Part shown: positions 1 through 32,000 of the stretch, piece after piece
Numbering within the stretch: the stretch's first letter is position 1
How the letters are laid out: each line of letters begins with the position of its first letter
NCBI GenBank assembly: GCA_013202585.1
Contig: JABMPQ010000072.1
Span: 5,729-37,728 of the forward strand
Origin: Parcubacteria group bacterium
GTDB taxonomy: Bacteria; Patescibacteriota; JABMPQ01
Direction of reading: 5' to 3'
Length of the DNA: 32,000 nucleotides
Program-made: the position numbers and the translations under genes
The notes under the pieces: generated by a model
The model's input: the letters and a program-made list of their open reading frames with translations, nothing else
What the model was told of the DNA's origin: nothing
Database searches by the model: none

Positions 1-451
1 ATCCTTCCACCAATACGGCCATCGGTGAAAATATAAATAAATTATATACCACCAACAGTGATGTTCCTAGCATTATTAATTTCCGCAGCAATTGATTGTC
101 TTTTTGAAAAACGCCAATTGTGCTAAACAACAACGCCAGATAAATCACAATGTCGTATACTTCAGCGTAGGTAATGATAAAAATAACGGTATTTATGCCC
201 AGAAATAGATAGAGAAATTTCTTATTGATCGTGCGATAACAAACCATATACCTAGCCACTGAAACCAAAATGATTATCCCTGCTACGACTTTGGATAACA
301 GGAAATAATGCACACTGATCAGGCTGGCGGATGCCAATAGACACAATAGAGTATACTTTCTTTTCTTGTACTGCATACTGAGGAAATCAAACCCCAGAGC
401 AAAAAACACCAGAACCTGTGACGCTATAAAAGCAGGGGTCAAAATTTCCAT
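1..451 (-). CDS. Partial multi-pass inner-membrane protein, YgjV-like; 3' end runs off the window
   Basis: Absent from the ORF track because there is no stop in the window. Reading the minus strand from the ATG at 451 gives MEILTPAFIASQVLVFFALGFDFLSMQYKKRKYTLLCLLASASLISVHYFLLSKVVAG..., open to position 1. Hydrophobic helices and the VHYFLL pattern recall the YgjV family (from memory). Confidence 0.45.
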   Translation of the reverse strand, partial: MEILTPAFIASQVLVFFALGFDFLSMQYKKRKYTLLCLLASASLISVHYFLLSKVVAGIIILVSVARYMVCYRTINKKFLYLFLGINTVIFIITYAEVYDIVIYLALLFSTIGVFQKDNQLLRKLIMLGTSLLVVYNLFIFSPMAVLVEG

Positions 452-497
452 CAAGATGCGCTAAAGGAACTTTAATAAATAATACTGTCCGCAAATT

Positions 498-803
498 TTA
501 TTCATCCTTTGTCCTAGTATTCACCCCATTAATCTTCTTGTACTCACGTTTTTTGTTCTTCTCGACCTTCTTTACGATCTCTTTTTCTAAATCAATATCT
601 AATATTGCGGCTAAGCCCAGTAGATATATCACTACATCCGCCAGCTCTTCACCTAGGTCAGGCGACTTTTTTCGATAAGCGGCAAAGGCTTCAGCTAGCT
701 CGCCATAGGTTAAGCCGAATTCAAGATTAATGTCAGTTGTATTAAAATCTTTAGCCTTTTTATTTTTGAGGATTTCTTGTTGTAGTTTTTGGAGGTCAAG
801 CAT
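498..803 (-). CDS. MazG-like all-alpha nucleotide pyrophosphohydrolase domain protein
   Basis: 101 aa. EFGLTYGELAEA ... LGEELADVVIYLLGLA matches the paired EExxE/D helix pattern of small MazG/NTP-PPase proteins. Confidence 0.65.
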   Translation of the reverse strand: MLDLQKLQQEILKNKKAKDFNTTDINLEFGLTYGELAEAFAAYRKKSPDLGEELADVVIYLLGLAAILDIDLEKEIVKKVEKNKKREYKKINGVNTRTKDE

Positions 804-835
804 GTGGAGGTAATTAAAAAATTGAATTTAATAAT

Positions 836-1024
836 TTAAACAATCCCAAAACGTTTTTCAATTTCCCCCTCAGCTAGCTCCTTACCCGACCATCTACCAA
901 AACGCGCATCACAATCTTTACATTGTATTTCGCTCACACCATCATAATGTTCTGGACTATCCCAGGAATATTCCACCATGACGATATTTTTGCTGCCACA
1001 TTTCTGACATTTTTCTTTATCCAT
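836..1024 (-). CDS. Small zinc-ribbon protein (CxxC...CxxC), function unknown
   Basis: 62 aa with CQKC and CKDC pairs. Lies between the Fic and MazG-like genes on the same strand. Confidence 0.45.
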   Translation of the reverse strand: MDKEKCQKCGSKNIVMVEYSWDSPEHYDGVSEIQCKDCDARFGRWSGKELAEGEIEKRFGIV

Positions 1025-1067
1025 ATATTTGTATTAATTTTTTATAATGCAAAAACAACTAGAGTAG

Positions 1068-2222
1068 CTAGTCTTTTTTATGAGTGTCATAAAAAATATC
1101 AACATAATCTTTATATATATACGATTTGTTATATTTTTTCTTGGTATCGCGTAAATACAATATATTAAGATCCACAAATCTATCGACGAGTTTCTGGGAT
1201 CCATTCCTTGTAAATCCTGTCCATTTCTGCACAGTGGACACATCGACTATCGGTAAGGAGAAAAGCTTTGGTAGAACGGCCACCGCACTCATCGAAGATC
1301 GTTTATCCATGCTCTGTATCCGAAGAATATCACGCTCACGCAGCTTGGTGATCTTATGAACTGTATCTATAGCTTCGCTCGCTATTTCAGATACCCCGAG
1401 TAGAAAAAATTTAACCCATTCATGCACTTCACTATTCCCGTATCCATGCAAACGATCATAATACATTTGTTGATGCTTTTTGAAATACGCCGAAAGAAAT
1501 AGTACCGGTTTTTCGAGCAATCCGATCTCGCGAAGATAAAGCGTTGTGAGCATTCTTCCCGTCCTACCGTTACCATCGCGAAAAGGATGGATTGTTTCAA
1601 ATTGAGCATGCAAAAGAGCCGCTTTTGTAAGGGGAAGAAGTGTATCTTCTGTATGAGCAAATGTCTCCCAATCGCCGATAACTCTCAATAACTCGTGTGG
1701 AGGGGGAGGAACAAATTTTGCATCACGAGGGTTTGTACCATTTATCCAATTTTGATCATGACGGAATTCTCCGGGATAGGAATTTTGGGTATGTCTTGCA
1801 TCTTCCATTAAATCTTTATGAAGCTGTTTTATTAATCGTATACTGATTGGTATTTTTTTTAATGTGCTGATACCGCTATTGAGAGCTTTTATGTAGTGCG
1901 TGATATCATCTACATCTTCGGGAAGATTGGAGCCAATTTCTGCTTCAGCTTCAAGGGCATCAATCATCGTTGCGCCTGTTCCCTCGATCTGGCTTGATGA
2001 AGCCGCATCTTTCAAGATATACATAAAAAGAAAGAAATCGACATCTGGCAATAGTTGTGTAACACCATCCAACTTACTTACCAAATGCTGAGCTTGTGCA
2101 TCTTGTTTTATGATAGATTGAGGTATGTCAAAACCCTCTTTCGGCGGAAAAGAATGCGGAACAAAAGCTTTGTATAAGCTCCATTGTTTGCTTTTTTGCT
2201 GTATATAACGCCCTAATTCCAT
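1068..2222 (-). CDS. Fic family protein (AMPylase/phosphotransferase type), class II-like
   Basis: HPFRDGNGRTGR is the Fic core motif. SSQIEG near the N-terminus fits the (S/T)xxxE(G/N) auto-inhibitory motif. At 384 aa, the size is typical of the Fic_N + Fic + wHTH architecture. Confidence 0.9.
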   Translation of the reverse strand: MELGRYIQQKSKQWSLYKAFVPHSFPPKEGFDIPQSIIKQDAQAQHLVSKLDGVTQLLPDVDFFLFMYILKDAASSSQIEGTGATMIDALEAEAEIGSNLPEDVDDITHYIKALNSGISTLKKIPISIRLIKQLHKDLMEDARHTQNSYPGEFRHDQNWINGTNPRDAKFVPPPPHELLRVIGDWETFAHTEDTLLPLTKAALLHAQFETIHPFRDGNGRTGRMLTTLYLREIGLLEKPVLFLSAYFKKHQQMYYDRLHGYGNSEVHEWVKFFLLGVSEIASEAIDTVHKITKLRERDILRIQSMDKRSSMSAVAVLPKLFSLPIVDVSTVQKWTGFTRNGSQKLVDRFVDLNILYLRDTKKKYNKSYIYKDYVDIFYDTHKKD

Positions 2223-2274
2223 AATTCTATAAAATAGTTACTTTTTCACTCTCCAATAGTCACTATCTTATCAT

Positions 2275-3156
2275 TTAGTTACTTTTCGTGCAAGTAATGT
2301 TAACTATCTTTTTACTCCCACCCTTGCCTAGATAATTCCCACTACTAACAACTTTTTTATTCGTCTTTTCCTCTAGCTCAATTCTAGCTTTTCGGGAAAT
2401 TCCACCACCTTTTTTGCCAGCTTCCTTATTTTTCTTCATTCCCTTAGCCTTCATATTCTCCGCAATCTCTCTGGTTGACATCTCAGCTAAGGCGGTAAAA
2501 ATCAACTCTGCCTCATTCATATGATCACGTAAATTTTCTCGCTTTAATGTCTTAATTTTTTTGTGATCCTTAACTGACAATCCACTCCATTCTTCATGAA
2601 TGATGTTTGTTAAAATCGCAAATTCTTCACCTTTTTTAATATCACTATTGCTCCAATAATCTGTTAGCTTGTTTCTGGTCTCTTGCCCCATCATTCTCTG
2701 TTGTATCCACTTCTGACTACGTCCGTGTTTTTGCCAATTATCTCTAGCTCTGTTAACTGATTTCTCCGGATCAATTGTTTCCTGCATTCGCTGATAGCCA
2801 ACCTTGGCTAACCAAAGCTTAATTGGTTCGGCTTTTTTACTTGGCACAGATTGAACCAATCTTAAAATAGTTTTTACATCAGCTACGTCAGTTAATCTCA
2901 TTTTTCCGTCTTGTGCTAACATCTTCAACTGGTGACAATTTGTCACCAGTTGACTTCCCTCTATTTTAAGCCTTTCTTTTAGTTTATTCCAATATTTTCT
3001 TGCTTTTTGATAATCTTTTTGCGAGGTGAGAGCTGCTACAATGTCAATTACGGAGAAATACCATGCTTCTTTCTCCTCATTGAAATATTTTCGGATTTTG
3101 AAATCCTCGAATATTTCTATTTTATTTGATTTTGCAATATTTTTGCGTAGAGCCAT
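2275..3156 (-). CDS. BRO-N / DinD-like (DNA-damage-inducible protein D family) protein
   Basis: The N-terminal FEDFKIRKY...WYFSVIDIVAALT pattern looks like a BRO-N domain. The central and C-terminal region (RDHMNEAELIFTALAEMSTREIAE) resembles E. coli DinD as I recall it. Lys-rich tail. Confidence 0.65.
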   Translation of the reverse strand: MALRKNIAKSNKIEIFEDFKIRKYFNEEKEAWYFSVIDIVAALTSQKDYQKARKYWNKLKERLKIEGSQLVTNCHQLKMLAQDGKMRLTDVADVKTILRLVQSVPSKKAEPIKLWLAKVGYQRMQETIDPEKSVNRARDNWQKHGRSQKWIQQRMMGQETRNKLTDYWSNSDIKKGEEFAILTNIIHEEWSGLSVKDHKKIKTLKRENLRDHMNEAELIFTALAEMSTREIAENMKAKGMKKNKEAGKKGGGISRKARIELEEKTNKKVVSSGNYLGKGGSKKIVNITCTKSN

Positions 3157-3301
3157 AGACTGATTAATGAACTCAGGTATTATTTAGTATACATTCGCCC
3201 GCCAATAGATACTATCTTACTATCTAGTATATATCTTGGGGGTAAGCGGTGATTATTCACCAAGGATATGGAGAATGGGGCGAGCGTTAAAAACAAACTT
3301 T

Positions 3302-3556
3302 CTACCCGTATTTTAATTTTAATACTATCAGCGATATCGTCATTACCAAAGTAATACTACTCATAACAATCAAAGACGCACTACTAATATAATAACCATA
3401 TACTACCCACAAAGTTTGTCCGCCCAAATTAATTAATATCCATAAAATTGCTATATCTTTAGTCGATTTAGTCTGCCATGATTTTATCAATTGAGGTAAT
3501 AGCGATACAGCTACCAAGCCCCCGGCAATAAATCCTAATAATTCTATTGATTCCAT
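3302..3556 (-). CDS. SemiSWEET / PQ-loop family transporter (84 aa, 3 TM)
   Basis: MESIELLGFIAGGLVAVSLLPQLIKSWQTKSTKDI... carries the PQ motif and three hydrophobic helices. I chose the internal ATG at 3556 because the 124-aa track ORF overlaps the upstream deaminase gene. Confidence 0.7.
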   Translation of the reverse strand: MESIELLGFIAGGLVAVSLLPQLIKSWQTKSTKDIAILWILINLGGQTLWVVYGYYISSASLIVMSSITLVMTISLIVLKLKYG

Positions 3557-3563
3557 ATAGTTA

Positions 3564-4031
3564 TTATTTATCCCACACCACTGGCTCATAAGGATACGGG
3601 TAAAGCTCTTTGATCGTATGCTTCTCCCACTTAGGGAAAGTCCACACGCCGTCTTTGCCAATATATTGCAAGCCAATAACCGTCGTGTCTGGACTACCGT
3701 GTTCCCAAATCAGATGCCGGCAAGTGCCGCAGGGCATGGTGCAGCGCTCTAGCCCCTCTGGCGCCGGATCAGCTACTACAACGCATTTGACTTTGGCCGC
3801 ATAGGATTCTTGCATTACCATATTGGCGATGGCGTGTCGCTCGCCGCAAACGTTGGCATGCGAGATGTTGGCCTCCAGGCAGGCTCCGTCATGAATCTGG
3901 CCGCTGTCGGATAATATGAAGGAGTATAAAGTATCGATACTGCCTTTGGCGTGGCGCATCTGGTTGTACTTTACGACTGCTTTCTTAGCATGATCGACTA
4001 GTTTTTGTTCGTCGGGGGTTAGGGTTTGCAT
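3564..4031 (-). CDS. Cytidine deaminase-like zinc deaminase (CDA fold)
   Basis: CGERHA (C/H-A-E type zinc/catalytic motif) and PCGTCRH (PCxxC) sit at the spacing of homotetrameric cytidine deaminases. There is a C-terminal extension of about 25 aa. Confidence 0.75.
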   Translation of the reverse strand: MQTLTPDEQKLVDHAKKAVVKYNQMRHAKGSIDTLYSFILSDSGQIHDGACLEANISHANVCGERHAIANMVMQESYAAKVKCVVVADPAPEGLERCTMPCGTCRHLIWEHGSPDTTVIGLQYIGKDGVWTFPKWEKHTIKELYPYPYEPVVWDK

Positions 4032-4038
4032 AGTGTTA

Positions 4039-4734
4039 TTAGTTAGAAACTACGGCCTCAAATATTTCAAAGTATACCGGGTATATTTCTCTACTTTCTT
4101 CTTTAGTAACAAGACGTACCGTAAAGCCGGCTTCTTCAAGGAACGTCTGTAAAATATCAAATTTACCCAAAGTAGTTGAAAATCCAATGAGTAGTCTGCC
4201 GTCTTTTTTAAGATGCTTTCTGGCTTGGCTGACAAATCTATGGGTTGCTTTATAACCAGGGTCAAAAACAGCCTTTTCTAAATCCGATATTTCTTGATTT
4301 TTATCAATGTACCCGAAGGGAGTGTTCCAATAAATCGTATCGAACTTTGAATTAGGTGTGAGCGGTTCATATATATCACCTTGTAAAACTGTAACTTTAT
4401 CCTCTACTCCATTGATTTGAACATTTTCTTTGGTGTTGGCCGCAGCATCTGGATTAATATCAATAGCGGTGACATTTTTAGCTCCTCTTAATACTGCAAA
4501 AACTACCGTAGCTCCGATACCAGGTCCAATTTCTAAAAATTCTTCTCCCTTATTAATTGGTAATTCTCTGGCAAAAAACTCAGTATCCAAATAATACTTT
4601 GGCGAGAACACATTTGGGTAAACAACGAACTTGCGGCCAAGGATTTCAACTGCGTATTTCTTTTTTTCACTTTTACTTTTCTGAAGAACTTTTGCCGAGC
4701 CCGCCAAATATTTTTTATATGGAAGTTTTTTCAT
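4039..4734 (-). CDS. Class I SAM-dependent methyltransferase (small-domain, HemK/RsmC-like)
   Basis: LEIGPGIGA is a glycine-rich SAM-binding motif I. IYWNTPF is an NPPY-like motif IV variant. Confidence 0.7.
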   Translation of the reverse strand: MKKLPYKKYLAGSAKVLQKSKSEKKKYAVEILGRKFVVYPNVFSPKYYLDTEFFARELPINKGEEFLEIGPGIGATVVFAVLRGAKNVTAIDINPDAAANTKENVQINGVEDKVTVLQGDIYEPLTPNSKFDTIYWNTPFGYIDKNQEISDLEKAVFDPGYKATHRFVSQARKHLKKDGRLLIGFSTTLGKFDILQTFLEEAGFTVRLVTKEESREIYPVYFEIFEAVVSN

Positions 4735-4780
4735 GATTATTTAATCGACTAACAGCCCGCCTAGCATAATTTGTATTATT

Positions 4781-4842
4781 TTACGATAGCTTTTTTAGTA
4801 TAATCGACTAGTTTTTGTTCGTCGGGGGTGAGGGTTGGCCAT
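4781..4842 (-). pseudogene. Remnant of the 5' end of a cytidine-deaminase gene (direct repeat of 3971-4031)
   Basis: About 52/61 nt match 3971-4031, including a 27-nt perfect core (4803-4829 = 3993-4019). The conserved frame reads PTLTPDEQKLVDYTKKAIVK then stop, against QTLTPDEQKLVDHAKKAVVKY in the intact gene. A 1-nt indel puts the ATG at 4842 out of frame. Confidence 0.6.
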
Positions 4843-4855
4843 AAACTACTTATTC

Positions 4856-5218
4856 TTAACTACTTTGCGTTTCAATATCATCATAGCTAGAAGTAGGTGT
4901 ATAATCTCCAATTTGAGTTTCTTGTTTTGTATTTAAAGTATCTTTAAATGATTTTTGGATATCTTTATGACTAGATCTTAATGTTGAAATAGTCGCTTTA
5001 TATTCAGATATAACATCTTTATAGCTTTCTCTGATCTGGTTAGAGAAAAAAGAGCCAAATGTATATAAAATACCAAATCCGATAGATATTGTTCCTAATA
5101 TTCCTGCCGGGGTATTAAAACTATTGTCAATTTTTAATAAAAAATAACCTGCAAGTAAAGTTAATAGTAATACTATTATAGATTGTAATTCGATTTTTTT
5201 TATTAGCTCTTTTAACAT
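4856..5218 (-). CDS. Small membrane protein (2 predicted TM helices, polar tail), unknown function
   Basis: 120 aa with hydrophobic stretches IIVLLLTLLAGYFLL and GILGTISIGFGILYTFGSFF. Starts 2 nt after the stop of the upstream ORF. Very AT-rich. Confidence 0.5.
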   Translation of the reverse strand: MLKELIKKIELQSIIVLLLTLLAGYFLLKIDNSFNTPAGILGTISIGFGILYTFGSFFSNQIRESYKDVISEYKATISTLRSSHKDIQKSFKDTLNTKQETQIGDYTPTSSYDDIETQSS

Positions 5219-5220
5219 AA

Positions 5221-5883
5221 TTATTTTGCTTGTATAAAGGTGTCGTTTAAAATAGACAAAAAATCATCTTTGTTTTTGAGATAATCCTTGAAACTATTCA
5301 ACATTTTTGAGATATCATCGATGTCAATTTTTCCTGTTTGAAAAATATCAACATCAAAAAGAACTCCGGGCGTTTTATTTTCATCGTTTTTTACCACCGA
5401 CTGAATCATTAAATTTATTTTAAAATTCTTTTTCGTATCTATTTCAAATTTGGCAATAGATAAAGATCCATTTTCAAATTTGGTAAGATTTTGAAAATAT
5501 TTTTTTTGGTTTTCTTGGTTGTCAAATTCAAAAATAAAATAATTCCGCCATCCGATACGATTAATTTTGTTTATATTAAGAATATCCAAAATTAACTTAC
5601 TTTCTGTGTTAAATAATTTTGCAATCATGTCCAACGAGTCTATTTCATTAAATTTCATCCAAACAATTTGAGGAGTGATTTTTAATTCATATATTTTGTC
5701 TCTTGGCGTTTTTATAACTAAGCCATTCAAATCCATGCTAAAAATAGGTGCCGCATCTTTACTGTGATACTTATTCACAATTTCACCAGCCTTATCAATA
5801 TATTGAAATCCTTCTACGGTATTTATTTGGATAAAACTTTCAGGATTTTTTAACTTATTTAGTTTTTGGATAGCATTGCTCAT
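5221..5883 (-). CDS. Hypothetical protein, possibly TIGR04255-like
   Basis: 220 aa. The NRIGWRNYF segment recalls the R-x-G-L-R-Y motif I associate with the uncharacterised TIGR04255 family (memory only). 8 nt downstream of the restriction gene. A sampled line (5401-5460) is 12/60 GC. Confidence 0.45.
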   Translation of the reverse strand: MSNAIQKLNKLKNPESFIQINTVEGFQYIDKAGEIVNKYHSKDAAPIFSMDLNGLVIKTPRDKIYELKITPQIVWMKFNEIDSLDMIAKLFNTESKLILDILNINKINRIGWRNYFIFEFDNQENQKKYFQNLTKFENGSLSIAKFEIDTKKNFKINLMIQSVVKNDENKTPGVLFDVDIFQTGKIDIDDISKMLNSFKDYLKNKDDFLSILNDTFIQAK

Positions 5884-5891
5884 AATAAAAA

Positions 5892-6686
5892 TTATATTAT
5901 AATGGTTGATTTCTCATACAACATTGGTAAACAATTCTGCCTCATGCGAAATTTTGTTCCGTGATTATGGCCAGTACGAGCATCAAAATCCACTAAGATT
6001 TTTCCTTCATCAAGAGCTTTTAAAAATCCTTCGAAGTTAAATTTCTGCAACATCATCACTTTTGTGTAATGATAGTATTCTTTCTTGCGTTTAACTTCTA
6101 CTTCTGCTTGTACATAAAAAGTATTAAGCAATTTTGTTCCAGCTTTATATTCCAAATCATCAAAACCCCAATAAGGCTGTGGATTAAGTTCACCAAGACC
6201 CGCCTTCTTTTTTACAAATCTAAGCCAATTCTTATGTTTTGGATCAACGCTTTTTGAATCAAATGAAATCAAAATTTTCTTTTCCTTGCGACTAACCACA
6301 ACTTTAAACCCACGATCACTTCTTGAATTGCCATGAATTGTTTGGCGAAAGCTCATTTCCCCTTTTGGGTATTTCTTGCCGTCTTCTTGGTGTGTCCAGC
6401 CATACAATGGAAGTAAAACTTGTGGCACAAAACGGACAGCACGTGGCGATGGCTCCATATGAAAAAGTGTTGTGAGAGATGTTGAATTTAAACATTGTGC
6501 TTTTAATTCCCACTCGGCGGCATTTGGGATCGGCAAATTATTTTCTTCAATTCCCAGTAAATCTTCTAAGGTATTACCAATTCCACCCTGATTGCCTTTT
6601 CGTGCATTTGGAATAAAACCTCTAGCAGAGATTTCTTTGAGTTTAGCTATTAAGGCCAGTTTTGTATAGATTGTCGGTTTTGCCAT
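5892..6686 (-). CDS. Type II restriction endonuclease, MvaI/BcnI family
   Basis: GNTLEDLLGIEENNLPIPNAAEWELKA...LTTLFHMEP parallels the BcnI N-terminal catalytic region (GQILERQFGVQENN...EFELKG...LTLFHKKP) as I recall it. It sits next to a beta-class MTase. Confidence 0.75.
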   Translation of the reverse strand: MAKPTIYTKLALIAKLKEISARGFIPNARKGNQGGIGNTLEDLLGIEENNLPIPNAAEWELKAQCLNSTSLTTLFHMEPSPRAVRFVPQVLLPLYGWTHQEDGKKYPKGEMSFRQTIHGNSRSDRGFKVVVSRKEKKILISFDSKSVDPKHKNWLRFVKKKAGLGELNPQPYWGFDDLEYKAGTKLLNTFYVQAEVEVKRKKEYYHYTKVMMLQKFNFEGFLKALDEGKILVDFDARTGHNHGTKFRMRQNCLPMLYEKSTIII

Positions 6687-6688
6687 AT

Positions 6689-7435
6689 TTAGAGTAGTTT
6701 AGTCTGTGATTGATGAACTTTAATTCTTTTTTTTGCTAATTCGCAATACTCCGGCGAGATATCAATTCCAATATAATCTCTTTTAGAATTTATAGCGGAA
6801 ATTGCCGTTGTGCCAGAACCTATGAATGGATCTAAAATAATCTTGGCATTTGTTGCAGAAATAATTCTATCAATTAGATTTACCGGAAAAGGAGCCGGAT
6901 GTCCATTTTTCATTTCCTGCGGTATCTCCCAAATATCACCATGGGCATTTGCCTTTTTGGCAAGTTTGAATTTCGGTTTAGCAATGAGGTAAATAACTTC
7001 GTAAGTGGGTAAAAAATAACCAGCATTAAAATTTAGTCCACCGGCACGTTTCCAAATGATAATTTGGCGAACCGGAAAATCACTGACAATATCTTGACGA
7101 TCTTGCAATAAGCCACCTTGGACACGCCATTTGTGATTGTAAAAAATAGCTCCATCTTCGGAGATTAGCCGCATCATCTCAATTAAGCAATCTCTTTGCC
7201 ATTTCACATATTCATCATGCGGTATATTATCGTCATAGTGTGAATAACCTTTTTGCAAAGCGGCATTTGCCCATTTTCCACCTCGTCCGTCTTTCATTCC
7301 GTTACCGGTAGAATTTTTAAGATTATATGGCGGTGAAGTAATAGCCAAATCAACCGATTCATTCGGTATTTTCTTCATGACATCAATTGCGTCACCGCAA
7401 ATGATTTTATTCGTAAATTTAGTAATGTTTTGCAT
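6689..7435 (-). CDS. DNA methyltransferase, N4-cytosine/N6-adenine beta class (N6_N4_Mtase)
   Basis: Motif IV SPPY (ITSPPYNL) is near the N-terminus and motif I DPFIGSGTT near the C-terminus. The IV-to-I order indicates the beta class. 2-nt gap to the REase gene. Confidence 0.9.
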   Translation of the reverse strand: MQNITKFTNKIICGDAIDVMKKIPNESVDLAITSPPYNLKNSTGNGMKDGRGGKWANAALQKGYSHYDDNIPHDEYVKWQRDCLIEMMRLISEDGAIFYNHKWRVQGGLLQDRQDIVSDFPVRQIIIWKRAGGLNFNAGYFLPTYEVIYLIAKPKFKLAKKANAHGDIWEIPQEMKNGHPAPFPVNLIDRIISATNAKIILDPFIGSGTTAISAINSKRDYIGIDISPEYCELAKKRIKVHQSQTKLL

Positions 7436-7576
7436 ATGTAGATTATAGCCTGAATGTAATTTTTAATAAATTGTTTTTGTAACAATAATGGAGAAAACGC
7501 GATATTTCCCCTCCAAAAATAAAAAAAAGGGGGGGTATTTTGCTTCCTTTTTTTTAAAAAGATAAAAAAACAAACT

Positions 7577-8329
7577 CTACAAAAGCACTCCTTCCAGCTT
7601 CTCCTTAATCCCGTACATCTCCAAGAGCTCCTCAATTCGTTGTCTGGTAGCCACATTCTCTAGCACTTTCTTGAACTCTGGATCGGGATTATCCAGTGGT
7701 CCGCGGCACCCTTGGCAGATCATACCCCCACCCGGACAAACTGCTTCACAGCCTCCTAATATAACTGGTCCCAAGCACGGCTGACCAAGTTGCAACAGAC
7801 ACGGAAACCCATGAATCTGACACTCATAGCACACCGGTCGTTGCGGGATCTTAGGAATCCGACCAGCCAAGAGCTCGTAGGTATAGCGAATAAATTCATC
7901 CGCATTGATCGGGCAACCGGGAATAGTAAAGTCCACCGGCACAAAGTCCGAGATCGGCTGCACCTTGGGGTCATGAATGCCCTTGGCATCGGGATAAACA
8001 AACTCCGCCTTGCAGACATCGCGGCGGTAATTTTTGATCTTGTACATTCCCCCTTCGGCCGCGCAGTTACCCAGCGCCACGACCAACCGCGACTTCTCGC
8101 GTAGCTTCACCAGATCTGTAAAATTATCCTTGGCAATCGGCGGTCCTTCGATAAAGGTAATATCATAGCTGTCTTCGGCCGGCAGCTCCTCGATCAAGTG
8201 AAAATCCACCACCTCCACCCGCTCGGTCAATTCAAAAAACAGCTTTCCCTTATCGAGAATGGCAAATTCACATCCTTCACAGTCGGAGAGAGCAATCAGG
8301 GCTACTTTTGGTTTGGTTTTTACTATCAT
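7577..8329 (-). CDS. hydD: [NiFe]-hydrogenase small subunit, group 3b (sulfhydrogenase delta)-like
   Basis: Cys clusters LSDCEGCE, LGNCAAEGG, IPGCP and CYECQIHGFPCLLQLGQPCLGPVILGGCEAVCPGGGMICQGCRGP align by eye with Pyrococcus HydD. Confidence 0.85.
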   Translation of the reverse strand: MIVKTKPKVALIALSDCEGCEFAILDKGKLFFELTERVEVVDFHLIEELPAEDSYDITFIEGPPIAKDNFTDLVKLREKSRLVVALGNCAAEGGMYKIKNYRRDVCKAEFVYPDAKGIHDPKVQPISDFVPVDFTIPGCPINADEFIRYTYELLAGRIPKIPQRPVCYECQIHGFPCLLQLGQPCLGPVILGGCEAVCPGGGMICQGCRGPLDNPDPEFKKVLENVATRQRIEELLEMYGIKEKLEGVLL

Positions 8330-8365
8330 CTTAATAAATATTATAAATCGAGCACTAGAAATTAT

Positions 8366-8566
8366 CTACAGAGGTTGACACGAATGGTCATATTTTGGAC
8401 ATATATATGGACAATAAGGATCATCGGTTGGGCAAAGAATTTTAAGACCAAGATAATTTTCTATATATCCTATTTTTGTTAAAATTGCCCAAGTTGCCAC
8501 AAATGCAATAAATATGGCTAAAACCACGACTAATATCAAGATTATGTGGATTATGTCTTTGCTCAT
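8366..8566 (-). CDS. Small single-TM protein with Cys-rich tail, unknown
   Basis: 66 aa with an N-terminal hydrophobic helix and the tail CPTDDPYCPYICPKYDHSC. Coding status uncertain. Confidence 0.35.
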   Translation of the reverse strand: MSKDIIHIILILVVVLAIFIAFVATWAILTKIGYIENYLGLKILCPTDDPYCPYICPKYDHSCQPL

Positions 8567-8583
8567 TTTGGATATATCATTAT

Positions 8584-9336
8584 TTAATAAACATTCCCAT
8601 TAGCCAAATTAATACTCAACTCCGTATAATATTTCAAGTTCTGTCGCTGCGTCACTGTCAATTTATCACACACCCAGTCCCAGTGAATCGTCACCCAATC
8701 ACCTGCCTTGAGTCCATTCACAAAGCTACTATCATTCTTCTGCCACTGACACCATTTGTCTGTTGCCTCACCCAGCGCGAGCTTGCCGTCCGTGTGCACT
8801 AATGGATAATATTTAACCAATACTTTGCCGTCGTCTACCTGCTTGACCTGCCCCCAGCTAATCTTACAAGCATCCATCGTCTCCACCGTATGCTCGACTG
8901 GATAATGGCCGGTGCGCTTGGGGATACTAATAACGTGAAAATTATGATGGGGCAGCGCGCCCTCCGGTATCGTCCCGACCACTTTGGCAAACAGCTCTGG
9001 CTTGAGCTTTTTCTTTAACTCTTGTACTTCTACCAAGTGATCATACAGCTGACTCTTCTGCACCTCCGTTAGTAAACTATTTCCTAGCCAATAGGCCTCA
9101 CTCACGCGGTAATCAAATATATCTTCGATCTTGTTGGCCTCAGCAATCAACTTCAGATATGGATACAATGTCGCAAAGTCCTCTAATATCTCCGTCAGTC
9201 CCGTATCACTTTGACCCGTAGCAGCGTATTCAAATAAATTGAAATTATCATCTCCGCCGCAATACTGCAGCTTATTTGGCATATAGGCGTAACGGCTACA
9301 GAGAACCGCGCCGTCATGAGGCGTGAGTGGATACAT
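8584..9336 (-). CDS. Conserved hypothetical protein inside the hydrogenase cluster
   Basis: 250-aa ORF overlapping the upstream EamA gene by 23 nt. The C-terminal roughly 80 aa show a HypC-like pattern (see findings). Confidence 0.55.
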   Translation of the reverse strand: MYPLTPHDGAVLCSRYAYMPNKLQYCGGDDNFNLFEYAATGQSDTGLTEILEDFATLYPYLKLIAEANKIEDIFDYRVSEAYWLGNSLLTEVQKSQLYDHLVEVQELKKKLKPELFAKVVGTIPEGALPHHNFHVISIPKRTGHYPVEHTVETMDACKISWGQVKQVDDGKVLVKYYPLVHTDGKLALGEATDKWCQWQKNDSSFVNGLKAGDWVTIHWDWVCDKLTVTQRQNLKYYTELSINLANGNVY

Positions 9337-10228
9337 GTGGTACAGCTAATTTCTTCTCTAAATGATACGTATAGGCCACAAATACTATTACCGCCACCAA
9401 GCTCAGCCCTATTCCTAGCCATTTCTCTGGTGTTGGTAGGACGCCCTTATAAATAGCGTTCAGGATGGTCGTAATCGGTGAGGCTAGCACTAATACGCTA
9501 GCTACTACTGATACCTTCTCGTAGGCCAAGGCGTGATACCAAGTCAACACGTAGCCACTCAAGAAAAGCACGCTGAGTCCGATCCAGAGCCACTGAGTAG
9601 TGCCGAGGGTAAAAATACCGGCAAATCCAGAGGTAAGGCTAAGATATGTTAGTAAAATGATCGAGCCAAAAAACATTCGCGCCCAAGCCACGATCTTGGG
9701 GTCAACAGTGCTCAGAGTCTTCTTGGCGATTACATTTTCTACTGACCATAATAAAGTTGCAGCTAATATCATTATCTCCGCCCAGCCAAAGGTAAATGCT
9801 TTGATACCAACTACCAGTCCAATGCCGATCAGCAACACTCCTAGAGCTAGCCACTGCACCTTGCCTAATTTTTCACGCAAGAAAAATATCGCCAAGACTG
9901 ACGCCCAAATAAATAATGTCTTATGAATAAAGCCAGCCATCGCCGGAGTAGTCAGACTCAATCCTTTGAAAAATAGTAAAAACGGAATACTACCGCCAAT
10001 AGTTCCGATGGCCAGTAGCTTATACCAATCCTGGCGTTTTATCGCGCGTAATTTCCGCCAAGTCATTGGCAATAATACGACAGAGCACAACACAACAGCC
10101 ACCAGGACGTTCTTGAGCGTCGTGAATTGGTAGGGATCGATATTATTGGTAACAGCAAATTTGCTGAAGAAAACTGCGAACCCACTGATTATCGCTGTGG
10201 CAAATGCTAATTTGATACCTTTGGACAT
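9314..10228 (-). CDS. EamA/DMT-superfamily transporter (10 TM)
   Basis: 304 aa made of two repeated 5-TM halves, with typical EamA-like hydrophobic periodicity. Confidence 0.75.
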   Translation of the reverse strand: MSKGIKLAFATAIISGFAVFFSKFAVTNNIDPYQFTTLKNVLVAVVLCSVVLLPMTWRKLRAIKRQDWYKLLAIGTIGGSIPFLLFFKGLSLTTPAMAGFIHKTLFIWASVLAIFFLREKLGKVQWLALGVLLIGIGLVVGIKAFTFGWAEIMILAATLLWSVENVIAKKTLSTVDPKIVAWARMFFGSIILLTYLSLTSGFAGIFTLGTTQWLWIGLSVLFLSGYVLTWYHALAYEKVSVVASVLVLASPITTILNAIYKGVLPTPEKWLGIGLSLVAVIVFVAYTYHLEKKLAVPHVSTHAS

Positions 10229-10230
10229 TT

Positions 10231-10443
10231 TTATTTTGCTTTATTAAAATAATCTAATACTTCTTTGGCCTCAGCAGCTGATATTTTCTCCGTTGCTAGA
10301 TTAGCTTGGGTCAGTAACCAGTCACCCCGCTTAGCCTTGGGGACTAATTTCAAGCTCACTACTAGTGTCTTGTCATTTTGCTCCACCTCGGCTTGCTCGT
10401 CGGGTAGTAGCTTCTTAACTTGTACTGGTATTGCGAAACACAT
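10231..10443 (-). CDS. hypC: HypC/HupF hydrogenase maturation chaperone
   Basis: 70 aa. N-terminal MCFAIP is the essential Cys2 MC(L/F)xIP motif, and there is a GDWLL segment. Confidence 0.8.
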   Translation of the reverse strand: MCFAIPVQVKKLLPDEQAEVEQNDKTLVVSLKLVPKAKRGDWLLTQANLATEKISAAEAKEVLDYFNKAK

Positions 10444-10459
10444 ATATTTTAGCTTGGTG

Positions 10460-10569
10460 GAGGGCCAGTATTATTCTTTTTTTGGCTGCGGAACTCGTCG
10501 CCCTCCCGGTAAGACCGGGATGACTCCTCAGACACCCGCAGGCTGCAAAAAAGAACAACACTAACCCTC
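10460..10569 (-). repeat. ERIC/MITE-like imperfect palindromic repeat, copy A (110 nt)
   Basis: 17-bp basal arms plus a T7/A6 extension enclose the GC-rich core ...CTGCGGGTGTCTGAG-hairpin-CGAGTTCCGCAG (minus-strand reading). Lies between the hydG stop and the hypC start. The strand given is the one on which arm mismatches become G:U. Confidence 0.7.
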
Positions 10570-10577
10570 ATAAATTT

Positions 10578-11405
10578 TTATATTGCCCCCTCAATGCCTT
10601 TAATCTTATCCCAACTGAATATTGGACCATCCTTACAGACAAAGTATGAACCAACCGCACAATGTTCACATTGACCGACCCCACACTCCATCCGTCGCTC
10701 GAGCGATAAATAAATATCCTCATCAGCAAAATTATGCTTTTTCAGCTCATTTATAACAAATTTACACATCACTGGCGGACCACAGACGATAGCGATTGCG
10801 TCCTTGATGACCTCTGTCTTGTCGAATAACTTGGTGATCAAGCCGATATCGCAATATACACCCTCGACCTTCTCACCCTCTTTGCCTTCATCGAGGGTCA
10901 AATGCATATCAATCTTCTTGCACCATTTATCATAATCGCTTTCAAATAGCAGTCCCTCTTTGTTTTTACTACCATAAAATACTTGAATGTCTTTGGGGTA
11001 ATTATCGGGATTATCACAGGCTGTTTCCAGAAGCGAGCGAAAAGGGATCATACCAATGCCGCCAGCGATGATTAGTGTATTTCTCTTCTTAATCTCGTCT
11101 GTCGGAAAACCATAACCATAGGGACCACGCACGCCAATCGTATCGCCTATCTTTAGCTCGTGCAGACGCTTCGTTAGTAATCCGATCTCCCGTACGCAGA
11201 TCTCAAAGTATTTACGCTCACTGGCCGATGAACAATAAGCCACCGGCGCTTCACCATAACCGGGCAGTGATATTTCAAGTATCTGGCCAGGATAGAATTC
11301 TGGTACGTCACTATTAACCATTTCCAGTCGAAAAAGCTTCACATCCGGAGTATCCACGGTGATTTTAGTGATCTTAGCCTCTTCGGTTTGATATTGATTT
11401 TTCAT
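10578..11405 (-). CDS. hydG: Hydrogenase gamma subunit-like FAD/NAD(P)-binding oxidoreductase with C-terminal 2Fe-2S
   Basis: 275 aa with a ferredoxin-NADP reductase-like fold pattern (GGIGMIPF) and the C-terminal cluster CGVGQCEHCAVGSYFVCKDG. Confidence 0.8.
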   Translation of the reverse strand: MKNQYQTEEAKITKITVDTPDVKLFRLEMVNSDVPEFYPGQILEISLPGYGEAPVAYCSSASERKYFEICVREIGLLTKRLHELKIGDTIGVRGPYGYGFPTDEIKKRNTLIIAGGIGMIPFRSLLETACDNPDNYPKDIQVFYGSKNKEGLLFESDYDKWCKKIDMHLTLDEGKEGEKVEGVYCDIGLITKLFDKTEVIKDAIAIVCGPPVMCKFVINELKKHNFADEDIYLSLERRMECGVGQCEHCAVGSYFVCKDGPIFSWDKIKGIEGAI

Positions 11406-11437
11406 GAATTAGATTCGATATTGCTTTAAATACTCTA

Positions 11438-11574
11438 AGGGATAATGTATTGTTCTTTTTCACAGCCTGCCCGCAATGCCTCGCGGCTAGCGATGGCAGG
11501 CGGGCTGCGGGTGTCTGAGCCCCGCCTCAGCGGGGCGAGTTCCGCAGCAAGAAAAAGAGTAATGCATTATCCCT
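11438..11574 (+). repeat. ERIC/MITE-like imperfect palindromic repeat, copy B (137 nt, with extra nested hairpin)
   Basis: The 23-bp basal stem (11438-11460 with 11552-11574) has 3 G:U pairs on the plus strand. It has the same core ends as copies A and C. Lies between the hydB stop and the hydG start. Confidence 0.7.
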
Positions 11575-11580
11575 CACCAG

Positions 11581-12576
11581 CTACAGTGCCCCCACCGGAT
11601 CACTATCTACAATCTTCTGCAATGTTTCATTGATATCAATTCCTACCGGACAAGTGCGGGTACAACGTCCGCAACCTACGCAACCAGGCAGGCCATACTG
11701 CTCTGGAATCCGCACAAATTTATGATAATACCAGAAATGAATCCGCTGAGCGGTATTTTCCAGGAACACGTGATCACCCGCCACTTCCGAAAACTCACGG
11801 TAAAAACATGAATCCCAACAACGCGTGCGCTCGCCTTCTCCTTCCGTTAAAACCGCTTCATCATCAATCCGAAAGCAATAACAGGTTGGGCAGGCAATAG
11901 TACACTTACCGCACTCGATACATTTCTTACCTAGCTCGTCCCAGATCTTCTGATCATGGTGATTTTTCAGCTGATCCTTGATGGCCAACGTTCTCTCTCC
12001 TAGACCTGTTTCCTTAATCGGGCCGGCGAATTGGATATGTTCGTAGTTAGAAAATCCAAATTTATCCAGCACCTCTTGTCCGTCCTCCGAACCAGTCATG
12101 ACGCGAAAGCTATCCCCTCGCTGCTCAAAAAAAATATCAAATTCTAAATGTTCGAGGATATCTTCTTCTAGCTTTTCCGAAAATACCTTAAAAGTCTTGG
12201 CGTCTTGCTCCGGAGCTACGCTTTGCCCTATGATCAACGTATTTCTCTTACGTCGCTGATAATAGGGATCTTTCTCATAAACATGATGAAATAGATTCAA
12301 CGCCTTGAGATCAAAAGTCGTCAGCCCAAAGGCTACTTGCTGCGGATAATCGTCTGACACCTCATTCAATTTTGCCCCCTGATAATCAAATAACTTCTCG
12401 CAAGGTGGTAGAAAGACCTTTTTCCAAGAATGATCAGTTAAGCAGCCATTTAGGACTAAATCAGCTGGCTGGGCTATTTTTTCCACCTCAAGAACGGAGC
12501 CTTTTTGAACAGGTCCGTAGACGACGTTATCTTGGAGAAGATATTCTAAAAATTTAGTGAGTTGATCTTTTGTCAT
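11581..12576 (-). CDS. hydB: Hydrogenase beta subunit-like 4Fe-4S dicluster protein (AsrA-like)
   Basis: CIECGKCTIACPTC and CVGCGRCTRTCPVG are ferredoxin motifs. I prefer the ATG at 12576 (MTKDQLTKFLEYL) because a TGcTACAAT extended -10 lies at 12598-12606. The track ORF starts at 12651. Confidence 0.8.
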   Translation of the reverse strand: MTKDQLTKFLEYLLQDNVVYGPVQKGSVLEVEKIAQPADLVLNGCLTDHSWKKVFLPPCEKLFDYQGAKLNEVSDDYPQQVAFGLTTFDLKALNLFHHVYEKDPYYQRRKRNTLIIGQSVAPEQDAKTFKVFSEKLEEDILEHLEFDIFFEQRGDSFRVMTGSEDGQEVLDKFGFSNYEHIQFAGPIKETGLGERTLAIKDQLKNHHDQKIWDELGKKCIECGKCTIACPTCYCFRIDDEAVLTEGEGERTRCWDSCFYREFSEVAGDHVFLENTAQRIHFWYYHKFVRIPEQYGLPGCVGCGRCTRTCPVGIDINETLQKIVDSDPVGAL

Positions 12577-12597
12577 GATTTCCACGATAATAGAGGA

Positions 12598-12606
12598 ATT
12601 GTAGCA
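12598..12606 (-). promoter_or_regulatory. Putative extended -10 promoter element (TGCTACAAT) for hydB
   Basis: The reverse complement of 12598-12606 reads TGCTACAAT, 21 nt upstream of the ATG at 12576. Confidence 0.35.
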
Positions 12607-12712
12607 TAAATATGATTGGGATGAAATAAAATTGGCTAATAGACTAGACAATATTGATATAAGAGATAAAATGTAAATCTAATATTCACCCTTCCCTTAA
12701 ATCAACTATATT

Positions 12713-12721
12713 TGCTATAAT
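12713..12721 (+). promoter_or_regulatory. Putative extended -10 promoter element (TGCTATAAT) for the plus-strand gene at 12780
   Basis: TGCTATAAT at 12713-12721, about 58 nt upstream of the ATG. AGGAGG RBS at 12764-12769. Confidence 0.4.
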
Positions 12722-12779
12722 TCAGTATTCTACATTCAGAAAGCACAAATGAAAACTACAAACAGGAGGTAGCATTATT

Positions 12780-13250
12780 ATGTCCGCTACAGAGATAAAA
12801 GTGTTAGTGCAGTTCAGCTTTGGAATTGGTGGGGGCGAGTCCGCTTTTGCTGGAAGCTTTTCAGCAGGAGAGGACTGTGTTATCAGTGAATTCCATGGCC
12901 AAGGATATGCCTGGGTTCTGATAGAGAACAAGGGAGCATTCTTCCTTATCGTCATCGACTTTGGTCATTCCGATGATTGCGGTGGGAACTCTGTTAATTT
13001 CTTCCCTGACGCCAAAAAAGGACTCAGGATCCAACTGGAAAGAGTGCGGAGAGACATAGCCCTAGCTCGAAGAGATGGTGTGTACGATCTTCCTGAGCCT
13101 GCTCAAAGACTACGAGAAGATATACAAGAGGGACGGCGAGATGATCCTCTTCCCTCTGATCCTCCGTTTAAAGTGGCCATGGAGGAGGAGGAGGAAAGGA
13201 GGCTACTGGAAGCACTCAAACTGGCACGAGAAAGCATAGATCCAAAGTAG
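12780..13250 (+). CDS. Hypothetical protein (156 aa), Gly-rich N-terminus and acidic/Arg-rich C-terminus
   Basis: Perfect AGGAGG lies 10 nt upstream of the ATG, and a hairpin plus T6 terminator follows. I recognise no family. Confidence 0.55.
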   Translation: MSATEIKVLVQFSFGIGGGESAFAGSFSAGEDCVISEFHGQGYAWVLIENKGAFFLIVIDFGHSDDCGGNSVNFFPDAKKGLRIQLERVRRDIALARRDGVYDLPEPAQRLREDIQEGRRDDPLPSDPPFKVAMEEEEERRLLEALKLARESIDPK

Positions 13251-13268
13251 CTGCTCTTTAGCCGAAAG

Positions 13269-13292
13269 GACTTGTTGTTACAGGTCTTTTTT
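13269..13292 (+). terminator. Intrinsic terminator after the 12780-13250 gene
   Basis: GACTTGT-TGTT-ACAGGTC forms a 7-bp stem (one G:U) followed by TTTTTT. Confidence 0.5.
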
Positions 13293-13302
13293 ATTTGGTA
13301 TT

Positions 13303-13325
13303 AAAAAAGAGTTACTTGCGTAACC
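13303..13325 (-). terminator. Intrinsic terminator after the 13345-13998 gene
   Basis: The minus strand reads GGTTAC-GCAA-GTAACT (GNRA loop) followed by CTTTTTT. Confidence 0.45.
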
Positions 13326-13344
13326 CTATAGACACAATCTCCTT

Positions 13345-13998
13345 CTACCAAATAGCACCACGTAATTGATCACCTATATCCCTTGGTATAGATGCGGTGA
13401 ATTTATGCGATAGCTTGTAGGCATCTGTCCAGATGTCTATTTCCTCGTCTGAACTGCGGGCTAGCTTCAATATCAATTCATCCTTGTCTCGGACGTCTTG
13501 ACACGGCATTTTTCCCAGACTACGTTCAGCGAAGAACCGTAGATCACTACCAATCGACTCCAAAATATGGTTAATCGATTTTATCTTGCGTTCCTCACTT
13601 GTTATGTGCACCGTGAACTTTATGTCCCGCTGAACAGTCGTTACCTCGACAAGGCCACCAACTTCTTCCATTACCGTCCCCGGTCTTTCCTGGCATTCCT
13701 CTTCATGTGTCACGGTACTAATACTTATCGGTTCAGAAAGTGCTACTTCACCTAACATAAGTAGCATTCCCGCGAATTCGACATCTCTGCCTATAGTTCC
13801 CGTCGTAATCTCATGACCTACCGATCTAGTCAACCCCCGGGACATGTCCAGCATTTTGAGGACATTTTTCACTGCATCAATACTAACCGAAACCAGCTCT
13901 GTCGATTTGCCCATTTTATAAATTTCCAACAAGTAGGCGAAAATCGGCACGAGATTGCAAGGTACTTTCCGTTTGACCATAGCTTTCTTCCGAGCCAT
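13345..13998 (-). CDS. Hypothetical protein (217 aa)
   Basis: AGGAGG (reverse complement of 14005-14010) lies 6 nt upstream of the ATG. I recognise no family. GC slightly above the local background. Confidence 0.55.
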   Translation of the reverse strand: MARKKAMVKRKVPCNLVPIFAYLLEIYKMGKSTELVSVSIDAVKNVLKMLDMSRGLTRSVGHEITTGTIGRDVEFAGMLLMLGEVALSEPISISTVTHEEECQERPGTVMEEVGGLVEVTTVQRDIKFTVHITSEERKIKSINHILESIGSDLRFFAERSLGKMPCQDVRDKDELILKLARSSDEEIDIWTDAYKLSHKFTASIPRDIGDQLRGAIW

Positions 13999-14041
13999 GA
14001 TTTTCCTCCTTGACGTACGTTTTTCTATCTAAACTCGTTTA

Positions 14042-14746
14042 CTATTTCCCCAACTCTTCATCAATAATCTTGGCAAAATCCTCAAAAGGATAAGCGCCCG
14101 AGATCTTACGACCATTAATGAAGGTCGCTGGTGTACCAGTCACCTCTACTGCTTGACCGTCCGTCATATCATTCTCAACCTCTTCCTTTTGCTGATCGGA
14201 ATCGAGACATTTATCAAAAGCAGCTGTTTTCAACTTGAGCTCCTTAGCATACCCTTTCAAATCAGGCACTTCCAAGCTGTCCTGATTAGCAAACAGTTCG
14301 TCATGATACTCCCAATATTTTCCTTGCTCACCGGCACATTCGGCTGCCTCGGCGGCTTTTTGGGCATCAGCGTGAAAATCTAGGGGAAAGTCACGAAAAA
14401 CAATCGCTACCTTATCACCGTATTCTTCCGCTATTTTCTCGATAGTTTCCGCATTACGCGCACAGTAAGGACATTCATAATCACTAAATTCAACTATTTG
14501 GACTTTGGCGTCTTTGCTACCTTTAACAGTGTCATCATCAATACTGACCTCGAATTCTTCTGTACCTGGTTCCGGTGGAGCCGGTGGTTCTGGCAAGGCT
14601 TCCTCAACTGAACCAGTTAAATCAGCATTGCCACTGTAAATTACCGAGCCAGCAATAATGGCACCAGCTAAAATAATGGCTACCGGCACCCAGAAGGTAT
14701 TATTCTTGGGCACTTTTTTTTGCTCCGGGGCTTTATCATCGCTCAT
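14042..14746 (-). CDS. DsbA-family thiol:disulfide oxidoreductase, membrane-anchored
   Basis: N-terminal TM helix, a thioredoxin-fold CPYC active site (YECPYCA) and a DsbA-like helical insertion. Confidence 0.8.
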   Translation of the reverse strand: MSDDKAPEQKKVPKNNTFWVPVAIILAGAIIAGSVIYSGNADLTGSVEEALPEPPAPPEPGTEEFEVSIDDDTVKGSKDAKVQIVEFSDYECPYCARNAETIEKIAEEYGDKVAIVFRDFPLDFHADAQKAAEAAECAGEQGKYWEYHDELFANQDSLEVPDLKGYAKELKLKTAAFDKCLDSDQQKEEVENDMTDGQAVEVTGTPATFINGRKISGAYPFEDFAKIIDEELGK

Positions 14747-14794
14747 ATTTTTTTATAAATTAATGATTAAGTCATTATAGCGGCCGACGACAAA

Positions 14795-15958
14795 TCAGTC
14801 TACACTATTTTGGTAAAGACTCTTAAAAATCCGCAAGCTTTCTAAATATTCTTCATTATCTTCTACGCCATCGCGGTGGAAAGTAAAATATTTTAGTATT
14901 TTCTTGGGCGGTAACTCATGAGTGACATAGCCATAATCGCGGATAGCGGTGTTCTTGATCAGATTTTCCATCGTTTTTTTATAGAAAAGTAAATTATCAC
15001 TGCTTATCCTCGTTAACGGCAAATGCTCATCAGTGCCATTATTAAAACCTTCACGGAAAAATTTAACAAGATCTGTCCAAAAAAACAGATAAAGCAATAT
15101 CTTTTTTATATCTCGACCGCTGCGCTGCGGAATATCTTTCATAAAATGACTGCGGTTATAGTGCACGTGGCAGTGAGCAATATTATCTCCCATCTTATCA
15201 ATAAACTCATTTATGTGTTCAAAGCGTCTAGTTTCTTCTTCAGAAAAGCCATGCTTTTTCAGGAATTCTCTATTTCTCACTTGAGTATTAAGATGACCCC
15301 AATCAAAAGTGATTTTAAGATTTGGATGCTTTAGCCTTTTAAAGACATACTGAAAATCGTGGTGATCCGTCATGGTGCAAGACTGCTTATTTCCCACCAC
15401 GTGCGGCATATTTTCTAAAGTTAAAGTAACGTTACGACGCGCAGCGTAATCTAGAGCCGAACTCATATTACTCATAATGTTGTCCAAAGCTCGCTCTTTA
15501 CTCACTCCTCGCCAAGCTGTTCCGGGATGAAAAACTATCAGCGGATTGTCGCCCTGGCTTAGTTCGGCCGCAATATCAATGTGCGACTTCAAAGCCTTAG
15601 TAATATAGTGCGAATCGTGGGAGAGGTTAAAATAGTACCCCTTGAGAGACTTAGGACAGGTTTCAAAACAACCATGGAAAGTGTACATCGGAAGCTTTTG
15701 TTTTTTAATCGCTTCAACTCGTTTCCACTTAGGGTTCCAGCGCCGATCGAAAAAGCCCCACAATGTCATTTCTAGCCCATCGTAGCCCCTTTTACCCTCA
15801 ATAATATCTCGATTAGGCTTAGATATCTTCTCGTCCCAACTCTTAAAAACATTCAGAAACGGCAATTCTGCTCGCAACAAATCAACCGCGATATGGGCAA
15901 TCGTGGGCATAATGACAATGTCTTCGATCAGGTGTTTGATTTCTTTATTTTTCGCCAT
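14795..15958 (-). CDS. Xylose-isomerase-like TIM-barrel (sugar phosphate isomerase/epimerase / AP-endonuclease 2 superfamily) protein
   Basis: VFHPG, LTLENM and FDWGHLN fit the metal-binding strand-end pattern of this superfamily. Specific function unknown. Confidence 0.45.
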   Translation of the reverse strand: MAKNKEIKHLIEDIVIMPTIAHIAVDLLRAELPFLNVFKSWDEKISKPNRDIIEGKRGYDGLEMTLWGFFDRRWNPKWKRVEAIKKQKLPMYTFHGCFETCPKSLKGYYFNLSHDSHYITKALKSHIDIAAELSQGDNPLIVFHPGTAWRGVSKERALDNIMSNMSSALDYAARRNVTLTLENMPHVVGNKQSCTMTDHHDFQYVFKRLKHPNLKITFDWGHLNTQVRNREFLKKHGFSEEETRRFEHINEFIDKMGDNIAHCHVHYNRSHFMKDIPQRSGRDIKKILLYLFFWTDLVKFFREGFNNGTDEHLPLTRISSDNLLFYKKTMENLIKNTAIRDYGYVTHELPPKKILKYFTFHRDGVEDNEEYLESLRIFKSLYQNSVD

Positions 15959-15997
15959 ACTAGATTAAGTTATAACAAAATAACTAATTAGGCAAAT

Positions 15998-16040
15998 AAA
16001 AAACACTAATTATACACGCTAAGTTCGCGCCGAATTAGTG
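15998..16040 (-). terminator. Intrinsic terminator at the end of the ABC/GldG-like operon
   Basis: CACTAATT (16004-16011) and AATTAGTG (16033-16040) form an 8-bp inverted repeat, followed on the minus strand by T6 (16003-15998). Confidence 0.45.
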
Positions 16041-16041
16041 C

Positions 16042-16575
16042 TTAATCCTCCTTCAACACCTCTTCATCCAACTTTAACTTGGTTTCAATCAAAGTATTGG
16101 TTAAATAGATCGTGTCAGCAGTTGATGTTTTGACGTAAAGACTGGTCTCTTGTAGATTTTTATCGCCCAGTAAAATTTCCGACTGGCTATCGTCCTGCAT
16201 CAGTAAAGTTATTTTAATAATCGGCTTATCGAGACCATATTCTGCCAAATCACCCGCTGGTATTTCCTGGGTGGCTTCTAGCTCGTTGATAGTGTCCAAA
16301 GTCTCATCAATTTTGCCCGCCCGCGCTTGATAAGTAATTGGCTCAACTATCTTCCAGCCCTCTCCTTCTTTAACCACTCGCGTTTTTTTGTCTGGTTGTT
16401 CGAAAGTGATTTCTTTTACTTGGTCTTTGTCGATATTGATGACGTCAAACGTTTCCTCTGTCAGATCAGCCTCGTCTTTCACTTCTCGATCCTTTTCGAA
16501 AAAGTAAACAAAAGCTAACAAAGCCGCAAAAACAGCTACTAAAATAAAAGTGGTTTGGAATTTTCTTAAAGCCAT
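16042..16575 (-). CDS. DUF4340-like membrane-anchored protein of the GldG-type ABC cluster
   Basis: 177 aa with an N-terminal TM. It holds the position after the GldG-like gene that DUF4340 proteins usually occupy (memory of the conserved neighbourhood). Confidence 0.5.
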   Translation of the reverse strand: MALRKFQTTFILVAVFAALLAFVYFFEKDREVKDEADLTEETFDVINIDKDQVKEITFEQPDKKTRVVKEGEGWKIVEPITYQARAGKIDETLDTINELEATQEIPAGDLAEYGLDKPIIKITLLMQDDSQSEILLGDKNLQETSLYVKTSTADTIYLTNTLIETKLKLDEEVLKED

Positions 16576-16581
16576 AAATAT

Positions 16582-18039
16582 TTAAGCTTGTTTTTTCCGT
16601 TTCCGTCGATCCAGCCAGACTCCAATACCGATGATAATTACAATCAGCGGCATACCAACAACAGTGGCGTAGAAAATAAGTTTAGTTTGACTGCCAGTTA
16701 AGGTGACCGTGCGCTGCACTTCTTCCTTAGGTCGAATAGAAATTAATTCTTCTTCTTCCGCTAACCAATTAACCGCGTTGATAAAAAAGTCGAAGTTTCC
16801 GAGAGCGTCGCTAAACATGCTGCTAGCAAAATCAGAATCTCCAACTACGATCAGACGAGTTTTTGACTCCTGGTCCTCTTCAGTATTCTCCTCTCCTTCC
16901 TTATTGTTAACTACTCCCTTGACTACTACCGCTACTGGTAATGGTCCTTTTTCATCTATGTCTTCGTTAAACTTTGCTTCTTGAGAGGAAAGATTCTTTT
17001 CTAGCCAAGAATTATCTGAGGTAGAAGCTAGAGTAGTAATTTCAGTGTTTTCTGGATGCTCATCCGCTTCACCCACCGATTTTACCCCCGGGAAAAAAGC
17101 GGGTTGCAGGCCATCGGTAATCTGATGAGTTTGCCACTCTTTGACCACTGGCGTACTAATATCAGTCCAAAAATATTCTTTGGGATCAACTATCACCCCT
17201 TCTTTCGTGGTCACTCCCCATTTTTGCAGTAAATCTTCTAAGTTAGAAGCTTTGCCCTGACCAGGAACAACCGGATCTAATAAAGCCAGCAATTTACCGT
17301 CGTTATCGAGATATTGGCTAATAATTTCTTTTTCTTCATCCAGAATCTTATCTTGCGGTCCGGCGATAACTAGTACAGCGGCATCTTCCGGCACCTCTCG
17401 CGTAGCTACTAAAGACAGCTCAGCCACTTCATAACCTTCTTTGCTCAATAGGGTGTTAACTACGCTGTAACCAGTTTCCTGGACATCTTTAAGACCCTTC
17501 TCTTTGTGACCAGTGAGGAAATAGATTTTCTTTTGTGTCTCACGAGTTAGCTTGAGGATGCTAGAAGTAATATCACTTTCGGTAGTAGTTAGGGATTGCT
17601 CACGTTTATCACCCTTTTCAAATACCAAAGTGCCGTAACGCTCAATACCGTATTCACGAGCAACTGTTGGCTTGGTATCAGGATCGATAAACTCTACCGT
17701 AATATTACTATTTTGATTCCGATATTGTTCTAACAGTCCTTTTACTTCTTCCTGGGCGGGGTTACCACCACGAAAAAATCCGATTACTTTAATTTCTTCC
17801 TCTACCCCTTGCAGTACTTTCTCCGTCTGATCAGCCAGGGTGAATTTATGGTTTTTAGTTAAATCCCAATCGAACGATTCTTTGCGGGCAATATAATTTA
17901 CTAAAATCAAAATACCCAACATCGCCACGACTGCCAGAAGAGCGTTACTACCATATTTTGTCTGCCGCATCCCAAAAAACTTCAGTAGCCACTGGAATTT
18001 CAGAAATTTCTTTATTTTTTTGGCCGTCTTTTTATCCAT
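16582..18039 (-). CDS. GldG-like ABC-transporter auxiliary protein
   Basis: 485 aa with N- and C-terminal TM anchors and a large extracytoplasmic domain. Follows the ABC-2 permease and ATPase genes. Confidence 0.65.
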   Translation of the reverse strand: MDKKTAKKIKKFLKFQWLLKFFGMRQTKYGSNALLAVVAMLGILILVNYIARKESFDWDLTKNHKFTLADQTEKVLQGVEEEIKVIGFFRGGNPAQEEVKGLLEQYRNQNSNITVEFIDPDTKPTVAREYGIERYGTLVFEKGDKREQSLTTTESDITSSILKLTRETQKKIYFLTGHKEKGLKDVQETGYSVVNTLLSKEGYEVAELSLVATREVPEDAAVLVIAGPQDKILDEEKEIISQYLDNDGKLLALLDPVVPGQGKASNLEDLLQKWGVTTKEGVIVDPKEYFWTDISTPVVKEWQTHQITDGLQPAFFPGVKSVGEADEHPENTEITTLASTSDNSWLEKNLSSQEAKFNEDIDEKGPLPVAVVVKGVVNNKEGEENTEEDQESKTRLIVVGDSDFASSMFSDALGNFDFFINAVNWLAEEEELISIRPKEEVQRTVTLTGSQTKLIFYATVVGMPLIVIIIGIGVWLDRRKRKKQA

Positions 18040-18750
18040 TTATTTCCATTTCCTTATTTCAATCGACTTCACTGACACAAATAGCCAGAAAACAATAAAA
18101 CTCAAATAATAAACAACATCCTTAAGATTAATAACGCCTTTAACAAACCCTTCTAGATGAGTTGAAAGCGAAATATATGAAAGTAACTCGCTATCAACTT
18201 CGCCTAGGTTGCCAGAGATCCAACTCATTACCCAGAGCAGCAGAACTAAGGCAAAGCCAATCACGGCCGCAATAATCTGATTTTCTGTCAATGTCGAAGC
18301 GAAGATACCCAGAGCAATAAAAGATAAGCCACACAATAATATGCCTAGATAAGCCGACCAAATTGGCCCCATATCGGGGTTACCATATTTAGTCAAAATA
18401 AAGATATAAACTAAGGTTGAAGCCAGCATGGTGATAAAGAGAATAGCGGCGGCTAGGAATTTACCCAACATTACTTCAATATCCCGCACCGGCTTAGTCA
18501 TCAGCAACTCTAAGGTGCCCATTTTCCTTTCTTCGGAAAACATTCGCATAGTAATAAGCGGCATCAAGAATAGCAGGGTAATAATAATATTTGAGGCTGC
18601 ACCCCGAAAAGACGCTTCTTTAGAAATAAAGAGAATCACCGAGAAAAAGTAACCGGATAACACTAAAAACATCGTAAACACCACGTAAGCGATCGGTGAA
18701 GTGAAATACGACCGCAATTCTTTAAGAGTAATGGTAAAAATACTATTCAT
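18040..18750 (-). CDS. ABC-2 type transporter permease (GldF-like)
   Basis: 236 aa, 6 TM. Abuts the ATPase and GldG-like genes with no gap. Confidence 0.75.
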   Translation of the reverse strand: MNSIFTITLKELRSYFTSPIAYVVFTMFLVLSGYFFSVILFISKEASFRGAASNIIITLLFLMPLITMRMFSEERKMGTLELLMTKPVRDIEVMLGKFLAAAILFITMLASTLVYIFILTKYGNPDMGPIWSAYLGILLCGLSFIALGIFASTLTENQIIAAVIGFALVLLLWVMSWISGNLGEVDSELLSYISLSTHLEGFVKGVINLKDVVYYLSFIVFWLFVSVKSIEIRKWK

Positions 18751-19686
18751 TTATTCTTTGGTAGTTAACTTCAAGAATATTTCTTCTAGACCGAGAACTT
18801 CTCGGCGCATCTCTAATAAATCCCAATTATTTTGCACTACGGCTTGGGCTAGCTGACCGCGAATGTCCACATCTTTTTGCGAGGCTACTTCCAGGTCAAC
18901 TAGATCGCTCGCCTGAGTTTTCTCTATATTCACTCTCTTCACACCACTGATTTCTTTTAATTTAGAACTTATCTCTTCACCTGGCCCCTTAACTGTTAAT
19001 AATACTTTAGCCACTCCCGACAACCTGTTTTCTAAATTATTAGGCGTGTCTTCGGCCACTATTTTTCCCTCCGCAATAATAATCACGCGTGAACAGGTCA
19101 TCGATACTTCGGGAAGAATATGAGTGCTCAATATAATGGTTTTATCCTCGGCCAGCGATTTAATTAATTCTCTGATCTCAATAATTTGCTTGGGGTCGAG
19201 ACCAATGGTTGGTTCATCTAGGATAAGATATTCCGGATTGCCAATCAAAGCTTGGGCAATACCGACTCGCTGTTTATAACCTTTCGATAAAGTTTTGATA
19301 GTCGACTGCCGGACATTATCGATGCCACAAACTTTCATTATCTTGCTGACATGATTGGAGCGCTTGTCAGTCGAGACTTTTTTGAGAGCGGCAATATATT
19401 TCAAAAATACTTCCACGTCCATATCGAGATAAAGCGGAGTATTTTCCGGTAGATAACCAAGTTTCCGACGGACTTCTAGTGAATCATCAAACACATCTAA
19501 GCCACCAATTTCAACCTTGCCGCTAGTGGGAGGAATATAACCCGTCAAGATCCGCATGGTAGTAGTCTTACCGGCGCCGTTCGGCCCGAGAAAGCCAACC
19601 ACCTCTCCTTTATCAATGTTAAAAGAGACATCCTGAATGGCTGCCTTAGTGCCGTACTTTTTTGTGAGTTTGGAGGCTTTGATCAT
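18751..19686 (-). CDS. ABC transporter ATP-binding protein (GldA-like)
   Basis: Walker A GPNGAGKTT, signature LSKGYKQR and Walker B LILDEP. Confidence 0.9.
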   Translation of the reverse strand: MIKASKLTKKYGTKAAIQDVSFNIDKGEVVGFLGPNGAGKTTTMRILTGYIPPTSGKVEIGGLDVFDDSLEVRRKLGYLPENTPLYLDMDVEVFLKYIAALKKVSTDKRSNHVSKIMKVCGIDNVRQSTIKTLSKGYKQRVGIAQALIGNPEYLILDEPTIGLDPKQIIEIRELIKSLAEDKTIILSTHILPEVSMTCSRVIIIAEGKIVAEDTPNNLENRLSGVAKVLLTVKGPGEEISSKLKEISGVKRVNIEKTQASDLVDLEVASQKDVDIRGQLAQAVVQNNWDLLEMRREVLGLEEIFLKLTTKE

Positions 19687-19750
19687 GTATTTCTAGGTTG
19701 AATTACATTATAGTCTGAATTCTATAAATCACCAAATGAATATCTGTGGA

Positions 19751-20599
19751 TTAATAAGCTCTAACTTTATGCGCCAAATTACAACAGGAGCAACCGGAGC
19801 CACCGTGTAAGCCAAATGACAATACTATCGACACTGGTTTATCGGCGGATGAATTTTGCAAAGCACTCTGAGCAGCATCATCAATGTAATAAACACCCGT
19901 CTCGTAATCCCTGCCCGACACTTTACTATCTTGGTAGCAACCTAAGTTAAATAAATAGGTGCCGTCACTCTTCTTGTTATTGATGCTGTTCCCCTCTGAT
20001 ATGCCTTTTTCGATGCTCTGCTTAAAACCATCGTGATAGAAACTCTTAATAGCAAAATAGGCGTTGGTTTGTTTCTCATCCCAGACTTCTTCCTCTTTCG
20101 TTTCTAGGTATCCACAGACAACGGTATCAAAAGTGTCCTCGCCGAAAATACCGTAGGTGGTTGTTTCCTGGAGGCTGACGTCTTTATTAAATTCACACTG
20201 AGATTCGGCGCTGTCATTGTCGGTGGTAGATTCTTCCGTATCACTTTCAGTTGTCTCTTCACTTTCTTTCTTAGCGTCTTCCTCTTTTTGCTTTTTGGCT
20301 TTCTTAGCCACGGCCGCTGCTTCTTTTTCCTTTCTGATGTCTTCGGCTGTTTTCAATATATCTATTTGGCTTTTCAGCTGATTAATTTCCTCTTTTAATT
20401 CGTTGAAGGAAGATTCTAGGGCGCTACGGCTATTTTTTTCACTTTCCAGCTGTCCCCAGAAATACCAACCACCGACAGCTAGCACAGCCGAGAAAAACAT
20501 TCCCATAGCGACAATCAGGACTACCAAAATAATTTTGCCTGATTTTTTAGGTTTGACGATTGGTTTGCTTGTGGGTTGTTTTGTTTGTGTTTCTGTCAT
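19751..20599 (-). CDS. Membrane-anchored hypothetical protein with coiled-coil, acidic linker and Cys-rich C-terminus
   Basis: 282 aa with an N-terminal TM, an EEINQLKSQIDILK coiled-coil, an E/D/T-rich linker and a C-terminal GGSGCSCCNLAH. Confidence 0.5.
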   Translation of the reverse strand: MTETQTKQPTSKPIVKPKKSGKIILVVLIVAMGMFFSAVLAVGGWYFWGQLESEKNSRSALESSFNELKEEINQLKSQIDILKTAEDIRKEKEAAAVAKKAKKQKEEDAKKESEETTESDTEESTTDNDSAESQCEFNKDVSLQETTTYGIFGEDTFDTVVCGYLETKEEEVWDEKQTNAYFAIKSFYHDGFKQSIEKGISEGNSINNKKSDGTYLFNLGCYQDSKVSGRDYETGVYYIDDAAQSALQNSSADKPVSIVLSFGLHGGSGCSCCNLAHKVRAY

Positions 20600-20640
20600 A
20601 TTTTTTAGATTTATTTTTGGGCTGTATTATTATACAACAA

Positions 20641-21453
20641 TTACAACACCAACTCTACCAAATATACCAACAAAAATCCAATCGCCGCCCCACCGCCAAT
20701 CGGCGGCAAAGCGGGCAACGGTTTATTATATTCTGCTTTGATCTGAAATATATTCATCCCGATCATTCCCACTAAAGCTCCAATCACGATCGCCACTGAA
20801 TATTGCCAGCCCATTTTCCAGGCCGAGACAGCGAACATTAAGGGTAAAGCGATATCGCCAGTTCCTAAAAATGAAAATGGCCCATCTAGCCGTACCTTGA
20901 TCAGTCGGCTCATCATTCCTTTGATCTTCATCGGCACAATGATTGAAAAAGCTGCTCCCTTGCTAGTCAACTTGGTAAACATGGCCACCATGTGTTTTGT
21001 CTTAAAGACAGCAATAACATCGTAAACGGCTAAGATAGCAATGATAATTAAAATGTGCCAGGCGGAAAAGCCAACGCCAATGTAGGCGCCAATACCAGCC
21101 AGCGCGATCACCAACGCTAGATTATGAGTGATCACTAGCGGCAAGTATTGCCGTAGCAAAGCAACAGCTAGAGCGAACAAAACCGTCGCCAGAGCAGGTA
21201 GCCAAACGTCAAAAAATAACAGCGCGCCCAGAAAAATCGAAGCTTGGAGGGCTATTTGAAAAACCCGGTCTCTTTTAACAAATTTTACTAGCAGAAAAAT
21301 GATAACTGTCCCCAAAGCAAAGGCCAATAAAAACTGGATAATCGAAATTTGCTGGGTTTCAATTGCTAATTTAATTTCTTCTATTTGTAATAGGCGCCAA
21401 GCGAGTAGGAGGCCGAGAAATTGGGTGAGGAGAAAAATAAAGCTTTCGAGCAC
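20641..21453 (-). CDS. Presenilin/signal-peptide-peptidase homologue (peptidase A22, PSH-type)
   Basis: YD motif (AILAVYDVIAVFKTKHM), GxGD motif (FLGTGDIALP) and PAL motif (PLPALPP) occur in the canonical order within a polytopic protein. GTG start. Confidence 0.75.
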   Translation of the reverse strand: MLESFIFLLTQFLGLLLAWRLLQIEEIKLAIETQQISIIQFLLAFALGTVIIFLLVKFVKRDRVFQIALQASIFLGALLFFDVWLPALATVLFALAVALLRQYLPLVITHNLALVIALAGIGAYIGVGFSAWHILIIIAILAVYDVIAVFKTKHMVAMFTKLTSKGAAFSIIVPMKIKGMMSRLIKVRLDGPFSFLGTGDIALPLMFAVSAWKMGWQYSVAIVIGALVGMIGMNIFQIKAEYNKPLPALPPIGGGAAIGFLLVYLVELVL

Positions 21454-21488
21454 AATAAAAACCGGAGAAAACTTGTGCTCCTCCGGTT
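21454..21488 (-). terminator. Hairpin plus U-tract downstream of the lipoprotein gene, abutting the PSH start codon
   Basis: AACCGGAG (21460-21467) and CTCCGGTT (21481-21488) form an 8-bp stem. The minus strand continues TTTTATT and then the GTG start. Confidence 0.4.
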
Positions 21489-21539
21489 GACTGTCTGATT
21501 TTTTTGTCGTTTTAGTGGCTGCGGAAATAGATTTATCGT

Positions 21540-21977
21540 TTATTCACCCGTTGTGAAATGAAAATCGCCGTAAGACAATGGATTGCCGTCTTTATCAGTG
21601 ATACCTTCACGAATTGTTACTAATATTTTCTGCTGCGGCTGAAATGGCTCGGGAGGCGTGACTGTTAAAATGTTAGTGGCTTGATCATATTCGTAGCTGC
21701 TATTAAGAAAAGGATTAAAATCGTAACCGAGATCTTCGGCATACTCCACTCCAATGTTGCGCGTATTGAGGGTAGACTGATCCATCTCACGATCAAAAAT
21801 AATCTTGATAGGAGCATCGAGGGCTACCTCTTTAGTCCGATTGCCTGGCTCGAAGTTGAGAATTTTAGGATTGTCGAGGATGGTGCCAGAAACTTGTCCG
21901 GTCAGGCTAGTGCTTTGACAACCAGTGAGAGTGATAGCGACTAAAATAGCTGCGCTGGCAATGAAATATTTTTTCAT
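21540..21977 (-). CDS. Lipoprotein with Ig-like (SbsA/Big_5-type) domain
   Basis: Signal peptide plus the lipobox LTGC. A beta-rich domain ending in GITDKDGNPL. Confidence 0.6.
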   Translation of the reverse strand: MKKYFIASAAILVAITLTGCQSTSLTGQVSGTILDNPKILNFEPGNRTKEVALDAPIKIIFDREMDQSTLNTRNIGVEYAEDLGYDFNPFLNSSYEYDQATNILTVTPPEPFQPQQKILVTIREGITDKDGNPLSYGDFHFTTGE

Positions 21978-22085
21978 TTTAGTGTTTTAATTTGTAAAAA
22001 TAGTTATCAAAATTAACTATCTTGTTCCTTACTATAACAATCCCCTCTTTTTTCAGCAAGCGCGTTTTGGCAGTGCCAATATGCA

Positions 22086-22200
22086 AACAGAGGACTAGTG
22101 TTTGCTTTTTCGCAGCTGTGGGTGTTTGAGGAGTTCTCCCGGTCTTACCGGGAGGGCGACGAGTTCCGCAGCCAGAAAAAATAAATACTAGTCCTCTGTT
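22086..22200 (+). repeat. ERIC/MITE-like imperfect palindromic repeat, copy C (115 nt)
   Basis: Perfect 14-bp arms AACAGAGGACTAGT (22086-22099) and ACTAGTCCTCTGTT (22187-22200). The core is about 90% identical to the reverse complement of copy A. The 3' arm overlaps the nnrD stop codon. Confidence 0.7.
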
Positions 22201-23075
22201 ATCATCTTTAGTAATTTTGGCAACTCCCCAATCACATCTGAGGCAATCACTGATCGCTTGCCTAGCTTGGCGGCTGCTTTATCGCCAGCTAACCCGTGTA
22301 GATAGACAGCGGTGCTAGCTGACTCGAGAGGCTGTTTAATGTTCTGCGCCCAGAGAGTGGCTAGAATGCCAGTGAGCACGTCACCGGTGCCAGCTGTGGC
22401 TAGAGCGCGACTGCCAGATTCATTTATTACTGTTCGCCCGTCTGGTCCGGCAATTATTGTCTCCGGCCCTTTCAAAAGTATATTGACCAGCCACTTCTGA
22501 ACATAATTTTGCGCGATCTTAGCGCGATCTTCTTTTATATTCTCAACGCTGAGACCGGAAAGTCTAGCCATTTCCCCTTCATGCGGAGTGATAATCGTTT
22601 CATTTTTGCGCTGCGGCAGTAATTTATCGACCTGACCAGCCAAAGCGTTTAAGCCATCAGCGTCTAGTACTAGTGGCTTATCTAGCTCCACTATTAGCTC
22701 GCGGATTAATTTTTGCGTCTCTTTGTTTTGCGACAATCCTGGACCGATAGCTACCACGTCAAACTCAGCTGATTTTTCTATAAGAATCTCCAAAGCCTCG
22801 TAGCTCAAAGTACCTTCGTCAGTCGCCGGACACGGAATCGTCATTACTTCGGGCAATAAATCCGCGTAAATTTCCGTCAAAGTTTCCGGAAATGCCAGCG
22901 TGACAATCCCTGCTCCCGCCCGCAAAGCAGCTCGGCAAGTTAAAACGGCCGCGCCCGTCATGCCGCGCGAACCAGCCACGACCAAAACCTGCCCGCATTG
23001 TTTTTTATGCACGCTGCCCGGTCGCGGAGCGAGAATCTCCGGAAAAATAATTTTGTTTTGGGTTATTGGTTTCAT
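22188..23075 (-). CDS. nnrD: ADP/ATP-dependent NAD(P)H-hydrate dehydratase (YjeF C-terminal domain)
   Basis: Ribokinase-like fold signature with GTGDVLTG near the C-terminus. The length of 295 aa is typical. Confidence 0.85.
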   Translation of the reverse strand: MKPITQNKIIFPEILAPRPGSVHKKQCGQVLVVAGSRGMTGAAVLTCRAALRAGAGIVTLAFPETLTEIYADLLPEVMTIPCPATDEGTLSYEALEILIEKSAEFDVVAIGPGLSQNKETQKLIRELIVELDKPLVLDADGLNALAGQVDKLLPQRKNETIITPHEGEMARLSGLSVENIKEDRAKIAQNYVQKWLVNILLKGPETIIAGPDGRTVINESGSRALATAGTGDVLTGILATLWAQNIKQPLESASTAVYLHGLAGDKAAAKLGKRSVIASDVIGELPKLLKMITED

Positions 23076-23088
23076 TTGAAGGCCGCGT

Positions 23089-24069
23089 TTATTTTATAAC
23101 CTGCTCCACCTGCCAATCACTTTCCCCTACCTCCACCCGCAAGTAGGAATTATAACTCTGACTGCCTTGCCCATACTGCGCTTTAAATTTATAGCTACCT
23201 CCACTGCCAACTCGTCCCGTTCCGATTTGTCGAATGCCATCTTCCTCAAAATCGTAATACAAATTATGGTGAGCGCCAAAGAAAGCCGTGATTTTGCCTC
23301 GCAGGATATTTTTGATCCGACTACTTGAAGCCAGCTGATCGTTAGGGTGATAAGTGCTGACAGCAGTTAGCGGAATATGAGAAATAACAAAAATGTTATC
23401 ATACTGTCCTTGCGCCTCGTTTACCTCGTTTTTCAACCAATTTATTTGCTCTGCCCCGAGTGAAACTTTTGGGGCGTAAAGGACGATAAATTTAGAATTT
23501 TGTATTTCAAATGAATAGTAGGAGGAATAAGAGCCATCAATAATTATACCTTGAATATTCTGCTGCTCGTCCCAAAACTCTCGATAAGCTAGAGGCAATG
23601 TTTTATTGAAACTAGCATCGTGATTGCCGGCGGAAGGGAAAAAAGCAATGTTGTTTTTTTCTAGCGGACTAACAGTCACGTAAAACTCCGACCACATTTT
23701 TCCGGCTAAAGTGCGTGAAGTAGAAGACGAGCCAGCTATCATGTCGCCAGCGTGGATGACGAAAGCGGGTCGGGGATCAACAGCGGCCACTTCCTGAATA
23801 GTATTCGTAAACTCGACTGATTGTGACACATTACCCGCCCCGCCATTGCTATCGGACAGAATTACGAAAGAAAACGATTTATCCTCTGGTTGGCCAGTGG
23901 AATTCTTCAGGCCATTTTTAGCTGGTTCTACTAGACTTTTCGGATCGTCTTTGGTAGCTTGCTTGCCCGGCTTTTCGAAAAAGGGGGCAATGACATAAAT
24001 AACAACCAAGACCAGGGCGGCCAGGGCTAGAAGACTAATGATAATATTGATAATTTTGCTTGCTTTCAT
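23089..24069 (-). CDS. Membrane-anchored calcineurin-like metallophosphoesterase
   Basis: Motifs LSDSNGG, HAGDMIAG, AGNHD, SHIPL and GAHHN occur in canonical order. N-terminal TM. Confidence 0.8.
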   Translation of the reverse strand: MKASKIINIIISLLALAALVLVVIYVIAPFFEKPGKQATKDDPKSLVEPAKNGLKNSTGQPEDKSFSFVILSDSNGGAGNVSQSVEFTNTIQEVAAVDPRPAFVIHAGDMIAGSSSTSRTLAGKMWSEFYVTVSPLEKNNIAFFPSAGNHDASFNKTLPLAYREFWDEQQNIQGIIIDGSYSSYYSFEIQNSKFIVLYAPKVSLGAEQINWLKNEVNEAQGQYDNIFVISHIPLTAVSTYHPNDQLASSSRIKNILRGKITAFFGAHHNLYYDFEEDGIRQIGTGRVGSGGSYKFKAQYGQGSQSYNSYLRVEVGESDWQVEQVIK

Positions 24070-24074
24070 TTCGT

Positions 24075-24398
24075 TTATTGCCCATCAGCTAATAGAAACG
24101 ACAGACAATAATCCTCCAAGCCCTGCCAAGATTTATCGTATTGTCCGGCATCAATAAAAGCATCAGCCAAAATCACTCGTAGGCGCGTCAGTTCTTTGAG
24201 ATAGGATAAGCGTTTCTCGCCGGCGATGGTTAGACTTAACAATTCATGCGCGCGCTCGGCCGATTTTTGCACTTGCTCCTTGTCGCTTTTTACTGACCAA
24301 TGCTTAGCGCGAGAAATTTCGCTAGCAATATTACCCATTTGCTGGCCGAATGTCATTGCCTGCCATTTTCCTTGAGTGAGTTTTTGGTGAATAGCCAT
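24075..24398 (-). CDS. Hypothetical helical protein (107 aa)
   Basis: ORF only, 1 nt downstream of the preceding gene. I recognise no motif. Confidence 0.45.
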   Translation of the reverse strand: MAIHQKLTQGKWQAMTFGQQMGNIASEISRAKHWSVKSDKEQVQKSAERAHELLSLTIAGEKRLSYLKELTRLRVILADAFIDAGQYDKSWQGLEDYCLSFLLADGQ

Positions 24399-24399
24399 G

Positions 24400-24741
24400 T
24401 TAAGATATTAACTTGCTCACGATTGATTCCACTTTTTCCTTTACCCCCTCATCCTGTATCTCCATCGATCTATTCCCCGCTGCCGGTCTAATATTTATCA
24501 AGGAAGTGTATTCCAGACGATCGGCTTTTGTTTTTTCGGGATATATATTAGCTCCCCATAAGTTTTCTTGCTGAGAGCCAGCAGTTAATAAGATTGCCTC
24601 ACTGTCGGCGTGCATTTCACCGCCGATAGCCATTATTTTCTGATCAATATCAACCACAACTTTAATCATGTCGCCAAAAATATCAGCGTGTTTTTTAAGC
24701 TTCTCCGGCGAGATTTTTTCTTTGATAATTTCAGGTTGCAT
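24400..24741 (-). CDS. Hypothetical protein (113 aa)
   Basis: ORF only. Forms a tight pair with 24075-24398. Confidence 0.45.
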   Translation of the reverse strand: MQPEIIKEKISPEKLKKHADIFGDMIKVVVDIDQKIMAIGGEMHADSEAILLTAGSQQENLWGANIYPEKTKADRLEYTSLINIRPAAGNRSMEIQDEGVKEKVESIVSKLIS

Positions 24742-24790
24742 ATAATTTTTTTGTTAATTTCTCTCGCCATCATACCGCAAACAAACTAAA

Positions 24791-24819
24791 TTGACAATTT
24801 GACTTTATTATGCTTATAT
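24791..24819 (+). promoter_or_regulatory. Putative sigma70-type promoter for the plus-strand M20D gene
   Basis: TTGACA (24791-24796), a 17-nt spacer, then TTATAT (24814-24819), about 90 nt upstream of the ATG. Confidence 0.4.
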
Positions 24820-24910
24820 GAGCTGATCGTGATTTTTAGCGATTTTCGCACCTACAAAATTCAATAAGTATAGATACAGAAACGGAAACAGGCCCGCAAG
24901 GGGAAGGAAA

Positions 24911-26095
24911 ATGAACATGGCACTGGAAGAAATTGCAGAACTAGTTGAGCTCGTTACGCGCATCCGGCGGCGGATGCACATGTGTCCCGCGCTACGATGG
25001 CAGGAAGACGAGACCCTGCAGTACCTCGAGGGACTATTCCTCGAAGTCTGCAACGGAAAGGACATCTTTCGCATCCGCCGCAAGAGGGGTGGAACATTGG
25101 TGGACATCAAGTTCGACTCGAACTTCTCCTGGGACGCCTGGCGGGCTGAAGTGGATGCCCTGCCGATTCAGGAGAACACCGGCCTGGAATTCGCCTCCAC
25201 CGTCGAGGGAGTGTCCCAGGCCTGCGGCCACGACTTCAGTCCAGCGATGGCGATGGGTGCCCTGTGGGCGCTCAGCCGGGACATTGTCCGGCCCACGCAT
25301 AACATCCGACTAATGCTGCAGCGAGCCGAAGAAAACCCAGGCGCGCCACCAGAGCCCCGTTCAGGTGGAGACATTCTGGTCAATGATGACGGTGCGCTAG
25401 AAGGGATGGATCGAGTGCATATTTTGCATATCCTTTCGACTCTCCCCCTCGGCGAATTCCACTCTCGGCAGGGGCCGCTCATGGGCTGTTCCGACCGGAT
25501 GGGCATCAAGTTCACTGCCACTGGCGGTCACGTCATGGAGCCGCATATCGGATCCAACGCCATGCAGATGCTCCAGGCAACAATGAACTACCTCGACAGC
25601 TTCGCCGCCCGCCACACCAGCCCCTTTGAGCCGCTGGTGATTGAGCCAACCAGCGCTGACTTTGGCGACGGCCAAAGCACCAGCAACATCCGTCCGGCAG
25701 ATGGCAGTGCCTGGTGGGCAGTGCGGCACATGCTGGATAGAGAGGGACAGACTCAGCTTCAGGTCGACCTCCGGGTGGGGATTGAGCAGGCACTGAGTAT
25801 ATTCCAGGAATCCGGAGTGGAAATCAACATGGTTGATGGTCACCCGACGACCACCAACTCCGATTTCCCTGAGGTCGCAGAAGTGCTGAAGAGCGCTGGT
25901 CTCGCTGTCGTGGAAGGCAAGCCGGAGCTAGGCGGCGATGACGCTGCCTACTATCTGCAAAAGTGCAGAGGCTCCTACTGGTTTCTGGGCGCTGGCGGTC
26001 CCGACTACGCCGGTCACCACACGGCCAAATTCGACCCCAACGAGAAAGCTCTGATCCACGGCGTTCAGTTCTGGCTGGCCATGGCCTCCCGCTAA
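24911..26095 (+). CDS. M20D-family amidohydrolase (N-acyl-amino-acid amidohydrolase / hippuricase-like)
   Basis: RRRMHMCPALRW, EVDALPIQE, QACGHD, QRAEE, GGDDAAYY and HHTAKFD track the conserved M20D motifs (RRxxHxxPEL, DMDALP, HACGHD, QPAEE, GxEDF, HHPxF). The purine-rich GGAAGGA lies just upstream, and the ATG at 24917 is an alternative start. Confidence 0.85.
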   Translation: MNMALEEIAELVELVTRIRRRMHMCPALRWQEDETLQYLEGLFLEVCNGKDIFRIRRKRGGTLVDIKFDSNFSWDAWRAEVDALPIQENTGLEFASTVEGVSQACGHDFSPAMAMGALWALSRDIVRPTHNIRLMLQRAEENPGAPPEPRSGGDILVNDDGALEGMDRVHILHILSTLPLGEFHSRQGPLMGCSDRMGIKFTATGGHVMEPHIGSNAMQMLQATMNYLDSFAARHTSPFEPLVIEPTSADFGDGQSTSNIRPADGSAWWAVRHMLDREGQTQLQVDLRVGIEQALSIFQESGVEINMVDGHPTTTNSDFPEVAEVLKSAGLAVVEGKPELGGDDAAYYLQKCRGSYWFLGAGGPDYAGHHTAKFDPNEKALIHGVQFWLAMASR

Positions 26096-26128
26096 AACCT
26101 ACCCGCACCTACCTATTGAAAACACAAA

Positions 26129-26163
26129 GCCCCGCGACTCTATCGAGACGCCGGGCTTTTTTT
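26129..26163 (+). terminator. Intrinsic terminator of the M20D gene (likely bidirectional)
   Basis: GCCCCGCGACTC-TATC-GAGACGCCGGGC forms an imperfect 12-bp GC-rich stem followed by T7. The minus-strand reading is followed by TTTGTGTTTTC. Confidence 0.6.
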
Positions 26164-26338
26164 ATTTGCGAAGCGAATGAGAGAAAAGCAAAATCTTTTT
26201 GCTTTTCCGAATGAGCAAGCAAACAAGAGACGAAGTCTCTTATTTGCGAAGTCCTGCCTGCCGGCAGGGAGTGAGATCCCGATCTGATCGGGACGAACGA
26301 ACAAGCAAACAAGGGGCGAAGCCCCTTATTTGCGCAAG
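26164..26338. repeat. Array of at least five hairpins, including two 29-nt paralogous hairpins (26219-26247, 26305-26333) and a thrice-repeated TTATTTGCG(A/C)AAG motif
   Basis: Hairpins at 26183-26207 (11 bp), 26219-26247, about 26255-26268 (CCTGCCGGCAGG), about 26277-26293 (TCCCGATC/GATCGGGA) and 26305-26333. See findings. Confidence 0.6.
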
Positions 26339-26343
26339 ATAAT

Positions 26344-27276
26344 TTAAACTTTCACTCCCATTAAATAACTCATCACCGCCAACATCGATTCCATGTGGAG
26401 CTCTTTGTTGGAGTAAATAGCACGTGAATCCGGATCAACATCGCGTTCAATCTCGAAAATCAGCGGGGTGAGCATATCGAGGAATGCATCTGACCGTAAT
26501 TTCTTCATATGGTCAGTGGTAATTGGCTTATACTTTTTCAGGATCGTTTCCTCTTTTTCTTTGGGAAATTTATCGTCAGGAATAATACCTTTTTGCAAGC
26601 CCCGGGTAACTAACAGATAATCAACTTCGCCGATAAAATCATCCAATTTACCATACTCTAGCTTTTTCAGGCCATTTTTCTTAGCTTGTTCTTCTACATC
26701 TTTCGGCAGCGGAAACTCACCAAAATCATCAATATATAATTCGATACCAAAGTGGCCCATAATTGGCACCATTGCTTTACAACAACGATTTATTTCTGGT
26801 GTACCGTAAATTCCAACCTTTAAGCCTTCAACTCGCTTTAGATAATGATAAACATTAACCAGCATCATCGCTGCGGCCACCGCGTGCTCTTTGGAACCAC
26901 TGCCACCGTTGACCACCGGCACGCGTGATACTTTAGCCGCTCGCTCGGCCGAGTCTTCATCGGGATGACGGAGAACAATTACATCAGCATAGCCAGAATA
27001 AGTCCGCACAGTGTCTTCTAGACTCTCTCCTTTTTCCATCGAGAGACCCTCTTCTCCCATTACGCCAACCCAGCCACCGCCAGCTTTTAACATCGTAGCT
27101 TGCGCGGAAGTCATCGTGCGCGTCGAGGGTTGGAAAAATAAAGTGGCGACCACTTTGCCGGTCATTAAATCAGTTGGGATACCTTCCCTGATAAATTTGT
27201 CCGCTCGCTTAAAAATTTCCTCGTAGCCAGCTTTGTCGATGTCCTTGGAATACACTAGGTGTTTTGGTTTGGCCAT
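26344..27276 (-). CDS. Divergent aspartate/ornithine carbamoyltransferase-fold protein
   Basis: FFQPSTRTMTS (STRTR-like), KGESLEDTVRT, VLRHP and TRGLQKG are retained. The HPTQ and HPLPR regions are replaced by EHAVA and LTPLIF. Confidence 0.7.
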   Translation of the reverse strand: MAKPKHLVYSKDIDKAGYEEIFKRADKFIREGIPTDLMTGKVVATLFFQPSTRTMTSAQATMLKAGGGWVGVMGEEGLSMEKGESLEDTVRTYSGYADVIVLRHPDEDSAERAAKVSRVPVVNGGSGSKEHAVAAAMMLVNVYHYLKRVEGLKVGIYGTPEINRCCKAMVPIMGHFGIELYIDDFGEFPLPKDVEEQAKKNGLKKLEYGKLDDFIGEVDYLLVTRGLQKGIIPDDKFPKEKEETILKKYKPITTDHMKKLRSDAFLDMLTPLIFEIERDVDPDSRAIYSNKELHMESMLAVMSYLMGVKV

Positions 27277-27349
27277 AGTTTTTTGTTAATTATGGTGAGC
27301 TTGTCGAGCCATTTATGTTAATTTTCGCACAATACCTTGGTCGGCGTCA

Positions 27350-27420
27350 ACTGCCAATTTTGCCTAAAACTTGTTTTGGTTGCAAAATCGAGTACCCCGA
27401 TGAGCGTAGCGACATCGGGA
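27350..27420. repeat. Conserved 71-nt intergenic element, copy 1
   Basis: 64/71 identical to 30271-30341. Contains two hairpins (ATTTTGC...GCAAAAT and CCCGATG-N10-CATCGGG). Begins immediately after a swivel-protein stop codon. Confidence 0.7.
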
Positions 27421-28722
27421 CTAGTTTATTTTCTTCACTATTCCTTGTTTAGCATCCACTTCTACCCGATCACCATCTTTCAGCGCCTGGGTCGCGATTT
27501 TCGTTCCAATCACACAGGGTTTTTTCATCTCCCGAGCAAGAATAGCAGCGTGGCAGGTAATCCCGCCCTCATCAGTAACAAAAGCGGCTGCCTTATTCAT
27601 GGCTACGATATAGGCAGGAATGGTCATGGGCGTGACTAATATGTCTCCTTCTGTCACCTTATCAACTTCGCGCGGATTATTTACCACTTTTACCGTCCCC
27701 TTAGCCTTCCCTGGCCAGGCTATATTTCCCTTAATTTCATTTGTCCCGGTCTCTTGCCTTGAAATAATTACTGGATGATCAAATACAGCGATGTCATTAT
27801 AGTACTTTATAATAGCTGACCGCGTTGGGTCTCGCTTAGTAATAATTTTTCCACTCTGAATATCGCTAGGTATGCAGTCTCGCACAGATTCAACCCCCAA
27901 TGCCTCTGCTGCTCGCTCAAATATCGGCTGAGCCAGGTAATATAACTCATATAGAGCATCGGTGCGAAAAGTGCGCAAGAACACTAATTCTTGCAACTCA
28001 GCCACTAAATCACGTAGCGATTGCGGTATATCCGGCTGTTTTATTTTTTCGGCTGGCTTGGCTGACACTTCTTGTTGAATTTTTTTCATCTCCGCCCGAC
28101 TAAAGCCAGGGGCAAAACCTCCTTCAATCCGGGTCTTCATCCAGGCATATTCTTGGTGTAGTTCTTCTAAGCTTACTCCCTGGCGAATATCATCTTCCAT
28201 CAAATTATGCGCGGTTTTTTTCAAGGGCTTGCTGATATCACCAATAAATTTTTCCGCCTCTGCTTCAACAACGAACTCTTTAGCTTTCTCGTTGGCAATA
28301 GGGATGTAATATTCTTCACAGCCATGGGCGACCCAAATGTAAACATTAAAAGGCGAAATCAAATTAACCACCTGTCGATACAATTCTACTGGATTTGTTT
28401 GTTTATCAGCTATTAGCTGAGGAATTTTTGCTTTAATTTCTCGGTATGAATCTTCGCATTGTTTAGTGAGAACAAAAATGTCAGTTTTTTGTAGATATCT
28501 TCCGGCTTCCTCCGCTGCCGCCTTAATCATTTCTGGACAACGGTACCAAGTATAAGAGTCGTAAGCAACGATGGGATACTCGCCATCAATACCTTGAGTT
28601 TTAAAAGCTGCTCGGGTGGCATTCTCGAACATCATATAGGTAACCAAAAAAGCGTAGGGACGGTGAAGCCAGACTTCCCAGTCCATGGCTGTTATTTTCT
28701 CTTTTACTTGTTCTTTATTCAT
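27421..28722 (-). CDS. PEP-utilising-enzyme mobile (swivel phosphohistidine) domain protein with an uncharacterised helical N-terminal region (paralogue P1)
   Basis: C-terminal [22 protein letters not shown] fits the PEP-utilisers phosphohistidine signature. The protein ends about 25 aa after this domain. The start overlaps the P2 stop (ATGA). Confidence 0.8.
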   Translation of the reverse strand: MNKEQVKEKITAMDWEVWLHRPYAFLVTYMMFENATRAAFKTQGIDGEYPIVAYDSYTWYRCPEMIKAAAEEAGRYLQKTDIFVLTKQCEDSYREIKAKIPQLIADKQTNPVELYRQVVNLISPFNVYIWVAHGCEEYYIPIANEKAKEFVVEAEAEKFIGDISKPLKKTAHNLMEDDIRQGVSLEELHQEYAWMKTRIEGGFAPGFSRAEMKKIQQEVSAKPAEKIKQPDIPQSLRDLVAELQELVFLRTFRTDALYELYYLAQPIFERAAEALGVESVRDCIPSDIQSGKIITKRDPTRSAIIKYYNDIAVFDHPVIISRQETGTNEIKGNIAWPGKAKGTVKVVNNPREVDKVTEGDILVTPMTIPAYIVAMNKAAAFVTDEGGITCHAAILAREMKKPCVIGTKIATQALKDGDRVEVDAKQGIVKKIN

Positions 28723-30248
28723 ATCTTCTTAGCTATGCCTTTACTGGCATCCACCTCTACTCTATCGCCAGTTTGGAAAGCTTTGGTGGCAATTTTGGTG
28801 CCAATAATACAGGGTATTTTTAGCTCGCGTGATACTACGGCGGCATGGCTGGTGATCCCGCCTTGTTCCGTCACGATGGCGGCCGCTTTTTTCATGACGG
28901 GGACAAAATCAGGAGTAGTTTGGTTAGCGACTAAAATCTCACCTACTTGAAATTTTATCATATCCGCTTTTGACTTTATTACTCGGACAATCCCGGTAGC
29001 TTTACCCAAAGAAGCCCCGACACCACGCAACTCCTTAACATCCTCAGATTGCTGCTGCTCTAGATGAACAAAATACTTGTTCGCAGCAGTGCCAGCGACA
29101 ACATAGTAACCAGCCGGCGTAACAGCGTAGAATATTTGGTCTTTCCGCGCCGCAATTTTCTTTAGCAAGTCCCGATCGCCTGACAACACTTCGCACACTT
29201 CTTCGAACACCAAAAATGTCATGTCTTTAGTCGTAATTCCTGCTCGACCACCAATCTCCGCTAAAAATTTCTCAAAATGAGACATCCCCACATAGACTCC
29301 ACTTTTACGCACGTCCTTCCATTCGGTAAACAGGTCAGAGATTTGTAAAACATTACGGTGAAACTCATCAAGAGGTAGATTAGCCAAGACCTGCTGTCGT
29401 TTTTCCTCATAATCTTTTATTTCTCGTTGCTTCTTCTGATATCGGTCAGCTAAATTTTTACCCTCACTTACCAGCTGTTTCAATCTGTCATAAAAATCGG
29501 CCAGGCTAATAATTTCCGCCTGATAGTAATTATTTGCCATCCAATAATATTTCTGGCGGTGTTTTTGTAAAGATTTGTATAATTTAGGCGATTCTTTTTC
29601 TAAAACTTTGCGATCCGGCAATTTACTACCATAGTGCTCACTGAATTTTACTGCCAAGCCCAATAAATCAAATTCTTCTTCGATCGTGAAAGATAAAAAT
29701 CCCGGCGAGAGCAAAATCCGCAAGATTTCATCACGATCGCCAGTAACTTCCATTTCGGCCAACGCCTCCCGAAACATTTCCTCCAACCAATCCGTCTCGC
29801 CCGTTGACATAAAAGAATCAGCTAAATAAGCGGCGGCGCCCGCACCTAAATATAGTTGATAGAATTCCTTAAAGTCTCGGATCAACTCTTCGTCAGTCAA
29901 TTTACCTAGATTTTTATCCAACAGTTCCTCTGAACAATTTATGTACTCAGCCCAGTCAGCCTGCCAAGCGCGGTAACGTTGCATGACGTGCTCTGTTCCT
30001 TGCCGAGCTTCTTCCACCACCCAGTCCTTAACTTTCACCAAGCTTTCTTGATCCAGAAACCACTGCGCTTGCTCGCCTTTAATAAAACAAAAACAAAATT
30101 TATAAGGGATGGGGATTACCTGGGCGAACCGAAAAACCTCCGTTTCCGAAGAAGCAAACAAAGTAAAAACTTTGCTTTCAAATGACTTGTTGTATTGCTC
30201 CCCCACTTTAGCCACTACATCTAGGGGAAACTTGGTCAGTTTTTTCAT
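28719..30248 (-). CDS. PEP-utilising-enzyme mobile domain protein, paralogue P2
   Basis: C-terminal GGITSHAAVVSRELKIPCIIGT. The N-terminal region shares QKYYWM and EWKDVRK blocks with P3. Confidence 0.8.
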   Translation of the reverse strand: MKKLTKFPLDVVAKVGEQYNKSFESKVFTLFASSETEVFRFAQVIPIPYKFCFCFIKGEQAQWFLDQESLVKVKDWVVEEARQGTEHVMQRYRAWQADWAEYINCSEELLDKNLGKLTDEELIRDFKEFYQLYLGAGAAAYLADSFMSTGETDWLEEMFREALAEMEVTGDRDEILRILLSPGFLSFTIEEEFDLLGLAVKFSEHYGSKLPDRKVLEKESPKLYKSLQKHRQKYYWMANNYYQAEIISLADFYDRLKQLVSEGKNLADRYQKKQREIKDYEEKRQQVLANLPLDEFHRNVLQISDLFTEWKDVRKSGVYVGMSHFEKFLAEIGGRAGITTKDMTFLVFEEVCEVLSGDRDLLKKIAARKDQIFYAVTPAGYYVVAGTAANKYFVHLEQQQSEDVKELRGVGASLGKATGIVRVIKSKADMIKFQVGEILVANQTTPDFVPVMKKAAAIVTEQGGITSHAAVVSRELKIPCIIGTKIATKAFQTGDRVEVDASKGIAKKI

Positions 30249-30270
30249 ATTGATCAGCTATAATTTTTTT

Positions 30271-30341
30271 ACTGCCAATTTTGCCCAAAACTTGTTTTGG
30301 CTGCAAAATTGAGCATCCCGATGAGCAAAGCGACATCGGGA
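30271..30341. repeat. Conserved 71-nt intergenic element, copy 2
   Basis: 64/71 identical to 27350-27420. Lies between the P3 stop (30342) and the P2 start (30248). Confidence 0.7.
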
Positions 30342-31781
30342 TTAACCCATTTTCTTTACTGATCCTTTGTCAGCGTCTATCTTTATTCTATCACCATCCT
30401 TCAAGGTAGCGGTAGCCGTTTGCACTCCTACTAGGCAAGGAATCTTCAGCTCACGCGCTACGATCGCCGCATGACAAGTCAAACCCCCTTCATCAGTCAC
30501 AATCCCACCTGCTTTTTTCATTATCGGTAAATAATCCGGCCGGGTCATAACTGCTACAATAATATCGCCCTCTTTTACCTTAGAAAAATCATCTCTAGTC
30601 AAAACAACTCGCACTTCTCCTTGTACCACCCCTGAGCTGGCGCACATTCCCTTAATGTCATCCTGACGCAAAGATTCTGCAAGCAAATTAGTTAATTTTT
30701 CCGCCTCCTGATCGTAAAAACGATACCACTCACCCATTTTAGGTCCATAGCCATAAACTATGCCAGCTTGTCTCTTCTTCAGCTCTTTGGCAATACCAGC
30801 CGGCAACTGCCAGCCCTTAATATCCCATAAATTAAGGAAATGGAGTAACTCCAGCTCGATCTTATTAACCTTACTAAGCCTCTCCAAAATTTGATACAGA
30901 TAATGATTAATAATACAGATGCTTTTTTTGCGCACGTCTCGCCACTCAGTCATTTGCGAGAATAAATAAAAAACATTTTGCAATGACTGACTGATATTTT
31001 TAGACTTTTGCAATGCTACTTTTTGCTCGGCGACATGCTGCAAATCTTTATTAATTTTATCTACTTCGCCAACACGCTGATCGATTTTTTTAACATCCTG
31101 CTCGATTTTTTCTCTAAAATCGTCAATGGTTAGTCTAGCCACTTCGTGCCAATTACTTCCTAGCCAAAAATATTTCTGCTGATGATTTGCTAGCTGCTTG
31201 GCAGTATCCTTACCAGCTTTATAATCCTGAGCTATCTGAACTCGGGCAATAAGTTCCTGCTGTTGCTCCGTTGGACTATCGGGACTGATCAAAATGGCGA
31301 TTTCTTCGCTAGATAGTTCTACTTTTTCCTTAGCGACCAATTCAGTCAATATTTTATCACCCTCGGGATCAAATACTTCAATTACCAAAGCTACAATCCA
31401 GCTATCCAAAGACAATTTAGTAATTTCTTTTAGGTTGTCGGTAAGCTCCTGATCACTCCAATCCGCTACTGGCCGACTGAATTTGGCCTGCAATAAATCC
31501 ATCATCTGGCCATCAAGAGCCTGCCACTGCTTGATCTTGTCATCTATGTAATCTCTACTCTTCTCAGCTTTTTTTATGATTTCTCTAGCCTTTTTCGTTT
31601 CTTCGTCTCTATTGAAATAGGCAATATTCTCCCGACCTATTTGGGTAGTAATGCAATTATCGTATCCTAATAGTTTATAGATTGATTTATAGGGCCGAAA
31701 ACTATAGAAAAAACTGAACTCACCCCCTTGGCGATACCAGTTTTTTGCTTTAATATTTTCGGCTAACTCTGCGTATTTCAT
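30342..31781 (-). CDS. PEP-utilising-enzyme mobile domain protein, paralogue P3
   Basis: C-terminal [22 protein letters not shown]. Carries QKYFWL and EWRDVRK blocks. The start overlaps the P4 stop (ATGA). Confidence 0.8.
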
Positions 31782-32000
31782 TTTAATTCTCTTACTACTC
31801 CATGATTGGCCCGCACCTCGATCTGCATCCCGTCCCGAAAGACTTTGGTCGCTTTTTTAGTGCCAATGACGGTTGGAATATTAAGCTCGCGCGCCACAAT
31901 CGCGGCGTGGCAAGTAATCCCACCCTCGTCAGTCACAATGGCGGCCGCTTTTTTCAAAGCGGGCATAAATTCCGGCCTAGTCATCGAGGCAACGATAATA
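31778..32000 (-). CDS. PEP-utilising-enzyme mobile domain protein, paralogue P4 (C-terminal fragment; gene continues beyond the window)
   Basis: [22 protein letters not shown]. The frame stays open upstream of the track Met (…[11 protein letters not shown], compare [12 protein letters not shown] in P3). Confidence 0.75.

Follow-up and report, generated by a model that had tools for sequence, protein, structure and literature searches.

Three long palindromes within a 32,000-nt stretch of DNA from a Parcubacteria group bacterium (the window) raise the question of what recognises such an element, and whether it is recognised as RNA or as DNA. To our knowledge, interspersed palindromes are usually lineage-specific, and their biology is known only for the REP-RAYT system and a few MITEs. 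A preliminary description regarded the three copies as an ERIC/MITE-like family selected as RNA in one orientation. Copies A, B and C instead belong, as a local variant, to a superfamily of intergenic hairpin elements interspersed in genomes of many phyla; searches of the literature by sequence, by peptides of spurious ORFs and by topic found no description of the element, and the superfamily is apparently undescribed. The element has a covarying structure, is strand-specific, occurs in circularly permuted forms and is conserved over the long term at orthologous loci. How it works we infer, leaning towards a folded single strand of DNA rather than a structured RNA. While the strand-specific selection proposed in the first reading stands, RNA as the selected molecule is not established, the link to ERIC is unsupported and the copies are not recent.

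Three copies of the element in the window

The positions of the three copies and their parts are given below, the XY strand being the one that reads X (CTGCGGGTGTCTGAG) and then Y (CGAGTTCCGCAGC).

10460..10569, minus strand: complete hairpin of copy A, with XY on the minus strand and in the sense direction of the flanking genes
10527..10541, minus strand: X strand of the core of copy A, CTGCGGGTGTCTGAG, comprising the 5′ half of helix P2, the UGUCU bulge and GA (exact match and fold)
10498..10526, minus strand: variable apical helix P3 of copy A, GAGTCATCCCGGTCTTACCGGGAGGGCGA region (alignment and fold)
10485..10497, minus strand: Y strand of the core of copy A, CGAGTTCCGCAGC (exact match)
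11438..11574, plus strand: copy B, whole hairpin, between an AsrA-like Fe-S gene and an AsrB-like FAD/NAD gene; the XY strand is the plus strand, antisense to the operon
11467..11504, plus strand: extra 38-nt hairpin of copy B, directly 5′ of the X strand, giving a three-way junction (alignment with the orthologue on contig L086)
11505..11548, plus strand: core of copy B, with X at 11505-11519, P3 at 11520-11535 and Y at 11536-11548
22078..22208, plus strand: copy C, whole hairpin with outer arms (inverted repeat, fold and model R1)
22116..22172, plus strand: core of copy C, with X at 22116-22130 (CTGTGGGTGTTTGAG), P3, and Y at 22160-22172

Alignment and inverted-repeat analysis recovered all three copies where they had first been placed, with the arms and the core attributed to them, and extended the palindrome of copy C to 22078-22208, beyond the 22086-22200 given before. 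Each copy forms one long hairpin with a fold z-score between -7.8 and -9.3, and the core strands occur in the window far more often than by chance (CGAGTTCCGCAGC three times exactly against 0.35 expected, CTGCGGGTGTCTGAG three times at up to two mismatches against 0.34 expected), which bears out a genuine palindromic repeat family. Folded as RNA, the XY strand is more stable than its complement at every copy: -59.9 against -41.2 kcal/mol in A, -81.8 against -72.0 kcal/mol in B and -66.8 against -50.7 kcal/mol in C.

A covariance model, R1, built from a 28-sequence alignment without window-type copies, detects A, B and C, in each case only on the strand predicted, the opposite strands scoring 10-14 bits (maximum 13.8). 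Copy A is found at 10461-10567 on the minus strand (35.6 bits, E 5e-8; just 10.2 bits on the plus strand), the core of B at 11504-11550 (21.2 bits, E 1e-3) and C at 22091-22196 on the plus strand (38.5 bits, E 7e-9), and the same model finds a further 90 copies in fetched loci, one of them on the megaplasmid of Ralstonia pseudosolanacearum GMI1000 (L119, at about 756.9-757.3 kb). As had been noted, A is inverted relative to B and C, and from the ORF positions the favoured strand is sense to the genes at A and antisense to them at the other two copies; the genes of the window lie nearly all on the minus strand. The full R1 scan of the window gave no further convincing copy beyond A, B and C. 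An AT-rich hairpin at 15930-16020 reaches an R1 E-value of 0.024. The window has the appearance of a Patescibacteria-type genome; its genes include Fic, Bro-N, an MvaI/BcnI restriction-modification pair, and hydrogenase-like, DUF6390, EamA, AsrA/AsrB-like, DsbA and ABC-transporter genes.

A conserved core between variable helices

All copies share a module in which a helix is followed by a 5-nt bulge, tandem G.A and a variable capped helix. On the 5′ side, the XY consensus runs from a variable basal stem, P1, through a U-run, G[C/A] and an A.A-type mismatch into helix P2, where GCG(A)GGAC pairs with GUUCCGC and contains a bulged A and an invariant G.U. After P2 come the bulge UGUYU, tandem G.A/A.G and the variable helix P3, which may be as small as a GC-GUA-GC mini-hairpin or span over 100 nt and is often capped by a C-GNA-G triloop; the return side carries GC, a 2-nt bulge and an A-run, and the whole is closed by P1. 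The X strand thus reads ..G[C/A]AGCGAGGAC-UGUYU-GAGC in most lineages and CUGCGGG-UGUYU-GAG in the window type, the Y strand reads GCGA-GUUCCGCAGC, and the minimal element is UUUUUGAAGCGAGGACUGUUUGAGCGUAGCGAGUUCCGCAGCGAGAAAA with stems. Protein coding was rejected because the lengths of P3 and P1 vary out of frame, with X-to-Y spacings of 21, 22, 25, 26, 28 and so on.

The pairing is preserved where the sequence is not. The window type departs from the consensus in X alone, with CUGCGGG in place of GCGAGGAC, so that P2 pairs in a shifted register with an unchanged Y strand, and the Ralstonia type has a different P2 sequence and extra unpaired U's and retains the apex UGUCUGAGC-GNA-GCGAGUU. In the 28-sequence alignment, 85.7% of cells pair, compared with 64% in shuffles and 40-49% when the partners are slid; 25 of the 35 pairs vary on both sides, the P2 core including one G.U is invariant, and the junction pair is C-G, U-A or U.G, in eight sequences each.

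These features make it quite possible, if short of probable, that the XY strand is read into a structured RNA. Such an RNA, borne by a mobile hairpin, would be a kink-turn-like module to which a protein binds, or else a small self-cleaving ribozyme of a new kind. The core fits the kink-turn layout of a C-stem closed by C-G, a bulge, G.A/A.G and an NC-stem, the G.A/A.G positions and the closing pair being invariant, and the invariant G.U in P2, the covarying junction pair and the pairing kept through the P2 shifts of the window and Ralstonia types likewise suit an RNA. However, the bulge has 5 nt instead of the canonical 3, the Ralstonia form has its extra unpaired U's, and Rfam offers no ribozyme or other family: at the gathering score no Rfam 15 family matches the window elements or 12 + 12 further loci, and relaxed E-values yield generic miRNA-hairpin noise only.

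Distribution across phyla

More than 200 copies were recovered from Patescibacteria, Saganbacteria, FCPU426, Gamma- and Betaproteobacteria (Ralstonia, Comamonas), Coriobacteriaceae, a Bacteroidaceae bin and prophages. A scan of one genome per GTDB species, with the Y strand and A-run as query, gave at least 115 loci; among the matches listed, about 70 copies carry both core strands, in at least 35 genomes from many phyla. The hosts among these matches include many Patescibacteria lineages, such as Doudna-, Uhr-, Parcu-, Magasanik-, Portnoy- and Saccharibacteria, and also Saganbacteria, FCPU426, several uncultured Gammaproteobacteria, a Pseudobdellovibrionaceae MAG, gut Coriobacteriaceae and the Bacteroidaceae bin, in which contig ends coincide with the element. 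A single Doudnabacteria MAG has at least 10 loci. The window's nearest relatives among the matches listed are the Patescibacteria MAGs JAHJQX01 and JBDRPV01. Searching metagenomes for the X strand of the window type added at least 120 loci.

Phage as a vector is ruled against by the occurrence of the element in only 3 of 2.9 million viral contigs and by a Blast search with a 341-nt query that returned no match among phages and plasmids. One of the three viral loci flanks a DUF2971 gene beside a prophage repressor. ERIC has an enterobacterial 127-bp consensus and is present in E. coli; the core query found no match in 5,426 E. coli genomes, and the element accordingly has no sequence relationship to ERIC, contrary to what had been suggested.

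Conservation at orthologous loci

Contig L086 of a relative is syntenic with the window over 9.4-18.3 kb and carries both A and B at the same loci, in a genome that is only about 76-81% identical. In contrast to the flanking genes, with 78-81% identity, the B core with its A-run stretch (11504-11557) is identical at 52 of 54 positions (96%). Both differences lie in P3 and compensate each other, and the arms of copy B show a matched 1-nt indel in both; the L086 orthologue lacks the extra 38-nt hairpin. The copy at the A locus of the relative is flipped and partly degenerate, with P2 kept via compensatory changes, and arm differences within the Doudnabacteria and Saganbacteria families are compensated substitutions. 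The orthology of A and B, the excess identity of the B core and the compensated changes together indicate old residents kept as hairpins, not a recent burst, which makes recent mobility of these copies doubtful. To judge from this comparison, the B core is kept by selection and is not decaying.

A further explanation is that of a conventional MITE, in which a DDE transposase would read the terminal inverted repeats and the asymmetry of the stems would stem from master copies or mutation bias. The arms do behave as terminal inverted repeats, arm sequences are in common within genome families, and one family shows a candidate 3-nt A/T-rich target duplication. The pattern of conservation is nevertheless the reverse of that expected, with an interior conserved across phyla and termini that differ between genomes; the window copies show no target-site duplication, and no parent IS or transposase accompanies the copies in the window or within 2.5 kb of the fetched loci. 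A similarity to an IS5 transposase (L120) is at chance level (E 3), and so is a match to Mesorhizobium (L121, E 3). Taken with the strand bias described next, a MITE of this sort is very improbable.

Strand asymmetry of the stems

The proposal of one-sided selection rested on the stem mismatches of the three copies, and pairing by hand gives the same counts, namely four G:U and no A:C in A, three and none in B, and two G:U with one C.A in C. Across the family, the XY strand is the better fold in 65 of 82 copies among the matches listed, with a mean advantage of 6.3 kcal/mol. As counts based on minimum-free-energy structures favour G:U on both strands, they were replaced by a strand-symmetric arm alignment that scores G:T and A:C alike. 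On the XY strand of the genome set it gives, among the matches listed, 73 G:T against 24 A:C in the variable P1 and 25 against 9 in P3. With identical events collapsed within a genome, the AT-rich lineages show 88 against 26 (binomial p ~5e-9), and by genome group G:T is ahead in 25, A:C in 4 and the two tie in 4 (p 1e-4; both among the matches listed). The bias therefore persists in AT-rich lineages, at about 3:1 and not the 9:1 initially perceived, and is absent from the GC-rich sub-family (19 against 30; 11 against 13 in P3 and 8 against 17 in the extra hairpin, among the matches listed).

The bias follows the orientation of the element itself. Copies with the XY strand sense to their neighbours (A, L018, L108 and others) are also G:T-only, and the JAHJQX01 orthologue of A, whose orientation is reversed relative to its flanks, has four G:T and no A:C on its own XY strand, which shows that the bias tracks the core and not the gene strand. 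Deamination of the sense or lagging-template strand would, by extension from established mutation asymmetries, predict the opposite sign for antisense copies. This speaks against the mutation bias, whether linked to replication or to transcription, on which the DDE-transposase explanation could draw, as does the survival of the asymmetry after collapse by genome, with G:T ahead in 25 of 29 informative genome groups.

It does not follow from this that the element is selected as RNA, since G:T wobble confined to one strand fits a single-stranded DNA hairpin equally well. We tentatively prefer to think that the element could be a folded single DNA strand serving as a recognition hairpin for a trans-acting, strand-specific DNA-processing protein. 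The excess of G:U over A:C (88 against 26) counts for a structured RNA too, and G.T in DNA is a poorer pair than G.U in RNA, so that a 3:1 bias fits RNA at least as well; the lack of bias in the GC-rich family likewise weakens the case for DNA.

The apical loops provide a second strand-specific signal. In copies pooled from both scans, among the matches listed, the P3 loop is GNA in 29 cases and TNC in one, and GCGNAGC occurs 28 times on the XY strand and never on the complement; triloops make up 46% of P3 loops, half of these being C-GNA-G, while GNNA accounts for only 3 of 32 tetraloops. The loops are thus dominated by C-GNA-G and GCGNAGC, which are of the DNA mini-hairpin type, and not by GNRA or UNCG, and the enrichment of GNA triloops without that of GNRA or UNCG tetraloops argues for a folded DNA strand and against a structured RNA; GNA triloops, however, occur in RNA too, which counts the other way. 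C-GAA-G loops are also present in ordinary terminator-like hairpins of the window (26208-26334).

Genomic context

Copies occupy short spacers that separate co-directional genes, or lie at the 3′ ends of genes. Such positions would suit an ordinary intercistronic mRNA hairpin or terminator with a REP/BIME-like effect, which would stabilise the upstream mRNA or attenuate read-through in any transcribed orientation, the asymmetry being a by-product. The stop codon of the NAD(P)H-hydrate dehydratase gene (22188-22190), supplied by the 3′ arm of copy C, agrees with such a role, and so does the resemblance of the permuted copies and of the outer modules of the GC-rich composite, described below, to bidirectional terminators. 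It remains unlikely all the same, as the G:U and GNA signals track the core and not the direction of transcription, the window copies are not terminator-like, with no terminator-like site on either strand of A or B, and the ~35-nt cross-phylum core would go unexplained. An interior that is conserved and has fixed unpaired bases, combined with variable termini, fits poorly with this explanation and with a DDE transposase alike.

Where both neighbours of a copy in the AT-rich set are co-directional, the XY strand runs antisense to them in 33 cases and sense in 7 among the matches listed, and these contexts are spread over about 28 and 6 genome groups, respectively. Because spurious ORFs spoil a plain ORF-based orientation in GC-rich contigs, genes were called there with a GC1/GC2/GC3 filter; they point to the 3′ outer end of the unit in 53 cases against 38 among the matches listed, so that incoming transcription would again read the complement. 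If the XY strand acted as a structured RNA, sense copies in operons would be harmful through cleavage or blocking of the mRNA and antisense copies would accumulate, and an antisense bias is thus to be expected from selection against an active RNA in mRNAs. On the other hand, the functional strand would then in most copies be other than that of the mRNA, and the intergenic spaces, being tightly packed, hold no conserved promoter and no room for one, none being predicted or conserved at the window copies. These same facts (33 against 7, and no promoter) favour the recognition of a DNA strand.

Clustering of the neighbours within 2.5 kb of the copies yielded no recurrent protein family, and within that distance no nuclease, recombinase, reverse transcriptase or transposase recurs, which weakens the proposal of a DNA-processing partner. 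The window itself contains no transposase, recombinase, reverse transcriptase, HUH gene or integrase in its 32,000 nt.

Circular permutation and the GC-rich composite

At least 10 copies among the matches listed are circularly permuted, in the order Y, capped P1, X; they come from Coriobacteriaceae, the Bacteroidaceae bin and the Pseudobdellovibrionaceae MAG. Their enclosing outer stem is the equivalent of P3 and covaries between copies, and their P1, with an A-run on one side of its GC stem and a T-run on the other, is hence a bidirectional terminator-like hairpin. This capped P1 is the only part of the family that qualifies as an intrinsic terminator, the T-run elsewhere lying 5′ of the core. 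Since this strong terminator separates Y from X, no terminated transcript could hold both core strands, yet the core and the outer stem are still complementary, which argues against a structured RNA and for a folded DNA strand. However, circular permutation around a conserved core is typical of small ribozymes and counts against the DNA strand; combined with a multi-copy, cross-phylum and prophage-borne distribution, it is the signature of the hammerhead and twister classes.

Additional helices are also accommodated. An extra hairpin just 5′ of X occurs in window copy B, in three Doudnabacteria copies and in L100, and in the GC-rich family as hairpin H1. Most metagenome loci among the matches listed are a GC-rich composite of ~300 nt, in which this extra hairpin is joined by a pair of direct repeats (GCCGAGNAGCGCAGG), more mini-hairpins and a CUUUCUUUUG...CAAAAGAAAG module at the terminus, the outer modules resembling bidirectional terminators. 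A complete composite is found on one Comamonas plasmid (C. odontotermitis WLL, at about 199.1-199.4 kb); the terminal module occurs on its own in Paraburkholderia, with 40 or more sites on a replicon, and also in Burkholderia, Ralstonia, Pasteurella and Aeromonas. Units often form inverted pairs (window A/B, L102, L108, L115, L116, L118, L119, L168, L206, L208 and L171), and all pairs seen are head-to-head, none tail-to-tail, with housekeeping genes or a DUF2971 gene in between.

Comparison with known systems

The element resembles ERIC, Correia, RPE, RUP and BOX in size (~100-150 nt), in forming a long hairpin, in its intergenic or gene-end sites and in supplying an occasional stop codon. While those repeats are lineage-restricted and have conserved termini, the present element has a conserved interior and crosses phyla. 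With the REP/REPIN-RAYT system it shares high-copy, intergenic imperfect palindromes, a strand-specific hairpin with conserved unpaired bases, long persistence, frequent inverted pairs and a majority of copies without an adjacent transposase. REPs, in contrast, are 20-40 nt long, species-specific and preceded by a GTAG-type tetranucleotide, whereas here a ~35-nt cross-phylum core is surrounded by variable stems; the 80 and more copies inspected have no GTAG tetranucleotide and the 5′ ends of their arms vary, and no RAYT gene, which in the REP system is a single-copy Y1 gene usually flanked by the repeats, was seen in the window or within 2.5 kb of the copies at the loci examined.

Integron attC sites likewise have extrahelical bases, a highly variable terminal structure and little sequence conservation in the stem, and are recognised as a folded single strand, which for the present element is proposed. 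Chromosomal integrons orient attC bottom strands on the template/leading-template strand, and in the element, too, the strong-folding strand is mostly antisense to genes and on the leading-strand template as far as gene strand, a proxy for replication direction on MAG contigs, can tell; this parallel favours the DNA strand. The active strand of IS200/IS605-type single-stranded DNA elements, however, lies on the lagging-strand template, and this opposite bias counts against it. Furthermore, attC sites have RYYYAAC / GTTRRRY boxes, an integrase and co-oriented cassette arrays, none of which is apparent on inspection of the element, and A and B are mutually inverted and flanked by conserved housekeeping operons that are syntenic in the relative.

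GCGNAGC forms an extraordinarily stable DNA mini-hairpin at single-stranded DNA priming sites and N4 hairpin promoters (PMC13037366). The minimal P3 of the element is literally GCGAAGC or GCGTAGC, of the same form as the d(GCGNAGC) signals of the phage G4 origin, ssiA and the N4 promoters, and, as in known DNA mini-hairpins, has Y-GA-R tandem mismatches on its flanks and CTG trinucleotides adjoining. The known signals differ in being single sites on phage or plasmid single strands, whereas the element is dispersed in chromosomes, mostly on the strand that needs no priming.

On the RNA side, the kink-turn-like layout with its C-G closing pair and the invariant G.U weaken the case for DNA. The hammerhead and twister ribozymes are also similar in their conserved core, freely varying peripheral helices, circular permutation, many copies and presence in prophages; they differ in that the element has no Rfam hit and its XY strand is mostly untranscribed relative to its neighbours. 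Resemblances to the hammerhead, the hairpin ribozyme, SRP, the tRNA anticodon and dif, compared by eye, were dropped as partial or coincidental. TIGR and CRISPR-type guide arrays were rejected, since the copies, whose loops are conserved, are scattered singly or as inverted pairs, whereas TIGR-Tas has tandem arrays, variable spacers and an adjacent effector gene (PMC12045711).

A possible reader of the core

Under the tentatively preferred proposal, the trans-acting protein would recognise the folded XY strand of DNA much as RAYT nucleases recognise REP/REPIN hairpins and integron integrases recognise attC bottom strands. Copies would then survive chiefly where the strong-folding strand is the one that is single-stranded least often, which would be the template strand of genes and at once the leading-strand template.

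The ~35-nt core, in which certain unpaired bases are fixed, is found hundreds of times over, in hosts that range from ultra-small Patescibacteria to Ralstonia and Comamonas; it accommodates permutation and helix insertions, is under purifying selection at orthologous sites and carries three independent strand-specific signatures. Together these properties imply a conserved and so far unnamed reader, be it a protein or a catalytic fold. More speculatively, and with some doubt, the core might be the recognition or catalytic centre of an undescribed nucleic-acid system shared by Patescibacteria, Proteobacteria, Actinobacteria and others, taking the form of a permutable ribozyme or protein-binding RNA on mobile hairpins, or of the folded single-stranded DNA substrate of a widespread recombinase or nuclease; if the latter were true, it would be a third such system beside REP-RAYT and attC-IntI. 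The finding exceeds what the preliminary description had anticipated because the superfamily is very large, apparently unnamed and reaches culturable bacteria, and its presence in culturable Ralstonia and Comamonas makes both the partner and the choice between RNA and single-stranded DNA directly testable. In practical terms, the element breaks metagenome assemblies, supplies stop codons and makes spurious ORFs in GC-rich genomes.

Composite palindromes and their boundary module

In Betaproteobacteria, and in a Pasteurella record that lacks the element core, the units of the hairpin element build large composite palindromes, which were found at the following places:

L119 (Ralstonia pseudosolanacearum GMI1000 megaplasmid locus), 1147-1680, large composite palindrome
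L118, 60-400, large composite palindrome
L171, 7960-8600, large composite palindrome
L243, 3630-4060, large composite palindrome

A CUUUCUUUUGGCGA...AAAGAAAG module marks the boundaries of every one of these palindromes. In Paraburkholderia the module occurs on its own at 40 or more sites per replicon, and it is apparently a distinct high-copy repeat that has no name yet.

Genes adjoining the element

The sole transposase adjacency seen among the element loci comes from one GC-rich lineage (L208, 432-2072) and is anecdotal: an IS481/rve-type transposase gene is immediately preceded by a head-to-head pair of units, one of which lies about 60 nt from the gene start. At another locus (L034, 5100-5290), a permuted copy, with the core strands in the order Y, capped P1, X, directly precedes ffh, the gene for the SRP protein (MFDSLSDKLQ...). 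No similarity to SRP RNA was detected in this copy, and the adjacency is therefore probably a coincidence.

The contigs of two other samples (L245 and L246), which encode the identical AsrB-like protein, both stop approximately 50-110 nt past the stop codon of that gene, around copy A, which points to the repeat as a breakpoint in short-read assembly. Immediately downstream of copy A in the window, a 71-aa reading frame is present on the minus strand (10231-10443); its protein is 94% identical in a relative, and the frame is a conserved small protein that would be overlooked if ORFs were listed by length only. Further along, a window segment of about 1.4 kb (12613-14038) has a counterpart of just about 0.46 kb in L086, the syntenic relative, and includes an ORF without a Pfam match:

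12780-13250, plus strand, ORF of 156 aa

Other hairpins in the window

Hairpins other than the element copies are also found between genes of the window:

15930-16020, AT-rich 90-nt hairpin, intergenic, between two genes
26208-26248 and 26294-26334, two 41-nt direct repeats, 86 nt apart, in the gap of convergent genes

The first gives a weak match to the element model, the covariance model built from copies outside the window (16.6 bits, E 0.024) but has no core; it is probably either a palindrome of no relation to the element or a copy that has decayed completely. The two direct repeats each form a hairpin with a C-GAA-G triloop on compensated stems (AGAGAC/GTCTCT versus GGGGC/GCCCC) and are probably tandem bidirectional terminators; their loops show that GNA triloops, typical of the element apex, are not exclusive to it.

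Segments of unusual composition and duplicated sequence

One segment of the window stands out by a GC content of 0.60 against about 0.42 elsewhere, and may have been horizontally acquired together with its gene:

24900-26100, plus strand, Peptidase_M20 gene in the GC-rich island, oriented opposite to nearly all other genes

The segment 5000-7435 is very AT-rich (0.27 GC at 5-6 kb) and adjoins a restriction endonuclease of the MvaI/BcnI type and an N4/N6 DNA methylase, with Fic and Bro-N genes located upstream; the region resembles a defence island or a mobile one.

Duplicated sequence is also present here:

27350-32000, tandem array of four paralogues, with repeat families D1 and D2
3967-4029 and 4777-4839, 63-nt direct repeat, 87% identical

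Both of the paralogues scanned, two of the four, terminate in a PEP-utilizers mobile domain. The 63-nt repeat represents the 5′ end of the ORF 3564-4031 duplicated upstream of a methyltransferase gene.

Follow-up and report, generated by a model that had tools for sequence, protein, structure and literature searches.

Tandem swivel-domain genes of a Parcubacteria group bacterium as candidate substrate subunits of split rifampin phosphotransferase-type dikinases

In HpeHI, CreHI, and PpsAB the substrate and swivel domains reside on one protein and the ATP-grasp domain on a separate one (PMC12167813). The same split is found in HpeHI of Rhodococcus, CreHI of Corynebacterium, and the phenylphosphate synthase PpsAB of Thauera as between the proteins considered here, termed S (substrate domain plus swivel His) and G (ATP-grasp). 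Rifampin phosphotransferase (RPH), unlike the S proteins, carries its ATP-grasp on the same chain, and mutation of either R666 or E667 abolishes its second half-reaction (PMC4844700). In PEP synthase (PpsA) and PPDK the N-terminal nucleotide-binding part is PF01326 (PPDK_N), the same Pfam domain as G. The tandem genes described below, from a Parcubacteria group bacterium, probably encode the S half of split RPH-type, ATP-dependent small-molecule dikinases; on this reading their N-terminal domains are homologous to the rifampin-binding domain of RPH, and the four genes first seen are the last four of an eight-gene, operon-like array.

The window, the 32,000-nucleotide stretch of DNA that was analyzed, carries these four genes on the minus strand. 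The open reading frame list gives P1 (S8; 27421–28722, 433 aa), P2 (S7; 28719–30248, 509 aa), and P3 (S6; 30342–31781, 479 aa), while P4 (S5) extends from 31778 past position 32000 with its last 73 codons inside the window. A preliminary description of four paralogues in two translationally coupled pairs was correct as to the genes and both ATGA stop/start overlaps, at 31778–31781 (P4/P3) and at 28719–28722, where the P2 stop codon lies on the P1 start codon, but the array runs past the end of the window. A Logan contig (L001), identical to the window across 5,696 bases, adds 8.2 kb and recovers the full 484-aa P4 (ending at extended coordinate 33232) followed by four further S genes, S4 to S1, reaching extended coordinate 38576. 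On this longer contig eight tandem paralogues, of 490, 480, 347, 465, 484 (P4), 479, 509, and 433 aa from S1 to S8, precede a transcarbamylase-like gene. The successive intergenic gaps are −4, −8, +2, −4, −4, +93, and −4 nt, with +144 nt between S8 (P1) and the next gene; in all, six consecutive coupled genes are followed by a spacer and a coupled pair. The P3 protein is identical to NCBI HQ530_05490 from Parcubacteria group bacterium.

Two 71-nt elements noted alongside the genes are likewise real. Copy 1 (27350–27420, minus) directly follows the P1 stop codon and copy 2 (30271–30341, minus) directly follows that of P3, within the 93-nt P3–P2 spacer; the two agree at 64 of 71 positions, where chance would be expected to give 0 matches. 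Copy 2 contains two hairpins (RNA fold −31.5 kcal/mol, z = −5.05), copy 1 folds with a z of only −1.1, and copy 1 runs at its 3′ end into a sigma-70-like TTGGCA/TTGACG box that precedes the transcarbamylase-like gene, with promoter-like sites at 27357–27329 and 27350–27321 (minus). That gene (26344–27276, minus), the last of the unit, encodes a divergent aspartate transcarbamylase (ATCase)-like protein of 310 aa, which matches OTCace_N at E 8e-30 and the C-terminal domain at just E 0.033 (Pfam), and scores 154 bits against the NCBIfam ATCase model (cut-off 237 bits). Relative to P. abyssi ATCase it keeps STRT, RH, His134, Arg167, and Arg229/Gln231, with R56 replaced by M, PTQ by AVA, and HPLPR by LTPLIF. 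Just past it a strong terminator-like hairpin with a 13-bp stem (26305–26333, minus) likely marks the end of the transcription unit. This hairpin also belongs to a repeated hairpin element. The array is syntenic in two close relatives (L084 and L089), and homologues of the transcarbamylase-like gene occur inside S arrays in seven loci as well as in L089. Co-occurrence in relatives thus extends to the array and the transcarbamylase-like gene but not to the 71-nt element, which is not conserved together with the array: a relative with a P1 orthologue of 76% identity lacks it.

The N-terminal regions are mutually homologous, as proposed, over a wide range of divergence. P2 and P3 share 26% identity across 467 aa (E 2e-53); P1 is far more divergent, went undetected by an N-domain HMM built without it, and was placed by structure and by profile–profile comparison (98.7% probability, E 3e-16, 301 columns). 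Pairwise identity among the N-domains of the array paralogues is 19–27%. The suggestion that an approximately 3-kb two-gene unit had been duplicated does not hold: the P4/P2 and P3/P1 N-domains, at 21% and 19%, are no closer than other pairs, and each of the eight paralogues has full-length relatives in other genomes at 32–54% identity (50% for that of P2 in L012). Since each is much closer to these relatives, the paralogues are ancient subfamilies and not the outcome of a recent two-gene duplication.

PF00391, the swivel domain, is the sole Pfam domain of the S proteins and lies at the C-terminus of P1 (residues 357–427 of 433, E 4e-26), P2 (434–504 of 509), P3 (403–473 of 479), and P4, with E values from 1e-24 (P4) to 3e-28. 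P1 to P4 end in this domain, as had been read by eye, and lack both the PEP/pyruvate barrel (PF02896) and PPDK_N (PF01326), neither of which matched in Pfam even at E ≤ 1; profile searches of Pfam and NCBIfam found no ATP-grasp in any of the four. An S protein consists of a mostly helical N-domain of ~330–400 aa and a C-terminal swivel with the motif GG[IL]T[CS]HAA, which holds the phosphocarrier His. AlphaFold (AF2) models of P3 (pLDDT 95.6, pTM 0.92) and P1 (pLDDT 92.5) both retrieved RPH-Lm first in Foldseek over the whole chain (E ~2e-13 with 442–477 columns for P3; E 4e-13 for P1), which bears out the suggested RPH layout minus its ATP-grasp. The RPH-Lm structures 5fbs, 5fbt, 5fbu, and 5hv1 rank first, with E values of 2e-13 to 2e-12, and they alone exceed a TMq of 0.4; other significant matches stay at or below 0.23, about what the swivel contributes by itself. 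Among NCBIfam models, P2 residues 221–505 align with positions 589–886 of the RPH-like PRK06241, and P2 283–506 and P3 244–476 with the C-terminal third of RedH.

The catalytic His is His391 in P1 (codon 27550–27552), His468 in P2 (28845–28847), and His437 in P3 (30471–30473), all on the minus strand. When the S family profile is compared with RPH-Lm, w-R-D-e-R-K falls on Y-R666-E667-Y-P-K670, and R-D-x-R-K, found as WKDVRK in P2 (residues 310–315; 29304–29321, minus) and WRDVRK in P3 (residues 280–285; 30927–30944, minus), is the putative counterpart of the RPH phosphotransfer block Arg666/Glu667/Lys670. D282, R284, K285, and the His show little or no variation among 73 sequences. It is this alignment, together with the whole-length fold match to RPH, that identifies the genes as probable S subunits. 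P1 carries a variant block, RTFRTD (residues 250–255; 27958–27975, minus), and belongs to a subfamily of more than 120 members in which R250, R253, and D255 are invariant; since in RTxRTD other residues stand in for the acidic residue and the Lys of R-D-x-R-K, the chemistry of this subfamily may differ. The missing acidic and Lys residues of P1, the short S3 (347 aa), and existing annotation of the S proteins only as 'PEP-utilizing enzyme' or hypothetical would fit PEP synthase fragments or decaying copies, or non-catalytic swivel proteins that regulate or act as scaffolds. Such an interpretation is nevertheless highly improbable and already close to refuted: the reading frames are intact and tightly coupled, the structure models are of very high confidence, the His and the block Arg residues are invariant, all paralogues including S3 and the variant P1 have conserved relatives elsewhere, and the N-domain is no remnant of PPDK_N.

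The preliminary description saw no catalytic partner and proposed an uncharacterised phosphotransfer pathway. This part did not survive comparison, in that the S architecture is that of HpeHI, CreHI, and PpsAB, and a PPDK_N gene lies in or near related arrays. In related genomes G is a separate PPDK_N (PF01326) ATP-grasp protein of 312–330 aa, encoded within 10 kb of S genes in 29 of 78 GTDB loci and on the same strand in 28 of these 29 (gene maps). L002, L003, and L085 likewise have a stand-alone G, and S arrays lie directly upstream of G in both of the G-centered loci examined. Three further loci among the 78, and one outside the set, encode G fused to S; in G+S fusions of 801–830 aa the N-part is 72–75% identical to a stand-alone G. 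At the head of an S array in L092 stands a 1313-aa PPDK_N plus swivel protein. G is widespread, with 7,963 of 8,000 scored candidates reaching E ≤ 1e-20; the best 120 of these, which were inspected, are 68–82% identical to the query G.

If the proteins work as RPH, PpsAB, and HpeHI do, G would bind ATP, and the swivel His of S would dock on G and take the beta-phosphate, with release of AMP and Pi. The swivel would then return to the N-domain of its own S protein, where the R-D-x-R-K block would orient the phosphate so that it can pass to a bound small molecule. No G homologue was found by tblastn in the window or its 8.2-kb extension (~40 kb in all), and none lies in the close relatives L084 (10.9 kb) and L089 (21 kb), so that the partner is assumed for this clade and not seen. 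The absence would suit S proteins that need no dedicated ATP-grasp and whose swivel His is charged by another donor: the nucleotide domain of PEP synthase or PPDK in trans, acetyl phosphate, or a phosphorylated metabolite, in which last case S would merely shuttle phosphate among metabolites. HpeH alone does move phosphate from 4-phosphoacetophenone to acetovanillone (PMC12167813). The S swivel is also nearer to PEP synthase than to RPH (134 versus 79 bits for P3, with the Thr of GGxT[CS]H), in one locus that lacks stand-alone G (L091) a P1-type gene and a canonical PpsA are 7 kb apart, and S arrays contain phosphate acetyltransferase (Pta) genes in eight loci and an acylphosphatase gene in one. 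We nonetheless regard another donor as unlikely, given the frequent G–S linkage and fusions in the same family and the wide distribution of G; contig ends truncate many of the loci, and absent G genes are therefore to be expected. No swivel domain is known to be charged by acetyl phosphate.

Under the split-dikinase reading, the contrast in conservation between the two halves is informative. Median pairwise identity is 53% for G and 23% for the S N-domains, and since the latter are both very divergent and multi-copy, a single G probably charges many diversified S proteins that differ in substrate; the 'substrate-diversified kinase family' suggested at the outset fits the evidence best. Strong diversification of a ligand domain in tandem arrays is also typical of arms-race genes, and RPH is the closest solved structure, so the same enzymology might instead serve defense: the array would supply a set of inactivating kinases like RPH, one for each of several antibiotics or toxins of hosts or neighbors, in place of kinases for metabolism or scavenging. 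We regard that role as unlikely too. The rifampin-contacting blocks of RPH are unrecognizable in S, the sequence alignment to RPH spanning residues 620–866 only, and no defense family was matched by PADLOC. The S subfamilies are conserved over distant CPR and DPANN genomes, which fits housekeeping substrates better, and the recurrent neighbors encode phosphatase-type enzymes, Pta, and the ATCase-like enzyme rather than functions in resistance or efflux.

Compared with single-chain members of the superfamily, the S proteins find their best full-length structural match, for both P3 and P1, in RPH-Lm (5FBS, 5FBT, 5FBU, 5HV1), with which they share a swivel at the extreme C-terminus and block-9 Arg/Glu/Lys residues aligned with R-D-x-x-K; identity is only 13–19%, however, and the RPH swivel motif is GGLMTH. 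The prodigiosin/undecylprodigiosin ligases PigC, RedH, and HapC are also of the RPH-type superfamily but are single chains of ~880 aa with their own ATP-grasp, and S proteins score far under their cut-offs (82 versus 1350 bits). For the swivel itself the nearest match is that of PEP synthase (100–134 bits in NCBIfam, 171 bits against PDB 8a8e), although the S chain has neither the PF02896 TIM barrel nor the ATP-grasp of PpsA/PPDK and its N-terminal domain is not related to any of the domains of PpsA. The N-terminal half of PTS Enzyme I, like S, joins a swivel His domain to a helical partner-binding subdomain, and P2 residues 329–501 align weakly with EI 54–222; S nonetheless lacks the PEP-binding C-terminal domain, Foldseek TM-scores are ~0.17, and the Enzyme I acceptor is a protein (HPr). 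Closest in organization are HpeHI, CreHI, and PpsAB, in which a separate ATP-grasp protein of ~310–340 aa is encoded nearby, as is G in relatives of the present array; the array itself, unlike these systems, has no adjoining G. The S proteins here, at 347–509 aa, are ~150 aa shorter than HpeH (~650 aa), they match the swivel-ended PRK08296 models (~570–630 aa), which may include HpeH/PpsA, over the swivel only, and at the position held by Met in HpeH and RPH they have a PEP synthase-type Thr (GGxT[CS]H). HpeHI, CreHI, and PpsAB, whose hosts are aromatic degraders, pair one S with one G, whereas arrays of up to 8–10 S genes are common in ultra-small CPR bacteria and DPANN archaea.

The minus strand of the window ends in four tandem ORFs, as the preliminary description had it: P1 (27421-28722, 433 aa), P2 (28719-30248, 509 aa) and P3 (30342-31781, 479 aa) are complete, P4 (from 31778) is present as its 3' end, and the ATGA overlaps noted between P4 and P3 and between P2 and P1 are real. 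P3 is 100% identical to the NCBI protein HQ530_05490 from a 'Parcubacteria group bacterium' MAG, and the remainder of the window is in keeping with a CPR bacterium. That description had also asked for the contig to be extended, and the Logan contig L001, which shows 0 mismatches to the window in 5,696 bases and reaches 8.2 kb beyond it, supplies the whole of P4 (484 aa) together with four further upstream paralogues, S1 to S4. The array is twice as long as the window shows. L001 carries eight tandem PF00391 genes, encoding proteins of 490, 480, 347, 465, 484 (P4), 479 (P3), 509 (P2) and 433 (P1) aa, with intergenic gaps in array order of -4, -8, +2, -4, -4, +93 and -4 nt, and then +144 nt to a transcarbamylase-like gene. 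A strong terminator-like hairpin lies directly 3' of the latter gene.

Each of P1 to P4 terminates in a phosphohistidine swivel domain (PF00391, E 1e-24 to 3e-28), scoring 86-97.5 bits against a cut-off of 23.1 that the four upstream paralogues also pass, and the chains stop 5-6 residues past the end of this domain. The phosphocarrier histidine sits in the motif GGxT[CS]HAA (His391 in P1, His468 in P2, His437 in P3) and is invariant in two alignments, of 73 and 62 sequences. Pfam searches of P1 to P4 returned no match at E<=1 to either the PPDK_N ATP-grasp domain (PF01326) or the PEP/pyruvate TIM barrel (PF02896), and the profiles thus bear out what had been read by eye: a C-terminal swivel, no C-terminal barrel and no ATP-grasp. 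NCBIfam models for PEP synthase, PPDK, pyruvate kinase, RPH (rifampin phosphotransferase), PigC/RedH and Enzyme I cover the swivel region only, those for PEP synthase aligning just at positions ~350-460; the exceptions are P2 221-505 and P3 244-476, which reach into the C-terminal third of the RPH-like/RedH models. The PRK08296 models, which describe proteins of ~570-630 aa ending in a swivel and which we take to include HpeH and PpsA, match the last 105-110 residues only (64-113 bits against cut-offs of 578-730). Proteins with this substrate domain and swivel histidine are here termed S. Variant architectures were recorded for the related proteins P0071, P0025, P0028, P0033, P0036, P0038, P0050 and P0053. 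Among the rescanned apparent fusions the only real extra domain is the Xre-type HTH (HTH_3) joined to S in P0071; fusions to UDP-GlcNAc 2-epimerase (PF02350) in precomputed annotations came down to weak partial matches, overlapping the swivel in P0032 and P0025, and an AcnX (PF01989) fusion was not recovered in P0036. Family proteins of 669-838 aa consist of two S units fused in tandem and have two swivels.

The nature of the N-terminal region is indicated by structure prediction. AlphaFold2 models of P3 (pLDDT 95.6, pTM 0.92) and P1 (pLDDT 92.5, pTM 0.85) were searched against the PDB with Foldseek, and for both the top match was the Listeria rifampin phosphotransferase, RPH-Lm (E 2e-13 to 2e-12, TMq 0.43-0.50), with the whole query aligned; the remaining significant matches had TMq <=0.23, approximately the contribution of the swivel alone. 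The RPH-like layout minus its ATP-grasp, suggested in the preliminary description, is upheld by these models. A 73-member family profile aligns to RPH-Lm 620-866 and places the family block w-R-D-x-R-K on Y-R666-E667-Y-P-K670. In RPH the phosphate group of rifampin-phosphate is held by R666, E667 and K670, and the second half-reaction is lost in the variants R666A and E667A (PMC4844700). The Arg/Glu/Lys block persists in RPH clades, the most remote ones included. Within the 73 family sequences D282, R284 and K285 (P3 numbering) and the histidine are invariant or nearly so. The D-x-R-K core is found in five of the eight array paralogues (S1, S2, P4, P3 and P2), with D-A-H-K in its place in S3 and D-R-K-K in S4, and a variant block, R250-T-x-R253-T-D255, is conserved in the P1 subfamily. 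The Foldseek match and the alignment of this block together argue that the N-terminal region, as modelled, corresponds to the ligand-binding domain of RPH and is not an ATP-grasp. A reading of the N-termini as ordinary PPDK_N domains was discarded, PF01326 giving nothing at E<=1 and the predicted fold being that of the RPH ligand domain.

The paralogues of the array are highly divergent, their swivel domains being 47-64% identical and their N-domains merely 19-27%. The alignment of P2 with P3 is full-length (E 2e-53). P1 is the outlier, missed by an N-domain HMM built without it; its link emerges from profile-profile alignment, in which the P1-subfamily profile (more than 120 members of 425-440 aa) meets the main family with 98.7% probability and E 3e-16 across 301 columns that span the HQEYAWM/HQQKYFW motif. 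The N-terminal regions, this motif included, are mutually homologous as claimed. Each of the eight paralogues has full-length relatives elsewhere that are 32-54% identical and far closer than its array neighbours, which argues, from sequence comparison, that the paralogues are old subfamilies maintained separately, neither recent two-gene duplicates nor decaying copies. The duplication of a two-gene unit proposed in the preliminary description is rejected, as a recent event, on this ground, and a decaying-copy reading was dropped given the full-length relatives of all eight in other genomes.

These phospho-relay domains had been described as having no visible catalytic partner. This is not supported: a split of the kind is known from HpeHI, CreHI and PpsAB, two-component dikinases whose separate ATP-grasp proteins are HpeI, CreI and PpsB (PMC12167813), and relatives of the array encode a stand-alone PPDK_N protein of 312-334 aa, here termed G, within or at the 3' end of their S arrays. 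The locus survey covered 78 loci from GTDB species representatives, belonging to Patescibacteria, Woesearchaeota, Micrarchaeota, Nanoarchaeota, Iainarchaeum and a few others. S genes number a median of 3 and a maximum of 10 per locus, with at least five in 28 loci; stand-alone G is found in 29 of the 78, nearly always on the strand of the S genes, and also in three other related loci (L002, L003 and L085). Fused G+S proteins of 801-830 aa occur in three of the 78 (L030, L045 and L064), their N-parts 72-75% identical to stand-alone G, and in L092 a 1313-aa PPDK_N plus swivel protein (1626-5567) heads the S array. Loci centred on G have S arrays directly upstream in two of two cases. The split form is the norm: of the 457 cluster representatives retrieved with the P3 N-domain alone, nearly all measure 440-520 aa and open with this domain. 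The median pairwise identity of G is 53%, as against 23% for the S N-domains, and the best 120 G matches are 68-82% identical.

No G was found by tblastn in the window or in the 8.2-kb L001 extension, and none lies at the loci of the two closest relatives, L084 and L089. The former carries a P3 orthologue (77% identical) and the latter a P1 orthologue (76%), L089 being syntenic with the window through eight S genes, the ATCase-like (transcarbamylase-like) gene, M20, DUF5674, Metallophos and the following genes. In the window's clade G must be encoded elsewhere in the genome, or the histidine must be charged by another route. Charging of S otherwise than by G is the main rival explanation, and one form of it, PpsA acting in trans, is touched on by locus L091, where a canonical full-length PEP synthase (1156-3600) accompanies a pyruvate kinase 7 kb from a P1-subfamily gene and no stand-alone G is found; on the other side stand the G genes in and beside the S arrays of relatives. 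A 462-aa protein matching no Pfam or NCBIfam family is encoded 5' of the array by a divergently transcribed gene (L001 119-1507, minus strand, corresponding to extended window coordinates 38668-40056). It was considered as an alternative ATP-grasp partner and set aside, its RimK/ATP-grasp-like C-terminal motif being only marginal (E 0.13); nor does it qualify as a general partner, since it is 80% identical in L084 yet missing from L089 and the 78 GTDB loci. A few kilobases upstream of the array in L084, beside a baeRF/eRF1-like gene, is an ISNCY-family transposase (1496-2767, plus strand), a hint that the region where the array starts has been rearranged.

Several gene families recur within S arrays. 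These include phosphate acetyltransferase (8 loci), a second, Pfam-unmatched family that looks similar to it by eye (5 loci), HD-domain proteins (8 loci), histidine-phosphatase-superfamily proteins (7 loci, plus several smaller groups), HAD hydrolases (6 loci, with a further HAD-like family, recognized by eye and without a Pfam match, at 5), TrmB-type regulators (6 loci) and a divergent ATCase-like gene (7 loci, the window's included). In the related loci L006-L083, L085, L087 and L088, genes of phosphatase type (His_Phos_1, HD and HAD) stand among S genes on the same strand, together with phosphate acetyltransferase, acylphosphatase and TrmB genes. The recurrent neighbours point to phospho-metabolite chemistry, without identifying substrates. 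The co-occurrence of the array with the transcarbamylase-like gene, raised in the preliminary description, is confirmed by these 7 loci and by synteny in L089. In the window this gene (26344-27276, minus strand) falls below ATCase cut-offs; its product keeps the phosphate-binding STRT, RH, His134, Arg167 and Arg229/Gln231, and has lost the carbamoyl-recognizing PTQ and the HPLPR motif. Speculatively, it may act on the phosphorylated product of the S kinases. A link to anti-phage defence was rejected, as PADLOC gave no meaningful match.

The two 71-nt intergenic elements, which start right after the P3 and P1 stop codons, are confirmed: they agree at 64 of 71 positions, and no such match is expected by chance. 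Each can fold into two hairpins (z = -5.05 for copy 2, only -1.1 for copy 1), and the tail of copy 1 forms a -35-like box. No further copy was found in the window, L001 or ~90 other loci, L089 included, so the element does not co-occur with the array in these relatives, and its reading as a conserved regulatory RNA was rejected. The element is a local intergenic repeat outside the conserved system and may serve as a hairpin for transcript ends or for processing; it was not called in a terminator consensus scan. No Rfam family and no tRNA was detected in the window. A distinct GC-rich hairpin repeat, GCAAACAAGGGGCGAAGCCCCTTATTTGC, and its variants occur at several gene ends (window 26208-26248 and 26294-26334; L001 20-60; L089 ~13760-13800) and look like a family of terminator-type repeats. 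An M20-family peptidase ORF (24911-26095, plus strand, opposite to almost all neighbours) has ~60% GC against ~42% for the genome. Its syntenic L089 orthologue has the same anomaly (61% against 42%), which speaks against a chimeric assembly; an old unameliorated transfer, or unusual selection on composition, would fit. Window 1068-7435 and 7577-12651 hold a Fic-domain protein, a Bro-N protein and a restriction-modification pair (N6_N4_Mtase and MvaI_BcnI), and then a hydrogenase-like cluster with an NADH-quinone oxidoreductase 20-kDa-type small subunit, HypC, and Fe-S and FAD/NAD subunits.

The metabolism of ultra-small CPR and DPANN symbionts is minimal, and the array may bear on how they obtain and keep metabolites. 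One small genome here spends ~11 kb on eight ancient, individually conserved kinase subunits, and related genomes have up to ten. We tentatively entertain, at less than even chances, a CPR/DPANN hub of one charger and many acceptors, in which the swivel histidines of up to about ten divergent S proteins would all receive phosphate from one highly conserved ATP-grasp subunit, each S protein trapping or activating a different host or environmental metabolite, the window's clade having lost linkage to the charger or using another one. Such a hub would be a small-molecule counterpart of the PTS, where a single Enzyme I supplies many Enzymes II. CPR genomes are typically near 1 Mb, and if the reading is true the hub would take up ~1% of such a genome. 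S proteins are annotated merely as 'PEP-utilizing enzyme', and a literature search found no paper linking PEP-utilizing-domain proteins with CPR/DPANN. Their identity as split RPH-type dikinase subunits would turn this label into concrete, testable enzymology with G, S and ATP, and suggests that many different small molecules are trapped or activated by phosphorylation.

Both the dikinase chemistry and the split architecture are already known from PpsAB, CreHI and HpeHI. HpeH, CreH and Thauera PpsA consist of a substrate domain and a swivel without an ATP-grasp, exactly the architecture of the S proteins. Several features set the present family apart from these systems: the S proteins are shorter, their swivel is of the PEP synthase type with the Thr of GGxT[CS]H, they lie outside PRK08296 by sequence (membership of HpeH and PpsA being assumed), up to ten S genes accompany one G, and the family is spread over CPR and DPANN. 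The two-component dikinases, a subfamily defined in 2025 on three aromatic-degradation enzymes, would in this way be extended far past aromatic catabolism. Full PEP synthase and PPDK have PF01326 and PF02896 in the chain and S proteins have neither, while PTS Enzyme I matches S through the swivel region alone (36-44 bits against cut-offs of 342-824; Foldseek TMq ~0.17). In RPH, the closest structural match, the ATP-grasp is part of the same chain, whereas the S proteins carry none.
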